Shown here piece by piece: positions 1 through 64,000 of a stretch of DNA of 64,000 nt. A program made the translations under genes and the position numbers. The DNA is from a virus (Duplodnaviria > Caudoviricetes). Under the pieces are notes generated by a model. It ran no database searches, was not told the origin of the DNA, and saw only the letters and a list, made by a program, of their open reading frames with translations. Position 1 is the first letter of the stretch, and the number at the start of each line of letters is the position of its first letter. Location of the stretch: positions 788 to 64,787 of IMG/VR virus record IMGVR_UViG_3300012232_000003; one strand, written 5' to 3'.

Positions 1-587
1 AAAGGCCGTGGCGTGGTAGTGATCAACTGCCTTGGTCGATCGGTACTAGCCTCACGCATACCGAACTGCAGGTTATCCCATACGTCCTGCGGGTTGCGGA
101 ACTTGGCAAACTCATCGATCCATGCAGTGTCGCCCGAGAACCCGCGAACCTGGTCAGGGGCCTCGTCAGAATAGATAGTAGCCCACGAGCCGTTCTTCCA
201 TGTGACACGACGCTTTGACGACTCGTAATGGGGACGCTCCCATGGCGGTGTGTTACGGATCAAACCACCTGGGCCTTCGAGCATGTAGTCACGAGCATCG
301 GCGGGGTTCTTAGCGACCAATGCGATCCACCTACCGTTGAACGCCATGGCCCGCTCGTGTACCCACTCAGAGCCGGTACGTGTCTTCCCAAAGCCTCGGC
401 CTGCGAGCACCAGCCACGTCTTCCAATCACCATCAGGTTGACGCTGCTTGCGTCGCGACCAAACCTTCCAGTTCCAGAAGAGAGCTTTAAGTTGTTCCGG
501 GCTCAGGCTCGTCAGCTGGGTCCGGAGGTCCGGCAGCGGTAAGCTTTCGAGTGCGTCGGCTGGTGACCCTTGCCACGATAAGCTCAA
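1..587 (-). CDS. terL: Terminase large subunit, N-terminal ATPase part (runs off window start; not in ORF track)
   Basis: Manual translation gives ...WLVLAGRGFGKTRTGSEWV (Walker A)...GDTAWIDEFAK (Walker B)...RQLITTTPRP. The TTG start at 587, with GAGGA upstream, is inferred. Confidence 0.9.
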   Translation of the reverse strand, partial: MSLSWQGSPADALESLPLPDLRTQLTSLSPEQLKALFWNWKVWSRRKQRQPDGDWKTWLVLAGRGFGKTRTGSEWVHERAMAFNGRWIALVAKNPADARDYMLEGPGGLIRNTPPWERPHYESSKRRVTWKNGSWATIYSDEAPDQVRGFSGDTAWIDEFAKFRNPQDVWDNLQFGMREASTDRPRQLITTTPRP

Positions 588-1107
588 CGAGGTCTTCCTC
601 TAGGTCGATCGGCTTGCCACCTGGATCCACCGGACCCTTTGGCTTCATGTCAGCAGGCCAGAGATCCGGGCGACGGGTCCACAGCCACAGCTTTATCGCA
701 TCGACAGCTGCAGGTACATGGTTGATGCCTTCCTCAACTGCCTTCACGATGGGGTAGGTATCCTGTCCAGTATCTGGATCCTTCTGTGTAATGTCGGCCT
801 GTCGATAGATCTTCTTGTAAGGAACACTGTATCCCTGCGCACGCCGCAGCAGTGACATTGCGACGCTTGCATCGGCGAGCTCACGTCCCTCGGTGATGGC
901 CTTATCCAAGTCAGCATGCTGTTGACGCCAAGTAGCGAGCGCCTTTACATCGTTCAGACCCAGGAAAGAAGCTAGCATAATGTCCTGGGCTCCCAGCACA
1001 CAGTACTTATAAGCCTGCTCGGCATGCTCGGGAGTGTACTGGGGCTCTGCTGGTTGGGTGACCAGGTCGGTGTGTACCCCACCATTTGCTCTTCCGTTTT
1101 TCTTCAT
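487..1107 (-). CDS. terS: Terminase small subunit
   Basis: YTPEHAEQAYKYCVLGAQDIMLASFLG...VAMSLLRRAQGY...AIKLWLWTRRPDLW resembles TerS families, and the gene lies directly upstream of terL. Confidence 0.8.
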   Translation of the reverse strand: MKKNGRANGGVHTDLVTQPAEPQYTPEHAEQAYKYCVLGAQDIMLASFLGLNDVKALATWRQQHADLDKAITEGRELADASVAMSLLRRAQGYSVPYKKIYRQADITQKDPDTGQDTYPIVKAVEEGINHVPAAVDAIKLWLWTRRPDLWPADMKPKGPVDPGGKPIDLEEDLVELIVARVTSRRTRKLTAAGPPDPADEPEPGTT

Positions 1108-1140
1108 CCGCCGATCTCACTGCAAGTTGGGAGGTGCTGT

Positions 1141-1340
1141 ACCCGACCAGGGTAGGGTAGGGGTACAGGTAGGGGTACAGCTTTTGGGCCATCTCCGTCT
1201 GGGTTTTTCTATATCTGTACCCCTGTACCTGGTTGTACCTATATAGAGCGGCATCATATGCTCGCTCGTCACGCCCGCTCGTCACGCACGTGCGGACCGA
1301 ACTGGGGAGGGGGTGCCCAGGCCGGTACACCCGGGTACAC
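1141..1340. repeat. Cluster of GGGTAC(A)/TGTACC direct and inverted repeats
   Basis: GGGTAGGGTAGGGGTACAGGTAGGGGTACAG is followed by CTGTACCCCTGTACCTGGTTGTACC and GTACACCCGGGTACACCC in the primase-terS intergenic region. Confidence 0.6.
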
Positions 1341-1418
1341 CCGTTCTGTTCTCATTTTGGTCTCCCAACTGTTGCGTTCAGGCTCGAGTATATCTTGTAC
1401 CGGTGGGATCGACGAGGC

Positions 1419-3749
1419 TCACAAGGTAGGATGACCATCCACCCCGTCACTGGTATCACCTTGCTCATCATCTTTCATCCTCTCTACCAGATCCACGTTC
1501 TTCTCTGCGTCCTTCACATTCTGTTCAACCTCGTGATCGAGACCATTCAGCGACTGTTGAAGAACCTCATTGATATCAATGATGAGAGTCTCATCGCCCT
1601 TCACATAGAACCACTTCTTTTTTCGACCTTCCGTTCCATTGACATACCTGACCCAGACCTGTTTTCGTTTCCAGCCCAACTCTTTCATCGATGTGCTCAT
1701 CCAGATATTGTGCCTCGGTTCCCACGAGCCACGATGTACCTCACCAAGCAACCTCATAACATCTAGGCAGAGTAGTCGACCCTCGAGACCATCGAGCTTG
1801 TTCTCAAGCACGTTGGTAAATGGATTACGGCTGAGGTTCTGCATCTCAGCTCTGACCTCGGTCTTAGGTATGCACTCGCTGGGCTTCCAGTCTCCCAGCT
1901 TCATATTTATCAGTTCATAGAGCATCGCACCGAGGTTATCAGGTCCCAGCTCTTTATGGATCCAATCGAAGTACTCTTTGAATACGCTGAACTTTCCTTG
2001 GAGAATGTTGGGCAGGTTGAGGTTCACGTCGAAGATCGCATAGCGACGATCATTAGCATCTACGTTGGCGCTCCAGGTCTCGTTGGTAGTCCCGATGAAC
2101 TTCAAGTGGTTAACGGTGTTCTTGGCGTTGACACCTTTGCCTTCAATGTTGATGCTCTTCTCACTGAGCATGCTCTTGAGCTTACCTGCACCCGCGCGAT
2201 CATCTGGTGCCAACGCCTCATCGAGATAAAGCAGGCACACGTCACGAAGATGATAATTGAATTTACCGATGACCGCACCCAAAGATGAGACCTGCAGTCC
2301 ATGACGGCCAAACATATCAACTAGCGCGCGAGCGTACATACCCTTGCCGGTACCTTGCTCGCCTCTAAAGATGACTGCTGTGATCGCCGGCGTGCCTGGG
2401 TTCTGCAGACACCACGCGGTCCACTTGAGGATGTATTCAAAATTTATAGGGTCCCTGTTGGCCAACACCCTGTAAATGTGTCCCTTCATACGTTGCCAGT
2501 TGCCCGGCTGTAACGGCACTGGCCAACCACGCCACAGGTTGAGGTAGCCGTTATCATCGATCTCACGGTCGTCCTTGGGATTAAACGTGACCCTGGGATA
2601 CTTCCGGCACCTGGGATCATCAAGCCAGGCCTTACCTAGCTGTTTCATGTTGTCGCCCACGGGCACCCATTCACTTCGCTTAGCCTGCTCGAAGTCCTTG
2701 AACCTCATGAGGCTGAGTGTGTCACGACCCAACTTATCGGAATACCATTCACAAACCCAAGGCTTGTCACCCTCATTCTCAACGATGAAATATTTTTCGT
2801 TGGTGCGCTCCATCCAATCATCATCCCGGAAGGGCAGAGGCAACTCAACGTCCTTCTTGAAGCCGGCATCGATCGACTGTTTGAGTTTGACCTTGACGGT
2901 GTGATCATCGAGATTGCAAGCGAGACCCGCCGCATAGAAGATAGCTTCATACTCATCGCGGGTCACGATCTCGAAGCGAATGAACCCACTGTTGACGAAG
3001 AGCTCGGTGTTCAAAGTCGAGTCACGAGATCCTTCCGGAGTCTCGGCTACCACCTTAGCTCTCCCCTCCAGGTAAGCTATCGCACGTGACTTGCGACTGC
3101 CATGGATGGGGCGATGGCCCGGGGTATATTTTTTCTTGGGTGCCTTTGACTCCAGCATCTTCATGCAGATCAGTTCAATGTTGAGCTCTGTTAAGTCAGC
3201 ACGCTGACCATCTGACCTCAATATGCTGCCCTTCAGCCACGTGTACATCTTCCCATCAGGTCGGATGGATCCAGGCAAGATTATGTATCCACCCGTGGTC
3301 CTGGTGTCGCAGCCTGGCAGTTGGACCTTGCGGTTCTTGTATATGACTGCATCAGTCTGGTTCCGCAGGTTGAGCTTGGGATCATGCCGACCGATGATGT
3401 GTTGACCACCTGAGGGAGTACCCGCTAGTGTCTGTGCCCAGTTCTCAGCGTTGGGTACCGTCTCAAACCCACCCTTGCCTGGGTCGATGTCTATAGCGTC
3501 AATCCCATTGACGCTTCCAGTCTGCATGCCGATGAGCACGTTCTCAATTTTGATTTGAAGACCGCCGATGTTCCAATCGCCCTTGAACCAGGATGGAATG
3601 CGGTCGGGATCGTTGGTGGCGGCGTTCTGCCAGCCCTTCTGGTGAAGTGGCTTCTTGCTACCATCTGGTAGCTGATAACAAGGGTGGATGATGATCCCAG
3701 CTTTGGCATACGCGATGGCCCATTCAAGGGGCGTTTTACCCATGTACAT
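1419..3749 (-). CDS. Bifunctional primase-polymerase fused to P-loop NTPase/helicase (DUF5906-like)
   Basis: The N-terminal prim-pol motifs are IDAIDID, TPSGGQH and DTRTTGGYIILPGS. The C-terminal region has Walker A GEQGTGKG, LLYLDE and DRRY. Confidence 0.9.
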   Translation of the reverse strand: MYMGKTPLEWAIAYAKAGIIIHPCYQLPDGSKKPLHQKGWQNAATNDPDRIPSWFKGDWNIGGLQIKIENVLIGMQTGSVNGIDAIDIDPGKGGFETVPNAENWAQTLAGTPSGGQHIIGRHDPKLNLRNQTDAVIYKNRKVQLPGCDTRTTGGYIILPGSIRPDGKMYTWLKGSILRSDGQRADLTELNIELICMKMLESKAPKKKYTPGHRPIHGSRKSRAIAYLEGRAKVVAETPEGSRDSTLNTELFVNSGFIRFEIVTRDEYEAIFYAAGLACNLDDHTVKVKLKQSIDAGFKKDVELPLPFRDDDWMERTNEKYFIVENEGDKPWVCEWYSDKLGRDTLSLMRFKDFEQAKRSEWVPVGDNMKQLGKAWLDDPRCRKYPRVTFNPKDDREIDDNGYLNLWRGWPVPLQPGNWQRMKGHIYRVLANRDPINFEYILKWTAWCLQNPGTPAITAVIFRGEQGTGKGMYARALVDMFGRHGLQVSSLGAVIGKFNYHLRDVCLLYLDEALAPDDRAGAGKLKSMLSEKSINIEGKGVNAKNTVNHLKFIGTTNETWSANVDANDRRYAIFDVNLNLPNILQGKFSVFKEYFDWIHKELGPDNLGAMLYELINMKLGDWKPSECIPKTEVRAEMQNLSRNPFTNVLENKLDGLEGRLLCLDVMRLLGEVHRGSWEPRHNIWMSTSMKELGWKRKQVWVRYVNGTEGRKKKWFYVKGDETLIIDINEVLQQSLNGLDHEVEQNVKDAEKNVDLVERMKDDEQGDTSDGVDGHPTL

Positions 3750-3823
3750 TACAAGGTCGTCCCATTATATAGCCATTATTGAGCTGTCCCGGTGCGCGGT
3801 GACAGACTGGTTGGGTCAGACGG

Positions 3824-3857
3824 ACACGAGATCACCATCTTGCAGGTGATCTCGTGT
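3824..3857. other. Perfect 13-bp inverted repeat in divergent intergenic region
   Basis: ACACGAGATCACC-N8-GGTGATCTCGTGT. Confidence 0.7.
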
Positions 3858-4076
3858 TCATTTTATGGAAGGCATTGGGTCTTCCTCACGCAGTTTGAGA
3901 GACGGGTCGGGTGGGAGAGTATAAACCCGTACCTAATGGTTGTAAACCGGAGATACCTAGTGACCGATCAACCTGTCCCATCGTTGATCGATCACTAACC
4001 TACTCTTTGTCATATACAGGCGGTTCCCGTTGTGGTATGGTGGACGAGTCGCTGACCCCGACCAGGGAATGAACCC

Positions 4077-4319
4077 GTGCAGTTATATGTGAAGGCCAGA
4101 TCCAAGAAGGCGTTCAACGAGAAGTTGGCCCAATATGCGGGCAAGCCACTCGTACCCATCTTCGCGTACGAGTACGAGCCGACATGCATCACACCCTATC
4201 GCATCGACATGCTGCCCCACGGCACGGTGCTCAAGTTCTACTGGGAGCTCGACGGTAACAGCAATCCGATCTCGCGGTCCTACGGCAAGTGGGACGCCAA
4301 GAATATGAGGGCCAAATGA
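4077..4319 (+). CDS. Hypothetical protein
   Basis: An 80-aa ORF with coding-like codon usage and an ATGA overlap with the next ORF. Confidence 0.6.
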   Translation: MQLYVKARSKKAFNEKLAQYAGKPLVPIFAYEYEPTCITPYRIDMLPHGTVLKFYWELDGNSNPISRSYGKWDAKNMRAK

Positions 4320-4450
4320 TGCTCGCCAGGTTGGTTTGTTGGCTAATTGGACATAGCTACGAGGTGTCTGCATTCGAGGATAGTGGCGACATCTATCAGT
4401 GTCGCTACTGTCCTGCCCGGTTCATCAGGTATCATGCACATGAGCGCTGA
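4316..4450 (+). CDS. Small Cys/His protein (DUF1660-like pattern)
   Basis: Manual translation MMLARLVCWLIGHSY...YQCRYC (44 aa, below the track cutoff). Confidence 0.45.
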   Translation: MMLARLVCWLIGHSYEVSAFEDSGDIYQCRYCPARFIRYHAHER

Positions 4451-4649
4451 GCTTATTTTGGGCTTGACGGTCATCGCGATCAACATCATCACCAGTGCCA
4501 CCGTGCTCTGGTACGTGTATCATTGGACTACGAATGTCTACAACCTGCTCGAGGAGATACGTAATGGCCTCCGCAAGAGTCCGAACAAAGAAGATCCGAA
4601 AAGAACATGGCCTCCCCCGATCGAAGCCAGTCGCTGGCGACGACGATGA
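4440..4649 (+). CDS. Small membrane protein
   Basis: Hydrophobic N-terminus LILGLTVIAINIITSATVLWYVY. Confidence 0.5.
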   Translation: MSAELILGLTVIAINIITSATVLWYVYHWTTNVYNLLEEIRNGLRKSPNKEDPKRTWPPPIEASRWRRR

Positions 4650-4650
4650 T

Positions 4651-5253
4651 ATGGCTGACGTCATCGCGGCTGGCGCCTCGGTCCGCGATGGCTACCTCGA
4701 GCAGCTTGGTCAGCTGGTGAACGAGTATATCGCGCTCGAGTCGGAGATGACTGCTTTGCTTGAGCAGGCTGAAGCTCGCAACAAAGAGCTCTTCGACCTC
4801 AAGACACGTCGATTGCCCGACGTGATGAAGGCTGCTCAGATCGATCACCAGCGTATGACTTCAGGTCATGAGGTCTCGTTGATGACGAGCATCCGCGCCA
4901 GCTTTCCCAAGGATCCGGACAAGCGTGCCAAGGCTATCAAAGCCCTTACCGATCTCAACGGCTTGGACCTGATCAAGCATGTGATCAGCATGTCGTTCGA
5001 TCGCGATGAGCAAGAGAAGGCCCAAGCTTCGTTCGAATTTCTCAAGATCGCCGGGCTCACACCCGACAACAAGCAAGCTATCCACGCCGGCACCTACGCG
5101 GCTTGGGTCAAAGAGCTTCTCGATGATGAGAAGATGGCACCGAAGCTGTTGGCACGTCTTGACGACCTCGGCGTGTTCATGCAAAGCATGGCTGAGGTGA
5201 AAGCTCCGAAGCAGAAACGAAAGGTGAAACATGGCAACGCAGAAGCAGCCTAA
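4651..5253 (+). CDS. Conserved-looking phage hypothetical protein (coiled-coil N-terminus)
   Basis: Start refined to ATG 4651; strong codon bias; lies upstream of the SSB-like gene. Confidence 0.7.
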   Translation: MADVIAAGASVRDGYLEQLGQLVNEYIALESEMTALLEQAEARNKELFDLKTRRLPDVMKAAQIDHQRMTSGHEVSLMTSIRASFPKDPDKRAKAIKALTDLNGLDLIKHVISMSFDRDEQEKAQASFEFLKIAGLTPDNKQAIHAGTYAAWVKELLDDEKMAPKLLARLDDLGVFMQSMAEVKAPKQKRKVKHGNAEAA

Positions 5254-6055
5254 GGCACTCAAGGTTCAAGAGGAACCGGGAGCCTCCGATGTTGCACTCC
5301 TATCCCCAGAGGAACTGACCGAGCTGGGTCAACACAGCGGCAAGGGTATGGAGGCCGTCAAGTCGACCGACCTGGCGATGCCGTTCCTCACGATCCTGCA
5401 GGTGGGAAGTCCCCAGGTCAAGGAAGGCGGCGGCGAGTACGTTGAAGGTGCCAAGCCTGGGCTCATCTTCAACACGGTGACCAACGCGACCTACGACAAG
5501 ATCGTCGTGGTGCCCGCGTCCTACAAGACCAGGTACACCGAGTGGAAGCCCAGGGACAGCGGCGGCGGCCTCGTTCGTGATTGGGGTGAGGACGGCTCGA
5601 TGTACATGAAGATCGCGCCTGATGACCGCGGCCGTAGGATCACACCCACCGGAACCAACATCGTCGAGTCGGCCACGATCTTCGGCCTGCTGCATCCCAG
5701 CCAAGAGCGGGTGATCATCGCCTTCAGCTCGACGCAGCGCAAGAAGGGTCGCGGTTGGTTGACGATGGCACACAACATCCGCCTCGATGACGGCAAGGGT
5801 GGAAAGTTCAACCCGCCGTTCTTCTACATGTCCTACGAGCTCTCGGTCGTGGGCGAGAGCAACCAAAAGGGCGACTGGTACGGCTGGCGGATCGTACCGC
5901 ACAAGCCCACGAAGGGTCCCAGCAAGATCGAGGGTGGCCCTGCGATCTTCGCCGAAGCGCTCAAGCTCGCCGAGGACGTCAAGTCACAGAAGGTTTCCGC
6001 ACCGGTCGCGCTGATCGGCAAGGACGCCGAGACGGCAGACGAGATACCATTCTGA
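5231..6055 (+). CDS. Putative single-stranded DNA-binding protein
   Basis: Aromatic/Gly-rich core (PFLTILQVGSPQV, YTEWKPR, GDWYGW) and an acidic C-terminal tail ending DEIPF. Confidence 0.65.
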   Translation: MATQKQPKALKVQEEPGASDVALLSPEELTELGQHSGKGMEAVKSTDLAMPFLTILQVGSPQVKEGGGEYVEGAKPGLIFNTVTNATYDKIVVVPASYKTRYTEWKPRDSGGGLVRDWGEDGSMYMKIAPDDRGRRITPTGTNIVESATIFGLLHPSQERVIIAFSSTQRKKGRGWLTMAHNIRLDDGKGGKFNPPFFYMSYELSVVGESNQKGDWYGWRIVPHKPTKGPSKIEGGPAIFAEALKLAEDVKSQKVSAPVALIGKDAETADEIPF

Positions 6056-6132
6056 CCGAACAGCTGCAAGTGCAGTTGTTTGATCAGAAGAGATACCGTT
6101 CTGATCTGGCCTCCCTCGCCAATCGAACGGTA

Positions 6133-6166
6133 GGGTCGGCAGCTGGTCCCCCTCAGCTGCCGACCC
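6133..6166 (+). terminator. 13-bp GC hairpin, possible terminator or processing site
   Basis: GGGTCGGCAGCTG-N8-CAGCTGCCGACCC, with no clear U-tract. Confidence 0.45.
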
Positions 6167-6188
6167 AACCTAGAGTGGTGGACGTCAC

Positions 6189-6278
6189 ATGACCTACCTC
6201 ATACTCATCCTGGTGTCGCTCGTCTTCGCGGGCGTGCCATTCGGTCTTATCATCTACGCCATCACGGATGGACCATGA
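6189..6278 (+). CDS. Small membrane peptide (29 aa)
   Basis: MTYLILILVSLVFAGVPFGLIIYAITDGP, with an ATGA overlap with the next gene. Confidence 0.4.
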   Translation: MTYLILILVSLVFAGVPFGLIIYAITDGP

Positions 6279-6481
6279 GCAGCAAACTGTCACCTGATGA
6301 ATACGAAGAGCTCATCGAGATCTTTCTCGATGTTGACGCCTCAGGTTTCAAGATGAAGGAGCGTGAGTTCAGGTTCTATGATGAGCAGAAGACTCGCTTC
6401 GAGCGCTACGGCGTCGATACCTACATGTCGGGGCCACAGTGGAAATGGCTTCGCGACATCAAAGATCGAGCGACGCGATGA
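6275..6481 (+). CDS. Hypothetical protein
   Basis: A 68-aa ORF ending MSGPQWKWLRDI..., translationally coupled on both sides. Confidence 0.6.
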   Translation: MSSKLSPDEYEELIEIFLDVDASGFKMKEREFRFYDEQKTRFERYGVDTYMSGPQWKWLRDIKDRATR

Positions 6482-6669
6482 CCTGGGCCCTCATCCTCTA
6501 CCTACTTGGTCTCGTTCCTGCAATCATTTCGCTACGGGGACACACCCCACGTACCATATGGGTGTGTACCCTGGGCTGGCCGATATTGGCCTTACTGACC
6601 CTGCTAACCATTCTTTGGTCATGTGTCAAGAAGCTCGCAACCACATATTTGACATTTACATGGCGATGA
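6478..6669 (+). CDS. Small membrane protein
   Basis: Two hydrophobic segments and an ATGA overlap. Confidence 0.45.
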   Translation: MTWALILYLLGLVPAIISLRGHTPRTIWVCTLGWPILALLTLLTILWSCVKKLATTYLTFTWR

Positions 6670-6683
6670 GTTCATGGTACAGT
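6655..6683 (+). promoter_or_regulatory. Sigma70-like promoter
   Basis: TTTACA-N17-TACAGT with a TG extended -10, about 20 nt upstream of ORF 6704. Confidence 0.45.
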
Positions 6684-6703
6684 TCAATCATCGTAGGTGA
6701 AAC

Positions 6704-7327
6704 ATGCTCGTCTTCGTCGTCAACTACAAGGAGTCTGAGCGCAACACCTTCCAGGTGTTCGCGCCCGAGTCGGCCCAGGTTTGTGAAGCCTATGTCGATG
6801 CGCCATTGATCGATCACGCGTGTGGTTATGTGATCAAGAAGGGTGAGACCCAAGAGTGGACCTTCGACGGCGTTCCGAAGCTGCAGCGACAAAAATTTTG
6901 TGGGTCACCCGACCCACAGATTTTTATCGCTCGGCTTCAGTCCGAGGCCAAGCCCTTGACGGCGGCGATGGTCGAGCAGCTTCACATCGACAAACGCGAC
7001 TATATCAACCGCAGACGCAAAGAGGAAAAGCAGCTCATGGCCAATACCGAGACGAAACCGAAAGCGAAGAAGGTTGCCAAGCCAAAGGCCGCCAAGGCAG
7101 CTAACGGTGGCGAGCGCGCAGCTCGCTTCAATCCCGACGACACCTCGAAGATCTACCTGATCGAGAACAGCGAGGCCCGTCCACGGCGCGAAGGTGGCAA
7201 GGGTGCCAAGAACGCCGCCCTGTACAAGAACGGTCTGACGGTGGCCAAGTTCAAAGAGCTCGGCGGCAAGCCCAGCCTCTTGAAGACCGACATCGCCAAG
7301 GGCCGCGTCGAACTTCGCACAGCTTAG
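6704..7327 (+). CDS. Hypothetical protein with Lys/Ala-rich putative DNA-binding C-terminal module (possible internal start at 7037)
   Basis: KPKAKKVAKPKAAKAA is followed by a compact basic domain; GAGGA precedes the in-frame ATG at 7037. Confidence 0.65.
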   Translation: MLVFVVNYKESERNTFQVFAPESAQVCEAYVDAPLIDHACGYVIKKGETQEWTFDGVPKLQRQKFCGSPDPQIFIARLQSEAKPLTAAMVEQLHIDKRDYINRRRKEEKQLMANTETKPKAKKVAKPKAAKAANGGERAARFNPDDTSKIYLIENSEARPRREGGKGAKNAALYKNGLTVAKFKELGGKPSLLKTDIAKGRVELRTA

Positions 7328-7619
7328 CACGGGCACCCAACCCCGCTCGTGCTGAGGATCGGTCGACCTAGCGACCCCGCATCCGGGTCGACCGGTCTTA
7401 TCCTCTGAGTATCGTGATGGGCACAGGGTCACATGTCGACCAGGGGATTTGACATAGGCCCTTCAGTAGGCTCTGCCCTGTGTCCTTCAAGATGCTCGTC
7501 CAAGGAAATGATGTTTACATCTCATAGAGGTAGGTATACTCTCCCATAGTCGCTACGGTGAATGGTCACTACAGTGATACACTAGCAGTAACCGGGCCTA
7601 GGCCCAGTAGGAGAGTAAT

Positions 7620-8132
7620 ATGACTACCATCAAAGTTAGAGCAGCACGTCTGCCACGCATCCACGTCAACGAAAGCATGACCTGCCCCAAGACGGGCCTC
7701 CTCGTCTTGCGTCCCAATAGCACATCACCCGAACGTGGCCCCACTGAAGCTTGGGTACGTGATCCCTTTTTGCGGGTGCTTAAGGCTTGGCTGACCATCG
7801 GCTACTATGCTGGGATTACCGGCAAGTCCCTGGTCCGTGCCCTTTACGAAACGGTAAAGGATCCGGGACAGTACCTCTCATACGGTGAACACTTCGAGAA
7901 GTGGGAGAGGCGCGGAAGCTCGGGTGTGCTATATCATGAGTGCCTGTCCGAGGGTTGGGAACCGGACTTCGAGGTAGCCCGTCAGCTCTGGATCATCCAC
8001 CGCGATGACAGGTCTGTTGACCTGCGGCAGCTCATGACTGAGATGCGTGGCGTCGAAACTGGAACCTCCTTCGAGGAGGAACTTGCTGAGGTTGCACGGC
8101 GACACAACCGTGAGATCGTCATCGGCAAGTGA
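7620..8132 (+). CDS. Hypothetical protein
   Basis: A 170-aa ORF with a GGAG RBS. Confidence 0.7.
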   Translation: MTTIKVRAARLPRIHVNESMTCPKTGLLVLRPNSTSPERGPTEAWVRDPFLRVLKAWLTIGYYAGITGKSLVRALYETVKDPGQYLSYGEHFEKWERRGSSGVLYHECLSEGWEPDFEVARQLWIIHRDDRSVDLRQLMTEMRGVETGTSFEEELAEVARRHNREIVIGK

Positions 8133-8193
8133 CGGTCGACATCACCAGTGGGACGGTATATTATCCTCCCGCTGGTGATCAACGAGGTGTCGA

Positions 8194-9318
8194 GTGAAAG
8201 CGTTGGGTGTGTATATCTTCGCGGGTGGGTTCACCCAGGGTCTCAAGAAGCACGCCAAGGTGCTTGCCCATCTCGAGGACAAGCCGTACCCGGGCACCGA
8301 GACTAGTCAACTCAACCACCCTGAAGTGCCCATCTACTTTCGACAAGACAAACCGACGTGGGATGAGTTACACCAATTCAACAACAAAGTTGACTTGGTG
8401 TATGCCAATCCCCCTTGTGCCATCGTGTCGCCCATCGGCCGCTCGATGATGAACGGCGCCAGCTCTTGGCAAACAGATCCGCGGCTGTCGTGCTGGACAC
8501 GAACCTACCAGACCATCGAGCTGAACCCAAGCATGCTCATGATTGAGTCGGTACCTGGGATGCAGTCCCCTAAGAAGGCACGACCCTTCATCGATGGGCT
8601 CGCCAAGGACGCCATGAGCCGCGGGTACAGTGTGACGTATATCATGCACGACGGCGGGCTCCTGGGGCTACCGCACCATCGTAGGCGTTTTCTATTCGTG
8701 GCCCACAAGCATATCTTGCGGTACCCGAAGGTCACCAGGAGAAAGGTACCCACCGTAGGTGAGGTCCTTTCTCGTGTTGAGGATCCCGGTTGGTTCCGCC
8801 CCATGACTCGCGACCAGAAGATGGTGTGGCGCAAGTTGAAGCTCGGCAAGGTGAAGGATGGCAACGGTGGGTACTATCCTCGGTGGGAAAAGTTCAAGTC
8901 GGCCTGGTGTCGGATCCATAATGAGCCAGCTAGTGGACCTACGGATCGTCACGGACGCCCGCTCTTCATGCATTCGCGTCTGCATCACGATCGGCCTGCT
9001 AACGCTTTTGTGGGCAACTATCTCTTCCATCCTACTGAACCTCGCCATCTTGGTCACAACGAGATGAAGGCGCTTTGCGGCTATCCTCTGGGCTACCAGA
9101 TTGCTGGTAGGCCAGGGAAAGCCGCAACCCTCTTAGCTCAGGCCGTCCTCCCACCCGTGGGCGATTGGTTCGGTCGCATGGCGATGATGACCCTGGATGC
9201 GCGCGCTCGGTTCAATCGACCCACGGCCCAGGTACTCGATCTGATGCTTCGGCCTAAGACCGACTACAAGCCCATCGTGAAAGATGCCTTTGATGATGAA
9301 GGGGAGTGCGATGAATGA
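8194..9318 (+). CDS. Divergent C5-cytosine DNA methyltransferase-like protein
   Basis: Motifs in order: I YIFAGGFTQG, IV ANPPC, VI IESV, VIII GLPHHRRRFLFVA, IX RHLGHNEMKALCGYP, X LAQAVLPP. Confidence 0.8.
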   Translation: MKALGVYIFAGGFTQGLKKHAKVLAHLEDKPYPGTETSQLNHPEVPIYFRQDKPTWDELHQFNNKVDLVYANPPCAIVSPIGRSMMNGASSWQTDPRLSCWTRTYQTIELNPSMLMIESVPGMQSPKKARPFIDGLAKDAMSRGYSVTYIMHDGGLLGLPHHRRRFLFVAHKHILRYPKVTRRKVPTVGEVLSRVEDPGWFRPMTRDQKMVWRKLKLGKVKDGNGGYYPRWEKFKSAWCRIHNEPASGPTDRHGRPLFMHSRLHHDRPANAFVGNYLFHPTEPRHLGHNEMKALCGYPLGYQIAGRPGKAATLLAQAVLPPVGDWFGRMAMMTLDARARFNRPTAQVLDLMLRPKTDYKPIVKDAFDDEGECDE

Positions 9319-9880
9319 GGTGGACACCCGAGACGGTGAAGACCAGGATCAGGGAGCTGCCTGTCCTGAGAACGGCCCCATCAGCATACGCACTGAAGTA
9401 CCGACCGTCCCCCGATTGGCAGATCGACGGACGGGCCAAAGGATTACGTACAATTGCGGCGAGCCATCTATCATCGACTATACAAACTGGAAGGGTGTTC
9501 GCCGACGGCGTAAGGTTCAGCCGCTCACCATCTTCTGGGGATGCTCCCTCTATCATCACACCCTACAATGGTTTCTCGAGGCTTATGACCTTGAGGACTT
9601 GAACCTCTTGAAGTTCTTTCCACTCGCGAACATCCACGGTTGGGAGACCTATGATGAAACCCGAGAACGCCAACTGCTTCATGAACCTACCAAAGTTGCC
9701 GCCGGTGAAGTTTGGGAAGGATCAGTACCCGCTCTTCACGAGGATCAGCATCGAGACAAGCAAGGTGTGCAACCGGACGTGCTGGTTCTGCCCGGCGGAG
9801 CAGCGGGGCAAGAAGCAGAAGCTGATGACGGATCAGCTGTACAGCAAGATCCTCCACGAGTTGGCGGCCTTGAATTTTGA
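9311..9880 (+). CDS. WYL-like domain protein (frame and extent uncertain)
   Basis: DYTNWKGVRRRRKVQPLTIFWG...QWFLEAYDLE...FFPLANI resembles phage WYL-like proteins. It overlaps ORF 9315-9602 and the radical SAM gene. Confidence 0.45.
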   Translation: MNEVDTRDGEDQDQGAACPENGPISIRTEVPTVPRLADRRTGQRITYNCGEPSIIDYTNWKGVRRRRKVQPLTIFWGCSLYHHTLQWFLEAYDLEDLNLLKFFPLANIHGWETYDETRERQLLHEPTKVAAGEVWEGSVPALHEDQHRDKQGVQPDVLVLPGGAAGQEAEADDGSAVQQDPPRVGGLEF

Positions 9881-10592
9881 CGGCGTCGTCCAATGGTTTT
9901 TCATCAACGAGCCACTGATGGACAAGAGATGGCCGGAGCGCATAGCTGCTCTTCGGTCACAGGTTCCACGATGCACCATCCACCTCACCACCAACTGGGA
10001 CTTGATGGCCAAGCGCTCTGATGACGAACAGGTCGCTACCATCAAAGCACTCTACGAGGCTGGCGTCAACTCGTTCAACATCAACGACTACGATGAGAAA
10101 GGCTATGGTCGGATCATTCCGATCGCTGCCACCGAACTGAACAAGTGGCAGCACACCAAGGTGACCGTAAGCAACCACTGCTGGAAGAAAATCGGACCTA
10201 GGAAGAGGGTCCTCAGCTGCGGTCCGCTGCCTAAGACCCTACACACCCGCACCGGTTATACCAAGCTCGAGAACATCGAGACCTTCTGGAAGGGTGGCAG
10301 TCAACGTGGCAAGAAGCACTGCCCACGCCCCTTCCGGCATATTGTCGTTCAATATGACGGCAAGGTGCCGCTGTGTTGCACGGTGGATCCCACCAACGCC
10401 GAGGTCGAATGGATGGCTGACATCAACCAGGTATCGCTCGTTGAGGCATGGAACTCGAAGCGCATGTGGGAATACCGTTCGCTACTCCAGGACGGCAAGC
10501 GTGCAGGTCAATGCGCCAAGTGCGACGCGAAGTTCAGCTTCCCCAGCATCGTACGGCGTGTCGACCTGGGCAAGGTGAAAGCGAACGTATGA
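9651..10592 (+). CDS. Radical SAM enzyme with SPASM domain
   Basis: CNRTCWFC (CxxxCxxC), INEPL, and a C-terminal CPRPF...DGKVPLCC...CAKC. Confidence 0.9.
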   Translation: MMKPENANCFMNLPKLPPVKFGKDQYPLFTRISIETSKVCNRTCWFCPAEQRGKKQKLMTDQLYSKILHELAALNFDGVVQWFFINEPLMDKRWPERIAALRSQVPRCTIHLTTNWDLMAKRSDDEQVATIKALYEAGVNSFNINDYDEKGYGRIIPIAATELNKWQHTKVTVSNHCWKKIGPRKRVLSCGPLPKTLHTRTGYTKLENIETFWKGGSQRGKKHCPRPFRHIVVQYDGKVPLCCTVDPTNAEVEWMADINQVSLVEAWNSKRMWEYRSLLQDGKRAGQCAKCDAKFSFPSIVRRVDLGKVKANV

Positions 10593-10711
10593 CCTGGCAA
10601 GCAAAGGCACTCCTATGGATCTGCGCACTCTCACTGCTTGGCGCTACGCTGACCTACCAGTGGGAACACCGTTCTGTGACCCCACGACAACCACCGGCTT
10701 GGTACCGCTGA
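10589..10711 (+). CDS. Small membrane peptide
   Basis: MTWQAKALLWICALSLLGATLTY, with an ATGA overlap. Confidence 0.4.
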   Translation: MTWQAKALLWICALSLLGATLTYQWEHRSVTPRQPPAWYR

Positions 10712-10743
10712 TTAACCAAGCCTGGCGAGACTTCTGTCTCAAC

Positions 10744-10857
10744 ATGCCCAGGTGTGATTCGATCGAAGAGCTCGATGACTACGAGTCCTACTTCCTCGTG
10801 CTGGGTGTGATGGCCATCACCGCCACAACGTTCAAGCTGCTGCAGGTGCTCCTGTGA
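10744..10857 (+). CDS. Small membrane peptide
   Basis: Hydrophobic C-terminus and a GTGA overlap with the GT gene. Confidence 0.35.
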   Translation: MPRCDSIEELDDYESYFLVLGVMAITATTFKLLQVLL

Positions 10858-12128
10858 AGATCGGATATGCAAAGTTGGGTCGCAGCTTCCCTGTTCGCTA
10901 CTTCAAGTCGAGCAGCCTCGGTGGTGATCAAGCCGTAGTTCGCCTGCTCGACTACCTTCGACGTGATCACGAGGTTCACCTGATCGGTCCCAACCAAGGC
11001 GTGGACGATGCGCGGATCTATAGGTTCGTGCCCGAGAACACGGTGAACCATTGGATGCCTGGCGAGGCGTTCGGCGATGTGCCTACGGTTCCCGATGAGG
11101 ATCGTAAACCCGATGCGCCATCCTACAAGCAATTTCTGAAGACACTCGATGAGGGCATCAAACGTCTTCCGAAACTCGATGCTTGGGTTATCTGGCTTGG
11201 GCAACACAGCTCGGTGTCGAGCTTCATTCCGCCAGAGCGAGACCTCGAAAAGGCTCACGTGACCCCGCTCATGAGCCAAATCAATTACGTATATCCGATC
11301 TTGTACATGCTCAACCACCTCAAGATCAAACCGATCTGGCTTCATCCCGACGCACGAAACATCCTCAAGAGCCGTGACCTGTGGGACAACCAGCAACGGC
11401 AGGTCCTCTCTCAGTACGACCGAGAGCATGAGATCAAGTCATGGGATCCACGAGAAGGTACTCGCATAAGTTCCCTCGTGTATCGCTATGCTGGTCTCGA
11501 GTTGCTCGTCATGCCAGAGACTGGATACGACAAGACTGACTTTGATGAGGTCAGCGTTGGTCCCGAGCGCCTAACATTCGGTGTACTGACCAATGAGGGC
11601 CTCGAGAAGAAGCACAATTCACGTCTGGCCAACGTGCGTGACTGGTGCACACCGCTTCAAGATCTGGACGGGTGGGAGCTCGTGGGACACTTTTCGGCCA
11701 AAAGTCAGGTAGCGCTTGGTCGAAAGGTCACCCCTGTACCAAATACCCAAGTGCGTGATACACTGCGTCGGTGGAAGTGCACCATCACGTTCCCACCCAC
11801 CGCCGATGCCCACTCGACGAAGTGGGTATCAGCCAAGCCATGGGAGTGTTTCGCGGCAGGGACTCTTTGCTTCAAGCATCCACTCTACGATACCCAGGGG
11901 CACATTTATGGAAGTCGGATGCCCCAAGAGCTTAGGGAGTTCCTCTGTGTTACGGCGCCTCGGGAACTTCGTGATAAGGTGGAGTTGGTCGCGTCACGCC
12001 CGGGACTATATCGATCCCTTGCACGATTACAGTTCGATTACGTCAGCATCACAATGCGAGACTGGAAGGGTGGGCAGCGGGCAGTTGACGAGGCTATACA
12101 GGAGATGGCAAGTGAACGACGCACCTAA
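10854..12128 (+). CDS. GT-B glycosyltransferase resembling T4 DNA beta-glucosyltransferase
   Basis: MKIGYAKLG start, WLHPDAR, and C-terminal WVSAKPWECFAAGTLCF..YDTQGHI...VTAPRELRDKVELV...SLARLQFD, which parallels the T4 BGT C-terminus as I recall it. Confidence 0.7.
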   Translation: MKIGYAKLGRSFPVRYFKSSSLGGDQAVVRLLDYLRRDHEVHLIGPNQGVDDARIYRFVPENTVNHWMPGEAFGDVPTVPDEDRKPDAPSYKQFLKTLDEGIKRLPKLDAWVIWLGQHSSVSSFIPPERDLEKAHVTPLMSQINYVYPILYMLNHLKIKPIWLHPDARNILKSRDLWDNQQRQVLSQYDREHEIKSWDPREGTRISSLVYRYAGLELLVMPETGYDKTDFDEVSVGPERLTFGVLTNEGLEKKHNSRLANVRDWCTPLQDLDGWELVGHFSAKSQVALGRKVTPVPNTQVRDTLRRWKCTITFPPTADAHSTKWVSAKPWECFAAGTLCFKHPLYDTQGHIYGSRMPQELREFLCVTAPRELRDKVELVASRPGLYRSLARLQFDYVSITMRDWKGGQRAVDEAIQEMASERRT

Positions 12129-12864
12129 CGGCAACGGTCAACAGATCATCGACTCAACGTATGCTTTCTACATGGAAGACATGCGCGCATTTCATGAACG
12201 GTTCAGTCTGCTTCCCGAGCCGGACACCTACCTGGATCATCACGCTGTGTTCAGGCAGAACTTTCTGCTCGAGGAGCTCAATGAACTGAGCACCGCCTTC
12301 GCGAAGGGCGACCTCGTATCGTATCTCGACGCGCTTGTCGACCTCGACTATGTGACCCTGGGCACTGCGTTCTTGATGGGCCACTACTCGTTGTTCGTGA
12401 ACAACGACTCGACCCAAGTCTACATCAATCACTTGCAGAAGGATCGCTTCAAGGGTCACTCGCTTGCTGCGCCACAGCCACCCATCGCAAGTCAGTACGT
12501 GTTCTTTCTCGGGGGCATCTACACGCAGTTGGGAAGTGCGTTCCACTCGATGATGATGGCACGTCGTGGTGGCAACCGCACCGAGCACTTCACCAAGACG
12601 TGCTTGTCGCTGCGTGACATGCATCGCAACATCGTCGATCATTCGTTCCTATGTGGCCTTGACTTTGTCGAGGCCTGGGATCGTGTGCATCGTGCCAACA
12701 TGTCAAAGGTCAGAGCCGAAAAGGCCGGCGACTCCAAGCGTGGATCCAAATTTGACGTGGTGAAGCCCTCAGGTTGGACTGCTCCTGACCTGACCGATCT
12801 GGTGGGCGATCCAGCCCACGACCTTCCTCCGTTCCTGTTGGAGCGTCAAGCCTCTAGTACGTAA
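12112..12864 (+). CDS. MazG-like/PRA-PH nucleotide pyrophosphohydrolase (candidate dCTPase/dUTPase)
   Basis: FHERF, LEELNEL, LDALVDLDYV and VHRANMSK...VVKPSGW. Start refined to GTG 12112. Confidence 0.8.
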   Translation: MNDAPNGNGQQIIDSTYAFYMEDMRAFHERFSLLPEPDTYLDHHAVFRQNFLLEELNELSTAFAKGDLVSYLDALVDLDYVTLGTAFLMGHYSLFVNNDSTQVYINHLQKDRFKGHSLAAPQPPIASQYVFFLGGIYTQLGSAFHSMMMARRGGNRTEHFTKTCLSLRDMHRNIVDHSFLCGLDFVEAWDRVHRANMSKVRAEKAGDSKRGSKFDVVKPSGWTAPDLTDLVGDPAHDLPPFLLERQASST

Positions 12865-12875
12865 GGAGTGTGCGT

Positions 12876-14015
12876 ATGATCATCGTGATTGAGGGCGCTG
12901 ACGGCGCCGGCAAGACGACCCTCGCACAAGCAATGCTCAGGCATTGCCCGGGCGAAGCTCACTATATCCACGCGACCCGTCCCGAGAAACAATGGCCCTA
13001 CGCGACTGACTTGCTTCACCAGGCTGTTGACAACGAGCTGCGGGGTTATCACACGATCCTCGATCGGCACTGGGTCAGCGACAACATCTATTACACGATC
13101 GACCCCAACGAGGAGGCACGATCGGGCATCCACGTCAGGCGTCAAGACTCTGTGTTGAGTCGGTTCGGTGCGTTCTATATCCTCTGTGCACCCGATCCCA
13201 CCCGTCTTATGACCGAGTACGTCAAGCTCAGTGAAGGTCGAGCGGAGCTATACGGTAAAAAGTATGAGGGTATGCGACGAGTGATGGACAAGTACCAGCG
13301 CCTATGGTTTGGTGCTGAGACCAACTCGGGATCGCAGTACACCGATCAGATGATCATTAGTGATCCCTGGAACTCACGACCACTCACCATACTCTATGAT
13401 CGCTTTGAGGTGAGCAACGTCGAGCAGTGGGCTCGATTGGCATGGCAACGTATGATGTTCGAGACCAAACCCTTCATCGATGCTGATCCGGTACGCAACC
13501 TCATCGCTGATGACGAGGTGCTCAACCTCAGCGGATCGTTGTTGACGTGCAAGGCACTCCTGGTGGGTGAGCGCGCGAGCAAGATCAAGTTGCCCATGCA
13601 CTGGCCGTTTTATTCCAATAAGGGGTCGGCAGGTTACCTCACCAAATCATTGCACGAGGGCAACATTCACGAGCGAGATGTGGCCCTCGTGAACGCCTAC
13701 TCGACACTCAACATGAGCACTCGACCTCTCGATGTGTGCGTCAAGTGGCTTCGTGCTCACCGCCCTGAGGTCAAAGTGATCGCTCTGGGCAAGGAGGCGA
13801 CCTACGTTCTTGACACCTTAGGTCACAGTAACTATGTCATGGTGCCACACCCACAGTGGGCTCGGCGCTTCGATCATCATGGCCAGTATCATACGATGCT
13901 CAGGAGTGTTATCGGTGAACATCGATCAGGAATTGAAATTCAGGGACGTACTGTTCAGGCTGTGGGCGTACGGCAAGAAGTCGAAGCCCCGGGGACTACT
14001 GATCAGCGAGCTTGA
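12876..14015 (+). CDS. dNMP (thymidylate-type) kinase fused to uracil-DNA glycosylase-like domain
   Basis: N-terminal IEGADGAGKTT and ILDRHWVSD; C-terminal LLVGER...WPF, LVNA, VIALGKEA and VPHPQW. Confidence 0.75.
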   Translation: MIIVIEGADGAGKTTLAQAMLRHCPGEAHYIHATRPEKQWPYATDLLHQAVDNELRGYHTILDRHWVSDNIYYTIDPNEEARSGIHVRRQDSVLSRFGAFYILCAPDPTRLMTEYVKLSEGRAELYGKKYEGMRRVMDKYQRLWFGAETNSGSQYTDQMIISDPWNSRPLTILYDRFEVSNVEQWARLAWQRMMFETKPFIDADPVRNLIADDEVLNLSGSLLTCKALLVGERASKIKLPMHWPFYSNKGSAGYLTKSLHEGNIHERDVALVNAYSTLNMSTRPLDVCVKWLRAHRPEVKVIALGKEATYVLDTLGHSNYVMVPHPQWARRFDHHGQYHTMLRSVIGEHRSGIEIQGRTVQAVGVRQEVEAPGTTDQRA

Positions 14016-14724
14016 GAACTTCAGCTATACGTTCCCACCATACTGCCGGTGGATGAACTTCGAGGCACGCAAGCTCAGCCTCAAATACATCAAGGCCGAG
14101 CTGCGCTGGTACCTGCACGGTGATCCACATGATCTTAGCATCGCCAGGTATGCACGACTGTGGGAGACCCTCGTCGATCACAGCGGCAAGGTCAATAGCA
14201 ACTATGGCCACTATGTTTTTCGTCGAGCCCAATTTCAATGGGTCATCAACGAACTCACTCGTGACCGTGACTCACGTCGGGCCAGCATGGTGATCCTGCA
14301 GCCATATCATATGACTCCCGACAATAAGGACGTGCCGTGCACCTACGGCTTGAACTTTCGGATCCGTGAAGGCAAGCTCAACTGCTCGGTTCACATGCGC
14401 TCCCAGGACGCGATCTGGGGCCTGGGTAACGACCTGCCGTTCTTCAGCGTGGTACAAGAGCTCGTGGCGGTGATGCTCTTGGTACCGATGGGTGACCTTC
14501 ACCTAGCGGTCGACTCATTTCACGTGTATGAAAAGCACTTCGATATGCTTGAGCAAATCGTCAATCACAACTCAAAGTGGACTACCATCGAGTGCCCCCG
14601 CATCTACTCGATCCGAGAGGCAACCCGACTCATCTGCGACAATCCAAACCTCGAGTTTGACTTCACCAAGTGGCTCTATGGAGGCAAGATCAGTGACGAC
14701 GCATCAACGGCCAGACCCACATGA
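13915..14724 (+). CDS. Thymidylate synthase superfamily enzyme, dCMP hydroxymethylase-like
   Basis: DRDSRRA, catalytic PC, and MRSQDAIWGLGND, with Asp at the pyrimidine-specificity position as in T4 gp42. GTG start with AGGAG. Confidence 0.8.
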   Translation: MNIDQELKFRDVLFRLWAYGKKSKPRGLLISELENFSYTFPPYCRWMNFEARKLSLKYIKAELRWYLHGDPHDLSIARYARLWETLVDHSGKVNSNYGHYVFRRAQFQWVINELTRDRDSRRASMVILQPYHMTPDNKDVPCTYGLNFRIREGKLNCSVHMRSQDAIWGLGNDLPFFSVVQELVAVMLLVPMGDLHLAVDSFHVYEKHFDMLEQIVNHNSKWTTIECPRIYSIREATRLICDNPNLEFDFTKWLYGGKISDDASTARPT

Positions 14725-15232
14725 GACCTGGCTTCTCGTCGCCAACACCATCGCTGCGCGTGGGACGTGCAAGCGACGTCGTGTGGGGTGTGTGCTTACC
14801 GACATTGATGGTTACGTGCTCAGCACCGGGTTCAACGGGGTGGGACCGGACCAGCCACATTGTATCGATACTCCCTGTGCCGGCGCAAGCTTTCCGACTG
14901 GCCAAGGCCTGGGCGAGTGCGAAGCAATCCACGCCGAGCAGAACGCGCTGATCACATGTGCTGATGTCCGCAAGGTTGCTTTCATCTATTCAACGGTCGC
15001 ACCATGCAAACATTGCACCAAGATGTTGTTGCGCACCCAGGCCAGATCGATCTACTTCATCGACGACTACGAGCAGTCGGGACGAGAACTGTGGGAACGT
15101 GCTGGCCGCAATTGGATCAAGCACTCGACCGCGATGCTCGGAGTCTCGAGGTACTTCAGCATCCCGCATGAATATCCCGTGGATCCCATACAGGCCAGCA
15201 TCATCGCTACATCGCTGTCGAGGATCGGGTGA
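14693..15232 (+). CDS. dCMP deaminase
   Basis: RGTCKRRRVGCV, STGFNG, HAEQNA and PCKHC. GTG start after GGAGG. Confidence 0.88.
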   Translation: MTTHQRPDPHETWLLVANTIAARGTCKRRRVGCVLTDIDGYVLSTGFNGVGPDQPHCIDTPCAGASFPTGQGLGECEAIHAEQNALITCADVRKVAFIYSTVAPCKHCTKMLLRTQARSIYFIDDYEQSGRELWERAGRNWIKHSTAMLGVSRYFSIPHEYPVDPIQASIIATSLSRIG

Positions 15233-17349
15233 AGCGCAGGTATCGCAACCTCAATCAACTACCCCTGGAGTTGAATGACCTTGACTCATCGTGGGTAGCT
15301 CGAGAGCTACCTGACCTGCACGGTCCTCAGGTGTGGGACCTCGAGACGTTTGATCCGTATCTCAAAAGCCTTGGTCCCGGCTGGGCTTTCAAAGACCGCA
15401 AGAAGTATGGCTATGTTGCAGGGTTTTCAGTCGCGGCTGACAACGTTCCCGACGGTCTTTATGCTCCCATTAGACACGAGGGTGGTGACAACTTAGCTGA
15501 GGATGCTGTACTACGATGGGCTCGTTGTCAGCTCGCCAAGCCGGTTCCCAAGATCTTCGCCCATGCATCATATGACCTAGGCTGGTTGCATACCGAGGGT
15601 CTCGACGTCAAGCCCGAACATGTCGAGGATATTCAGATCCAGGGACCGCTACTTGACGAGTATCGTTGGGGCTACTCGCTCAACGCATTGTCCCTCGAAC
15701 ACCTTCACGAGGGCAAGGACGAGGAAGGCCTTGAGAAAGCACTCATCGCTTTCGGTTTCATCGATAAGGGAAAGCCAGATAAGGGCGGGCTCGCCAAGCT
15801 GCCAGCACGATACGTAGGAACCTATGCTGAAGCTGACTCGCGACTCACTCGTGGTGTATGGAACATACAGCGAGAGCTCATAAAGGCTGAGGACCTGACA
15901 CAGGTCTATGAGCTTGAATGTAAGATGATCCACGTGCTCGTGGCGATGCGAGAACGTGGTGTTCGTATCAATCAAGACCGCGTCGAGCAGCTCATTAAGC
16001 AATGGAAAGCTGAGATGCAGGAGATGATCCTGCGCGTATATCAGTGGACCAACATACCCATCAGCGCCTGGGATAGTAAAAGCATCTCCGAGGCATTGAA
16101 ATATTGTGGGATCGACGCGCTGAAAACAACCAAGGGAAAAGACAGCATTGTCGCTGAGTGGCTTGAGGGATTTAATGACCATGAGAACGAGAAAGTTCGC
16201 GTGGTCACTAAGGCCATTAGTCGACTTCGCAAGCTGGACAAAGCTGTCAACACCTTCCTCAAGAACTTCTTTATCGATCATCTTGTTGACGGCCGGGTAC
16301 ATGTACAGTTCAATGCCCTTAGGTCTGATGAGGGTGGTACTATCAGCGGGAGGTTGAGCTCATCAGACTTTAACGTGCAACAGATACCAATCCGCGACGA
16401 GGAGATCGGGCCAATCATACGCTCATGCGTAGAACCCGAAGAGGGAAAGAAGTGGTTGGCTGCTGATTATGCCAGTCAAGAGCCTCGTCTCACGGTTCAC
16501 TGGGCAGTGAAGGCTGGCTTCCATAGCGCAATCGAAGCAGCCAAACAATATCGGGATAATCCTGAAACAGACTACCATCAATGGATCGCTGAGATCTGTG
16601 GCATACCCAGACGACCAGCCAAAACGATCAACCTTGGTGTAGCCTATGGTATGGGTGGACCCAAGCTCTGCAGGTCCCTGGGCTTGCCCACCGCGTGGAT
16701 CATGAAGACTCTTCGTGACGGTACAACCCGTGAGATCGAGATAGCTGGTCCTGAGGGTCAAGCAATCTTAGACAAGTACAATCGCGGCGCGCCTTTCATT
16801 ATGAAGCTATACAACATGGCCAAGACCCGCGGACAACAGAAGGGTTTCATTCGCACACTGTTCGGTCGCAAATGTCGCTTCCGCAAAGGACCGATGGGAT
16901 GGGAAGACGCACGTGTTGGTTTGAACAAGCTCATCCAGGGAAGTGCCGCCGATCAAATGAAAGCAACGATGATCAAACTCTTCTACGAGTATGGCATCGT
17001 GCCAATGGTCACCGTGCACGACGAGCTGGGCTTCAGCGTCCAAGATGTACATGAGGCCCGTGGCATTATAGAGATTATGGAGAACGCAGTTCAGCTCGAA
17101 GTCCCCACCGTGGTCGACCTCAAGCTTGGGCCAAATTGGGGATCCGTAAAGAAGGTACCACGGCCACAGGCGTGTAACCTTCTCTACCGATCGATCGTTC
17201 TGTTAAGAGATCGCAAACAGGTGTATGATATCCTGGCCCAACCAGGAGAACGTCGTGCCCCGAAAGCTAAGTCAAAAGCAAGCCGAGGTCGTCCGCCAAA
17301 AGCTGGCAAGGTCGGCACTCGGAAAACCCGCGCACGTAAGCGAGCGTGA
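15229..17349 (+). CDS. polA: DNA polymerase family A with 3'-5' exonuclease
   Basis: Exonuclease motifs DLET, HASYD and YAEAD; polymerase motifs ADYASQEPR, RRPAKTINLGVAYGMG and TVHDE. Confidence 0.93.
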   Translation: MKRRYRNLNQLPLELNDLDSSWVARELPDLHGPQVWDLETFDPYLKSLGPGWAFKDRKKYGYVAGFSVAADNVPDGLYAPIRHEGGDNLAEDAVLRWARCQLAKPVPKIFAHASYDLGWLHTEGLDVKPEHVEDIQIQGPLLDEYRWGYSLNALSLEHLHEGKDEEGLEKALIAFGFIDKGKPDKGGLAKLPARYVGTYAEADSRLTRGVWNIQRELIKAEDLTQVYELECKMIHVLVAMRERGVRINQDRVEQLIKQWKAEMQEMILRVYQWTNIPISAWDSKSISEALKYCGIDALKTTKGKDSIVAEWLEGFNDHENEKVRVVTKAISRLRKLDKAVNTFLKNFFIDHLVDGRVHVQFNALRSDEGGTISGRLSSSDFNVQQIPIRDEEIGPIIRSCVEPEEGKKWLAADYASQEPRLTVHWAVKAGFHSAIEAAKQYRDNPETDYHQWIAEICGIPRRPAKTINLGVAYGMGGPKLCRSLGLPTAWIMKTLRDGTTREIEIAGPEGQAILDKYNRGAPFIMKLYNMAKTRGQQKGFIRTLFGRKCRFRKGPMGWEDARVGLNKLIQGSAADQMKATMIKLFYEYGIVPMVTVHDELGFSVQDVHEARGIIEIMENAVQLEVPTVVDLKLGPNWGSVKKVPRPQACNLLYRSIVLLRDRKQVYDILAQPGERRAPKAKSKASRGRPPKAGKVGTRKTRARKRA

Positions 17350-17596
17350 CGTCGAGGTCATCCAATCGCCGGATCACTTTCGTATCCTCGTGTATGATAC
17401 ACGACTGCCTGATGGCCGGTGGGATCTGCAGGTTAGCACAGGCCAAGAAGCCTGGGCCATCCTGCTGATGATGGTGCCTAGTGCGAGGGACCGAGCCCTC
17501 GTGTACGCTGTCAAAGGCGACCGCCAAGCGCTGGTTCCCAAGAGCCGGTATGAGTTCTTGTTTCTCCAGCCAAAACCAACGATAACACTTCCTTAA
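17255..17596 (+). CDS. Hypothetical protein
   Basis: GTG start after GGAG; overlaps the polA tail. Confidence 0.55.
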   Translation: MPRKLSQKQAEVVRQKLARSALGKPAHVSERDVEVIQSPDHFRILVYDTRLPDGRWDLQVSTGQEAWAILLMMVPSARDRALVYAVKGDRQALVPKSRYEFLFLQPKPTITLP

Positions 17597-17598
17597 CG

Positions 17599-17614
17599 TT
17601 TTTGGCCTAAAATT
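17599..17614 (+). promoter_or_regulatory. Shared 16-mer TTTTTGGCCTAAAATT, copy 1
   Basis: An identical 16-mer occurs at 23119-23134; the core is near-palindromic. Confidence 0.55.
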
Positions 17615-17654
17615 GTACGGTGCGGTTCTACGCACTCAACAAGGAGACTGACAC

Positions 17655-18176
17655 ATGAACACGTTCATCGGAAATGATCCCAACGACTATACGGTCCCGA
17701 CGCTCCTGGGGATGCTCAACGAGCACCTCGAGGCTCAAGGCAAGAAGCCTCGCAAGGGGTGGTGGGAATCCAAGGTCAAGCTCTTCGAGCTTGTGAACAA
17801 GACGCTCGAGGAAGCGGCCGAAGGCACAGCTCCACCAGTCGAGGATTACAACGGTCATGTTGCTCCGGTGACCAATGGTCACGCAGCTGAAGGCATGCGG
17901 CATCACCTCAACTACGACGAGGCGATCAAGTTCATCCGCAAGCATCGCCGCCGCCGTCACATCTATGTGCGCATCGAAACGACGGTGACTGCCGAGGGAG
18001 GCTCGCCCTACCAGATGGCAGGCTACCTGCGGTCGAGTGCCAAGCAGGCACGTGCCTTCGTGGCGACACTCATCGGCGATGAACATCGCAAGAAGATGGG
18101 TCACACCTGCGAGTTTCGGATCGAACCAAGCGACGTCGTGCCGAAGGGCAAGGACGGCGTGATGTTCGTCGGCTGA
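17655..18176 (+). CDS. Hypothetical protein
   Basis: A 173-aa ORF preceded by GGAGACTGAC. Confidence 0.7.
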   Translation: MNTFIGNDPNDYTVPTLLGMLNEHLEAQGKKPRKGWWESKVKLFELVNKTLEEAAEGTAPPVEDYNGHVAPVTNGHAAEGMRHHLNYDEAIKFIRKHRRRRHIYVRIETTVTAEGGSPYQMAGYLRSSAKQARAFVATLIGDEHRKKMGHTCEFRIEPSDVVPKGKDGVMFVG

Positions 18177-18841
18177 TGGAGGAACCAGTGAGCAATAAGA
18201 CCGTCACGATCAACACGCCAACACTCCAGCTCGTTCATGAGCTGGAGACAGCGTACAAGTACTTCAACCGGTTCTTGTTCGAGAACAAGTTGAAGCCGTG
18301 CCTGATCCTCATGCACCGCAAGCGCAGTGCCTTGGGCTACTTCTGGGCAAAGCGTTGGCAGCAAGGAGAGGAGGAGAATGCGCAAGTGTTTCATGAGCTG
18401 GCGCTGAACCCTGATCACCTGAAAGGTCGTCACATCAAGGACACCCTCTCGACTCTTGTCCACGAGCAAGTTCACCTCTGGCAAGAGGATTTCGGGAAGC
18501 CACCGAAGGGCCCCGGGCACAATAAGGAATGGGGCGACAAGATGGAGACCTTGGGCATCATGCCGTCCAGGACAGGACAACCTGACGGCAAGCGGACTGG
18601 TCGCCGGGTGACGCACTACATCATTGCTGGCGGACAGTTCGAGTCGGTTTGCGATGATCTCATCAAAACTGGCTTCACCCTATCGTGTGTCTCCTGGCCA
18701 CAGCTGAAGATCGCCAAGGCCAAGAAAAAGAAGATGACCTATGAGTGCCCTGGGTGCGAGGCCAAGGTCAGGGGCAAGGAGGGATTGCTTCTCGTCTGTG
18801 GAACTTGTTCCACTGATGAGGAGCAGGTAGCTTTCAACTGA
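18176..18841 (+). CDS. SprT-like zinc metalloprotease with C-terminal Zn finger
   Basis: LVHEQVH (HExxH), GHNKEWGDKMETLG, YECPGC...CGTC. Confidence 0.85.
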   Translation: MEEPVSNKTVTINTPTLQLVHELETAYKYFNRFLFENKLKPCLILMHRKRSALGYFWAKRWQQGEEENAQVFHELALNPDHLKGRHIKDTLSTLVHEQVHLWQEDFGKPPKGPGHNKEWGDKMETLGIMPSRTGQPDGKRTGRRVTHYIIAGGQFESVCDDLIKTGFTLSCVSWPQLKIAKAKKKKMTYECPGCEAKVRGKEGLLLVCGTCSTDEEQVAFN

Positions 18842-18862
18842 GCCTAGCTTTGGAACTGGATA

Positions 18863-18900
18863 ATGGGTCGCTGTTGAAGGCGACCCATCATTTGTTGTTT
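18863..18900 (+). terminator. Putative intrinsic terminator
   Basis: ATGGGTCGC-N8-GCGACCCAT followed by a T-rich tract. Confidence 0.5.
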
Positions 18901-19038
18901 ACTACCGTCGCCCGTCATGGTATGATCTGAGGGTCGCCCGTAGATTGTCAGTCTCCGGGCGATCCTCCCGCCGCGGTCTCGGACCCGGGCGCTTTCGTCG
19001 AGCAGCCTACGCGGCGGGAGGACGCTCCATCTAAGAAC

Positions 19039-19176
19039 ATGAGGAATGATCAATTGCAATCTGTTCCAGAAATGTTAATTAAAGCCTATGGTGATGAAGT
19101 GATTGTTTGGTGGGTATTGATCTGTTTAGCAATCATGATCGTAACACAGTTGATCAAACCGAGATCAAGTCAATGA
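19039..19176 (+). CDS. Small AT-rich membrane peptide (45 aa)
   Basis: Manual translation ...VIVWWVLICLAIMIVTQLI..., with an ATGA overlap with the next gene. Confidence 0.4.
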   Translation: MRNDQLQSVPEMLIKAYGDEVIVWWVLICLAIMIVTQLIKPRSSQ

Positions 19177-19448
19177 CCGTCTACGTCGACGACATGTATA
19201 AGTACCCTATGGGTCGCTACCGGCGCATGAAGATGAGTCACATGGTTGCTGACACTGAGGAAGAGTTACACGCCATGGCCAAGCAGATAGGCGTAGCCAG
19301 GCGTTGGTACCAAGGTGATCACTACGACATTTGCATGAACCGGCGCGTGCTTGCTGTCGCCAGTGGCGCAGTTGAGTTGACTATGATCCAACTAGGTCGT
19401 ATGGTAATCAACAAACGAAAAAGATCAGCATCATCACCTTCATGGTAA
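19173..19448 (+). CDS. DUF4031 family protein
   Basis: MTVYVDD...MSHMVADTEEELHAMAKQIG..RRWYQGDHYDI. Confidence 0.8.
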   Translation: MTVYVDDMYKYPMGRYRRMKMSHMVADTEEELHAMAKQIGVARRWYQGDHYDICMNRRVLAVASGAVELTMIQLGRMVINKRKRSASSPSW

Positions 19449-19458
19449 AGAGATAAAA

Positions 19459-20124
19459 ATGTCCAACGTCAAGCTCGTCTGGATCACACCCAATGCCGAC
19501 GACCTCGTCACCCGAATTGCTCGGGTTAGCAATCCCGCCGGCCAGGAAGCCAACGTTGCTCCTGAGAAGTTGATCTCGCACTTCCTCACCTCAGATCCAC
19601 CGCACTGGTCGCCGTTCGATATGGTCTGTGCGTGCCTCGAAGTCACTACGACCAGGGACATCGCACACCAGGCGATCCGCCATTGGAGCTTTCGGTTTCA
19701 GGAGTTTTCACAACGGTATGCGACCGTGGACCGTTTGCCTGAGTCACCATCTCGCGAAGCAAGGAAACAGGACAAGACCAATCGGCAGCACAGCCTCGAG
19801 CTTCCAGCCCACGAGCATTGGCTTCAAGAAGAGTGGGATATCAGGCAGCAGGAGGTACGTGCTGTCTCAGCCAAGGCTTACGATTGGGCCATAGACATGG
19901 GTCTCGCCAAGGAGTGTGCTCGAGTCGTGTTGCCCGAGGGTCTCACACCCACGCGCTACTACATGCAGGGCACCCTCCGTTCCTGGTTGACCTACTGCCA
20001 GGTGCGCACCCACATGAGCACACAGAAGGAACATCGTCTCATCGCCGAGGAGGCATCGATTGTCTTGCGATTGGCGGTGCCTATCATTTGGGAGGCTGCA
20101 GCACTTGCGGGAATGAGCATATGA
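19459..20124 (+). CDS. thyX: FAD-dependent thymidylate synthase ThyX
   Basis: IARVSNP, HWSPFDM, RHWSFRFQEFSQRY, AKECARVVLP, LRSW and TQKEH. Confidence 0.92.
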   Translation: MSNVKLVWITPNADDLVTRIARVSNPAGQEANVAPEKLISHFLTSDPPHWSPFDMVCACLEVTTTRDIAHQAIRHWSFRFQEFSQRYATVDRLPESPSREARKQDKTNRQHSLELPAHEHWLQEEWDIRQQEVRAVSAKAYDWAIDMGLAKECARVVLPEGLTPTRYYMQGTLRSWLTYCQVRTHMSTQKEHRLIAEEASIVLRLAVPIIWEAAALAGMSI

Positions 20125-20477
20125 GAACCATCGTCAAGACCGGTGTCGTACTGCTCATCAATGAATATGATCCATATTCAAGCGACAAGATACCGGCAGC
20201 TGAGCTTGGTGATGTTGGGGTCGGGAACAATTGCTTCACCATATATGGTGATATGCACGTGATAGGACAATGTGTTGTGCTTTATGTACCCAACGACCAA
20301 GTGCCCTGGCCCAAGGTACATGGCACACTGAGCCTTGTCGGAAAGTATTTCTACAGGCACGCTGAGCCCTACAGCACGATCGTACTCGAGGGACAGCGCA
20401 TCGCCGTCGAGCGAGACGCCCTTCACGAGATCGACCTCGAGACCTTTGTCCGCGCCGGTGGTCGGGTGCGTGTCTAG
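20121..20477 (+). CDS. Hypothetical protein
   Basis: A 118-aa ORF from ATG 20121, overlapping the thyX stop. Confidence 0.55.
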   Translation: MRTIVKTGVVLLINEYDPYSSDKIPAAELGDVGVGNNCFTIYGDMHVIGQCVVLYVPNDQVPWPKVHGTLSLVGKYFYRHAEPYSTIVLEGQRIAVERDALHEIDLETFVRAGGRVRV

Positions 20478-22173
20478 AGCCGAGACCATCGTCGAGCTCT
20501 TTCCTACCCACGGCGTGGTCCGTGGCAGGCTTGACTCGTTCATATTCAAGATAGCCAACGCACTCCCCGACAAGAAGGAGTGGAACCGTGGTCAGCTCAA
20601 GTTCGAATTGTCCGAGGGCAACCTTGTCCTGCTACGCGATAAGCTCGAACACGCCACGTGGAAGACCCACACCATCTCGCCAAAAAAGCGTGTGGTTCCC
20701 GACAAGAAGCTTCCACCTGATCTGATGAAGTTCAGTCGGCCACCACGTGAAGGTCAGGCTGAAGCCTTTGAGAAGTTGCGTCACCTCGATGGCGCAGCAA
20801 TCTTTATGGACATGGGGACCGGCAAGTCATACGTCGCCATCCATCTCGCAGCATGGTGGTGGGCTTCAGGTCTCATCAACCGTGTGCTGCTCATCGCACC
20901 CAGTGAAGTCGAGCGTCAATGGTTCACCGAGCAGTTGCCCAATAACGCACCACCCTGGCTCAACTGGTACGGGATCGCCACCAAAAAGAAACGGCTTGTT
21001 GAGAAGTGGATGAAGGGCCCCCTGGTCGATCGACCACATGAACTTGCATGGTGGTTCCTGAACTTCGAGAAGATCCAGCGCAAGGCTGGATATGAACGAT
21101 GCAAAGAATTTGTCGAAGGTGGCCAGACGTTGATCCTCGTCGACGAGTCCACTGGCATCAAAACCCCAAAGGCCAAGCAAACGAAGTACGTGACGCACCT
21201 CAGAGACGCGTCGCACAAACGACTCATCCTCTCGGGTCGTCCTACGACCAAGGGGCTCGAGGATCTCTTCTCTCAGTTCCGGTTTCTCAACAAGGACATC
21301 CTAGGGATCACCTCCTACACCGCCTTCAAGCGGCGTTACTGTCAGATGGGTGGGTGGGAAGGAAAGCAGATCGTTGGCTACCAAGACGTGGAGGATCTGC
21401 TCGCGAAGATCGAGCCCTACACGTTCACCATGCAGAAGACCAGCGAGTACCCATCCACGTATCGCACGCGACTGCACACGTTGAACCCCGAGCAGAAGCG
21501 CATCTACAAAGAGCTCAAGGCTGACCTCTTTGCTTGGGTAGGTGAGGCCAAGGTTGCTTTGATCCAAGAGGACCGCGAAAACTACAACGTGTACTGTGCC
21601 AACGCCGCCGTCGCCTTGGTACGCATGCAACAGGTCACCTGCGGATACATCCAGGATAAGGACGAGGATGGCAACAAGCGAGTCACCATCCTCAGCACCG
21701 TCAGATCTGAACTGACCGCTGACCTGGTTGAAGAGGCTGGTAATCAGAAGGTCATCATCTACTGTGCGTACCATCCTTGCATTGACCTGGTCTGCGAGGC
21801 GCTTGACAAGAGAAATATCAGATACATCGAAGTGTCGGGTCGAACCCGAAAAGCACGCAGTGATGACGTCGACCTCTTCAAAGCAGGCAAGGTTCCCGTG
21901 ATGGTTGGCACAGCAGCAACCGGAGGCATCGGCTTGGATCTCTCGGTCGCCTCGGTCACCATCTATTTCTCGAACACCAACTCGAGCGAAGACCGCGAGC
22001 AATCCAAGGCTAGGACCGATCGCATCGGGCAAACACGTGGCGTCACCTACGTGGACATCATCGGCTCGCCCGTGGACAAGAAGATCATTGAGTCCAACGA
22101 CGTGAAGAAAACCATCGGCGATCTCGTGATGAGCCTCAACCCAAAGGATCTCGATCTTGAAACCTTGGATTAA
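20470..22173 (+). CDS. SNF2-family (SF2) helicase
   Basis: MDMGTGKS, VDES, LSGRP, GGIGLDL and QSKARTDRIGQ. Start refined to GTG 20470. Confidence 0.9.
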   Translation: MSRAETIVELFPTHGVVRGRLDSFIFKIANALPDKKEWNRGQLKFELSEGNLVLLRDKLEHATWKTHTISPKKRVVPDKKLPPDLMKFSRPPREGQAEAFEKLRHLDGAAIFMDMGTGKSYVAIHLAAWWWASGLINRVLLIAPSEVERQWFTEQLPNNAPPWLNWYGIATKKKRLVEKWMKGPLVDRPHELAWWFLNFEKIQRKAGYERCKEFVEGGQTLILVDESTGIKTPKAKQTKYVTHLRDASHKRLILSGRPTTKGLEDLFSQFRFLNKDILGITSYTAFKRRYCQMGGWEGKQIVGYQDVEDLLAKIEPYTFTMQKTSEYPSTYRTRLHTLNPEQKRIYKELKADLFAWVGEAKVALIQEDRENYNVYCANAAVALVRMQQVTCGYIQDKDEDGNKRVTILSTVRSELTADLVEEAGNQKVIIYCAYHPCIDLVCEALDKRNIRYIEVSGRTRKARSDDVDLFKAGKVPVMVGTAATGGIGLDLSVASVTIYFSNTNSSEDREQSKARTDRIGQTRGVTYVDIIGSPVDKKIIESNDVKKTIGDLVMSLNPKDLDLETLD

Positions 22174-22417
22174 CCCGGACGTGTTACCCTCAGATGAACC
22201 GAGGGAGGACATCACCGTGAAGATCTACGACGAGCTCGCCAAGCGTTATGGCATCGATCGCGATACGATTAAGCACGCGTTCCATATGTTCAACTACCTG
22301 GGCAACGTACCGTACAACGAACGCGTGCGTCAAGTTCGTGCGTTCATCCATGATCAAGGTTACACCGGGTATCGGTGGACCGATCTCATCGACAACATCT
22401 TCAAGCACAGGGACTGA
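22157..22417 (+). CDS. Hypothetical protein
   Basis: An 86-aa ORF coupled to its neighbours. Confidence 0.5.
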   Translation: MKPWINPDVLPSDEPREDITVKIYDELAKRYGIDRDTIKHAFHMFNYLGNVPYNERVRQVRAFIHDQGYTGYRWTDLIDNIFKHRD

Positions 22418-22803
22418 TGAGCCGAGAACTCGACATCGCCTACCCACGCATCAAGCGCCAGTGGCCTGGGCTGGTTATCCGTCAGCACCAGCCCAGGATC
22501 AAAGGTTGGCCCGACTTCATCCTCATCGACGGCGAGGTCATCTTCGCTGAGGTGAAATGGATCAAGAACGTTGGACATCGTCCCGTTCTTGATCCAACCC
22601 AGGCACATTGGCTTGAGGAGCTTCGTCGCAACGGTGCGATCGCATGCTTGCTCGTGGGTCATCCGGATGGCTGGGTTGCGTGGCAACAAGATTTCCAACG
22701 CTTCACCAAAGCGTTCAACGACACCGACTTGCCAAATGCCAACTGGTCTGGTAAGATGCTGGCAGAGTTCAGTACCCACATCTTATGGGAAAGACTGCAA
22801 TGA
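22417..22803 (+). CDS. PD-(D/E)xK nuclease, VRR-NUC/Holliday-junction-resolvase-like
   Basis: GWPDFIL...FAEVK...QAHWL, located next to the SNF2 helicase. Confidence 0.75.
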   Translation: MSRELDIAYPRIKRQWPGLVIRQHQPRIKGWPDFILIDGEVIFAEVKWIKNVGHRPVLDPTQAHWLEELRRNGAIACLLVGHPDGWVAWQQDFQRFTKAFNDTDLPNANWSGKMLAEFSTHILWERLQ

Positions 22804-23072
22804 TGTTCAAACCCTGTCTCCAAGTTCGTAATGATACCGATCCCAACTGGGGCGTCATCGCCTCCGGCTACATGCACTCGGTCAACGAGCTTCACCGGCT
22901 CCGCGACCGCTGGATGGCGTCAGGATATTTTGAGCCCGGTGCCAGCTTCCGGATCGTCGATTGGGACGTGGTATCCAACCGCATGGCCACCCTGGTCGTG
23001 GAACCCTATTTCGCCCAGGACGGCCCAAAGCCCTACCGGCAGGGGGTCTATGCCCGGGCCGGCTACCGCTGA
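22800..23072 (+). CDS. Hypothetical protein
   Basis: An ATGA-coupled ORF of about 90 aa. Confidence 0.55.
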   Translation: MMFKPCLQVRNDTDPNWGVIASGYMHSVNELHRLRDRWMASGYFEPGASFRIVDWDVVSNRMATLVVEPYFAQDGPKPYRQGVYARAGYR

Positions 23073-23118
23073 TCCTGGACCGTCCTAGAAGCCCGCAAAT
23101 CCATGTATTTTTATCCCA

Positions 23119-23134
23119 TTTTTGGCCTAAAATT
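23119..23134 (+). promoter_or_regulatory. Shared 16-mer TTTTTGGCCTAAAATT, copy 2
   Basis: Identical to 17599-17614 and located upstream of the cassette array. Confidence 0.55.
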
Positions 23135-23172
23135 AACGGTTCATTAACACTTTGATGATAGTCTGTATCCAT

Positions 23173-23400
23173 GGTAAGGCGGGACGGTGACCCGCAGTAA
23201 CAAGCCCCAGCTAGGCAATCACCCCTCGGCCGGTAGGCCGGTGCGATATCCACCCGGCCAGTAGGCTGGATCCGAACGCGGGGTGGCTTACTCAGCAGCG
23301 CACCGATCTGGTTTCCGGCGAGGAAGACAGAAACAGACTAGCAACTGTTTCTGGCTTACCGCTGTTGAGCCCACGTCAGAGGTGAGCTCAACCGCCGTGC
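23173..23400 (+). ncRNA. Candidate structured leader or non-coding RNA
   Basis: GGTAAG/CTTACC closes a region containing two sister hairpins (CGGCC-GGTA-GGCCG and CCGGCC-AGTA-GGCTGG) and CAGAAACAG/CTGTTTCTG. A further GTTGAGC/GCTCAAC hairpin follows. Confidence 0.35.
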
Positions 23401-23424
23401 GCCAGTAACCCAATGGAGACTGAC

Positions 23425-23634
23425 ATGACGACCTACACCGTTTTTCTCTACGGCCTCAACGCAACCTGCATCGACGTTCGCGATACTGACGACAACTACG
23501 TCGGTGCATTCAACCTAGCTCGCGGCGAGTTCGTAAAGATCAAAACCAACAAGAAGTTCAAAGCCTTCGCGAAGGCACTCAATCAAAAGCGCATCCCTCG
23601 CGACACGATGACCACGTTGAACGTAACCTTCTGA
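23425..23634 (+). CDS. Hypothetical protein (cassette array)
   Basis: GGAGACTGAC-ATG start. Confidence 0.65.
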   Translation: MTTYTVFLYGLNATCIDVRDTDDNYVGAFNLARGEFVKIKTNKKFKAFAKALNQKRIPRDTMTTLNVTF

Positions 23635-23679
23635 CACATCAGGGTGCCAGTGTAACCCCAACCCACGGAGACTGACATG
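23632..23679 (+). repeat. Intergenic cassette repeat, short form
   Basis: TGACACATCAGGGTGCCAGTGTA...ACGGAGACTGACATG. Confidence 0.7.
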
Positions 23680-24384
23680 ACACGTGAAATTGAAAACATC
23701 GCCAAGGTCGAGCACATGCACGTCCTGGTGAAAGCTTACGCCGAGACGACCCATGCCGAGTTCCTCAAGCGCATCGAGGATCGCAAGGCGAACCCCTTCG
23801 ACATGCTCGAGTGGGGCGACACACTCTTCGAGCTGGCAGCCAAGCATCGGTTCTATGCCAAGCTTACCTATCTCTTCGAGACGGTCATCCAACGCCGCGA
23901 GGAGGGCGACACCAAAATCCAAGTCGAGTGGACGCTCGAGCAGGTTCGCAAGTTCGTTTCCAACGAATTCCGCCACATCGCGGCTGTCAGCCGTTCGTCC
24001 AACCAATCACACAATCTCGTCAACGCTTACCTGTGCGACATCGTACGTTCCTTCCTCAACGACGATTGGAGCGCTGCCAAGTGGTTTCACGAAGCGCAGC
24101 GCCGCGACACTGAGTTCCAGTCATGGCAAACGATCAAGAACGAAGAGTATCACCAACAGCGCGTAGCTGCTGATCTCGAGGCAGCTCGCATCCGTGCAGC
24201 CAAGGAGACTGCAGTTCGTGATGCTCGTCGCAAGGTCAAGCGCTCCGTCAAAGCTGGCGTGACGCCTTCTGATCTCGACCTGCTCACCGCCTATCCCGGT
24301 GGCAGCCGCATCTTCGAGATTGACGACTTGGTTACAGCAGCCAAAAGACGTGCAATGGCCGAGCGTGGAGCTATCGGCATCTGA
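23677..24384 (+). CDS. Hypothetical protein (cassette array)
   Basis: A 235-aa ORF with a GGAGACTGAC-ATG start. Confidence 0.75.
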   Translation: MTREIENIAKVEHMHVLVKAYAETTHAEFLKRIEDRKANPFDMLEWGDTLFELAAKHRFYAKLTYLFETVIQRREEGDTKIQVEWTLEQVRKFVSNEFRHIAAVSRSSNQSHNLVNAYLCDIVRSFLNDDWSAAKWFHEAQRRDTEFQSWQTIKNEEYHQQRVAADLEAARIRAAKETAVRDARRKVKRSVKAGVTPSDLDLLTAYPGGSRIFEIDDLVTAAKRRAMAERGAIGI

Positions 24385-24456
24385 CACATCAAGGTGCGCA
24401 TCTTCGGGTGTGCACATTCATGTGCCAGCGTATTACCTCAACGGAGACTGACGATG
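24382..24456 (+). repeat. Intergenic cassette repeat with hairpin
   Basis: TGACACATCAAG-GTGCGCATC-TTCG-GGTGTGCAC-ATTCATGTGCCAGCGTA..ACCTCAACGGAGACTGAC. Confidence 0.85.
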
Positions 24457-24843
24457 AAAGCCTTCACGAAAGACATCTGCCGTCAGATGGCTGACGACCT
24501 CACGAACCATCTCTCACAATTCGAGAAGACCTGGGGCGTCAAGGTCGAGTATCGCGGCGGCAAGTTCGACGCCAACAGGTTCAACCCCAAGATCGAGATC
24601 ACCATCGCCGGCGAGAACGGCGAGGCACTCTACCTGAGCGAAGCCCAGGAGTGGAAGCTCTACGCTTTCATGGAGGGCCTCAAGGTCGAGTGGTTAGGCC
24701 GCACGATCCGTGGCAAGAACAGAGACCTCAAGATTGTCGGCCTCAGCCGTACCCGTCGCAAGAAGCCGGTGATGCTGACCGACAGCGACGGCCGCGTCTA
24801 CTTCGCACCGGTCGCCGCCATCACGACTCAGATCAAAGACTGA
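24454..24843 (+). CDS. Hypothetical protein (cassette array)
   Basis: Start refined to ATG 24454; strong codon bias. Confidence 0.75.
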   Translation: MKAFTKDICRQMADDLTNHLSQFEKTWGVKVEYRGGKFDANRFNPKIEITIAGENGEALYLSEAQEWKLYAFMEGLKVEWLGRTIRGKNRDLKIVGLSRTRRKKPVMLTDSDGRVYFAPVAAITTQIKD

Positions 24844-24913
24844 CACATCAAGGTGGGGATCGAGGGTCCCCACATTCATGTGCCAGCGTACCACCTCAAC
24901 GGAGACTGACATG
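24841..24913 (+). repeat. Intergenic cassette repeat with hairpin
   Basis: TGACACATCAAG-GTGGGGATC-GAG-GGTCCCCAC-ATTCATGTGCCAGCGTA..ACCTCAACGGAGACTGAC. Confidence 0.85.
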
Positions 24914-25159
24914 GCTACCATGAGAAATCTCGCTACTGAGTTCCCCCAGCTCAAGGGCCTCACCACCTACCTGGGTGCCCACCGTCGGATCGACAATGCC
25001 GTCAAGCTGATGGGCGATGAGGCCCACACACAGTACGGCTTCCTCTGGATCATCCTCCAGCGTGGCAACACGTTCATACCGATCGCGATCCTCAACGACA
25101 CCAACCGTCATCTGGCACTCTTCCTCGCCAACCGTGGCATTGGCGTCACCACCTCCTGA
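24911..25159 (+). CDS. Hypothetical protein (cassette array)
   Basis: GGAGACTGAC-ATG start. Confidence 0.7.
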   Translation: MATMRNLATEFPQLKGLTTYLGAHRRIDNAVKLMGDEAHTQYGFLWIILQRGNTFIPIAILNDTNRHLALFLANRGIGVTTS

Positions 25160-25171
25160 AAGGAGACTGAC

Positions 25172-25384
25172 ATGGCTAAGGATGACAAGTACATCGACTA
25201 CATGTACAAAAAACTGGCTAGACAGCCAGGAGTCATCGACACCCAATCGTTCATAGCAGGTGGTCGTAGACCGCCAAAGACCAGGAGCCTTCGCTACCTT
25301 CAAGAGAAATCGGTTCGTGAACGTCACAAACCGATCACTCTTGCTCCGTTGCCGGGCAACTGGTATAACGACGAGACTGAATGA
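25172..25384 (+). CDS. Hypothetical protein (cassette array)
   Basis: GGAGACTGAC-ATG start. Confidence 0.65.
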   Translation: MAKDDKYIDYMYKKLARQPGVIDTQSFIAGGRRPPKTRSLRYLQEKSVRERHKPITLAPLPGNWYNDETE

Positions 25385-25413
25385 CTGCAACCTATCACCC
25401 CATGGAGACTGAC

Positions 25414-25644
25414 ATGTGCAACGTCAACAGAACCGAACGTCCCTTCCGTGTCAAGCTGCGTCGCAACTACATCAGCGGGTCATGCCTCATCGGCATCGAC
25501 CTCTGCGTCGAGTACACCGTCTTCGCTCGCTCGAAGGCTGAGGCCTACGGACGATCCACCGGCAAGTTCAAGGCGGTGGGAACCAGGGCAGCCTGGTACA
25601 TCGACCAGCCTTGGCTGACGCCCACCGAAGAGTGTCGCCAGTGA
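25414..25644 (+). CDS. Hypothetical protein (cassette array)
   Basis: GGAGACTGAC-ATG start at 25414. Confidence 0.6.
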   Translation: MCNVNRTERPFRVKLRRNYISGSCLIGIDLCVEYTVFARSKAEAYGRSTGKFKAVGTRAAWYIDQPWLTPTEECRQ

Positions 25645-25958
25645 ACAAGCTCTCTCGCAAAGAGCGGAGAGCACGGCGGCGGGCCAAAAAGCTCGCCGCC
25701 AAGATCGCTGCACGTCCGATCGAGCTCCTCGACCGTGGACCAACGACACGTCTAGTTGTTGGTCCTATCAACAAATTCTCGGCCGATGATATCGAAGGTC
25801 TCATTGACCGAGAGCAATACGCTAGCTCGTTCTTCATCGTGGTCTTCTCAGGCGACGGTTACCGCGACGTAGATCGTTGTGGTCCAAAGTTTTGCGCCGA
25901 CGCCTGCGTCCGTCACTTCAAGGTCGCGTATCCCAAGGTTCAAATAACCTGGTGTTAA
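25641..25958 (+). CDS. Hypothetical protein
   Basis: GTGA overlap with the previous gene. Confidence 0.55.
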   Translation: MNKLSRKERRARRRAKKLAAKIAARPIELLDRGPTTRLVVGPINKFSADDIEGLIDREQYASSFFIVVFSGDGYRDVDRCGPKFCADACVRHFKVAYPKVQITWC

Positions 25959-25992
25959 CCCAGGTGGGTTACCCTCACATAAGGAGACTGAC

Positions 25993-27537
25993 ATGCAACA
26001 ACTAACCAACGCGATCAGACCCTCGCCACAACAGCTGGCGGCGGTCGAATTCATCAAAAGTCCCAAGGCTGGCAACCTCTTCGTCGAGGCTGTCGCTGGT
26101 GCTGGCAAGTCCACGCTGCTTCGCATGATGGTCGAGCACATGAAGTTCTGGACCGTCATCTGTGCCTTCAACAAGAAGATCTCTCACGAGATGACCATGA
26201 AGCTCGTGGAAGCCAACGGCATGCGTGACAAACTTCGTGTCAGTACGATCCACTCCATGGGCTTCTCTGCCTGGGGTGCCTATTGTCGTGGCGGACCCAA
26301 GCTCATCGTCGATGTCAAGGTCAAGCGCACCCGCATGCACGTTGAGATCGAGACCCCTGACGAGCTCCAAGCGCTCGTGGGCAAGCTTGTGGATCTCTCA
26401 CGGCAGGCAGGTGTAATGCTCTACTGGCCGGTGAGTGATCGCGCCAAGTGGTTCGAGATCATCGAGCGTCACGACCTCAACGAGATGGTTGAGAATGATG
26501 GCGAGCTCGATACCGCCATCGACTATGCAATCAAAGGCTTGGCGTTCCACAAGCGTACCGGCAAAGAGATCATCGACTTCGAGGACATGATCTGGTTGCC
26601 GATCGTGACGGAGATCAAGCCATTCACCTACAACTGGATCCTCGTCGATGAGGCCCAGGACACGAACCCGTCACGTCGCGCACTGATCCGCAAGCTGCTT
26701 TGGAAAGGTGGCCGCGTGGTCTTCGTCGGCGACCGCAAGCAAGCTATCTACGGCTTCACTGGCGCGGACAACGACGCGATCGAGCAGATCATCCGCGACT
26801 TCAATTGCACGTCATTGCCGCTGACGGTCACCTACCGGTGTCCCAAATCGGTGGTGAAGCTTGCTCGGGACTACGTTGACCACATCGAGGCGCACGAGTC
26901 GGCACCTCAAGGTTCGGTTGTCGACATCAGCGCAAAGGACTTCAGGGAGCAAACGATCCCTACGTTGAAGGCAGGCGACTCGATCTTGTGCCGCAACACC
27001 AAACCACTCGTCGCGTGCGCCTTCTCATTGATCAAGAGGATGATCCCGTGTCACGTCGAAGGTCGGGACATCGGGGCAGGCCTCATCGAGCTCTCCAACA
27101 AGTTCTCGAAGGTTCGCTCCATCGACGTATGGCGTCTGCGGTTGGAGAACTATCGTGACCGCATGGTCGAACGGCTCAATGCCAAGGGCAAGGAAACCCA
27201 GGCACAGTCCGTCGAGGATAAGGTCGACACGCTCCTAGTACTCGGCGAGGGTTGCATCAACGTCAATCAAGTTGCTGACCGGATCCGCCAACTCTTCAAG
27301 GACTCGTATAAGGAGGACGGGACGCTCGATCCCGAGTGCATCAACCGCGTGGTCCTCTCGACGGTTCACAAGGCCAAAGGCCGCGAGTGGGATCGGGTGT
27401 TCATCCTTGGCTTCAACAAGTACATGCCCAGCAAATACGCCCGTCAAGAGTGGCAGATGGATCAAGAGCGCAACATCATCTACGTGGCGATCACCAGATC
27501 CAAGAACGAGCTAGCGTTGGTTGAAGCATTGGAGTAA
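25993..27537 (+). CDS. UvrD/Rep-like superfamily I helicase
   Basis: AVAGAGKS, LVDEAQD, VGDRKQAIYGF, TYRCP, STVHKAKGREW and YVAITR. Confidence 0.92.
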   Translation: MQQLTNAIRPSPQQLAAVEFIKSPKAGNLFVEAVAGAGKSTLLRMMVEHMKFWTVICAFNKKISHEMTMKLVEANGMRDKLRVSTIHSMGFSAWGAYCRGGPKLIVDVKVKRTRMHVEIETPDELQALVGKLVDLSRQAGVMLYWPVSDRAKWFEIIERHDLNEMVENDGELDTAIDYAIKGLAFHKRTGKEIIDFEDMIWLPIVTEIKPFTYNWILVDEAQDTNPSRRALIRKLLWKGGRVVFVGDRKQAIYGFTGADNDAIEQIIRDFNCTSLPLTVTYRCPKSVVKLARDYVDHIEAHESAPQGSVVDISAKDFREQTIPTLKAGDSILCRNTKPLVACAFSLIKRMIPCHVEGRDIGAGLIELSNKFSKVRSIDVWRLRLENYRDRMVERLNAKGKETQAQSVEDKVDTLLVLGEGCINVNQVADRIRQLFKDSYKEDGTLDPECINRVVLSTVHKAKGREWDRVFILGFNKYMPSKYARQEWQMDQERNIIYVAITRSKNELALVEALE

Positions 27538-27541
27538 AAGC

Positions 27542-27790
27542 ATGGTTGACAGCAAGAAGTGCTACGAGGATGGGTTCCTCGACGTGACCGGTGCCGATGG
27601 GGTTGAGATCATGATCTCCGATCCCATCGGTGGGGTAGGAGTTGGTAACCTACCTGTGATACACTTAACGGTGATGGCCAACAAGACCATGGTGGCCAAT
27701 GTGCGCATCTGCCGGATCGCAGGCCCGATCCAAGTTCTTGACAACAGGAGACCTCAACGTGAAAACATACGTCGGAAATCCAAGGGATAG
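27542..27790 (+). CDS. Hypothetical protein
   Basis: An 82-aa ORF after a GGAG RBS. Confidence 0.5.
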   Translation: MVDSKKCYEDGFLDVTGADGVEIMISDPIGGVGVGNLPVIHLTVMANKTMVANVRICRIAGPIQVLDNRRPQRENIRRKSKG

Positions 27791-28184
27791 GGACTGGCTT
27801 GTTTATGTCCACAAAGACGGAAACAAAGTCGTCACACGTCTCAACCCACGCAACGACGTGATCAACCACTCTCCTGACGGGTTCGCCTGGGGCTTCGGCG
27901 GGTCAGGACCAGCACAGCTCTCACTGGCCCTACTGATCGATGCCTGGGAGGGTCACTGCGCCGATTATGTCCCCAAGGCCAAGAGCCTCTACCAGCACTT
28001 CAAGCGTCGGATCATCGCTCGCATAGGACAAGAGGAACATTGGTCGATGTCCGATACGATGGTCCGCGCGCTCTCAGGCTTGGTCGAGGCCGACATCGTC
28101 AAGACACGAGCCTATCCTGAGATGCCCCCGCCCAGCGACGTGGAGATCACATTCGCAAAGCAGGCAGGCATCATCAAAGAATAA
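27759..28184 (+). CDS. DUF6166-like protein
   Basis: NHSPDGFAWGFGGSGPAQLSLALL. Confidence 0.7.
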   Translation: MKTYVGNPRDRDWLVYVHKDGNKVVTRLNPRNDVINHSPDGFAWGFGGSGPAQLSLALLIDAWEGHCADYVPKAKSLYQHFKRRIIARIGQEEHWSMSDTMVRALSGLVEADIVKTRAYPEMPPPSDVEITFAKQAGIIKE

Positions 28185-28302
28185 GCCCCGAGCTCCAACG
28201 GGTGCGTTGTGTGCATCCAGGCGAGAGTCTAGGACGATGTCGGCGGGGCTAAAGCATTTCACCGGCAACTAATCGTCCGTCACACACCTTCGGGAGAGTG
28301 GT

Positions 28303-28539
28303 ATGAGTAATAGTCACCCCTTCAAGATCGTGGTCGATGATCAAGATCAACTTGCGGCCTTGAAGGGGTTCCCGGGGCCTACAATGTTTTGCTACAACAT
28401 ACACGCCGACAGTTGGCTAGCTGAAAGAGGAACCAAACAACGGTGCTTTGCATTTAGACGGAAAGCCGAACGCAATGCTTTTCGCTACATGCTCAACATG
28501 CTCGAGATCAAGTTTCTCGAGTCCGAGGATCACACATGA
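28303..28539 (+). CDS. Hypothetical protein
   Basis: A 78-aa ORF with a GGGAG RBS. Confidence 0.55.
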   Translation: MSNSHPFKIVVDDQDQLAALKGFPGPTMFCYNIHADSWLAERGTKQRCFAFRRKAERNAFRYMLNMLEIKFLESEDHT

Positions 28540-28619
28540 TCACCATCTATCGTCTCGCCGCCTATGCCAGCTTTGCCCTCATCTTGTGGGTGCTGGTATC
28601 AACCCTCTAGGAGATCACC

Positions 28620-28862
28620 ATGAAGACCATCGGTTACCTTGCCCTGGGTACCCTCTCACTCGGCATCTTGCTGGGTCCAGATCGTCCCTGGGTAACTTAC
28701 ATCTCAATCTGCGCTGCACCCACCGAGCAAATTCGCTGGCAGAATGTCATGCGTCATCTTGATGAGGACAGCCTTCGCGCATTCTATTTGCTTGGTCATG
28801 ATGGCCAAAAGAGAGTCATTGACGATTTATTGGATCGTCTCGGTTGCCCAGTAGGAGGATAA
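28620..28862 (+). CDS. Hypothetical membrane-anchored protein
   Basis: AGGAG RBS and a hydrophobic N-terminus. Confidence 0.55.
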   Translation: MKTIGYLALGTLSLGILLGPDRPWVTYISICAAPTEQIRWQNVMRHLDEDSLRAFYLLGHDGQKRVIDDLLDRLGCPVGG

Positions 28863-28863
28863 C

Positions 28864-29226
28864 ATGCGGGGCCTGCTCATCAAGACCGAGCAACGATGCA
28901 TCGAGCCGATCGACCTGCCCGATGAGGGACTGTCTGCGGTCTATGTAGCACTCCTCATCAACCGTGGGTCACGGACTGTGGAGGCGATCAGGCTCGACCG
29001 CTGCTTGGTTCCTTCAAATGACACGTTGCTGGTCGACGAGGAGGGTCGGCTGCGTCGAGCTACCCAGGCCCTGGGTGGGTTCACGATTGGACCGGCGTTC
29101 TTTGTAGGTCGTGGCCTGATCATAGGCACACGTGGTAGCAAGTTTTCGGACCATCGGATACTCTTGACCTCGCTCTTGGACTACATTGGGTGGGTGCCGG
29201 CGCCGATCAACGGTAGCCCTTCATAG
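28864..29226 (+). CDS. Hypothetical protein (DUF3846-like)
   Basis: LLVDEEGRL...FVGRGLIIG pattern. Confidence 0.55.
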   Translation: MRGLLIKTEQRCIEPIDLPDEGLSAVYVALLINRGSRTVEAIRLDRCLVPSNDTLLVDEEGRLRRATQALGGFTIGPAFFVGRGLIIGTRGSKFSDHRILLTSLLDYIGWVPAPINGSPS

Positions 29227-29277
29227 GGTCGCCCGATATAATGGGCGCTTCTGACGACCCAACCAGTGAGGACATCC

Positions 29278-31209
29278 ATGGGCCTGCCCACCGCCTATCA
29301 AGACATCATTCATTTGTCACGCTACTCACGCTGGAACGAGCTGGCACAGCGACGCGAAAGCTGGGAGGAGACCCCACAGCGCTACATCTCTTTCATGCAA
29401 GAGCACCTGCAAGACAATTTCGGCATAGACTCGAATGATCCTATCTTTGGTACAGCCTACCGTGCGATCTTCAAGACCGAGGTGATGCCCAGCATGCGGT
29501 GCATGATGAGCGCCGGCAAGGCATTGCAACGTGAGCCTCTGTGTGGCTTCAACTGCACGTACCGAGCGGTCGATGACCTGCGTGCCTTTGACGAGATCAT
29601 GTACATTCTCATGTGTGGCTGCGGCGTGGGCTTCTCGGTCGAACGGCAATTCACCGGCAAGTTGCCGATGATCGCTCGCCGGTTCAAAGACGTCGGTCAC
29701 GTCATCACCGTCGCTGACTCTCGAACTGGTTGGTGCGAGGCATTCCGTAACTTGCTGCTTCACCTGGTTGACGGCGAGGTTCCCTCCTGGGACGTGTCTC
29801 GTGTCCGTAAGGCTGGTGCCCGCTTGAAGACCATGGGTGGCACCGCCTCGGGTCCAGCACCTTTGGTGGAGCTGTTCAAGTTCACCGTGCACACTTTCAA
29901 AGAAGCCGCTGGACGTCGACTCAGTTCGCTCGAGTGTCACGACATAGTCTGCAAGATCGGCGACATCGTGGTGGTCGGTGGGGTTCGACGATCTGCACTC
30001 ATCTCGCTCAGTAACCCAAGCGACATGCGTCTGCGACACGCCAAGGCGGGAGACTGGCGTCGGGTTGCACCCTGGCGTGAGCTCGCCAACAACTCTGCCG
30101 CCTATACCGAACCACCCACCACCGGCGCATTCATGGCTGAGTGGCTCTCCCTCTACGAGAGCAAGTCGGGCGAGCGAGGCTTCTTCAGTCGAGTGGCCGC
30201 TATCGAAAAGTGCCGATCGATAGGACGCAAGGTCGACTGGGATAACGGCGAGGACGACCCCATCGACTTTGGCACCAATCCATGCGGCGAGATCATCCTG
30301 CGCTCACAGCAAACGTGCAACCTGACCGAGGTCGTGGCACGTGATCATGACAACTTCGACTCGTTGGCACGCAAAGTGCAGATGTCTGCGATACTTGGTA
30401 CCTGGCAATCGACCCTCACGAGGTTCGGCTACGTCAATGAGAAGTGGCGCAAGAATTGCGAGGAGGAGCGACTGCTGGGAGCAAGCATCACCGGTATCAT
30501 GGACTCTCCCATACTCAACGGTTCCAAGAGCGACACCGACATGACGTTTAGGGAGCTCCGTCGTATTGCCAGGCAAACAAATAAAGAGTGGGCCGAGCGC
30601 CTGGGTATCCCACCCAGTGCTGCAATTACCTGCGTAAAGCCCTCGGGAACCGTCTCACTGCTCGTCAACTCCTCCTCAGGGATCCATGCTCGCTTCGCCA
30701 AGCAATACATTCGTCGGGTCGCCTTCGACCTCAACGACCCTGTGGCCCAGGTCATCAAGGCCCAGGGTTTTCAGTGGGAGCCGCACGCAACCAAGCCTCA
30801 ATATATGATCGTGTTCAAGTTCCCGATGCGTGCGCCCGACAACTGCATCGTCGATGGTGACCGCTCGGCCATAGAGACGCTTGATCACTGGCGTATGGTT
30901 CGTGAGAACTGGTGTGACCACAATCCCTCGACCACCATCAACGTCGAAGAGCACGAGTGGCCTGCCGTCGGTGGCTACGTGTTCGACCACTTTAAGGAGG
31001 TGGGTGGACTCGCCTTCATGCCCTCGAGCGACACCATGTACACGCAGGCACCTCTCGAGAAGGTTACGGAGTCGCAGCTCGAAGAGCTCGAGTCAGCAAC
31101 ACCAAAATCAATAGACTGGACCCAGCTCGAACAGCTCGAGAGAACCGATAGGACCGAGACCGCGCGGGAACTGGCTTGTGTCGGTGACGCTTGTGAAGTG
31201 AGGTTGTGA
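29278..31209 (+). CDS. nrdJ: Class II (adenosylcobalamin-dependent) ribonucleotide reductase, monomeric RTPR-like
   Basis: PSMR, FNCTY, GGVRRSA, GTNPCGEI, TCNLTEV, TCVKPSGTVS and a C-terminal ACVGDAC. No beta-subunit gene is present. Confidence 0.92.
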   Translation: MGLPTAYQDIIHLSRYSRWNELAQRRESWEETPQRYISFMQEHLQDNFGIDSNDPIFGTAYRAIFKTEVMPSMRCMMSAGKALQREPLCGFNCTYRAVDDLRAFDEIMYILMCGCGVGFSVERQFTGKLPMIARRFKDVGHVITVADSRTGWCEAFRNLLLHLVDGEVPSWDVSRVRKAGARLKTMGGTASGPAPLVELFKFTVHTFKEAAGRRLSSLECHDIVCKIGDIVVVGGVRRSALISLSNPSDMRLRHAKAGDWRRVAPWRELANNSAAYTEPPTTGAFMAEWLSLYESKSGERGFFSRVAAIEKCRSIGRKVDWDNGEDDPIDFGTNPCGEIILRSQQTCNLTEVVARDHDNFDSLARKVQMSAILGTWQSTLTRFGYVNEKWRKNCEEERLLGASITGIMDSPILNGSKSDTDMTFRELRRIARQTNKEWAERLGIPPSAAITCVKPSGTVSLLVNSSSGIHARFAKQYIRRVAFDLNDPVAQVIKAQGFQWEPHATKPQYMIVFKFPMRAPDNCIVDGDRSAIETLDHWRMVRENWCDHNPSTTINVEEHEWPAVGGYVFDHFKEVGGLAFMPSSDTMYTQAPLEKVTESQLEELESATPKSIDWTQLEQLERTDRTETARELACVGDACEVRL

Positions 31210-31406
31210 TGTGGCCTACCTGGAATGATCAAGGTCGTCGGGTCGAGGTCACCTGGCCCGACGGCACCAAGACCGAGGGCGTTCTCGTTGCTGAGGATTA
31301 TGTGCCAGCAAAAGATGACGAGGATGAAATGCCCATTTGGTACGTCTACTTCAAGGACGGATCCAAGAAATCGTTCATTGATCAGAAGGATTGGAGGTTC
31401 GTGTGA
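31206..31406 (+). CDS. Small beta-rich protein, paralogue A
   Basis: DQGRRVEVTWPDG...IWYVYFKDG...KDWRF. Confidence 0.6.
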   Translation: MMWPTWNDQGRRVEVTWPDGTKTEGVLVAEDYVPAKDDEDEMPIWYVYFKDGSKKSFIDQKDWRFV

Positions 31407-31591
31407 ATTTGCCCACGAAGCACGATCAAGGTCGCAAGGTTGAGGTCACCTTCAAAGACGGCAGTACCGGTGTCGGCATCCTGGTCATCCATCGGATCTG
31501 GATGGGATCTGACATCTGGTACGTCTACCTGCGAAACGGTGACCAGATAATCCTGGTCAACTTCAAGGATTGGAATTTCATTGACACCTGA
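31403..31591 (+). CDS. Small beta-rich protein, paralogue B
   Basis: DQGRKVEVTFKDG...IWYVYLRNG...KDWNF. Confidence 0.6.
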   Translation: MNLPTKHDQGRKVEVTFKDGSTGVGILVIHRIWMGSDIWYVYLRNGDQIILVNFKDWNFIDT

Positions 31592-31832
31592 AGTCAAACA
31601 CGCACTCATCAACCTCGAGTTGGAGCACGGCAGATGGCTGGGCGTCATCGCCGCGCTTCGCCACATCGACCCCTATACCAGCGAACGTCTCGCCCTAGAG
31701 ATCAAGCACTGGTGGGAGCGGTACGCGCTCGAGTTGAAATATAGGACGCCTAGGAAGGCGCCAGAACAGCGGGAGGGTGGGGTGGTAGAACTACCCCACC
31801 CGCCCGAGGATCCCACCCCACAGCCTACCTAG
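31581..31832 (+). CDS. Hypothetical protein
   Basis: Last ORF of the + arm. Confidence 0.45.
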   Translation: MTPEVKHALINLELEHGRWLGVIAALRHIDPYTSERLALEIKHWWERYALELKYRTPRKAPEQREGGVVELPHPPEDPTPQPT

Positions 31833-31908
31833 GGCGATCTACGGCTGGTAGACGGCTGGTAGAAAGGTCGGAGAAGCCCTGGGGACGGTTGGCAGGGTAG
31901 TTCTACCC
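31775..31908. repeat. Pair of inverted palindromes at the convergence of the two arms
   Basis: GGTAG-AA-CTACC (31784-31795) and GGGTAG-TT-CTACCC (31895-31908), flanking a tandem ACGGCTGGTAG x2. Confidence 0.65.
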
Positions 31909-32001
31909 ACCCAACCAGCCCACTGCTCCTGGGCCTTCCCACGTCGCGCGGCACATACCAGAACAAAGGGTGAACTGTCGATCGACAGTTCTCCTTTCGT
32001 T

Positions 32002-32859
32002 CTACCGCTTGGTGGCGAGGAACTTTAGGGTTTCATTCACGAGCTGTTCACTGCGGTCGCCGACCCAGGCCAAGCGTTGGTGGGGTGGGGCACCCTTCAT
32101 CTGTTTGCCGGTGGCGATACCCTCACGCTCCATGGCGATAGCCCGCGAGTTCTTGTTGCCCTCTTCGCACGTCGGACGGAACATGATCATCGGAACATCC
32201 AGGCCGAGTGAGAACCAGGCCGGACCGTTGCTCACGAAGAGGTTCACCGACGCTGAGTGATAGAGGCTCGCCCTATCGCTCAGATACTTTGACGCACTGG
32301 GATGGGTGTTCAACTTGTGAAGGGGTCGATCGGCAAAGCGTGTATCACGCACGATGACCACGTCATAGCCCTGGGCCTCGAGCTCACCGGCGGCGTGGCA
32401 CCACTCCGGCACGTCACTGTCACGTGCACCCCAGTGACCTCGTCCACATTCACGTAACGTCATTGTGATGAGACGGTTAGCCTTCGGCCAGATCTGGACG
32501 GGCTTGAATGGTCTGATGCCCTTGGCGTAGGCGTCAAAGTAGAAGCTGCCTGCGTACTTGTGGCCGATCTGAAACTCGACCGCGTCGATCTTACGGCGCT
32601 TGGTCTTGACGCTGATGCTCGACACACTCGGTAACATCGTGATCATCGGAAGCACAACGTGTTCCAGCATACTTTCACATTGCTTGACGCTCGACGGCCA
32701 ATATTTGTACCGTCCCCAACCTCCCTCAAGTGAACCCGCCATAAGCTCCACGTCAATGGAGTCATGTCCTCGTCGCAAACGTTCTTGTTCAGCAGCCGCG
32801 AGGAACACTGCGATCGTGTATGATGGTTGCCAGTGCTCGAGATCGTAGACAGCCCTCAT
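32002..32859 (-). CDS. Putative GT-B (GT9-like) glycosyltransferase-fold protein
   Basis: ITMTLRE...RDSDVPEW..AAGELEAQGYDVVIVRDT...RASLYHSASVNLFVSNGPAW. Confidence 0.5.
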   Translation of the reverse strand: MRAVYDLEHWQPSYTIAVFLAAAEQERLRRGHDSIDVELMAGSLEGGWGRYKYWPSSVKQCESMLEHVVLPMITMLPSVSSISVKTKRRKIDAVEFQIGHKYAGSFYFDAYAKGIRPFKPVQIWPKANRLITMTLRECGRGHWGARDSDVPEWCHAAGELEAQGYDVVIVRDTRFADRPLHKLNTHPSASKYLSDRASLYHSASVNLFVSNGPAWFSLGLDVPMIMFRPTCEEGNKNSRAIAMEREGIATGKQMKGAPPHQRLAWVGDRSEQLVNETLKFLATKR

Positions 32860-33308
32860 TTGTTTTCTCGTACCGCCGGACACGGCTGAGCCTCCACCTC
32901 GCAACGGGTCAGCGTCTGACCCAGGGTACTGATCCCAGACTCTTTAATGGATGACCTCGAGCAAGTGTAGGAGACACGCTTGGCGTTCTCCAGGTCCATG
33001 AATTTCTCGCCGATGTGGAACCTCACGGTACCTGCCCACACCTCATCGGCTGCACGCTTGGCACCATCGACAGTCAGGTGCTGGTTGCCCACTCCCTTGT
33101 AGATGCTCTTGCAACCTCGGTCGCGATCAGCACTCGGTTGGTCATCATTGCGATGGCGGTGCCGAACCTGCTTCACCACCACGACCACGCGACGTTGCAC
33201 CCGATGATGACAAGCACGAGACCACTCACAGGAGTTGCGTGGCAACCACTCATCGCTAGCCTGGGCAGGGACGAGTGGTATGAGGCAGAGTAAGATCGCG
33301 AGCCTCAT
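32856..33308 (-). CDS. Secreted Cys-containing hypothetical protein
   Basis: Signal peptide MRLAILLCLIPLVPAQA; several Cys residues. Confidence 0.65.
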   Translation of the reverse strand: MRLAILLCLIPLVPAQASDEWLPRNSCEWSRACHHRVQRRVVVVVKQVRHRHRNDDQPSADRDRGCKSIYKGVGNQHLTVDGAKRAADEVWAGTVRFHIGEKFMDLENAKRVSYTCSRSSIKESGISTLGQTLTRCEVEAQPCPAVRENK

Positions 33309-33319
33309 GTGGGTCTCCT

Positions 33320-33347
33320 AAAAAGAAGGGCGACCTCGCGGCCGCCC
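33320..33347 (-). terminator. Rho-independent terminator after the porin gene
   Basis: GGGCGGCC-GCGA-GGTCGCCC-TTCTTTTT on the minus strand. Confidence 0.8.
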
Positions 33348-33371
33348 AGTTGTCCGCCTAGGGAGGGGAGG

Positions 33372-34172
33372 CTACTGCGGATTGAAGATCGTCGTAGCCG
33401 GACGCCAGTTCAGGCGAACCATGACGGTGTACACGTCGGGATCGAGGTTGATCGATGCCGGTGCAGCCGTCGCGGCCAGCACGTTCACCGAGTCGTAGCG
33501 AGTGTAGGTACCCTCGATGCCGATGTTCAGCGTCCTGGTGAGCCTCGTCTCGAGTCCGACGAGCAGCCGATGACCGTTCAGGCTGTGACCGCACACCAGT
33601 GGGGTCGGTGCTGCACAGAAGTTCACCGGACCGGCGGTCATGCCGGCACCGATGTCGAGATCGGCCTGGGTGTAGGCGTACCCGACGTAGGCGAGCGACT
33701 GTCCACTGGGACCGAAGGCTGCACCAACACGGCCGCCAACGTACCAGGTCTCGCGGAGACTGGCCGTGGCGAACAGGCCACCCATCGGCGGGACGTTGAA
33801 CCCGGTGTCCAGGTCGCCAAACTTGTAGCCGGCGAGGATGCCGATCACGAACGGCGTACCGGTGAACTGATAGTCGGCACCGAGCCGAGCGTCACCTGTC
33901 AGGCCGGCAGCTGAGAACCCGTCGATCCCGATGATCGTGCCTGGTCCAGGAGGTGCTACCGAATAGTTGGTCGGCATGTCGAGCGTCGAGTAGCCGATGC
34001 CGCCACCCAGGTAGATGCCGGTCCACGAGTAGACGCCGCCGCTGGCGATCACTGGCTGATCCTTCATGCCACTCCGTGGCCAGTTGGGATCCGCCGCGTC
34101 GGAGCGACAAGAACACGCAGCCAGCAACGCGCCAGCGGCGAGTGCAATCAATGCGACTTTCTTGAAGGTCAT
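33372..34172 (-). CDS. Outer-membrane beta-barrel protein (Omp25/RopB-like porin family)
   Basis: Signal peptide, YSWTGIYLGGGIGY, WYVGGRVG, LAYVGYAY, VGLETRL and VRLNWR beta-strands. Confidence 0.85.
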   Translation of the reverse strand: MTFKKVALIALAAGALLAACSCRSDAADPNWPRSGMKDQPVIASGGVYSWTGIYLGGGIGYSTLDMPTNYSVAPPGPGTIIGIDGFSAAGLTGDARLGADYQFTGTPFVIGILAGYKFGDLDTGFNVPPMGGLFATASLRETWYVGGRVGAAFGPSGQSLAYVGYAYTQADLDIGAGMTAGPVNFCAAPTPLVCGHSLNGHRLLVGLETRLTRTLNIGIEGTYTRYDSVNVLAATAAPASINLDPDVYTVMVRLNWRPATTIFNPQ

Positions 34173-34243
34173 GATGCGTTCCTTTGTGAAGTGCCCACGC
34201 ATTACGCGCTCTAGGTATACACCGGTTCGCTACCGATGTACAA

Positions 34244-34681
34244 TCATCCAACCGTTGGCGGCTCAACCGGAGTTGATGGCGGTGGAGTTGCTTTCGGTGG
34301 AACTTTTGGCAGCAGCTTCGGTGCCATCTTCTTGGCTGCTGGTTTCTTGGGTACTCGCGGCTTCTTCGGGGCGATCGGTCTGCCCGTCAGGTTGCCGTCA
34401 CGCTTGCGGATCCAATCCCCGAGCGCAGCGTGATTGAGTCGACAAGTCTCGTAGCGCCGCAGGTCATCAGCCCACAGTGCTTCAGTTTGGGCCTGGGAGA
34501 GCTTTCCCGCCGGGATCTGCTTTAGCCTTGGGCAAGGGCGCACCATCCAACTTGGGACGGGTTGTATCCTTGGCTTTTCCGCCAACACGATTGGGGCCAG
34601 AGGGTTTTCGTTCGTGGCGCAACCGGTTAACACGCTCAACAGCGTCAGAACTGAGAGCAGGCTGATTTGCAGTCGGGTCAT
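34244..34681 (-). CDS. rz1: o-spanin (Rz1-like lipoprotein)
   Basis: Lipobox LTGC, Pro-rich sequence, overlaps Rz in another frame. Confidence 0.75.
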   Translation of the reverse strand: MTRLQISLLSVLTLLSVLTGCATNENPLAPIVLAEKPRIQPVPSWMVRPCPRLKQIPAGKLSQAQTEALWADDLRRYETCRLNHAALGDWIRKRDGNLTGRPIAPKKPRVPKKPAAKKMAPKLLPKVPPKATPPPSTPVEPPTVG

Positions 34682-35141
34682 TTGCTGCTTCCTCTTTGAT
34701 GGTCTTCAACTCCGCTTTCAATCGATCACGTTCGTCTATCAACTCAGTCTTCTCAACTTTTGCCTGCTCCTTGGCGAGAGTATTGATCGCTTCCTGGCGA
34801 GCGATCTCGGCCTTACTGGTATTCTCCACCTCGGTCTTGATCGCCGTTACCGCTGCTTGGATCCGCTGCTCGACCTCGAGGTTACCGTCGATGTGTCCTT
34901 TGATGTAGCAGGTTCCCGCCACGATGATCGCAATGATGGTGCGGGCCCAGGGTGAATTCGTCATCGCGAGCTGGGCTACCATGCCAAGTGAGATAACGAG
35001 CAGGATCGCGGTCTTCCAGTCGGTCAGGTTGAACCCCCAGGCTGCCAAGCCACCGCCGCCGATGAGGGCAGCTACGAGACTAGGTAGCAACCAGGGAAGG
35101 ACGGCACCCAGTCCTAAGCGAATGAGAAGTGCAGTGAACAT
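34482..35141 (-). CDS. rz: i-spanin (Rz-like)
   Basis: N-terminal TM helices, then a coiled coil and PTANQPALSSDAVERVN. Confidence 0.7.
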   Translation of the reverse strand: MFTALLIRLGLGAVLPWLLPSLVAALIGGGGLAAWGFNLTDWKTAILLVISLGMVAQLAMTNSPWARTIIAIIVAGTCYIKGHIDGNLEVEQRIQAAVTAIKTEVENTSKAEIARQEAINTLAKEQAKVEKTELIDERDRLKAELKTIKEEAANDPTANQPALSSDAVERVNRLRHERKPSGPNRVGGKAKDTTRPKLDGAPLPKAKADPGGKALPGPN

Positions 35142-35500
35142 CAGTTTCCTCCTGCCTTGGGAACCTTGGGTAGAACGCCCGTGGGAGTAACGATCGGTGG
35201 AATGAAAGGACCTCCCAACTGAGGTGGCGGCTGGTTTCCCATCTTCGAGTAGTAGTCGAGACCGAAGGCTCCTGCGATATACAGCCAGCTTGACATTGAA
35301 GCGGTCCCGTATGCGGCACCCAGTGCATTGATAATTTCGACCGTCGAGTAGAAAAATACCTTGACGCTCAAGGATGCCCAGAAAAAGAATGCGAGGATCG
35401 CAAGCTCACGCTTAAACGAACGGATCGCCCAGTACTCGAGTAAGTTCCCTACCATCATTCCCCCTACACCTGGTATACCATACACAGGTGGGTAGTGCAA
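35141..35500 (-). CDS. Putative holin
   Basis: Two or three hydrophobic segments; lies between the endolysin and spanins. Confidence 0.6.
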   Translation of the reverse strand: MHYPPVYGIPGVGGMMVGNLLEYWAIRSFKRELAILAFFFWASLSVKVFFYSTVEIINALGAAYGTASMSSWLYIAGAFGLDYYSKMGNQPPPQLGGPFIPPIVTPTGVLPKVPKAGGN

Positions 35501-36262
35501 CTATAAACGCGCTGCTTGAACGTGCATCCAATCGTAGTCACGTTCACGTCCCAAGCTGATCCAACCCTCGGCATACCAACAGTCGAAGAACTTGCGGTAC
35601 TCGGGCTTGGCAAAACGAGCCCGCGTGTGATCCCAGTTGAGATCGTTGTGTGGTGCGTCGAAGTCGATGGCGATCCCCCAAGAGTGCATTGACCAATTGG
35701 AGCCACCACGCATGCGACGCACGTTCAAGCTGCCGCTGTACTGATCAAGACCTAGGGTCTTGACTTGATCGCCATAGTGGGCATGGATGTTTTGAAATGC
35801 ACGTATCGCCGAGGCAGCTACCCGCTTGTGAACCGAGATGTGCTCGACCGGGATCTTGCCATACCACATCTGATAGGGCGGCACGATCATCTCTTGGTTC
35901 TTACCCATCTCACCATAGAACGCTGGCACGTCCTTCTGGCGAGGCCAGGTGGTGGGCTGGTGTGCAATCTCTACCTCGGGCTGATCGACGTCGGTATCCT
36001 TTATGATGTAGGCGTTGTGAGCAGCTTGGGTTGCCGGACCGTAGAGCCCATCGATATCGGTAGCAAACCCATGATCACGCAGGAAGAGTTGCTCAGCTGC
36101 CATGTGCCGGCGTGCCTCATCCCAGTTGGTGATGTCGAGTCCTGTTGCGATAGCCATCTCGGCGATGGCCGTATTCAACGTCTCGCCACTCATGCCGTCG
36201 ATCTCACCTGTGTAGTAGCCCAACTCCTTGAGCCAACGTTGCATGGTACGTTCATCGAGCAT
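35501..36262 (-). CDS. Endolysin: peptidoglycan-binding repeats plus M15-family peptidase
   Basis: QRWLKELGYYTGEIDGMSG, DIDGLYGPAT, RGGSNWSMHSWGIAIDFD and DWMHVQ. Confidence 0.9.
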   Translation of the reverse strand: MLDERTMQRWLKELGYYTGEIDGMSGETLNTAIAEMAIATGLDITNWDEARRHMAAEQLFLRDHGFATDIDGLYGPATQAAHNAYIIKDTDVDQPEVEIAHQPTTWPRQKDVPAFYGEMGKNQEMIVPPYQMWYGKIPVEHISVHKRVAASAIRAFQNIHAHYGDQVKTLGLDQYSGSLNVRRMRGGSNWSMHSWGIAIDFDAPHNDLNWDHTRARFAKPEYRKFFDCWYAEGWISLGRERDYDWMHVQAARL

Positions 36263-36272
36263 GTTTGTCTCC

Positions 36273-37049
36273 TTACTTCTTAAAGGTCACCATCAGTGCT
36301 ACGGTAATGACGCTAACGATCACGCCGATCGTGCTGAAGATATAGACCCAAACGTCATTAGCCCCCTTCTTGAGACCCTCAATGGTAGTCAGACGATCTT
36401 TGATGTCGCCAATCTTGTCGTCAGTTCCCTTCGTCATGGTAGAGATCAGGATGCCGATCTGGTCGATCTGCTTGACGAAGGCCGCCTCACTCTTGGAGAT
36501 GGCAGCCGAGTTAGCTTCATTCTGCTTGCCGACAGCTTCCTTCTGAGCTTGCAACGCCGCATCGATGGCAACCTTACTGTCCTTCGATGCTTGCTCGGTA
36601 CGAACATCCCGCTCTCGAAACTGGGTAGCGATGCTCTCAAACTTCTCATCGTGCAACTCTTGCAAACGACTAACAGACTCATTCAGGCTAGAGTTCTGCA
36701 ACAACATCGTAGCCTTTTGCGCTTCCAGGGCAGTCGTTACAGCTCTGTCCACTGCACGATCTCGAGCATCGAACTGTGCTTGTACATTCATCAACTTATT
36801 GTCAAGCAACTCCTGCAACCGTTGGAGTGCTATGTCCGTGGATGACGGTATACGGTCAGCGTGCGCTTGGATTAGCGTGATTGCTTTGTCCATGCCATCC
36901 AGGCGGGTCTCAAACAGCTCACGTAAAGCTGTTATCTCTCTAAGCAATTGCTGCGTGGTCAACAATGTTGGATCAGGAATTGGAACTGTATTTGATGGTC
37001 TGACATTCATAGCCTGTCCCCGATTTGGTTTATTTTGACTAGTCGCCAC
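36273..37049 (-). CDS. Coiled-coil protein with C-terminal transmembrane helix
   Basis: Long heptad-like region and a terminal WVYIFSTIGVIVSVITVALMV. Confidence 0.7.
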   Translation of the reverse strand: MATSQNKPNRGQAMNVRPSNTVPIPDPTLLTTQQLLREITALRELFETRLDGMDKAITLIQAHADRIPSSTDIALQRLQELLDNKLMNVQAQFDARDRAVDRAVTTALEAQKATMLLQNSSLNESVSRLQELHDEKFESIATQFRERDVRTEQASKDSKVAIDAALQAQKEAVGKQNEANSAAISKSEAAFVKQIDQIGILISTMTKGTDDKIGDIKDRLTTIEGLKKGANDVWVYIFSTIGVIVSVITVALMVTFKK

Positions 37050-37057
37050 GACTTCCC

Positions 37058-37249
37058 TCAGTCCTTCTTGAATGGCTCCACGATAAAGTGTTGCGTCGCG
37101 ATGTCAAAGAACAGCGCCCGTCGATATGCTGCTTCCTCGGTATCGAAGATCTGCGCCCCACGTTTGTCCTCAACCCAACGAAGCATCGTGACAGATCCCG
37201 TGTCTGCCAGCCACCTCGGTGGATCAACCTTTGTTACGATACAAAACAT
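37058..37249 (-). CDS. Hypothetical protein
   Basis: A 63-aa ORF with an AGGAGG RBS. Confidence 0.55.
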   Translation of the reverse strand: MFCIVTKVDPPRWLADTGSVTMLRWVEDKRGAQIFDTEEAAYRRALFFDIATQHFIVEPFKKD

Positions 37250-37258
37250 GCAATCCTC

Positions 37259-38206
37259 CTACTGTCTGAGCATGGCACCGAATGCTGAAGCCACCGAGGG
37301 AAAGGTTGCCAGCGAACCGCTCGTGCTTCCTCCCACTAAGGTCAGATAGTTATAGCCCGCAGAGAAGCGATATCCCAACTGACCCGATATCTTGATGGGA
37401 GCGCTCGCAGCTGCGGTGTAAGCATTAGTGGCACCGATCCGTATTGATGTCCCGTTCACACCAATGGAACCATATATTGAGATGCTGCCGGCAGCAGCGA
37501 ACACCGATGAGTTGAAGAATGTCAGGGCGTCTTCATCTCCCCAGGTTATGAACTCAATCCTGTCAGCATTACTGATCTCAACCCAAGGATCAGCAATAGT
37601 AGTGCGGCTGGTGCCAAGCACACGTTGACAGAATTTTAGAACACGATTGTAGTAGGTGGTTACAAAGCGTTGAGTTTCGCTATCCACAAAAATGCCCGGT
37701 GTGCCTGCTCCTGTGTAGATCATACCAACTAAGGTTCGGGCGCTGTTGGCCCCACCTCCACTTTTTACAGAATAAACATTATAGAGAGAATGAAGAGCAG
37801 GAGCGGTTGTTGTGATATCCAACAATAGGTTAGTACCGTTATAATAGACATAGACGTAGTAAAGAGTTGCTGCGACCAGCCCCACATTGTCTCCAGTTAC
37901 GCCGTTCCATTGTATCGAGTAGTTTATTCCATCAATGAAGACCTTATTGCTGCCCGTGGGCATCAACTTGATCGCGGTTGAACCTATAAAAACAAGTCGG
38001 CAGCCAAACTCCATGGGAGGAAGGATCGCATCAAGATTGGGAAGAACTGCGCCAACGGCGGGAGCTGCCCCTATGGTGCCACCTCCAGCTACCCAGGCTG
38101 CAACTTCTGGACTTCCCGTATTCGCACTCTCCATCTGACCTGAAGAGTGTGTGCGAGTGACGGTAGTGTGCCCAGCATCTGCGTACGTGTAATCTCCCCA
38201 AGCCAT
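37259..38206 (-). CDS. Tail fibre/receptor-binding accessory protein
   Basis: Gly/Thr/Ala-rich beta structure, YYVYVY motif, follows the tail fibre gene. Confidence 0.65.
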   Translation of the reverse strand: MAWGDYTYADAGHTTVTRTHSSGQMESANTGSPEVAAWVAGGGTIGAAPAVGAVLPNLDAILPPMEFGCRLVFIGSTAIKLMPTGSNKVFIDGINYSIQWNGVTGDNVGLVAATLYYVYVYYNGTNLLLDITTTAPALHSLYNVYSVKSGGGANSARTLVGMIYTGAGTPGIFVDSETQRFVTTYYNRVLKFCQRVLGTSRTTIADPWVEISNADRIEFITWGDEDALTFFNSSVFAAAGSISIYGSIGVNGTSIRIGATNAYTAAASAPIKISGQLGYRFSAGYNYLTLVGGSTSGSLATFPSVASAFGAMLRQ

Positions 38207-38207
38207 G

Positions 38208-40652
38208 TCACAACTCCGCTCCTGTGCCAACGATATAGGCGTTAGCGTTCAAGCCGTAGATAGCCGACGCATTGCCTGCGACGAAAGGCGTTCCCGCCAC
38301 GACCCCGTTGAACTGGAGCACAACACCTGTGGCGGTGTTGAACGTTAGTGTTGAGAAGGTGCGCAGAGTGGAGGTTCCGTCCAGTCCTGCGAAGTCGCTT
38401 GCCGCGCTGATCGCAAATCCTGTGGGAACGACACGAGGCGGGCAGTAGTAGGCCAGGGTCCAGCCACCCGAGTTGTTGCCTGATATCTGACCCAGGCCGA
38501 ACCAACCGGAGAGCTGGCCTGCCGGCCACGACGGCAGATAGCGTTGACAGATGATCTGCTCGGTGCTCATCGGCCGGCGCTCGAATGGAGTCGCAACAGA
38601 GCCCACCTCCAACTGAATATCAGTGATATCCATCAGGTCTGCGACCGTCGTGGCTGTCTTATCCGACCAGATAAGAACCATCATGTTTGTAGTCGACGCG
38701 GTATCCATCAACGCGCTGACCGAATAAGTAGCCCAGGCCGTAGTAGGATTGAGATTGACCGGCGTGTTCTCATAAGTGTAATTCGACTTAAGAGTCGGGT
38801 TGGTTCCGGCGGCGTTCCATGTCGAGATTGGATCGGTCTGCGTAGCATCAGCAGTGCTGCTCCAAGCCACGATGGCTGCCCGCAAATCGTTGAGGCTTGA
38901 GCCTGTGGCTTTGGCCTTAAAGCTCACCGTGAGGGTCTGACCGATCAAGCCGTTGATGTTGCGTCTCTCAAGGACCTGGCACATGCCAAACTTGAGATTG
39001 GCCGTCTTGACGTTGAAGCGATGGAAGAACTGACCATCAGCCGGAGGATTGGCCGTTCCTTGGGAAACATCAACAACGTTGTTTCCATCAGAAAGGATAC
39101 GCCAGCGATCAAGCAGAGTGACCGCATCGTTGTTAATGAAGGCCGTAGCCGAAGTGAACGGGCCCGCACCACGACCTGCCACTCGGAAGTCACCGTTATG
39201 GAGATGGTTGCGGAAGCCGAAAGTAAAGGCTGATCCCGCAATCGCAGCAACTTCTGCTGCACTTGCAGGCCCTTGGTTAATGCCTCCAGTATCAGTGTAC
39301 TTGACAAGAGCACCGCTAGTGACTGAGGCTCCAGGACCACTAACATTAAAATCTTGACCCGCGATGGTGCCAGGGAAGACCGTGCCCGAGCCTGCGAGCA
39401 CACCGCCAGGAGTGACGATGTACTTCTGACCCACCGTACCAGCACCTGCGCCTGCACCATCAAAGGTGACAGCAACACCACTGGTAGTAAACACGCCACC
39501 ACGTTGCACGTTGATGAAAAAGTCGATGGTCAAGTTGCCACGAACATAATGGGTCGGGAACATCGCGATGCGACCGTTGTCGAAGACCTGATTTGCAGCA
39601 GCGCAGTTGCCGATCGTGTAGCATTTCAACTGCTCGTTGATACCTGCACCATTGCTCGTCGAGATCTTCTGAACGCTCAACGGACCGTACGTGATCTCAC
39701 CTGGGTCAAGCACCGCACCCTGAGAGTTGTTAAAGGCGATGACACCAGCGAACCCACCGTTGTACAATCCCATCTCACGAACGCCAAGGATGTTATTATC
39801 GGTGTTGAAGAAGATGGATTGACTGTTTCCCGTGACTGTTGCAAGCGTAGCCACAACCTTGCCGCCACTGGTCCATGCTCCACCAAAGGTTGAACCCACC
39901 AGATCGATGTGGGTCGAGTCGATGATCGAGATTGTCCAGACTGCTGGCGTCACCGGAGCGGTGTTATTATTGTTGGCCTCGACGGCACCCAGTACCTCGC
40001 GAACCATGATTTGCTGACCGTTCAGCAACTGGGTCGTGGAGGTAACAGCTAAGCGGATCGCACCGCTTCCGTTATTGGCTGCGCCCGTGATCGCGATAGC
40101 TGTAAGACCCAGCAAGTTTGGGAACGAGCAACCCACCCACGGATGTGCGAACACTCCCGGTGCATAAGGCGTCAACCTGGGTCTAACGACAATCGAAGGC
40201 TGGGCCCCATTAAAGTCAATCCGTCTAAGACGAGCTGAGGCACCGTTAAAGGTCAACCACGCACCTGCGGCATTGTCGCTCAACCCATCGTTGTCGACAT
40301 CATTACCATCGGGACGAATATAGTAAGTCTGACCAGTGGTAGGTTGTACCGGTCGAGGACTCACGTCGGCTTGGTACTGTTGAATCGTACCGATCAGATA
40401 GTCTTCCCAAATGACCGATGCAGCACCCACTGATGCAGTGATCCGATATTTACCGCTCGCCACATAAAAGCGCACGAACCCATTGAGGTCTGCCGTCGCG
40501 GGATTGCCCACATTGCCGTTGCCCAATTCGTCAGCACGTAGTACCGGCAAGCCCAGGTCACTCATGCGTTGCACGAGGACCGTTGCCCCGGGCATGACGT
40601 TGCCTTCTTCGTCCTGGATCGTCCGATTGAAAGCTGCCAGCAAAGCCGTCAT
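38208..40652 (-). CDS. Tail fibre/spike (receptor-binding protein)
   Basis: TYYIRPDGND beta-helix start; C-terminal NHLHNGDF...DIQLEVGSVATPFERR...CQRY carbohydrate-binding-like module. Confidence 0.8.
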   Translation of the reverse strand: MTALLAAFNRTIQDEEGNVMPGATVLVQRMSDLGLPVLRADELGNGNVGNPATADLNGFVRFYVASGKYRITASVGAASVIWEDYLIGTIQQYQADVSPRPVQPTTGQTYYIRPDGNDVDNDGLSDNAAGAWLTFNGASARLRRIDFNGAQPSIVVRPRLTPYAPGVFAHPWVGCSFPNLLGLTAIAITGAANNGSGAIRLAVTSTTQLLNGQQIMVREVLGAVEANNNNTAPVTPAVWTISIIDSTHIDLVGSTFGGAWTSGGKVVATLATVTGNSQSIFFNTDNNILGVREMGLYNGGFAGVIAFNNSQGAVLDPGEITYGPLSVQKISTSNGAGINEQLKCYTIGNCAAANQVFDNGRIAMFPTHYVRGNLTIDFFINVQRGGVFTTSGVAVTFDGAGAGAGTVGQKYIVTPGGVLAGSGTVFPGTIAGQDFNVSGPGASVTSGALVKYTDTGGINQGPASAAEVAAIAGSAFTFGFRNHLHNGDFRVAGRGAGPFTSATAFINNDAVTLLDRWRILSDGNNVVDVSQGTANPPADGQFFHRFNVKTANLKFGMCQVLERRNINGLIGQTLTVSFKAKATGSSLNDLRAAIVAWSSTADATQTDPISTWNAAGTNPTLKSNYTYENTPVNLNPTTAWATYSVSALMDTASTTNMMVLIWSDKTATTVADLMDITDIQLEVGSVATPFERRPMSTEQIICQRYLPSWPAGQLSGWFGLGQISGNNSGGWTLAYYCPPRVVPTGFAISAASDFAGLDGTSTLRTFSTLTFNTATGVVLQFNGVVAGTPFVAGNASAIYGLNANAYIVGTGAEL

Positions 40653-40661
40653 GGCCTACTC

Positions 40662-43448
40662 CTAGTTGATCTGTCCACCGCGAATGTCACCCACGGTTTG
40701 TATCGTGACGAAGCTCACCCCGTCAATGGCTGCACCCGCCAGGCCACCAGCTTGGTTACTTTGGAACCCTTGGCCAATCTGACCTGGCAGTCCTGGACCA
40801 CCACCGTCACCACCAATGGTTCCGGTCGTTGCGTTATCGCCACCAGCCTCGGTGGTTCCTGGTGCACCTACGGTTGGATTGCCCGACTTGATGCCACCCG
40901 CACCAGGCACCTGACCAGCACCGCCACAACCTGGGAATGAACCCGCCGCACCGATGGTTCCCACACCGGTACCACCGCCACCGCCGCCACTCCAGAGCTG
41001 ACCTTCATTGATGAGTGTAATAGGATACCGAGTGTAGAGTGCCACGCCACCCACATCACCAGCCTCACCAGCGCCGCTGTTACCATCACCACCGCGACCA
41101 CCACAACCTTGTCCACGGCCAATGTTGCGCAGGTAAAGTGGTACACCTGTGATCCAGCTTCCAACATCAATCGCTTTAAGTGCTGTCGTCTCACTTCCCA
41201 CTATGATACTGGCAGAAATGATGAAGGTCACCGTCACACCATTGTAGCCCAGGTCAGCTGGTACGATCTCTGGATAGATCGAGTCGTGAAGTGAACGCAG
41301 ATTGATATTGTTGACGTTGCTGTCAATGGTGATGACACGATCGGTCGAGGCCGCAGTGTCGATGGTCGTGAAGAGCATCTCCTCTGCAGTGACCTTCATC
41401 ATGTCGTCTTGTGGATCGACCCGTGTGATCTGAATGGGCGAGTTGTATGCTACACCCAATTCATCTTGGTTGCCCCACCAAGCAGCACGAGCACCGACTC
41501 CCACCGCAGGCTCTTGCACTCCACTGTAGCGCATCACGTCGAACGAAAACTTTCGCGGCGGAGTTTTGAACCTACCGATGATAAGATCATTCACCCGCTG
41601 CGCGGTGCTTCGTCCAAAGGCTGGGATCCAATCGCCATAGACCTTCTTGATGATTGCTTCACCGTGCTCGGTCTCTCCCTCGGTGTCGATCGTGATCAAC
41701 GTGCTACGATAGTTGTCAAGATTGTCAAGAGGTGCACACGGATTGCGTACACCATAGTAGGTCCAGACTTGCGTGACCCTCTTGCTGAGTTGCTCTTGCA
41801 CGCCAAAGCTGCTCGCTATAGTGTTCCCTTGATTGTACTCAAACGCTGTAGTGGGAATGCCGCGAAGCACCTGTAGGTTGATTAGGTTTTCGATCTCGTC
41901 GTGCCAGATCAACAGACCCGCCTGCTCACACAATGATGAAACGAGCTTGTTGACGCCTGTGGGTTCGGCGATGAACTTTGTATAGAGACGATCTAGGTAA
42001 GTGTCGACCTCGAGCAGCCAAGTCGAAAATGGTATGAGACTTGTGCTCATGCCTGCAAAGTTGACGAACTGATCATTCACGATGGTCGCCGCGTCTACCC
42101 CATTGTAATACTTGCCCAACTGTACCCGATCCTCAGCGGCATGTTGAATAGCGGTCGTACCAAATAACCCACGACCCGCTACGCCACCCACCACAGTGAA
42201 CGCATCAGCAACCCGTGTGAACTGTATGACTTCCTTACCACCCACCGACACATGACCAGCCGATGGATATTCGATGTTGCCAATGCCTGCAGGCAACACA
42301 TTGAATGACGTACCCACCGCAGTCAATGTACCTGACAAAAAGCCATTGCTCATGATCGGGCACTGGGCCCGACTGTTATCAGCAAGCTGGATCGGATCCT
42401 GAGAGATGAGAGAATAGACACCTGTCACCGAGGGTCCGTTGAATTCCTCAAGGACATAACTCCTGATCTCTTCATTCACTGATCCAAGGAGCTTTGTGAT
42501 GCGTCTAAAAGGTTGTCCCCGACGAAAAAGACCACGTGATCGAAACTTCGACCACTCAGTTCCATTATTAGCAAACTCGCCAAGATCAGAGCTTGGGTGA
42601 TCTTTGAATTGTGCAGTGATCTTAGTACGGGTGCCCAGGCCCTCGCCCAGGGAAAGCTCACCTGGTTGTGTCGATACTGAAACCAAGTCTGGTATGACCA
42701 CTAGAGTTACCGGCAAGTAATCTGTGGACTTTGCATGACGATGAGTTTCAACGGTGCTACTGAGCAGAGACTTGACTCGAAAGTAGCCAACATTGATCAC
42801 ATCCTCAGTAAGGTTAGTGATTCCCACGCCTGAGAAACCGGCAGTTGTGATTGGTGTTGTAAAATCATCAACCGAGATCATAAAAAGGCTAGGCTCATTA
42901 GATGCAGAACCTTGCCAGATCTTACCACGAACCAACACGCCTCCACCAGAAATATTAAGAGCATCAAGGCGCATCCACGTCGGCGTGGTCAGATTGATGA
43001 CGACCGCGAGCGAAGCAATAGTCGTAGCAGCACCATTACGAAATCGAACCAAGGTGAGCAAGCCAGTACCAGTCACCATACGCATCATATAACCATTTTC
43101 GGTATCATCATTTCCACTCGCTCGGACCATTACTCGCAAGCCGGAGTTCGTGGTATTGAATTGATTTTTCATACATGACAATACAGATAGGTCTCGAATA
43201 CTGGGTGGAATATTCCACTTCCAGAGCGATGTGTCGGAGACGGTGTGCTTGGTCAAATGAACAGCCCGACCCGAGGGCATTGTCGCGTCAATGACGCCCA
43301 CCATTCGAGTGTGTTGATCCCAGATTTGGGTCCAATCTGCTACAGCTTTACCAACCCTTACTGCTTCAAATTGCGTAGCGCGAAACACGTCAAGGTCAAA
43401 CTCAACGTAGGAGAGTGTCTTACCAACGATCTCTTGGGTCGTGGTCAC
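40662..43448 (-). CDS. Tail tip/hub protein with lectin-like insertion and Gly-rich C-terminus
   Basis: Position two genes after the TMP; Gly-rich GGGGG C-terminus. Confidence 0.7.
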   Translation of the reverse strand: MTTTQEIVGKTLSYVEFDLDVFRATQFEAVRVGKAVADWTQIWDQHTRMVGVIDATMPSGRAVHLTKHTVSDTSLWKWNIPPSIRDLSVLSCMKNQFNTTNSGLRVMVRASGNDDTENGYMMRMVTGTGLLTLVRFRNGAATTIASLAVVINLTTPTWMRLDALNISGGGVLVRGKIWQGSASNEPSLFMISVDDFTTPITTAGFSGVGITNLTEDVINVGYFRVKSLLSSTVETHRHAKSTDYLPVTLVVIPDLVSVSTQPGELSLGEGLGTRTKITAQFKDHPSSDLGEFANNGTEWSKFRSRGLFRRGQPFRRITKLLGSVNEEIRSYVLEEFNGPSVTGVYSLISQDPIQLADNSRAQCPIMSNGFLSGTLTAVGTSFNVLPAGIGNIEYPSAGHVSVGGKEVIQFTRVADAFTVVGGVAGRGLFGTTAIQHAAEDRVQLGKYYNGVDAATIVNDQFVNFAGMSTSLIPFSTWLLEVDTYLDRLYTKFIAEPTGVNKLVSSLCEQAGLLIWHDEIENLINLQVLRGIPTTAFEYNQGNTIASSFGVQEQLSKRVTQVWTYYGVRNPCAPLDNLDNYRSTLITIDTEGETEHGEAIIKKVYGDWIPAFGRSTAQRVNDLIIGRFKTPPRKFSFDVMRYSGVQEPAVGVGARAAWWGNQDELGVAYNSPIQITRVDPQDDMMKVTAEEMLFTTIDTAASTDRVITIDSNVNNINLRSLHDSIYPEIVPADLGYNGVTVTFIISASIIVGSETTALKAIDVGSWITGVPLYLRNIGRGQGCGGRGGDGNSGAGEAGDVGGVALYTRYPITLINEGQLWSGGGGGGTGVGTIGAAGSFPGCGGAGQVPGAGGIKSGNPTVGAPGTTEAGGDNATTGTIGGDGGGPGLPGQIGQGFQSNQAGGLAGAAIDGVSFVTIQTVGDIRGGQIN

Positions 43449-44290
43449 GCAACGATCCCTTGCACACTAAGTGTTGCTGACATGAACCCATTGGCATGTG
43501 TATTTTGCACGTTCATGTCGTTCATTGACCAGCAGTATCCTACCTCGTGTGGATACGAGCTGGGCCGCCATGCGAAGAAGAACGGTCTCGTGATCGCAGC
43601 TTTTCTGAACGGCTCCAGGTCACTGCGATAGAACTGGGGCGTCATGTTCTTGAACTCGATCTGGGACGTGGTAGTTTCACCCAAGCTCAACCTGCCGAGG
43701 AACTGACCAAACTCACTTCGACCCGTCACCACGTTCGCCACTGAGTTATAGTTGATGATGCGGTGACCCACATACATGCGCCGCTCGATGATGGTGAGTT
43801 TGCCTACGTACACGACGGCCATGCGAGGCACCACACCATTCGGGAAGAGTGTGATGCTCACAGCGAGATAGTGTCCCGGTGTAAACCTGAACATCATCGG
43901 CGTATCGTCAGATGGGATCACCTCGGCGGTCACATCCATCCAATCGTAGTCTCCCGAGCTGTCGATGGCGTGTGCCACTTCGATCTTGACGCCGATCCCA
44001 GCGGTCCCGAAGTTGTGACCCGCGATCCCAACATAGTCGATCAAGTTCTCAAAGTTGTCGGTATAGATCACTCGCTGCATCGACGTCGAGAGGCTCAACC
44101 AATAGAGGTAGGTCGACGGGTTCGCCAACTGCGTCACCGGAAAGAGCGCGTTTGCCGAGTCAGCTTGGATATTTGACGGCAGCACATAGTTGATCCAGCC
44201 CAGGATACCGTTGTTGGCATTGAAGGTAACACCACCAGATGACTGGCTCTGCGAGCTGATGACAAGTTCGGATGAGATGACAACCGTCAT
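43445..44290 (-). CDS. Distal tail protein (putative)
   Basis: Immediately follows the tape measure gene; beta-rich; PFFFAWRP. Confidence 0.6.
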   Translation of the reverse strand: MTVVISSELVISSQSQSSGGVTFNANNGILGWINYVLPSNIQADSANALFPVTQLANPSTYLYWLSLSTSMQRVIYTDNFENLIDYVGIAGHNFGTAGIGVKIEVAHAIDSSGDYDWMDVTAEVIPSDDTPMMFRFTPGHYLAVSITLFPNGVVPRMAVVYVGKLTIIERRMYVGHRIINYNSVANVVTGRSEFGQFLGRLSLGETTTSQIEFKNMTPQFYRSDLEPFRKAAITRPFFFAWRPSSYPHEVGYCWSMNDMNVQNTHANGFMSATLSVQGIVA

Positions 44291-46068
44291 GTGGGCCTCA
44301 GCTGGGTAGCAATGAGTGTCTTGCCACGACTCGTCTCACTGTTGAGAGCGTCGATCAACGACTCCATCTGACGGCCTGAGAAGATCGCGGCAGGGTCAAT
44401 GCCTTGGATCATGATGCTACGGCTGGGAGCCTCTGTCGATGCTGTGGAAGCTCCACCACCACCTGCACTTGCCGTAGGTGCTGTTCCACCGCCACCACTC
44501 TCGGTAGCACCACGGATCGATGCGATCTGGGCTACACCTGCAGCAGCAATCAGCGCAGCCTGTACGAAGCTCCACGGTGGGTCAACCGACGAGAGTGCAC
44601 GTGTGATACCCACAGCAGTATGAATGATCGCCGCACCGATGGCAGCATTCTTGTTCTTGGCGAAAACTGAGGTCAAAGTAGAAGCAGCTACCTCAGCAGT
44701 CCCGAGGATATCATCTTGCTCTTTTTGTTGCAGTCGCTTCTTGATATCTGCAAAAGCCTTCTCTTGCTGGAAGCCTTTGAGACCAACTGCATTGATCTTT
44801 TCTTGTGCCTGTACGACACGATCAGCGTAGGTCGACCACGAGGTGCTCATGTCATCGAGTATGGTTCGTGAGCCTAGCACACGCTCCATGAAGGTGTCAT
44901 AGGCGAACTGCGCGCGTTCTACCTCCTCCTTCATGATCGCGAGGTCTTTGAACCTACCCTTGCCTCCAGTTGAACCTGCACCTGACTCGCCCGCTGGTGC
45001 CGGAGGTTCCTTGACCTTTTTCATCAGCTCTAAGAAACGAAGCATCAGCTCCGTTTCCTCAGCTATCTTGGCTTCAAAGTCGGCTGCGCCCGCACCGGTT
45101 CCGAAAAAGAAGCGCTTCAATATGCCTTCAACGCCAGTGGCCTCGCCCACCTCACGCATCGTTTGGATAAGCGCATTGTTGCGGATCTGCACATCTTGCA
45201 GACGCTTCGCCAATACATTGAGCTCATCAGCAGACCCGGAGACGGGCGTTCGCATCGATTGCAACGCCGCCGCCAGATCTTTGATCAGCTGGATCAGACC
45301 CGTCTGCTGTGCAATCTGAAGCAGTGCCATACCTAGTTCTGTGGTCGCCAGGTTCAACTGAACCATAGCGAGCTTGAAGTCCTTCGCTGATTGTACGCTC
45401 ACCGTATCAAAGACGAGACCTAGGTCCTTTGCTTTTTGCATCAACTCTTTGATGCCTGCCTCACCCTTATTGAGGAAGGGCAACAAGACGAGACCAACTC
45501 GTTCACCGAAGAGCGCCATCGCGATCTGCGCCTTAGCGACACCATCCTCCATCTGCACGAACTTGCGTGCAACCTCAGGAATGATATCAGCGATGGTCTT
45601 AAGGCCACCCTCAGCTGTGCGTGCGTTGATATCCAATTGCCTGAGGGCTAACGCAGTGTCAGACGTCACATTGGTCAACGCATCGCTCATCTTTGAGCTG
45701 AAGCTGCGCACAATGCTAGAGAATTGTTCGAATGAAACTCCCGAGGCCTCGAGGGCAAACTTCAAAGCTGACAGCTTATCGACCGCGATACCTGTCTGTT
45801 GACTTAACCTATTGACCTCACCTGCCTGGCTGATCGCACTGGTGAAAGCGTCATAAGCAAACTTCACCGCTCCTAGGACGGTCACAGTTGGTAGGATCGA
45901 CTTGACCATATTGTTAAATGAATTTCCAACAGCAGCTGCTGTTGAACGTGTATTTTTTTCAACTTTGCCGAGCTCAGTATTAACATCAGTCATACCCTTC
46001 TTGAGATCGACGATGTCGGTCCCGATTTTAATCAGCAGGGTTTCAACTATTGCGCTGTCGGCCACCAA
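44287..46068 (-). CDS. Tape measure protein
   Basis: Ala-rich helical protein of 593 aa following the tail chaperones. Confidence 0.88.
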   Translation of the reverse strand: MVADSAIVETLLIKIGTDIVDLKKGMTDVNTELGKVEKNTRSTAAAVGNSFNNMVKSILPTVTVLGAVKFAYDAFTSAISQAGEVNRLSQQTGIAVDKLSALKFALEASGVSFEQFSSIVRSFSSKMSDALTNVTSDTALALRQLDINARTAEGGLKTIADIIPEVARKFVQMEDGVAKAQIAMALFGERVGLVLLPFLNKGEAGIKELMQKAKDLGLVFDTVSVQSAKDFKLAMVQLNLATTELGMALLQIAQQTGLIQLIKDLAAALQSMRTPVSGSADELNVLAKRLQDVQIRNNALIQTMREVGEATGVEGILKRFFFGTGAGAADFEAKIAEETELMLRFLELMKKVKEPPAPAGESGAGSTGGKGRFKDLAIMKEEVERAQFAYDTFMERVLGSRTILDDMSTSWSTYADRVVQAQEKINAVGLKGFQQEKAFADIKKRLQQKEQDDILGTAEVAASTLTSVFAKNKNAAIGAAIIHTAVGITRALSSVDPPWSFVQAALIAAAGVAQIASIRGATESGGGGTAPTASAGGGGASTASTEAPSRSIMIQGIDPAAIFSGRQMESLIDALNSETSRGKTLIATQLRPT

Positions 46069-46077
46069 AAATCTCCA

Positions 46078-46314
46078 CTAGTGCACGGTAGGTTCGCCCT
46101 CATAGGGACCATACTCTTCTTCGTAGATCTCCTTAACCTCCTCCTCGGTCATCTTGCCAAACATCCTCGGTGCACGACGTCCTTCAAGCATCCAATGAAC
46201 TTCGGTTGGATCGAGTCGCCAAAACTCACTGGACGAGACCGCTCGATCCCGTCCGACCAACGCTGTATAGGCTTGCTCTACAAAGCCACGTTGATCGGCG
46301 CTTCTTCTTTTCCC
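46078..46314 (-). CDS. Tail assembly chaperone frameshift extension (gpGT-like C-terminus)
   Basis: The -1 frame is open after the slippery G GGA AAA at 46314-46308 and reads SSSEFWRLDPTEVHWMLE. Confidence 0.7.
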   Translation of the reverse strand, partial: GKRRSADQRGFVEQAYTALVGRDRAVSSSEFWRLDPTEVHWMLEGRRAPRMFGKMTEEEVKEIYEEEYGPYEGEPTVH

Positions 46315-46706
46315 TCCTCTGGTGCTCCTGCTCCAGCTTCCCCAAGCTTCTGAACTCGCAACATTTCGTCTTCGACTTGACGTTTGATGTTCTCGCGAAC
46401 TTTCTTTGGAAGCATCATCTGCAGCAAGGTGTTCACCATGACCGAGGCGTTCCCGCCCTCGGTTCGATCCCACAGTACCTCGTAAACTTCTTCCTCCTCG
46501 ACCGAGGCACCTGCGAACCGAAGCAACGAGGTATATGCCATCGACAATTTAGCAAAGGGGATCGAGGGTGAAGCAGTGAGCTGCTGCATAGTCACGATAT
46601 CCTCCACGCGCGCGATAGCACGAAGCACGCGTGATGGTGGAATGACGTAGTTCTTCCCCTTCCACGTCATCTCAATCTGTTCGAAGAGTCCGGGCACGTT
46701 AGACAC
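46278..46706 (-). CDS. Tail assembly chaperone (gpG-like)
   Basis: Lies between the tail tube and TMP genes; slippery heptamer near its 3' end. Confidence 0.8.
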   Translation of the reverse strand: MSNVPGLFEQIEMTWKGKNYVIPPSRVLRAIARVEDIVTMQQLTASPSIPFAKLSMAYTSLLRFAGASVEEEEVYEVLWDRTEGGNASVMVNTLLQMMLPKKVRENIKRQVEDEMLRVQKLGEAGAGAPEEGKEEAPINVAL

Positions 46707-46714
46707 TCCTTACG

Positions 46715-47128
46715 TTATGATCCCAGGTAATCCCAGGTCACAGGACCTGAGTTCTGGAACTGGGCTTCGAAAGTCACCGCATCGTTGTAGGGACCCGTGT
46801 CGGTATAGTTCACCAGCACGAAGGTCCCACTGAGCCGATGGCCGGTGGGATAATCGATGATCAACTCACCGGTGCGATCCCGGTGGACCCAGTCGTCCTT
46901 GAGATCGGTGGACTTCGTGACACCACCGCAGTTGAAATCGACGTTGTCCTGGGCTGCACCGTTCTCGTCGGCCAGCTTGCGCCAACCGTCGTCATCATCT
47001 GACGTCAGATCAACCGGCTCGCCCGCCATCGCGATCGAGCGCTCGCGAACGCCACGGATCCGAGCACCTTTCCAAGTGATCGTGATTTTGCGGCCTTTGA
47101 AGCCTTGCCCTTCGGGAATGAAGACCAT
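46715..47128 (-). CDS. Major tail tube protein
   Basis: EPVDLTSDDDDGWRK...GTF...YNDAVTFEAQFQNSG (TP901-1/GTA-like tube pattern). Confidence 0.82.
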   Translation of the reverse strand: MVFIPEGQGFKGRKITITWKGARIRGVRERSIAMAGEPVDLTSDDDDGWRKLADENGAAQDNVDFNCGGVTKSTDLKDDWVHRDRTGELIIDYPTGHRLSGTFVLVNYTDTGPYNDAVTFEAQFQNSGPVTWDYLGS

Positions 47129-47131
47129 AAC

Positions 47132-47545
47132 CTACTCCTCGCGTTGCTCTTCTGCCTCGTATGTAGCGATCAAGATGTGCCGATCGTTATCGTCGCGCCC
47201 CAAGTTTGCGATATTGCTGATCATCTGTACACCGATGAAAGTTGAGTTGTCGGTGATCAGAGGCGCGGGGTGGATCAGCAAGTCTCGGATCTCTTCTTGT
47301 TTCGCAAATGCTGCCAAGTACCCACCGACCTTGGTACTGCGAACTTGTATCTGCACGGTCGCCTTTTGAATGTCGAGCTCATCTGTATCAGGAGAACCAC
47401 CGATGTCATCGAACAAGGTGATCGTCGTATCGGGAGCAACCGGCCCCGTAGTAACAGCAATCGACCATCCCGTGTCGGCACCCCTGGTGCCAACACCGTG
47501 TCCCTCCAGGTAGGTTGCGAGCTCCTCTGCCGGGCTTGCCATCAC
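47132..47545 (-). CDS. Tail terminator/completion protein
   Basis: Synteny; VQIQVRS and LGRDDNDR pattern. Confidence 0.7.
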   Translation of the reverse strand: MMASPAEELATYLEGHGVGTRGADTGWSIAVTTGPVAPDTTITLFDDIGGSPDTDELDIQKATVQIQVRSTKVGGYLAAFAKQEEIRDLLIHPAPLITDNSTFIGVQMISNIANLGRDDNDRHILIATYEAEEQREE

Positions 47546-47946
47546 CTTACCTTTGAGTACTTGATGACCAAGCCGATCACGTCTTTGACGCTTTCAGCGT
47601 AGGCCTTTGAGAGAAACTTCGCCTCGCCTGGGTTCCAGTAGGTACCCAACCCTGAGGGACGCTTCTTACCACGCAGCTTCATCCTTGTGTTGTCGTGCAC
47701 GAACTTCGCGTAGCCAGCGCTGTAGCCTATCTCGACCGAGTTCTCATCTCCCTGTGCTCGTCGAGTAAATGCGCTCGCTCGCAGGAAGCCATACTCTACA
47801 GGTGTACGTGCCATCGAGCGACGCTGGATTAGCATCCCACCAGCAAGCAAGCCACGGATCGCTCCCTGCTCAGTATTCTGCACGACAGAGTTGAGGCGTT
47901 GAAGAACCCTCGTTAGCCCTTTCACACTTCCTGTTCCACTTGCCAT
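47542..47946 (-). CDS. Neck/tail completion protein (HK97 gp10-like)
   Basis: RTPVEYGFLRAS, YAKFVH and EAKFL. Confidence 0.75.
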   Translation of the reverse strand: MASGTGSVKGLTRVLQRLNSVVQNTEQGAIRGLLAGGMLIQRRSMARTPVEYGFLRASAFTRRAQGDENSVEIGYSAGYAKFVHDNTRMKLRGKKRPSGLGTYWNPGEAKFLSKAYAESVKDVIGLVIKYSKVR

Positions 47947-48281
47947 TAGACAAAGACCTTATGGAGTACACGTGTTGCATCCAAACTGGGCGACTGACCT
48001 AACTGTCGGATCTCGCCAGCCTCGACCAATGACCTGGGATCTAGCGTTACCGTCTGATCACCCAGGGCCAGGTAGCCGCGCACAGCAAGTTCTTGATCTG
48101 GATACACGATCGAGCTGCTCGTCACCTCACGTCCATGAGTATCACGAAAGAGTACCGCGTCATTCTGCCATCGACACATGATCAAGATCGGTGTGTCAAA
48201 CGTCATACCACCGAACCCGTCATTCGCCAGCGGCGCCCAATAGGTCGCCTGTTGGTTCATGTTTCTGGTCCACGGTATCAT
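47946..48281 (-). CDS. Head closure protein (putative)
   Basis: QATYWAP..NDGFGG..F...CRW; synteny. Confidence 0.65.
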   Translation of the reverse strand: MIPWTRNMNQQATYWAPLANDGFGGMTFDTPILIMCRWQNDAVLFRDTHGREVTSSSIVYPDQELAVRGYLALGDQTVTLDPRSLVEAGEIRQLGQSPSLDATRVLHKVFV

Positions 48282-48454
48282 CCCTTACCCTTCTTCGGTG
48301 TAGCACGATCTTGCAACTCAGAGTCGATCACCGACACCAGCACCAAGCACGCCACGGTGGCAAGGCGATCAATCGCCGGGCGCTCCTTGTCCTCGAGCAA
48401 CTTCTTAATCGCCACAAGCAGTTCGCTCGGCGCCTTATCTAAATCTGTTGGCAC
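48278..48454 (-). CDS. Hypothetical protein
   Basis: GTG start 6 nt after GGAGG; 58 aa. Confidence 0.45.
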   Translation of the reverse strand: MPTDLDKAPSELLVAIKKLLEDKERPAIDRLATVACLVLVSVIDSELQDRATPKKGKG

Positions 48455-48836
48455 CCAACACCTCCACAAGAGTTTTGCGAAGTCCGATCGTGGTGAGACA
48501 ACCGTTGGGGTCCAACCCAATTGCCTGTAGCCCATAGGTCGTCGACGAGAGTCCGAAGCTCTGCAGTACCGGCTTGGCATAGTTGATAGAAGCGTCACCG
48601 AGCCTTTCCCCAGTAACCACACCTGTTCCTCCCGAGGTTGAGGTCGAGGTCGATGCGATCAGGTGAGCTGCCACCCACTTGATAATCGTTGCCTGCAGGT
48701 CGCACGCGAGAGTGGTGACGCACCTATTGACTAGCAACGCTGCATCATCGATCATCGATTGAACTTGCAGATCGGTCATCCCAGTCGTGATGATGATCCT
48801 AACGTCCTCGACGGTCGGTTCGCAAATTGCACTCAC
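48435..48836 (-). CDS. Head-tail adaptor protein
   Basis: KWVAAHLIA...ERLGDASINY...LSSTTYG...LDPNGCL. Confidence 0.7.
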   Translation of the reverse strand: MSAICEPTVEDVRIIITTGMTDLQVQSMIDDAALLVNRCVTTLACDLQATIIKWVAAHLIASTSTSTSGGTGVVTGERLGDASINYAKPVLQSFGLSSTTYGLQAIGLDPNGCLTTIGLRKTLVEVLGANRFR

Positions 48837-48894
48837 GTTACTCTCCTATTATCGTGGGGTCCCGACGCGTGCCCTTGTCGGAACCCCACTCCCC

Positions 48895-49404
48895 CTAACC
48901 AGCTTGGTTGAGCAGGTCGAGGATATCCAGTCGCTTTGTGGGCAGCTCGGTGTCGAAGATCTGAGCCTCGAATACCCGCTTGCGCCACAGCTTCAGCAGC
49001 GAGTTCTTTCTGATGAGCTGACCTTCTTCGATCAGCATCGTGATCTTTTCGGTACGATCATCGGGAAGCTCGCGTTCGAGCATCTGCTCGACGACGCCCT
49101 CCTCGACCTCCTTCTGTCTTGTATCGCGCGGCGTGATCGAGCGCAAATTGTGACGACCAAAAGCGCGAGCTTCGGCATCGGTCAGATAGACCTCATCCTT
49201 GGCATCGGGATTGCGTTGCGTCCGTGCCGCATAGTGGACGAAGGGCTTCGACCTACGCTTGGTCGGCCTGTTCGTCTCGGGATCCACGAAGGGCTGATCG
49301 AGACCTTCACGACGCGAGTAGGAGCCACGGAGCATCTTGTAGAGCTTCCGCTGCGTACGATCGGCGGTGGTTGTGGGCGTGGTATCGTGGGCCGGCTGAA
49401 CCAT
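48895..49404 (-). CDS. Hypothetical protein downstream of the capsid gene
   Basis: Strong codon bias; AGGAG RBS before ATG 49404. Confidence 0.7.
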   Translation of the reverse strand: MVQPAHDTTPTTTADRTQRKLYKMLRGSYSRREGLDQPFVDPETNRPTKRRSKPFVHYAARTQRNPDAKDEVYLTDAEARAFGRHNLRSITPRDTRQKEVEEGVVEQMLERELPDDRTEKITMLIEEGQLIRKNSLLKLWRKRVFEAQIFDTELPTKRLDILDLLNQAG

Positions 49405-49491
49405 GGTCTGGTCTCCTTGTGAGGGTAGGCGGGCCCGGTATGGACCCGCCACCACTCTATGGATACCAGCCTAGAGCTGGCGTGTCGAGGC

Positions 49492-50595
49492 TTACGAGGC
49501 CTCCGGCATCAGATGGGTGATGCCCGACCGTCCATCGAAGTCCGATTTGAGGCGCGGAACGGCAACCATCATCACCTTGAACTCTTCCACCATGCCACCA
49601 GTGACCGTCCACTGGATGGTCGAGATGTCCTGGCCGATCGCCAGATCCACCACGTTGCGATCCATCGAGATGAGCAGCACGTTATCACCGGTGAGGAAGT
49701 CTGCCACCTCGACACTCTCGATGCCGGTCAGTGCGAGGATGCGCTCCTTGACAGTGCGCGTGTCGCTCGAGGTCGGACCACGATAGTCCTCGTCGAGCTT
49801 GGCCTCGTAGTGCATCGGAATGTAGATGATCCAGGGACCGAAGTAGCGGGCGTTGCGGGACGCCTGCTGCATCGCCTGAACATCTTCGATGATCTGGGCG
49901 TTCTCGCCAGCAGCTCCGTCCAGCTCGTCCCACGGTGTCTGCAGGTTGACGCGGTTGCGATCGGGATGGGTCGTGTACCCGTAGATCTTCGCCTGACCAA
50001 CGGTGGGATCCGTGATCTGGATCTCATCGTTGCCCATGAAGAGGATCGACTCCATCTTCTCGCCCACGAGCCGACCCGCCAGAGCAGCTGCCGTTGTGTC
50101 GATGGCTTCGCCGAATTGACGGCTGGCCACCAGGCGACGAAGCTCGACCTGGAAGTCCTTGTGGACGACAGGCACCGGGACGATCTGCGGACGGAACGCC
50201 GGAGTGTCCTTCTCGCCCGTAGTCACAGCCGACATGTCGACGTTGGCTGGGGTCATGTCGGACACACGATCCCAGAGCGAGACGGTCATGCCGATCGAGC
50301 CGAGGTTGTGGGTCAATCCACGAGAGCGAAGATCTTCGATGCCGCGCATGCGCAGGACAGCTGCTGGGATGACGACCCGATCGATGTCCTTCCACTCGTC
50401 GTACTGCAGCAGCGCGGTCGCGTTGGTCCGGATCTTCTTGTAGACCGGCTTGCCCTTCTCATCGCGACCCTGGACCTGCAGGATATAGGAGTTGCCGTCG
50501 TCTGCGATGAACTGCCGGCGTGCATTGGAGTTGATACGCTCAGAACCCAGGACCGTGGGTGCGGAGGCGATCATTGCTGATGTTGACGGTCTCAT
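49492..50595 (-). CDS. Major capsid protein (HK97 fold, encapsulin/linocin-like)
   Basis: 367 aa; PVPVVHKDFQVELRRL; position after the protease and decoration genes; strongest codon bias. Confidence 0.88.
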   Translation of the reverse strand: MRPSTSAMIASAPTVLGSERINSNARRQFIADDGNSYILQVQGRDEKGKPVYKKIRTNATALLQYDEWKDIDRVVIPAAVLRMRGIEDLRSRGLTHNLGSIGMTVSLWDRVSDMTPANVDMSAVTTGEKDTPAFRPQIVPVPVVHKDFQVELRRLVASRQFGEAIDTTAAALAGRLVGEKMESILFMGNDEIQITDPTVGQAKIYGYTTHPDRNRVNLQTPWDELDGAAGENAQIIEDVQAMQQASRNARYFGPWIIYIPMHYEAKLDEDYRGPTSSDTRTVKERILALTGIESVEVADFLTGDNVLLISMDRNVVDLAIGQDISTIQWTVTGGMVEEFKVMMVAVPRLKSDFDGRSGITHLMPEAS

Positions 50596-50634
50596 AGTAT
50601 TCTCTCCACCTACTCTGGGTTCCCCCGGTTTGCG

Positions 50635-51075
50635 TTACAGGATCGAGACTCGGATGCGGGTGCCGGTCGCTGGACCGCCAGTGCTGTTGACCGCCTCGAG
50701 TGCACGAGCCAGCGAGAAGTTGCCCGACTGCGCCTGCAGCAGACCCTCGCCATTGGACTCGAGCAGCGCGCCGATCGCGACGTTGGACGACGGCTCGATG
50801 AGAGCGTAGATCCAATCGCCTGTGCGAGCTTCCCACGAGAGGACGGTGTCGCCCTGCACGTAGTTGTCGTCAATGCTCTTACCGACGAGCGAGTTCTCGC
50901 GAGCAAAGACCGCGGCGGTCTTGCCAGCAGCCGTCGGATGCGGAACCGCTTTGCCGGCGCTGTTCGGCGAGATGAGCATCCCGGGACGGATCGCGCCTTC
51001 GGCGCAAACCATCTCGGTGTGCGGTGTCATGCTGCCGCGAAGCATAATCGTCTTGGGATCTGTTGACGAGGTCAT
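50635..51075 (-). CDS. Capsid decoration/stabilising protein
   Basis: GAIRPGML...AGKAVPH..AAG...ARALEAV; lies upstream of the MCP gene. Confidence 0.7.
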   Translation of the reverse strand: MTSSTDPKTIMLRGSMTPHTEMVCAEGAIRPGMLISPNSAGKAVPHPTAAGKTAAVFARENSLVGKSIDDNYVQGDTVLSWEARTGDWIYALIEPSSNVAIGALLESNGEGLLQAQSGNFSLARALEAVNSTGGPATGTRIRVSIL

Positions 51076-51115
51076 TGACTTCTCCTATCACCCTGTGGAT
51101 TGAAACTGCCGAAGG

Positions 51116-52507
51116 TTAGGCGGACTTCTTCTTGCGACGATCGGCCAGCTCGTCGCGGATATTGAGGTGCGCCGTCATCGCTGCAACCTCGGCGTCCTCG
51201 ACCTCCTCCTCGCCTCGCGTGATGACACGACCCGTGTAGTTCGGCGTCGGGAAGATGCCGTTAGAGACCAGCTCGAGGGTCTTGTCGTCGAAGGCCTTCG
51301 CGGCTTCCTCGGTGATCGACGTGTTGGCGACGATCTTGGCGATCATCTCGCTGCGCTTCGCAGCAACCTGGTTGGTCGCCAGTGCGAGAGCCGATCTCAT
51401 GTCAGCGGTGATGAGCAGCGGACCCAGCTCGGCAGCCAGTGCCTTGGCATCGATAGCCTTGGGCTGGTTCTTCTTGAGCGCAGCCGTGACCACCTTGTTG
51501 ATGGCCTCGTCGAGCTCGGCTTGGGTCTTCGGCAGTGCGTTCCCGGCCATGTCCTTGTTCTCCTTTTCATCTGCATCGGCGTTCGCCGCGGGCTTCTCCT
51601 CGGCTTCCTTGTCCTTGTCGGGATCTTCCACTACCGGAAGGACGTTGCCAGAGAGATAGTCTTCCCGCATCCGACGGACGGTCGCATCGCTCATCATCAT
51701 CAGCGACTGCTCGTCGTCCGGCGTGTAGGGGCTGTCATCGCTCGAGATCAGATCGGCGATGATCTGGCGACGGTCGTCGTCCTGGCCGCGCTCGTTCGCG
51801 AAGAGGGTGACCATCAAAGAGTTCTTGTCGACCGCACCACCCTTTACTGCAGCACGCAGGACCTCGAACGCATCCGTCTGCTTCTTGTTGAGCTTCACGC
51901 CCTTCATCGTCTTTCTCCTTGAATTGCTGCGAACGCCGCAGCCGTCGGCCCAACTACAGGCCCCTTCCTCGCCAACCAAGATTGCCAGATGGTTGGGCAT
52001 CACAGCCCGATTGACCATCGAATAGGAACGGCCGTTGAGCTCACCAGACTGAGCATCATCACGGGAAAAGTACCCGGTGCTCACGTCGATGGGGAGCTCT
52101 TTCTTGGCCGATAGGATACTCTTGATGAAGTCGGGACCAGCCACCTCGGCAGCGCGGTCAACCTCGATCCAAGCCTCGCCCTTGAGTGAAGTGCCTTCGA
52201 CCTTCACGTTGAACATGCGCCCGATGCTCCACTTACTGAGCGTCGCGGGCGTGTTGGCCGATACAAACTCGGTGCCGTCATTGGGATGGCCCCAGGTCAC
52301 CGGCACACCGTCCCAGGCCTCGGGTATCATCTCTTCTATGGGAAGCAGCGCGTCATTCATGATGACATCTGAGCGGGCCATGACGATGGGGATCTTGACA
52401 ACGGGCCGACCCTCATAGAAATCTTGCTTGGCCTCACCAGGCCGAAGTTGTCGCTGAGTGCGAACAGCATGTCCACTGATCTTTTTCGTGTCGCAGGAAC
52501 AAGCCAC
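51116..52507 (-). CDS. DUF2213-like prohead protease/scaffold
   Basis: AWDGVPVTWGHP, DVSTGY and NHLAILVGEEGACSWADGCG, plus a helical scaffold tail. GTG start inferred. Confidence 0.85.
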   Translation of the reverse strand: MACSCDTKKISGHAVRTQRQLRPGEAKQDFYEGRPVVKIPIVMARSDVIMNDALLPIEEMIPEAWDGVPVTWGHPNDGTEFVSANTPATLSKWSIGRMFNVKVEGTSLKGEAWIEVDRAAEVAGPDFIKSILSAKKELPIDVSTGYFSRDDAQSGELNGRSYSMVNRAVMPNHLAILVGEEGACSWADGCGVRSNSRRKTMKGVKLNKKQTDAFEVLRAAVKGGAVDKNSLMVTLFANERGQDDDRRQIIADLISSDDSPYTPDDEQSLMMMSDATVRRMREDYLSGNVLPVVEDPDKDKEAEEKPAANADADEKENKDMAGNALPKTQAELDEAINKVVTAALKKNQPKAIDAKALAAELGPLLITADMRSALALATNQVAAKRSEMIAKIVANTSITEEAAKAFDDKTLELVSNGIFPTPNYTGRVITRGEEEVEDAEVAAMTAHLNIRDELADRRKKKSA

Positions 52508-52583
52508 TCGGGCGCCCTCAACTAACCATCGACAGGATCTATATACCCATGTCAGATGGTAGGGCAACCAGATGTTAACAGTT

Positions 52584-52754
52584 TTACTCGCAGACGCCCG
52601 GGACACAAGGGAACATCACAGTCCGTCGATCACATTGATGGTAGCATCGGCCACAGATAAGATCAGCCCCATCCATCAATGGTTGGGGGTGCTCGCAACC
52701 CATGGGACAATGCGCATGGGTGCAACCATGATCAGCATACCATCGCTGCTTCAC
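52584..52754 (-). CDS. Small Cys/His-rich putative metal-binding protein
   Basis: HGCTHAHCPMGCEHPQP...CGRCYHQC...PCVPGVC, with a GTGA overlap. Confidence 0.55.
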   Translation of the reverse strand: MKQRWYADHGCTHAHCPMGCEHPQPLMDGADLICGRCYHQCDRRTVMFPCVPGVCE

Positions 52755-53860
52755 TTGTAATGCTTCTGGATCCAGTGACGATCCCTCGAGTACCTGGTGT
52801 CCCATGGCTTTCTCTGTCCATGGAAGATGACCAAGCGCGAGTTGTTGGGCAGTCCCATGAAGTGTCTGATCTCTCGTGGGTAACTGAACACTCCGTCGTG
52901 TCTGCCCCAACCAGGTTCACGCGCCTTCAGGCAATAGCTCAACCAACCCTGATCGGATCCCTGGTACCCAGCCTGCTTTGCCAACAGTGGTGACTTGACA
53001 GGATCGAACGTGCTCCAGATCCAATCATACAGTCCGGCCGTAAAGAGCACCATCGACCCGTTGTATACCTCAGCCACGTGTACCCCTGGCACCTTCCAAC
53101 CCACGAACGGATCGGGTCGATCAAAGATTGCAGACACGTCGCCCACGAGCACCACGTCCAGGTCGATCGACAAGATCCTATCGGCCTTGAGCTCTTGGCC
53201 CATCTCCTTGCTGAAGATTTTCAAACGGCGATAGCACGACGGAAGGTGTTTACCAGAAACGTTTGGAACGTTGGCGTGATCATTCCACAGTGGATATGTC
53301 TCGCACTCGGTGATGCCCTTAGGATCATCTGTGATGCACACCAATCTATGTGGGTTTTTGTAGTGACGCTTGATCATCTTCGCCAGCGTGTTCACATGCT
53401 GTGAACTAAATTGAACCTTGTAATTATCTGAGGTCCACTTCCAGCATACAATCGTGAGCGGAGCACGAGGCGCTTCTGCTACTGTCACCCGCTCTGCCTT
53501 ATGAGCTTCCCAGTGATCAAGCTCATTGTCGGGAATGATCTGTGGGATTGGCAACTTCTCAGGCATCGGACCGTTGTCGAGCGCTGTCATCACTTCATCG
53601 CGAGATCGAGTGGAGATGAGACTATCCTCATCAATGATCAACGTCCGTGCTAGGTCCATGAGCTTCTTGTGAAGCTCACGATCTTTCTTGCGTACTTGAC
53701 TGAAGATAAGCGGCACCTCATTCCAAGCAAACCCACCACGCTCAGAGATCTTTGCGATCGTAGCATCTTCTCCGTGCAGGCGCACGTAGGCTGCGTGGAT
53801 AACTTCCGCAAGCTGATACGGGATCGGCGGACCATCCTGCATCGGGAATACGCGGATCAC
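52751..53860 (-). CDS. GT-A glycosyltransferase (GT8-like motifs) with extra N-terminal domain
   Basis: IVCWKW, VCITDD, RLKIFS, SIDLDVV (DxD), YNGSMV, GSDQGW and FHGQRKPW. Confidence 0.8.
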   Translation of the reverse strand: MIRVFPMQDGPPIPYQLAEVIHAAYVRLHGEDATIAKISERGGFAWNEVPLIFSQVRKKDRELHKKLMDLARTLIIDEDSLISTRSRDEVMTALDNGPMPEKLPIPQIIPDNELDHWEAHKAERVTVAEAPRAPLTIVCWKWTSDNYKVQFSSQHVNTLAKMIKRHYKNPHRLVCITDDPKGITECETYPLWNDHANVPNVSGKHLPSCYRRLKIFSKEMGQELKADRILSIDLDVVLVGDVSAIFDRPDPFVGWKVPGVHVAEVYNGSMVLFTAGLYDWIWSTFDPVKSPLLAKQAGYQGSDQGWLSYCLKAREPGWGRHDGVFSYPREIRHFMGLPNNSRLVIFHGQRKPWDTRYSRDRHWIQKHYK

Positions 53861-53994
53861 GTCATGTTCCTTTCCAGCTCAGCTACTCGTTTCTCGAGCT
53901 TGGCGATACGACTTTGGCTTATGAGGAAGAGACCGATGACACACGCTGCGAGTATCAACGGATATAGGCGTAGGAACTCTTCCTCCCAGCTCAT
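53857..53994 (-). CDS. Small membrane peptide (45 aa)
   Basis: Manual translation ...YPLILAACVIGLFLISQSRIAKLEKRVAELE; coupled on both sides. Confidence 0.5.
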   Translation of the reverse strand: MSWEEEFLRLYPLILAACVIGLFLISQSRIAKLEKRVAELERNMT

Positions 53995-54722
53995 GGCAAA
54001 CTCAACACCATGTGGTGTGGGAAGCGAAACATCTGCGGTGGCTGCTTTCCACGAGCATCACGTATGGCACGGATCGCCTGCGCATCAGCAGGACTCTTGC
54101 GACCGAACTCACGCGGGCATGATGCATCAGCTGTGTGTTCACGACCCACCCTAATGAGTGGGAACCCTACCTGCTCGACAAACTCGGCAGTCCTCACACA
54201 TCGGTCGCGGAAATCCCAGTCGGTACCGTACAGTCCCGCGAACCTTTCGTCATAGCCACCGACCTTGAAGTACATGTCCTTGGTCATGAACCACGAGTTG
54301 GGATGCGGCTTGTACGGCTCAAAGGTTTCATCATCGAGCCTCGAGAACTTATAGATCGAGCTCTCATTCAAGTGCCGATCCATCATCATCCCGAGTGTAC
54401 CCTCCGGTATCAAATGATCCATGTCGGTGAGCAACAGCCACTTATGACGAGCCTCTTTCGCGCCCAGGTTGCGGCACGCGTCCTGGTTCCAACGGATGTC
54501 TACACCCATGCGATGGATCTGCAGCTTGTAATCGATCGGAATTAGATCAGTACCCGCAGGATGTTTTGGCGAGCCATCATCCACGATGACGTATTCAAGA
54601 TGCTCCTTTATCGCAGCACGCATTTTTGCAAAATTGGCCAGCTGACGCTGCAGCATGTTCGGGTTCTCGTAGTATGCCATCACGACAGTCACGTCACGCA
54701 TTTTGAAACTCCCTGAACTCAT
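53991..54722 (-). CDS. GT-A glycosyltransferase (GT2/GT7C-like)
   Basis: IVDDGS, NQDACRNLG, LTDMDH (DxD) and VGGYDERFAGLYGTDWDF. Confidence 0.85.
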   Translation of the reverse strand: MSSGSFKMRDVTVVMAYYENPNMLQRQLANFAKMRAAIKEHLEYVIVDDGSPKHPAGTDLIPIDYKLQIHRMGVDIRWNQDACRNLGAKEARHKWLLLTDMDHLIPEGTLGMMMDRHLNESSIYKFSRLDDETFEPYKPHPNSWFMTKDMYFKVGGYDERFAGLYGTDWDFRDRCVRTAEFVEQVGFPLIRVGREHTADASCPREFGRKSPADAQAIRAIRDARGKQPPQMFRFPHHMVLSLP

Positions 54723-55329
54723 CTGTCGTGGTCATGGGCACCGACTTTGACCACTTGTAGTCGGTAACCACTGTCACATGGGTACCGCGTGCCCGGAGCT
54801 GTTGAACCATATGCTCTAGCAACTTGGCCCAATTCTCGTAATGTCCGTCCTTAGTCGCGCCGGTAGGGTTCCAAGGGTAAGGTGGGTACCAGTAAACGTC
54901 CTTGCCCTTCCGACTCATGTCGAGGCCGAATACCCAAACGTGATCCGGTTTCAAATGATATGCGAGGTTCAGCCCGCACGCGCCACTGTTGTTCCCGTTC
55001 AATTCGGCGGGGTTCTCGCTAAACTTTCCGCTTTTCCCGTTGTCGTTTTCGAACGGTATAAGGTTTTTCCACAATTCACCGTCACCTTCCCAAACCTTCT
55101 TCAACGCTGACCGACGAACCCAGGTCGGCTTGTCGAGCTTCTTGATCTCAGTCCAACGATACTCAGTCCATAGTCGATCCATCGTGACCACATAGTCGCA
55201 ACGAGGTAGGTGGATCGCTGCGTCATTGATCGCCACGATCTTACCTGGTAGCTTTGTGAGGTCGACCTTCTTGACCGACCAACCACCACCCACCACGCTC
55301 ATATAGTTCGCAGTCATCGACGTCTCCAT
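54694..55329 (-). CDS. GT29/GT42/MAF-like sugar-nucleotide-dependent fold protein
   Basis: VVGGGWS, IVAIN, DYVVTMD and NSGACGLNLAYHL...VWVFGLDM. Confidence 0.65.
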   Translation of the reverse strand: METSMTANYMSVVGGGWSVKKVDLTKLPGKIVAINDAAIHLPRCDYVVTMDRLWTEYRWTEIKKLDKPTWVRRSALKKVWEGDGELWKNLIPFENDNGKSGKFSENPAELNGNNSGACGLNLAYHLKPDHVWVFGLDMSRKGKDVYWYPPYPWNPTGATKDGHYENWAKLLEHMVQQLRARGTHVTVVTDYKWSKSVPMTTTDEFREFQNA

Positions 55330-55994
55330 GCGAACCGATTGCTCTTGCGCTCTTGTTTGAGTACGATCATCGGCTTGAAGAACTCTTCAAGCTGATGAGT
55401 CCACTCACTCTTGCCAATGCGAAGGTCGACTATCAACACAGCATTCTTGCGTGTATGCTCTACGATGAAGTCGAGATAGGCTCGCGGCTCATAGTGAAAG
55501 CACCAGCTCTTCGTGCTGACAACCATATCAAACATAGGCCAGGGTTGCTGATCGAAGTTAGCCGCATCGATGTACCCAGCAACGACTGCATCGTTGAGCA
55601 ACCAGAAGCTGCGTGTTACCATTTCACTGTTGAAAGTCACATCATGTTTGAGCACAGGCTTCGCAGGATCTTCATGACCGTCGAGCAGCCACGCCGCCGT
55701 TCCACCACGCTCGCCAAGGTAGTGACGCCAGAGCAAGATCTCGAGACCACCCAAGCCAGATCCCACGCTGAGGAAGCTTTGACAAGTGCGAGGCAACACC
55801 ATCCGCATCGAACTGTAATCTTTGATCAGGTCGTAACGATAGGCTGCACCCCACGCAACCGAGTCCTGACCAAGGTCATGCAGTGCACCGCGCTGCAGCT
55901 TCAAATATTCAAGGTGCTCCGCCGTGAACCGAATGTCGGCGAACTCATCGAACTGTGAGAACCCACGTCTGATCATTTGTTCATCACCAGCCAA
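55314..55994 (-). CDS. Class I SAM-dependent methyltransferase
   Basis: FLSVGSGLGG, WLLDG and FDMVVSTKSWCFHY. Confidence 0.75.
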   Translation of the reverse strand: MAGDEQMIRRGFSQFDEFADIRFTAEHLEYLKLQRGALHDLGQDSVAWGAAYRYDLIKDYSSMRMVLPRTCQSFLSVGSGLGGLEILLWRHYLGERGGTAAWLLDGHEDPAKPVLKHDVTFNSEMVTRSFWLLNDAVVAGYIDAANFDQQPWPMFDMVVSTKSWCFHYEPRAYLDFIVEHTRKNAVLIVDLRIGKSEWTHQLEEFFKPMIVLKQERKSNRFAWRRR

Positions 55995-57280
55995 ACCAGC
56001 AGATGTTTCTTCTTGTCAGTAACCTCGTGGTGCTTGATGGCCCAGTTGGTCCACCCACCCAGCTTTTGCAACCACCAACCTGGGCTCTCGATGATGAGGT
56101 GTGCGTTCCTACCATCGGTTAGTATCTCACCTGCCGCCGAACAGGTGATGGTAAGGAAGGCACCCTTCAACGCAAGTGAGTTGATGTGGCTCAACACGTT
56201 GGTCAGCTTAGCCGGTTCGATGTGCTCGAGCACCTCCGTGCACACGATCAGGTCACACGGCTTGGGCATCTGCTCCATGCCAGGCAGGCCTGGGTCATAG
56301 TTCATCACTCGCTTGGGTGGGTTGAGCTTTTTGAGCTGGATCTGAAGCGTCCTCGCGCCACACCCATAGTCAAGCAGCGTGTTCCCACCGATCTCCTCAT
56401 AGAACTTCAGGATCTGTGGTATGAACCGCCAGGCGGAGCTTCCCCAGGGACGCTTCCCATCCTTGTACTTCTCGTGGGTCGCCTTGAGAACCTCACGATA
56501 CTCAGGCGTGGATAGATCGTCAACAGCATGCTTGAACGCACCCGCGCTCTTGATGAACATGCCCACGTGACCAAGATCGAGCGCCCACACGCCCTTACTC
56601 GCAAGACGATAGGCCAGGCATGTTGCCGTCGGACCCAGGCACAGAATGACTGGATGGGCGGGCTGGCCGATCTTTTCCATAAGCTCGTCGATGCCCATGT
56701 AGGCATTGGTGCGTTTTCCCTCTATAGGATGCACGATCTTCGCGCCGTCAGCCAACAGCCATTCCGGTTGCAGGCTCTTCGAGCTCGCACCACCATAGAC
56801 GAGCGTCACCTCCTTGTTGCGCCACAGCCCGTGCATCGTCTCCCAGAACCAAGGGGTATCGATCCATGGTGCCGAGTCGGGGCGTGTGATGAAGCTCGAC
56901 GCATACTTGGGCTGCAGAAAATACTTGACGATGTGGGTAGTCGCGTATTTGAGCCATGAGGTCTTCCTTGGAGTGTGACTGAACACATTGGGAATACCCA
57001 CGAGACACTCACTCGGCTCTGCTAAGATGCGCACGAACTCTGCCCTCATCTCAGGCGTCGTCTCGCGCTGTGAGATGCCCGATCCACCCATCGCGAGGTT
57101 CATCTCACCATCGCCGAACCGGGCGATCGACCGACCCTTGGATATCAACTCAAGCGTCACCTCCTCGCTCATCACTTCGGGATACGCACCGATGGTAGCC
57201 TTACCTGATGGCGTGCCAGGCTGCGGACCGTAACGCTTCTGCTGTTTGTTGGTCTCGTGACGGATCACTTTGGTTTCCAT
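55973..57280 (-). CDS. GT-D fold (DUF1792-like) glycosyltransferase fused to SAM methyltransferase
   Basis: N-terminal SIARFGDGE, SSFITRP, LCLGPTATCLA and ALDLGH; C-terminal LLDYGCG and DLIVCTEVLEHIEP. Confidence 0.82.
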   Translation of the reverse strand: METKVIRHETNKQQKRYGPQPGTPSGKATIGAYPEVMSEEVTLELISKGRSIARFGDGEMNLAMGGSGISQRETTPEMRAEFVRILAEPSECLVGIPNVFSHTPRKTSWLKYATTHIVKYFLQPKYASSFITRPDSAPWIDTPWFWETMHGLWRNKEVTLVYGGASSKSLQPEWLLADGAKIVHPIEGKRTNAYMGIDELMEKIGQPAHPVILCLGPTATCLAYRLASKGVWALDLGHVGMFIKSAGAFKHAVDDLSTPEYREVLKATHEKYKDGKRPWGSSAWRFIPQILKFYEEIGGNTLLDYGCGARTLQIQLKKLNPPKRVMNYDPGLPGMEQMPKPCDLIVCTEVLEHIEPAKLTNVLSHINSLALKGAFLTITCSAAGEILTDGRNAHLIIESPGWWLQKLGGWTNWAIKHHEVTDKKKHLLVWLVMNK

Positions 57281-57888
57281 ATGTTGTCCGGTCCGCAGTT
57301 ACCTACGATCTCATACTCCGCTTCCTCCATGAAGCGAACCGATCGTTGATACAGCGTTTGATCATTGCCCTTGTTGCGTGTTCCGTCCTCAAGCAAGATG
57401 ATGGGTTTGCAACGACCAATCGTCCTGCGTGCACCCAGCAGAGCGTAATGCTCTGATCCATCCACGTCAAGAGCGATCAGGTCACAGGCAGCGAGGTTCA
57501 TGTTATCGACGAGGAAGGTCGGGCACGGACCTTCCTCATCACTCACACGCCTGTGACCTGACTTGATGGTACCCTCCCGATGATAGAGGGCACCACGCAT
57601 TGCAAAGATCCTCGGGTTATCGCAATTGAGCACGAGACATTTGAACTTACCCTGCTCGATCTCGAACGTGTACACCGTCTCGAAGTGCTCGGCCAGCCAC
57701 TTCGGGTAGGCACCCATGTGCCCGCCAGCCTGCACGACCACACGGTTCTTGGCACACCACGGAAGCACGAACCGCAGGGCCTCAGCGTGTCGGCGATAGT
57801 ATGTACCGAACTTTTGACCCTCGGGCACCCACCAGCCGTCGTCCTGGTACATACCCGAGATGATGACACGAGCGATAGGATCGGTCAT
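57265..57888 (-). CDS. FkbM-like methyltransferase
   Basis: VVQAGGHMG, VYTFE, IALDVDGSE and KPIILLE. Confidence 0.8.
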   Translation of the reverse strand: MTDPIARVIISGMYQDDGWWVPEGQKFGTYYRRHAEALRFVLPWCAKNRVVVQAGGHMGAYPKWLAEHFETVYTFEIEQGKFKCLVLNCDNPRIFAMRGALYHREGTIKSGHRRVSDEEGPCPTFLVDNMNLAACDLIALDVDGSEHYALLGARRTIGRCKPIILLEDGTRNKGNDQTLYQRSVRFMEEAEYEIVGNCGPDNIWKPK

Positions 57889-58280
57889 TGCTGTGGTACA
57901 TCCTCAGGCACGAGGTAAGAGCCGTCGGCGTTGAGCTCGAACGGCGAGATGATCATCGGCGCCTCCGAGTAGACCAGCTTGAGCTCCTTGGTCTTCGGAT
58001 CCACGCAGCGCACCCAGGTCGCACGTGAAGGCTCGGCTGAGCCCTTGGCTGAGTGATATGGGATGCCGAAGCCCACCGCGTTGCACATCTTGGTCAACGA
58101 GCTGTCCACGTTGTACACATATGCGTGAGTGGGTATGTTGTCGCACGATGCCGAGATGACCTTCATGAAGTCACACTCGGCTTGGCGCTGAATAGCATCC
58201 TGCGCCTTCGAGTCATAGTGCATGAAGAGCAGGAACAAGAGTCCTACTACCGCGAAGCCTGTCCTTACTGCCTTGCCCAT
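57885..58280 (-). CDS. Hypothetical exported/membrane-anchored protein
   Basis: Hydrophobic N-terminus and four Cys residues. Confidence 0.6.
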   Translation of the reverse strand: MGKAVRTGFAVVGLLFLLFMHYDSKAQDAIQRQAECDFMKVISASCDNIPTHAYVYNVDSSLTKMCNAVGFGIPYHSAKGSAEPSRATWVRCVDPKTKELKLVYSEAPMIISPFELNADGSYLVPEDVPQQ

Positions 58281-58957
58281 ATCACATCCTTGTCGATCTG
58301 ATCCACCTGTCGATACCTCCATGCCTTGAGTAGGTTGGCTGTGGTCTCGTGACTATAGTCTTGACCATCAGCCGACATCTTTCCTGTACGTTCTGTCAAG
58401 ATGATGGGTGAATGCTTCTCGATGGTTTGACATGCACCGATCAATGCTGGTGTCTCATATCCCTCTACATCGAGACAGATGAGGTCACAGTGATTGAGCT
58501 TGAGGTCGTCGATCATGAGAGTAGGTGTTCCCCAAACCACACCAGTCGTCAACGCCATCGGCTCGCCATCGAGTTGAACTGTATGCAGGATACTCAAGCC
58601 TGCTTGACCACGACCCGACTCAGCTCCCATAAGAAACAATCGTTGCTCATGTTGACAGCCCAAGAACGAACGGAATGGATACACGTTCCATGAGTTCGCA
58701 TTCAACACGAGACATCTGAAGTTGTCCATGTCCGGCTCGAACGTATACACGTTCTCGAAAAGGTTAGCCAACTGGGTAGCCCACAACCCACAATGACCAC
58801 CTGCTTGTATTGCTACGCGTCGTCTCTCAGGTACGTGCTGGGCTACCTTCGAGACGTGACTGGCTGCGGTATTGATGTAGTGAGACTCATAGCCTGAGCA
58901 CCTGGAGTGCCAATAAAAACCTTCATGATAGTACGGCTGGTCTGTCGGCCGGATCAC
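58265..58957 (-). CDS. FkbM-like methyltransferase (paralogue)
   Basis: AIQAGGHCG, VYTFEPD, ICLDVEGYE and SPIILTE. Confidence 0.82.
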   Translation of the reverse strand: MIRPTDQPYYHEGFYWHSRCSGYESHYINTAASHVSKVAQHVPERRRVAIQAGGHCGLWATQLANLFENVYTFEPDMDNFRCLVLNANSWNVYPFRSFLGCQHEQRLFLMGAESGRGQAGLSILHTVQLDGEPMALTTGVVWGTPTLMIDDLKLNHCDLICLDVEGYETPALIGACQTIEKHSPIILTERTGKMSADGQDYSHETTANLLKAWRYRQVDQIDKDVIWARQ

Positions 58958-58996
58958 GACACATCCACATGTTGGTTTGACTTACGCCTCGCTGCT

Positions 58997-59548
58997 CTAG
59001 TTAGTATCCTGTGGCTCAGGGTCTTGCAAGGCTTCTTGCATTCGAGCCAGAAATCTGTCGTTCTGTACCTCGAAGTATCCTTTTGTTGAGCCGTGGGCCC
59101 CGTGCCGCTCAGCCCAGGCCACCTCGGTGAACTCGCCGCGTCTGTTTTTTCTGGTCACACGTGAAACACGTGGCTTGCGGTACATCGGTACTCGCTTCTT
59201 ATTCATTGTGGTGAGTTCATCGACCAAGAGTCGATACTCTTCTGTCTCCACATACTCTAGAAAATGATGAGCTAGGTTCCTCCAGAAGGTATCCTCACTC
59301 ATCAAGATACCAAACTGACGAACGCCGTAGAGCACCGTGGTGTGATCACGTTGGGTAGCCCGTTCGAGCTGCGCCCAGTTGAGTTGCCAAGCGTGACGAG
59401 CAACCCACATCACCATCTGACGACCACCGATCAGCTGCGGCTCGGACCGTGTGTAGCCCATCATCCGCTCGGGATCAGCGTTCAACTCACAGGCTACCCT
59501 CATAATGAGTGCTTGAATGTGGCTGTTGATGAGGTGTTGACTCTTCAC
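58997..59548 (-). CDS. Protein with DnaA C-terminal (domain IV)-like HTH
   Basis: RQMVMWVAR...RDHTTVLYGVRQ matches the DnaA domain IV signature RQxAMY...RDHTTVLHA. Confidence 0.75.
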   Translation of the reverse strand: MKSQHLINSHIQALIMRVACELNADPERMMGYTRSEPQLIGGRQMVMWVARHAWQLNWAQLERATQRDHTTVLYGVRQFGILMSEDTFWRNLAHHFLEYVETEEYRLLVDELTTMNKKRVPMYRKPRVSRVTRKNRRGEFTEVAWAERHGAHGSTKGYFEVQNDRFLARMQEALQDPEPQDTN

Positions 59549-60450
59549 CGTAAGACCTTTCCCTCGGGATCAGTGACCACCGGCAACCAAGCACATCGAC
59601 AATTAGGATGAACTGGTATGATACCGCTCGCCTCATCGATCGGATAGATCTTTCCCTCGAGCGCCTCGCATTCAGGGCACACTGAGTCGTCCTGCGCGGT
59701 AGCAAACTCCGCCTGGGTCTCTACACCCAGTACACCTGCCTCAGCATACGAGTTGAGTGTAGCCTCGGCAGCGGCGTCGATCACCTCAGTCCTAGCAAGA
59801 GCTCGAGCGCGTGTTATGCCGATGCTATCTACTCGATCGACGATGTCCCTCGCTAGCTGTCGTGCACCGACACCATCGACAAGACCACGAGCCAGCGTCC
59901 GACTGATCTGTGCATCCATCGTATCGGTGATGCCCGACAACGAGGTGTACGCGCGCGTGTAGATGAGACCCACACGATCGGCATGCAGTGGTCGGAAGAA
60001 CGCCTGCTCGAGCCACGAGTCCTCGACCTTTACGCCTTGACTCTTGAGACGTTGCGCCGCCTTCTGCATCGACTTCGAATAGGCTGCCTTGATGTACTTG
60101 TTCTGCCAGGACTTATTGGCAGCAGATCTGATGGGCGTACCGAGCTGCACACCGAGGATATCTTTGCTCTCAGCGTCAGCAAGCCAATCCATAAAAGCTT
60201 GTACCTTAGCGTCGGATCTTGGAAATGCAAACTCACGGCGTCCAGGTCGTCGCGCGGAAACTCGTATTGTGGCTGCTGGTGCGTTTGCGATGATACCGAA
60301 CACGTCATCTATGACAATGGCTTGGATGATGGCCTTGCGGATCTCACGAAACCGCCTTTTCATCTCCGCCTCGTAGCTCCGGCGGATGCTCGTGGTCTGC
60401 GTCGGGTCGAACTTGCTCGCGTGTACCAGCAGGTGCATTTGGGTTGACAT
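59545..60450 (-). CDS. Minor head protein (SPP1 gp7/Mu F-like)
   Basis: RARALARTEV, VCPECEALEG and IPVHPNCRC. Confidence 0.88.
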   Translation of the reverse strand: MSTQMHLLVHASKFDPTQTTSIRRSYEAEMKRRFREIRKAIIQAIVIDDVFGIIANAPAATIRVSARRPGRREFAFPRSDAKVQAFMDWLADAESKDILGVQLGTPIRSAANKSWQNKYIKAAYSKSMQKAAQRLKSQGVKVEDSWLEQAFFRPLHADRVGLIYTRAYTSLSGITDTMDAQISRTLARGLVDGVGARQLARDIVDRVDSIGITRARALARTEVIDAAAEATLNSYAEAGVLGVETQAEFATAQDDSVCPECEALEGKIYPIDEASGIIPVHPNCRCAWLPVVTDPEGKVLR

Positions 60451-60700
60451 GGAAGCTCACGTTTCCTGACGCATACTTCGCAAACTGAGCACGGACCGCC
60501 CGCAGTTCATCGGAGAGCAAAAGAAGCTTGGCTTCAGCTTCACTTGCTCTTGCCTCAGCACACTCAAGCTCGGTGCGTACATCACGCTGATCCTGCCAAA
60601 CCTCCGTCAGCCACTTCTTCGCAGCCAACACGCGTGGATCCCGCACGTTTGCATGGACACGTATGAGTTCAACGAGAAGCTTATATTCGCGATCGGCCAA
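60344..60700 (-). CDS. Hypothetical coiled-coil protein
   Basis: A 118-aa ORF overlapping the Mu F gene start; start uncertain. Confidence 0.4.
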   Translation of the reverse strand: MADREYKLLVELIRVHANVRDPRVLAAKKWLTEVWQDQRDVRTELECAEARASEAEAKLLLLSDELRAVRAQFAKYASGNVSFHVNPNAPAGTREQVRPDADHEHPPELRGGDEKAVS

Positions 60701-60863
60701 GGCTCTTGATCCTCGTATTCAACGCTTGCCAATAGTCCCTCGAGACCACTGTGTACTGTGTAGGTTGATCACCCACCTTCAGTGAGATGACTACATTGTC
60801 CTCAGCGGGATCACCCTTGACCAGGTCAAGTAGTTGCTGCTCAGTGAGCTTCTTCTCACTCAT
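60681..60863 (-). CDS. Hypothetical protein
   Basis: A 60-aa ORF with an AGGTGG RBS. Confidence 0.5.
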   Translation of the reverse strand: MSEKKLTEQQLLDLVKGDPAEDNVVISLKVGDQPTQYTVVSRDYWQALNTRIKSLGRSRI

Positions 60864-61251
60864 GAACACCACCTGCTCCACCTCGACCCACAATCATGTC
60901 AGGTCTGGTCAGGTGGTATCCGTTGCGCCTTGTTGCACGGTGCAAAATCTTGCTCTTGCGCAACTCCTCCGCAACCGCTGCTGCTGTTGCTGCTGCTGTG
61001 TCTTTGATGCCCTTCTCCATCGCATCAAGACGCAGTGCCTGGGCTGTGATCACCTCGAGCGCGTCTGATAGCTTCTGATCAACAGTTGAGATAGTATCCA
61101 ACCGGGTTAGTCGTACCGTCAACTCTCTGATGTCGGCACGCACCCGCCACATCGCATAGTAGAAGACCCCAATCGCCAAGAGCATCGTCATGACTCCGGT
61201 CAAGGGCACCTGACCGAGATCCACAGTCGGGTTCAACCAGTCCCAATTCAT
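60856..61251 (-). CDS. Membrane-anchored coiled-coil protein
   Basis: TM segment followed by a heptad region; ATGA overlap with the portal stop. Confidence 0.6.
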   Translation of the reverse strand: MNWDWLNPTVDLGQVPLTGVMTMLLAIGVFYYAMWRVRADIRELTVRLTRLDTISTVDQKLSDALEVITAQALRLDAMEKGIKDTAAATAAAVAEELRKSKILHRATRRNGYHLTRPDMIVGRGGAGGVHE

Positions 61252-63233
61252 AACGCAAGCTCCTTCATGTGCGACCGATAGTCTTTGTCGCACTCCTCGA
61301 AGATCTCAGGACCCAGCTCGATCTTGCCGGTATAGGGCTCGACCTCATCTAGGTCAAGGTCATCGAGCTCGTAGGTCAAGGTGATGTGTGGCTGATAGTC
61401 ACCTGGGTATTTGTGCATTGCACCTACACCACCGATGACAAGGTGACGGTACTCGATGTCAGTGCTTTTGAACCTCAGGACTACGGCGCCCCCATCAAAC
61501 TGTTCGACGACACGAGCACCACCGGGCTTGACGACGAGCTCACCATCTTGGTTTGGGTTCCAGTCATCGGGAACTGTGAACCAATCAATATCGGCTTGCG
61601 AGTACATTACCGTAACGTGCATCTCATCGGGACCGAGCAAAGAGCTAAAGCCCTGGCCCTTGGCCCACGAGATGATGTCATCCGCGTTGAGCACCATCCT
61701 CTTGACGTAGAGGCTACGAGGCAACGTGTGGGCTTTAAGGTATTCCTTACCAAACTCCGAGCCCTTGAATAGGTGCAACTGCTGAGTGGTCAGTGACAAC
61801 TTGCGACCACCAACCTTGAGCGCGTTGGTCAGGATGCCCACCGCCTCACGATCAGCAGCACCGTTGGGCACAGGTGCATCTGGCTCTTCGAGCAGGGTAT
61901 CCTCTGGGAGTGGCTCCTCCATCTCCTCACCATACTCGCTCTTGGGCTCAAGGCCAAGGAACTCTTTTCGGAACTCCTCTTCGGGTACCACGATCTCAGC
62001 ACCAGGACTGGTGACGTAGTTCTTGAGTGTCTCGCTGCGGGTCTTGCCCACCTCGGCTGCCTTCTGTGGACCGAGCCCATCACCAGGCCACTGCACTTCC
62101 CACTGACCCTCGGGCTGGATGATGTTGCCGGTGAGGATGAGCTTGCTGATCACCGGCTTGAGGATGAACGGCGTCGCATAGTTGATCCGTCGCTCCTCGA
62201 GTCTCTGGGACCAGTTGTTCTCATCTTGGTCAGAGGACAGCTCGCCACGTTCTGAGCCGATGAGGATGCGCTTCGGTATGCTGGTAGCACCGGCGATGAC
62301 ATCGAGCACCTTCTCGAGCAACGGACCGGGATCGTTGATGGTATTCTGCAACTGTGTTGGTGTCACACCTTGAAGAGCCGTAATGCGCTTGAGCTGATTG
62401 CCAAACTCGTCGGCCTGTTGCTCCATGCGTGCGAGCTCAGCGTCACTAAATGACGCGTCCTTGTCGGCGGACCAGACCATGCCACCACGAGCGTTGTACC
62501 AGTATGACTCCGCTCCCGCTCCCAACAGCTTCTCCAAATCCTGCAGTAGGTTGAACACTGGTACGAGGCGGGGCAGTCCATACACCTCATCCTCATCGAG
62601 ATACTCCGCAAGGTGGATCACTCGTGACCAGTGACATCTGAAGGAACGTTGGCCGCTGGGTGATTGACCACCACCCACCACTGGGTTGCCCGTCTGCAGG
62701 GTGTAGTACATGGGCTTGCCGTATCGAGGATCCTGCGGATCCGTCACCCACTGATTGATATTAACGTTGGGATCCGAGTACACTGAGATGTAGAGCAGTG
62801 GGAAGTTGCCCTCTCCCATGGGTTGGTCCAACTGCTGCCCATCTCGGAAGCCCAAGAGCAACAAACCGAAGCGACCTGTGCCCGAGACGCGGTCAGCGCG
62901 CTCGAGGTAAGTCATGATGTTGTACTTCTTGAAGCAATCATCATATGACTTGACGAACGGTGAGAAGTCATCGGTCTCCTCGTCGGCTGAGCTCCCCGCC
63001 TCATCTCGGATCAACGGTGGATCGCGCCAGGTGCCCGAGGGAAATGCCTTGATGATCCGGTTGGCCAACCCATTGCGATAGTACATCGCGAAGAGTTGCT
63101 CGACGAGGAGCTGCTTTGGCCAACCGAAGGTGGTGTAGAGATCACGGTTACCCTCGTGCGTGAAGCCGAGGATTGAGGCAAGACGATCGCGCAGGATGGT
63201 AACAACCTGCCGAACGTGTAGAGCCTGAGCCAT
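61248..63233 (-). CDS. Portal protein (DUF1073-like) with C-terminal Acb1-like 2H phosphoesterase domain
   Basis: The portal core has YYRNGLANRII, GRFGLLLLG, CHWSRVIHL, IPKRILIG and SSDQDENNW. The C-terminus has LYV...MHVTVMYS...YQPHITLTY (two HxT motifs). Confidence 0.88.
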   Translation of the reverse strand: MAQALHVRQVVTILRDRLASILGFTHEGNRDLYTTFGWPKQLLVEQLFAMYYRNGLANRIIKAFPSGTWRDPPLIRDEAGSSADEETDDFSPFVKSYDDCFKKYNIMTYLERADRVSGTGRFGLLLLGFRDGQQLDQPMGEGNFPLLYISVYSDPNVNINQWVTDPQDPRYGKPMYYTLQTGNPVVGGGQSPSGQRSFRCHWSRVIHLAEYLDEDEVYGLPRLVPVFNLLQDLEKLLGAGAESYWYNARGGMVWSADKDASFSDAELARMEQQADEFGNQLKRITALQGVTPTQLQNTINDPGPLLEKVLDVIAGATSIPKRILIGSERGELSSDQDENNWSQRLEERRINYATPFILKPVISKLILTGNIIQPEGQWEVQWPGDGLGPQKAAEVGKTRSETLKNYVTSPGAEIVVPEEEFRKEFLGLEPKSEYGEEMEEPLPEDTLLEEPDAPVPNGAADREAVGILTNALKVGGRKLSLTTQQLHLFKGSEFGKEYLKAHTLPRSLYVKRMVLNADDIISWAKGQGFSSLLGPDEMHVTVMYSQADIDWFTVPDDWNPNQDGELVVKPGGARVVEQFDGGAVVLRFKSTDIEYRHLVIGGVGAMHKYPGDYQPHITLTYELDDLDLDEVEPYTGKIELGPEIFEECDKDYRSHMKELAL

Positions 63234-63302
63234 CAGATGGTCCTTATGGCTATGAACACGAAGGCACCGATCACTGTGAGAGCACAGGTCAAAAAGAAAA
63301 GA

Positions 63303-63536
63303 CTACTGACCCGCGGCCTCATCGGTCTTCTCTTCCCAGTAGAAGGTAGCCGGCGGCTCGTTGCCCTTCTGCACCGAGGTCTTGGTCCACTCGCTGGGCG
63401 TTCCGGCTGCGACCACGACGTCCACCAACGTCTCCGAGTGAACGACGGTGACGCGAGCGGGGTACTGCTCGTCGTCTTCCTGGGATGCGGGGTCACCCTT
63501 GTACAACCACACATCCTGTCCTACGATAACGGTCAT
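63303..63536 (-). CDS. Hypothetical protein
   Basis: AGGAG RBS; YPARVTVVHSETLVDVVV pattern. Confidence 0.6.
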   Translation of the reverse strand: MTVIVGQDVWLYKGDPASQEDDEQYPARVTVVHSETLVDVVVAAGTPSEWTKTSVQKGNEPPATFYWEEKTDEAAGQ

Positions 63537-63624
63537 GTTCGTATCTCCTTGCTGATCGCCTACACTTACACCGTCGTGGCTTGTATGGCAAGGTCGGCAC
63601 ACCCCAAGGTGCCGACCGACTGCC

Positions 63625-63846
63625 TCACGTGATCAGCGGCATCAGCCAGCCGATCCTGATCCCCATGCCCGGCAGGATGGTCCTGACGATGATGAGGATA
63701 GCGACCAAGATCACGATGACCCAGATCACCTTCATGATGTTGTCGGGGATAGCAATCCCCAACTGCCCCAGCACCCAAGTGATCAGGTAGACGCAGATCA
63801 CCAAGAGGCAGAGGTAGATCAGTCCCATGATTACGGCTTCGATCAT
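63625..63846 (-). CDS. Small two-TM membrane protein (Thivi_2564-like)
   Basis: Two long hydrophobic helices around GIAIPDNIMK. Confidence 0.65.
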   Translation of the reverse strand: MIEAVIMGLIYLCLLVICVYLITWVLGQLGIAIPDNIMKVIWVIVILVAILIIVRTILPGMGIRIGWLMPLIT

Positions 63847-63859
63847 ACATGTTCTCCTT

Positions 63860-64000
63860 TCAGAACAGTACACCAGCACGGCCCTTGTTAGAGCCGATCA
63901 TCAGATCGGTGAACGCCCACACTCGAGCGTCCATCCGGTCTGGTGATTTCATATTGGCCAATGGGTCCCACGTGCACATCTGATCCTCGAGCTCAGGGAA
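63860..64000 (-). CDS. terL: Terminase large subunit, C-terminal nuclease end (partial)
   Basis: Manual translation FPELEDQMCTWDPLANMKSPDRMDARVWAFTDLM..., containing the SPDRxDA motif. Confidence 0.88.
   Translation of the reverse strand, partial: FPELEDQMCTWDPLANMKSPDRMDARVWAFTDLMIGSNKGRAGVLF

Follow-up and report, generated by a model that had tools for sequence, protein, structure and literature searches.

A BtrN-like radical SAM enzyme beside a putative DNA glycosyltransferase in a predicted 5-hydroxymethylcytosine gene block of an uncultured phage

Gene content of the locus

The window, which denotes the whole stretch of 64,000 nucleotides analysed here, derives from a complete 64.8-kb genome of an uncultured phage, in which positions 8194–15232 constitute a single, tightly coupled block on the + strand. 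All of the components that an earlier note had named from the sequence were found in place on this strand by Pfam, PDB, and fold searches. From 9311 to 17349, neighbouring genes overlap or sit no more than 22 nt apart, and the family A DNA polymerase (PolA; 15229–17349, +; PF00476, E 9e-46) is translationally coupled to the block. Directly 5' of the block lies a sigma-70-like promoter match (8136–8164, +), which agrees with the consensus at only 10 of 12 positions and belongs to a class of matches no more numerous in the genome than the shuffled expectation; the next terminator-like hairpin on the + strand is located at 18863–18888. A separate glycosyltransferase (GT)/methyltransferase block in the head operon of the same genome was also seen in the earlier note.

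The block begins with a divergent cytosine-C5 methyltransferase-like protein (C5-MTase) of 374 aa (8194–9318, +; PF00145, 56 bits, covering 10–322; PADLOC MTase_II, 1.5e-20), for which phmmer returned no PDB match. Its motifs read FAGGF (I), NPPC (IV), ESV (VI), HHRRRF (VIII), and AQAV (X), so that ESV stands for ENV, HHRRR for QxRxR, and AQAV for GNAV, alterations that are common to the whole clade. The ESV, the cysteine of the PC pair, and two arginines are invariant in the homologues of relatives L004, L006, L008, and L010, and are seen in L002 as well. The altered motifs that had drawn attention to this enzyme are real, but nothing ties it to the chemistry of the final product; its ESV type is found in relatives that have a radical SAM gene and in relatives that lack one, and could be a matter of simple inheritance with the replication module. 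The product of the second gene (9311–9880, +) is small and includes a weak WYL-like domain (phrog_3715, E 1.7e-9; Pfam WYL, E 0.013; PADLOC WYL, 9.7e-4), situated at residues about 64–129 as numbered from the open reading frame listed at 9284, the start at 9311 being taken from relative L008. The 3' 230 nt of this gene overlap the radical SAM gene, and the third-position bias in the overlap is found only in the radical SAM frame.

Hydroxymethylcytosine core and nucleotide-pool enzymes

The thymidylate-synthase (TS) homologue (13918–14724, +; PF00303, 76 bits), whose start was inferred from a stop codon in relative L013, finds its best PDB matches in MilA (3e-18) and T4 dCMP hydroxymethylase (1.4e-16), with ThyA behind at 3e-11. 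Its motifs KDVPC, which includes the catalytic cysteine, and MRSQD...GLGND, when aligned with the PDB sequences of T4 gp42 and MilA, place aspartate at the ThyA L143 and N177 positions and retain D169. Aspartate at ThyA positions 143 and 177 with D169 kept discriminates the 5-hydroxymethyl-dCMP synthases, and D169N marks the 5-hydroxy-dCMP synthases (Lee et al., NAR 2026, PMC13326640). At the level of sequence, the TS homologue carries the published 5-hydroxymethyl-dCMP synthase signature and, with Asp169 retained, does not fit the RB69-type 5-hydroxy-dCMP synthases.

Three further genes of the block would act on nucleotides. The MazG-like protein (12106–12864, +; PF01503, 32.5 bits; phrog_671, 1.8e-23), an all-alpha NTP pyrophosphohydrolase of 252 aa that contains an insertion, is presumed to be a dCTPase or dUTPase; its best solved match is a weak one to the DR2231 dUTPase (E 0.024), and its DNA-level matches include MazG genes of Microbacterium phage. 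Next to it, a Tmk/YorR-like nucleotide kinase (PF02223) is fused to a UDG-superfamily-like domain (PF03167; 12870–14015, +), with the kinase at residues 1 to about 195, the UDG-like domain at about 200–350, and an unconserved C-terminal tail. The family profile matches YorR at 1.7e-4 and the family-4 UDG/UdgX at 0.011. The UDG-like domain is the less strongly matched of the two, as its PF03167 score of 22.1 bits (E 1.7e-4) falls slightly below the cut-off of 24.3 bits; a precomputed PF03167 assignment exists on a 79%-identical homologue, and the LLVGE, WPF, NA, and HPQxARRF motifs are invariant among 13 homologues of the fusion. The earlier note was right that such a domain is present, as judged from the sub-threshold Pfam score and the family-4 profile match, but nothing connects it to product chemistry; the UDG-like domain and the ESV-type C5-MTase are proposed to be accessory. 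The block closes with a dCMP deaminase (14678–15232, +; PF00383, 61 bits; phrog_174, 7.5e-32; ComEB family, 1.1e-16), and the separate ThyX that had been claimed, a flavin-dependent thymidylate synthase and the presumed source of dTMP, is borne out at 19459–20124 (+; PF02511, E 3.4e-30).

Radical SAM enzyme and glycosyltransferase

The radical SAM gene (9651–10592, +) encodes 313 aa with PF04055, PF13186, and the NCBIfam twitch radical SAM model. The CxxxCxxC motif comprises C39, C43, and C46, and an auxiliary cluster is indicated by C223, C241/C242, C287, and C290; these cluster cysteines are invariant among 17 homologues. BtrN (2-deoxy-scyllo-inosamine dehydrogenase of butirosin biosynthesis, PDB 4M7S/4M7T) is the sole PDB sequence match of the family profile (E 1e-26), and it also ranks first in Foldseek for the AF2 model (pLDDT 81) as 4m7t (E 1.3e-13, TMt 0.78), six orders of magnitude ahead of the runner-up at 3.6e-7; anSME is among the fold matches. 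By sequence and model, the enzyme is BtrN-like, of the twitch-domain alcohol dehydrogenase type. Both proteins are similarly compact and have the CxxxCxxC motif as well as a twitch auxiliary cluster with four cysteines, but they are only about 20% identical, and the BtrN alignment omits the central, substrate-facing third of the phage enzyme. The phage family also differs in an extra invariant cysteine (the CC pair), in many invariant Arg and His residues, and in its location in an operon for DNA glycosylation that lacks an aminotransferase partner. There is no aminotransferase, reductase, or other keto-sugar-using enzyme in the block, which counts against an editing of the sugar.

Between the radical SAM and GT genes, an 80-aa protein with a hydrophobic C-terminus (10615–10857, +) yields no family match in Pfam or phrog searches and is conserved only in the close relative L013 (59% identity). 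The following gene encodes a GT-B glycosyltransferase of 424 aa (10854–12128, +), a putative DNA hmC glycosyltransferase by AF2 fold and synteny, which, similarly to all 27 of its homologues, has no Pfam match. The top five Foldseek matches of its AF2 model (pLDDT 91) are all T4 BGT (best E 3e-8); the VIA comparison with T4 BGT gives rmsd 3.6 over 313 residues and a Z of 23.9, where GT4 and other GT-B enzymes reach a Z of about 20, and BFVD holds a match annotated 'DNA beta-glucosyltransferase' (TM 0.73). Homologues are syntenic with hmC-type TS homologues and kinases in viral contigs L002 and L006, and in L003 and L004 the TS homologues lie elsewhere on the same records. On the modelled fold, the protein is presumed to be an hmC glycosyltransferase acting on DNA. 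The T4-like hmC core proposed earlier is thereby upheld, both by the hydroxymethylase signature of the TS homologue (L143D, D169 kept, N177D) and by the structural proximity of the 424-aa protein to T4 BGT.

Gene neighbourhood in relatives

Among the uncultured contigs compared, five divergent phage lineages have a radical SAM gene no more than two genes away from a BGT-like GT (in one of them, the GT is a language-model lead only), with radical SAM identities of 38–55%. The window and L013 form one of these lineages. The gene order in L014 is HAD, NTP transferase, GT, kinase, and radical SAM; that in L009/L015 is NTP transferase, GT, and radical SAM, where the GT matches the profile of the window GT (p424) with an hhalign probability of 89% (E 2.4e-6). 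L016 presents NTP transferase, radical SAM, an HbpS-like protein, and GT, along with a dUMP-type TS homologue, and the lead-only case is L010, in which an upstream protein of 372 aa is BGT-like by Atlas features. A sugar-nucleotidyl transferase is also encoded in three of the five lineages; the window genome itself has no gene for a sugar nucleotidyltransferase, and neither an NTP transferase nor a TET was found in it. The complete relative G005 possesses the MTase, TS homologue, kinase, GT, and NTP transferase with no radical SAM gene, which marks the latter as an add-on to the module.

The gene-neighbourhood search that had been suggested shows a grouping beyond chance: GT, TS homologue, kinase, and MTase turn up together in viral contigs that are divergent, and the radical SAM gene repeatedly adjoins the GT. 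The radical SAM enzyme likewise holds as a real extra beyond the T4 pathway, being conserved and linked to the GT across lineages. The shared synteny may in part reflect the common descent of one phage group and not functional coupling.

Proposed pathway and alternative explanations

The block is interpreted, with a probability of about 0.5, as a pathway that makes 5-hydroxymethylcytosine before replication, then attaches a sugar to it and edits that sugar. Going by protein families and diagnostic residues, the TS homologue would convert dCMP to 5-hydroxymethyl-dCMP, which the Tmk/YorR-like kinase would phosphorylate; MazG would remove competing dCTP and/or dUTP, the dCMP deaminase and ThyX would provide dTMP, and the adjacent PolA would incorporate hmdCTP. 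As fold and synteny suggest, the BGT-like GT-B enzyme would then move a hexose from a host NDP-sugar onto the 5-hydroxymethyl group. BtrN homology and GT adjacency suggest that the radical SAM enzyme would abstract a hydrogen from a sugar carbinol carbon, either oxidizing a secondary alcohol to a ketone, as in BtrN, or inverting a stereocentre, in which case the extra invariant cysteine beside the cluster ligand could give the hydrogen back. Its substrate would be the DNA-bound sugar or the NDP-sugar donor; as the NDP-sugar genes found with the radical SAM gene elsewhere are missing from the window genome, a role at the donor level needs a host sugar nucleotide. Such a pathway should yield a glycosyl-hmC carrying a sugar different from the one on the host donor.

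The DNA probably carries an edited sugar, given that several distant phages have the radical SAM gene next to the sugar-transfer gene, and by sequence a glycosyl-hmC with its sugar oxidized or epimerized by the radical SAM enzyme is the most likely form; such an edited sugar on phage DNA has probably been described by nobody so far, and the gene combination of the block was described in no paper found. The suggestion in the earlier note that cytosine is glycosylated and further modified fits a conserved BtrN-like enzyme linked to the GT, except that the sugar is more likely than cytosine to be the target. A C5-MTase would be of little use if all cytosine were hmC; hence, only part of the cytosine may be replaced, or the model may be incomplete.

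The strongest competitor, although still unlikely, is that the modified base is ordinary glycosyl-hmC, or hmC with no sugar, and that the radical SAM enzyme serves host metabolism, anti-defence, or virion glycans, merely sharing an early/replication operon. Accessory genes of no common role do gather in phage early regions, the head operon has its own GT/methyltransferase block, and no downstream keto-sugar enzyme is at hand; however, adjacency to a BGT-like GT is kept over five lineages at 38–55% identity in otherwise different gene orders, and the gene is embedded among DNA-modification genes with frames that overlap or nearly abut. It is less probable again that the radical SAM enzyme works on the base, oxidizing the 5-hydroxymethyl of hmC to 5-formyl (in the L016 type, that of hmU) as an oxygen-independent counterpart of the TET step, thereby leaving a genome of mixed formyl and glycosyl groups. 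Twitch/SPASM dehydrogenases do oxidize alcohols (BtrN), anSME oxidizes a primary CH2-OH or CH2-SH, and the window genome has no TET; moreover, the TS homologues that accompany the radical SAM gene include both the cytosine and the uracil type, so the target of the enzyme should be common to both, and hydroxymethyl fits this as well as a sugar. Against such base oxidation, the gene stands beside a GT in every lineage seen and beside a sugar nucleotidyltransferase in three, none was seen in a GT-less hydroxymethyl module, and oxidizing the hydroxyl would destroy the GT acceptor.

Least probable of all, and only slightly credible, is a joint action of the C5-MTase and the radical SAM enzyme on DNA, in which 5mC formed at residual cytosines would be functionalized at its methyl group, yielding an anaerobic analogue of phage MT/TET/GT and a second, post-replicative route to the GT acceptor. 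The MTase gene precedes the radical SAM gene by two genes in the window lineage and by about 3 kb in L010, its catalytic Cys, Glu, and arginines are conserved, and phage MT/TET/GT pathways are established (PMC8256090). Yet ESV-type MTases occur in relatives without a radical SAM gene (L002, L004, L006/G005), no MTase surrounds the radical SAM gene in the fetched sequence of L009, L014, and L016 (incomplete contigs), and among characterised enzymes, the radical SAM enzyme is closest to a carbohydrate dehydrogenase, not to a methyl-activating enzyme.

Comparison with known systems

The arabinosyl-5-hydroxycytosine clusters of RB69, DLP3, and RL38JI (PMC13326640) resemble the block in their TS homologue, Tmk/YorR-like 'nucleotide kinase', GT-B transferases, and dCTPase, and the window relatives L002, L006, and L014 likewise carry a HAD phosphatase and/or NTP transferase for a phage-made NDP-sugar. 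They differ in that D169N is absent from the window TS homologue and all relatives examined, and NDP-sugar genes are absent from the window genome; 'Radical SAM' does not appear in the text of that paper. Phage C5-MT/TET (5mYOX)/GT systems (Burke et al. 2021, PMC8256090; bioRxiv 10.1101/2023.12.21.572611) similarly have a C5-MTase in the same neighbourhood as a BGT-like GT, whereas the window genome is without TET/JBP and its hmC would be made at the nucleotide level; neither source mentions a radical SAM partner. GT-B enzymes mostly associate with thymidylate-synthase homologues and extra sugar-modifying genes, according to the 2023 survey (bioRxiv 10.1101/2023.12.21.572611).

By description, the radical SAM enzyme that takes part in thymidine hypermodification (Pseudomonas phage M6 type, PMC8989533) is comparable, as it belongs to a phage cluster for pyrimidine hypermodification in which the product of a TS homologue is the starting point, but it has 5-hmdU kinase and aGPT-Pplase partners, absent in the window phage, and an amino-acid adduct as its substrate. 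The T-even glucosyl-hmC pathway (T4 gp42 dCMP hydroxymethylase, gp1 kinase, gp56 dCTPase, cd deaminase, and BGT) shares with the block an Asp143/Asp177/Asp169 TS homologue, a nucleotide kinase, an all-alpha NTP pyrophosphatase, a dCMP deaminase, and a GT-B enzyme that is nearest to T4 BGT. Unlike T4, the window phage has a 65-kb genome with a PolA replicase and Pam3-like genes, ThyX as its dTMP source, a Tmk/YorR-like kinase fused to a UDG-like domain in place of a gp1-like one, and a GT that is about 70 aa longer with no PF09198 sequence match; to these differences, its block adds the radical SAM enzyme, the WYL-like protein, and the C5-MTase.

Organization of the Modification Block

The source record of the window is a complete uncultured phage genome, because its 64,787 bp carry direct terminal repeats in IMG/VR, and the window covers nearly all of it. 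No close relative was found among 50,697 GenBank phage records, in which the sole DNA match is a 140-nt stretch of the MazG gene (Microbacterium phages). In the 5′ direction from the block, family scans reveal genes similar to Pam3 gp33 and gp34; the two genes, at 4495–6055, match the Pam3 gp33-like (DUF7307) and Pam3 gp34-like families, a tentative sign of relationship to Pam3-type phages.

The components named by the earlier note at 8194–15232 were all recovered there by ORF listing and family scans, and all lie on the plus strand. They comprise a C5-methyltransferase (MTase; 8194–9318, PF00145), a small ORF with a weak WYL-like match (orf9311; 9311–9880), a radical SAM/SPASM enzyme (9651–10592, PF04055 and PF13186), an 80-aa ORF (10615–10857), a 424-aa protein without a family match (GT; 10854–12128), a MazG-like protein (12106–12864, PF01503), a 381-aa protein with a thymidylate-kinase-like N-terminus (12870–14015), a TS homologue (13918–14724, PF00303), and a dCMP deaminase with its 3′ end at 15232; PolA (15229–17349) and ThyX (19459–20124) follow on the same strand. 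From 9311 to 17349, neighbouring reading frames overlap or are separated by at most 22 nt, and a promoter-like site (8136–8164) and the next plus-strand terminator-like hairpin (18863) are both consensus matches only. The TS start was reset to the GTG at 13918 because of an upstream stop codon in L013, a close relative (about 85% identical) with the same gene order as the window.

Predicted Synthesis of the Modified Nucleotide

The TS homologue matches PF00303 with 76.5 bits against a cut-off of 24.3 bits, and its best PDB matches are the CMP hydroxymethylase MilA (3e-18) and the dCMP hydroxymethylase of T4 (1.4e-16), with all ThyA entries trailing behind (about 1e-10 or weaker; best 3e-11). 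In the alignment with T4 gp42, its DVPC pairs with DFMC and MRSQDAIWGLGND pairs with MRSNDVVFGFRND; the catalytic cysteine (ThyA C146, T4 C148) is present and is invariant among the relatives. At the cytosine-specificity site, ThyA Asn177 is replaced by Asp (GLGND, aligned to T4 GFRND), the site of ThyA Leu143 is likewise Asp (KDVPC, three residues before the catalytic cysteine, aligned to a T4 Asp), and ThyA Asp169 is kept as in T4 (MRSQD) and not exchanged for Asn. According to Lee et al. (NAR 2026, PMC13326640), N177D leads to dCMP selection, L143D/E accompanies hydroxymethyl and not methyl products, and D169N distinguishes the 5-hydroxy-dCMP synthases of RB69, DLP3, and RL38JI, a recently discovered flavin-dependent type. 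The Asp/Asp/Asp combination at positions 143/169/177 therefore fits a predicted 5hmdCMP synthase and not the 5hodCMP type; a 5-hydroxycytosine starting base of the RB69 kind was rejected on the basis of Asp169. The TS homologues of the related metagenomic loci L002, L006, and L010 have the same residue pattern, and that of L016, a marine contig, keeps Asn177 and so looks dUMP-specific.

The Glycosyltransferase

None of the 27 proteins of the GT family carries a precomputed Pfam domain, and no Pfam family was matched at E ≤ 0.01, PF09198 (GT63) included. Nevertheless, an AF2 model built on the family alignment (pLDDT 91) has the two-Rossmann GT-B fold, with T4 beta-glucosyltransferase (BGT) as its nearest structure, so that the earlier description of the 424-aa protein as BGT-like is upheld structurally though not by PF09198 sequence membership. 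For instance, Foldseek ranks 1–5 are all occupied by T4 BGT entries (E 3e-8), and VIA-align superposes the model on 313 of the 344 BGT residues with Z 23.9 and an rmsd of 3.6 Å, against a Z of about 20 for GT4 enzymes. In BFVD, moreover, the GT reaches TM 0.73 with a protein annotated as "DNA beta-glucosyltransferase", and the only match in GenBank phages is a weak one in a Pseudoalteromonas phage. Neither TET/JBP genes nor sugar nucleotidyltransferase genes were found in this genome, and owing to the lack of the latter the GT presumably uses a host NDP-sugar.

The Radical SAM Enzyme

The CxxxCxxC motif of the radical SAM enzyme (C39, C43, and C46, within the PF04055 match) is invariant in 17 homologues, as are C223, C241, C242, C287, and C290, which align to the C-terminal cysteines of BtrN; the four Cys ligands of a twitch/SPASM auxiliary [4Fe-4S] cluster are present, and PF13186 is matched with 40.6 bits. 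When the family profile was compared with the PDB, BtrN was the sole match (E 1e-26), over the N-terminal core as well as the twitch domain at the C-terminus. Similarly, Foldseek with an AF2 model (pLDDT 81) retrieves BtrN at E 1.3e-13 and TMt 0.78, followed by RiPP maturases and anSME at 3.6e-7 or worse. BtrN is thus the closest solved relative by sequence and by fold. A viperin (pVip) identity was rejected, as the 17.7-bit match is confined to the radical SAM core and does not extend over the full length.

The reaction of BtrN, a radical SAM dehydrogenase, is the oxidation of a secondary alcohol on an aminocyclitol. Profile positions about 119–199, the middle third of the phage enzyme, remain unaligned with BtrN, for which reason the substrate is predicted to differ from that of BtrN. 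In addition, a CC pair occupies the position of a single cluster-ligand cysteine in BtrN; in the radical SAM epimerase NeoN a cysteine serves as the hydrogen donor, and on these two grounds epimerisation is considered as a second possible outcome.

At 50% identity, the core of the family falls into about 35 clusters, and these sit inside a broader group of 158 representatives (E ≤ 1e-30). No relatives were detected in 185,579 species genomes by a profile pattern scan that reaches fairly close relatives only, such that cells may still have some. GenBank phages yielded a single match of 27% identity, in an uncultured faecal phage, the flanks of which were unmatched by the other query proteins.

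The start of the gene overlaps orf9311 by 230 nt, a region in which the orf9311 frame is open both in the window genome and in the related locus L008. Substitutions between the two peak at third positions of the orf9311 frame upstream of the overlap (23, 12, 41), and within the overlap a third-position excess is seen in the radical SAM frame only (3, 2, 10); the 74-aa tail of orf9311 thus looks unselected. A WYL-radical SAM fusion or frameshift was rejected, since the homologues share the start Met, the apparent N-terminal extension of the L010 radical SAM protein is non-coding-like, and selection within the overlap acts on the radical SAM frame alone.

Gene Neighbourhoods of the Glycosyltransferase and Radical SAM Genes

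The contexts of related genes were collected from IMG/VR and JGI metagenome scans and analysed by tblastn/blastp and Pfam. Several loci combine the two enzymes. In L014 (Tara Oceans), a HAD phosphatase, an NTP transferase, a GT (37% identity), a kinase, and a radical SAM enzyme (55%) occur together; in L009/L015, an NTP transferase and a 294-aa unknown accompany a 386-aa protein that matches the GT profile (hhalign 89%, E 2.4e-6, 330 columns) and a radical SAM enzyme (44%). L016 carries an NTP transferase, a radical SAM enzyme (39%), an HbpS-like protein, a GT, a 299-aa unknown, and the dUMP-type TS homologue; the NTP transferase/radical SAM/GT trio lies at 7372–10458 and the TS homologue at 12045–12848, and together with Asn177 this arrangement suggests a putative glycosyl-hmU version of the module. 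The gene that separates radical SAM and GT in L016 encodes an HbpS/GlcG-like protein (PF03928, E 2e-36). L010 contains a TS homologue, PolA, an ESV-type MTase, two unknowns, and a radical SAM enzyme (38%); the 372-aa unknown that adjoins the latter resembles PF09198 clusters (Atlas features 0.95–0.96), which is a lead only.

Conversely, L002, L003, L004/5, and L006 have the GT and no radical SAM gene, and the radical SAM profile finds no match in the L006 record, a complete 66-kb genome with the same module. TS homologues adjoin the GT in L002 and L006, and L003 and L004 also encode TS homologues on the same records, away from the GT; kinases accompany the GT in L002 and L006, as does an MTase in L002, L004/5, and L006. 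Based on these neighbourhoods, including the complete L006 genome, we conclude that the GT belongs to a hydroxymethylpyrimidine module and that the radical SAM enzyme is an optional companion of the GT, irrespective of the base that is modified.

NTP transferases are found with the GT in L002, L006, and L014 and adjoin it in all three (9245–10678 in L006, where the 478-aa copy has an extra C-terminal domain). The GT-adjacent genes of L002 (6190–7995) and L014 (2617–4425) also include those for a HAD phosphatase and for a protein of about 240 aa that has no annotation. The GT-adjacent genes of L002, L014, and L006 recall the phage-made NDP-arabinose route of RB69/DLP3, whereas the window genome is without such genes.

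Interpretation of the Pathway

It is quite probable that this phage produces hmdCTP and that the hmC in its DNA is glycosylated. What the radical SAM enzyme contributes is more finely balanced, with the odds about even or slightly better that it edits the sugar, either on DNA or on the donor. This is the best reading of the enzyme, given its homology to BtrN and its linkage to the GT. The full proposal, to which we assign a probability of roughly 0.45, is that BtrN-like radical SAM enzymes, forming a family confined to viruses, edit the sugar placed by a BGT-like transferase on 5-hydroxymethylpyrimidines in phage DNA; the product would be a keto-, epimerised, or otherwise rearranged glycosyl-hmC, or glycosyl-hmU in the L016 type.

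Three rival explanations are considered. An oxidation of the hydroxymethyl group itself would retain the alcohol chemistry of BtrN, and is less favoured than sugar editing in view of the linkage of the enzyme to the GT. Alternatively, the MTase and the radical SAM enzyme, which are encoded close together in the window and co-occur in L010, may act as a pair on 5mC. The MTase matches PF00145 over its full length (residues 10–322; 56.3 bits against a cut-off of 22), and its motif I (FAGGF) and motif IV (NPPC) are conserved; in place of the canonical ENV of motif VI, its clade invariably has ESV, with the Glu kept, and in place of the QxRxR of motif VIII, the window protein has HHRRRF, in which the Gln is changed to His and two Arg are kept. 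No PDB match was obtained with phmmer. Relatives have the MTase whether or not they carry the radical SAM gene, and its identities (20–29%) are close to those of PolA; co-inheritance with the replication module would therefore explain the MTase no less well than functional coupling. ESV-type C5-MTases are recurrent in genomes expected to have little unmodified cytosine. Lastly, the radical SAM enzyme may be unrelated to DNA, a reading that is less favoured than sugar editing because of the same GT linkage.

The earlier note had proposed a cytosine hypermodification pathway with a radical SAM enzyme and a divergent C5-MTase. The feature is real, the interpretation in that note finds partial support, and the block belongs to the known kind of hmC glycosylation; what is new is the extra radical SAM step, which is a hypothesis added to that theme. 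T4 is the source of the core logic, and the closest gene-cluster grammar is that of RB69/DLP3 (PMC13326640), from which the window differs by its predicted base chemistry and by its radical SAM enzyme, a component that the paper does not describe. A survey of MT/TET/GT systems associates GT-B enzymes with TS homologues and extra sugar-modifying genes (bioRxiv 10.1101/2023.12.21.572611), and radical SAM enzymes are not mentioned in the MT/TET/GT papers (PMC8256090; bioRxiv 10.1101/2023.12.21.572611). Full-text literature searches returned no paper linking BtrN-like or any other radical SAM enzymes to hmC glycosylation, and nothing relevant on radical SAM enzymes together with dCMP hydroxymethylase or on BtrN in phage DNA modification.

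Glycosylated hmC is the textbook counter-defence of phages against restriction enzymes and CRISPR, and hosts respond with type IV nucleases that recognise the glycan; radical SAM editing of a DNA-borne sugar would bring a new chemical layer into this arms race. If true, the proposal would define a new class of DNA hypermodification and the first known case of carbohydrate tailoring by a radical SAM enzyme on DNA or on the sugar donor dedicated to it, and would extend to nucleic acids a radical SAM chemistry on carbohydrates that is familiar from antibiotics. Such enzymes could also be a source of new DNA-labelling tools.

Accessory and Flanking Genes

The 12870–14015 gene encodes a kinase fused to a UDG-like domain and belongs to a 13-protein, metagenome-only family with no counterpart in GenBank phages. 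Its kinase half matches YorR, which is also the top structural match of the "nucleotide kinase" gp78 encoded beside the GT and TS homologue of DLP3; RB69 gp45, the counterpart of DLP3 gp78, matches thymidylate kinases (PMC13326640). In the C-terminal half, LLVGE, WPF, NA, and HPQxARRFxHxG are invariant across the family. The window domain scores 22.1 bits against PF03167 (E 1.7e-4), just under the 24.3-bit cut-off, and the homologue P0049, 79% identical, has a precomputed PF03167 assignment. With the family profile, entries for family-4 UDG, UdgX, and "SPO1 DNA polymerase-related" proteins appear at E 0.011. The invariant Glu (LLVGE), Asn (NA), and His (HPQ) stand at motif positions that we take to resemble those of family-4 UDGs, and a UDG-superfamily fold is likely for this domain. 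The MazG-like protein matches PF01503 (32.5 bits against a cut-off of 21.3) and phrog_671.

Downstream of PolA, the replication region encodes a protein with an SprT-like metalloprotease domain (18176–18841) and an SNF2-family helicase (20335–22173), the latter being common to L003, L004, and L005. At 52751–58957, a separate earlier note recorded several genes for GTs and methyltransferases within the operon for head morphogenesis, and these could be relevant to the phage's choice of sugar nucleotides.
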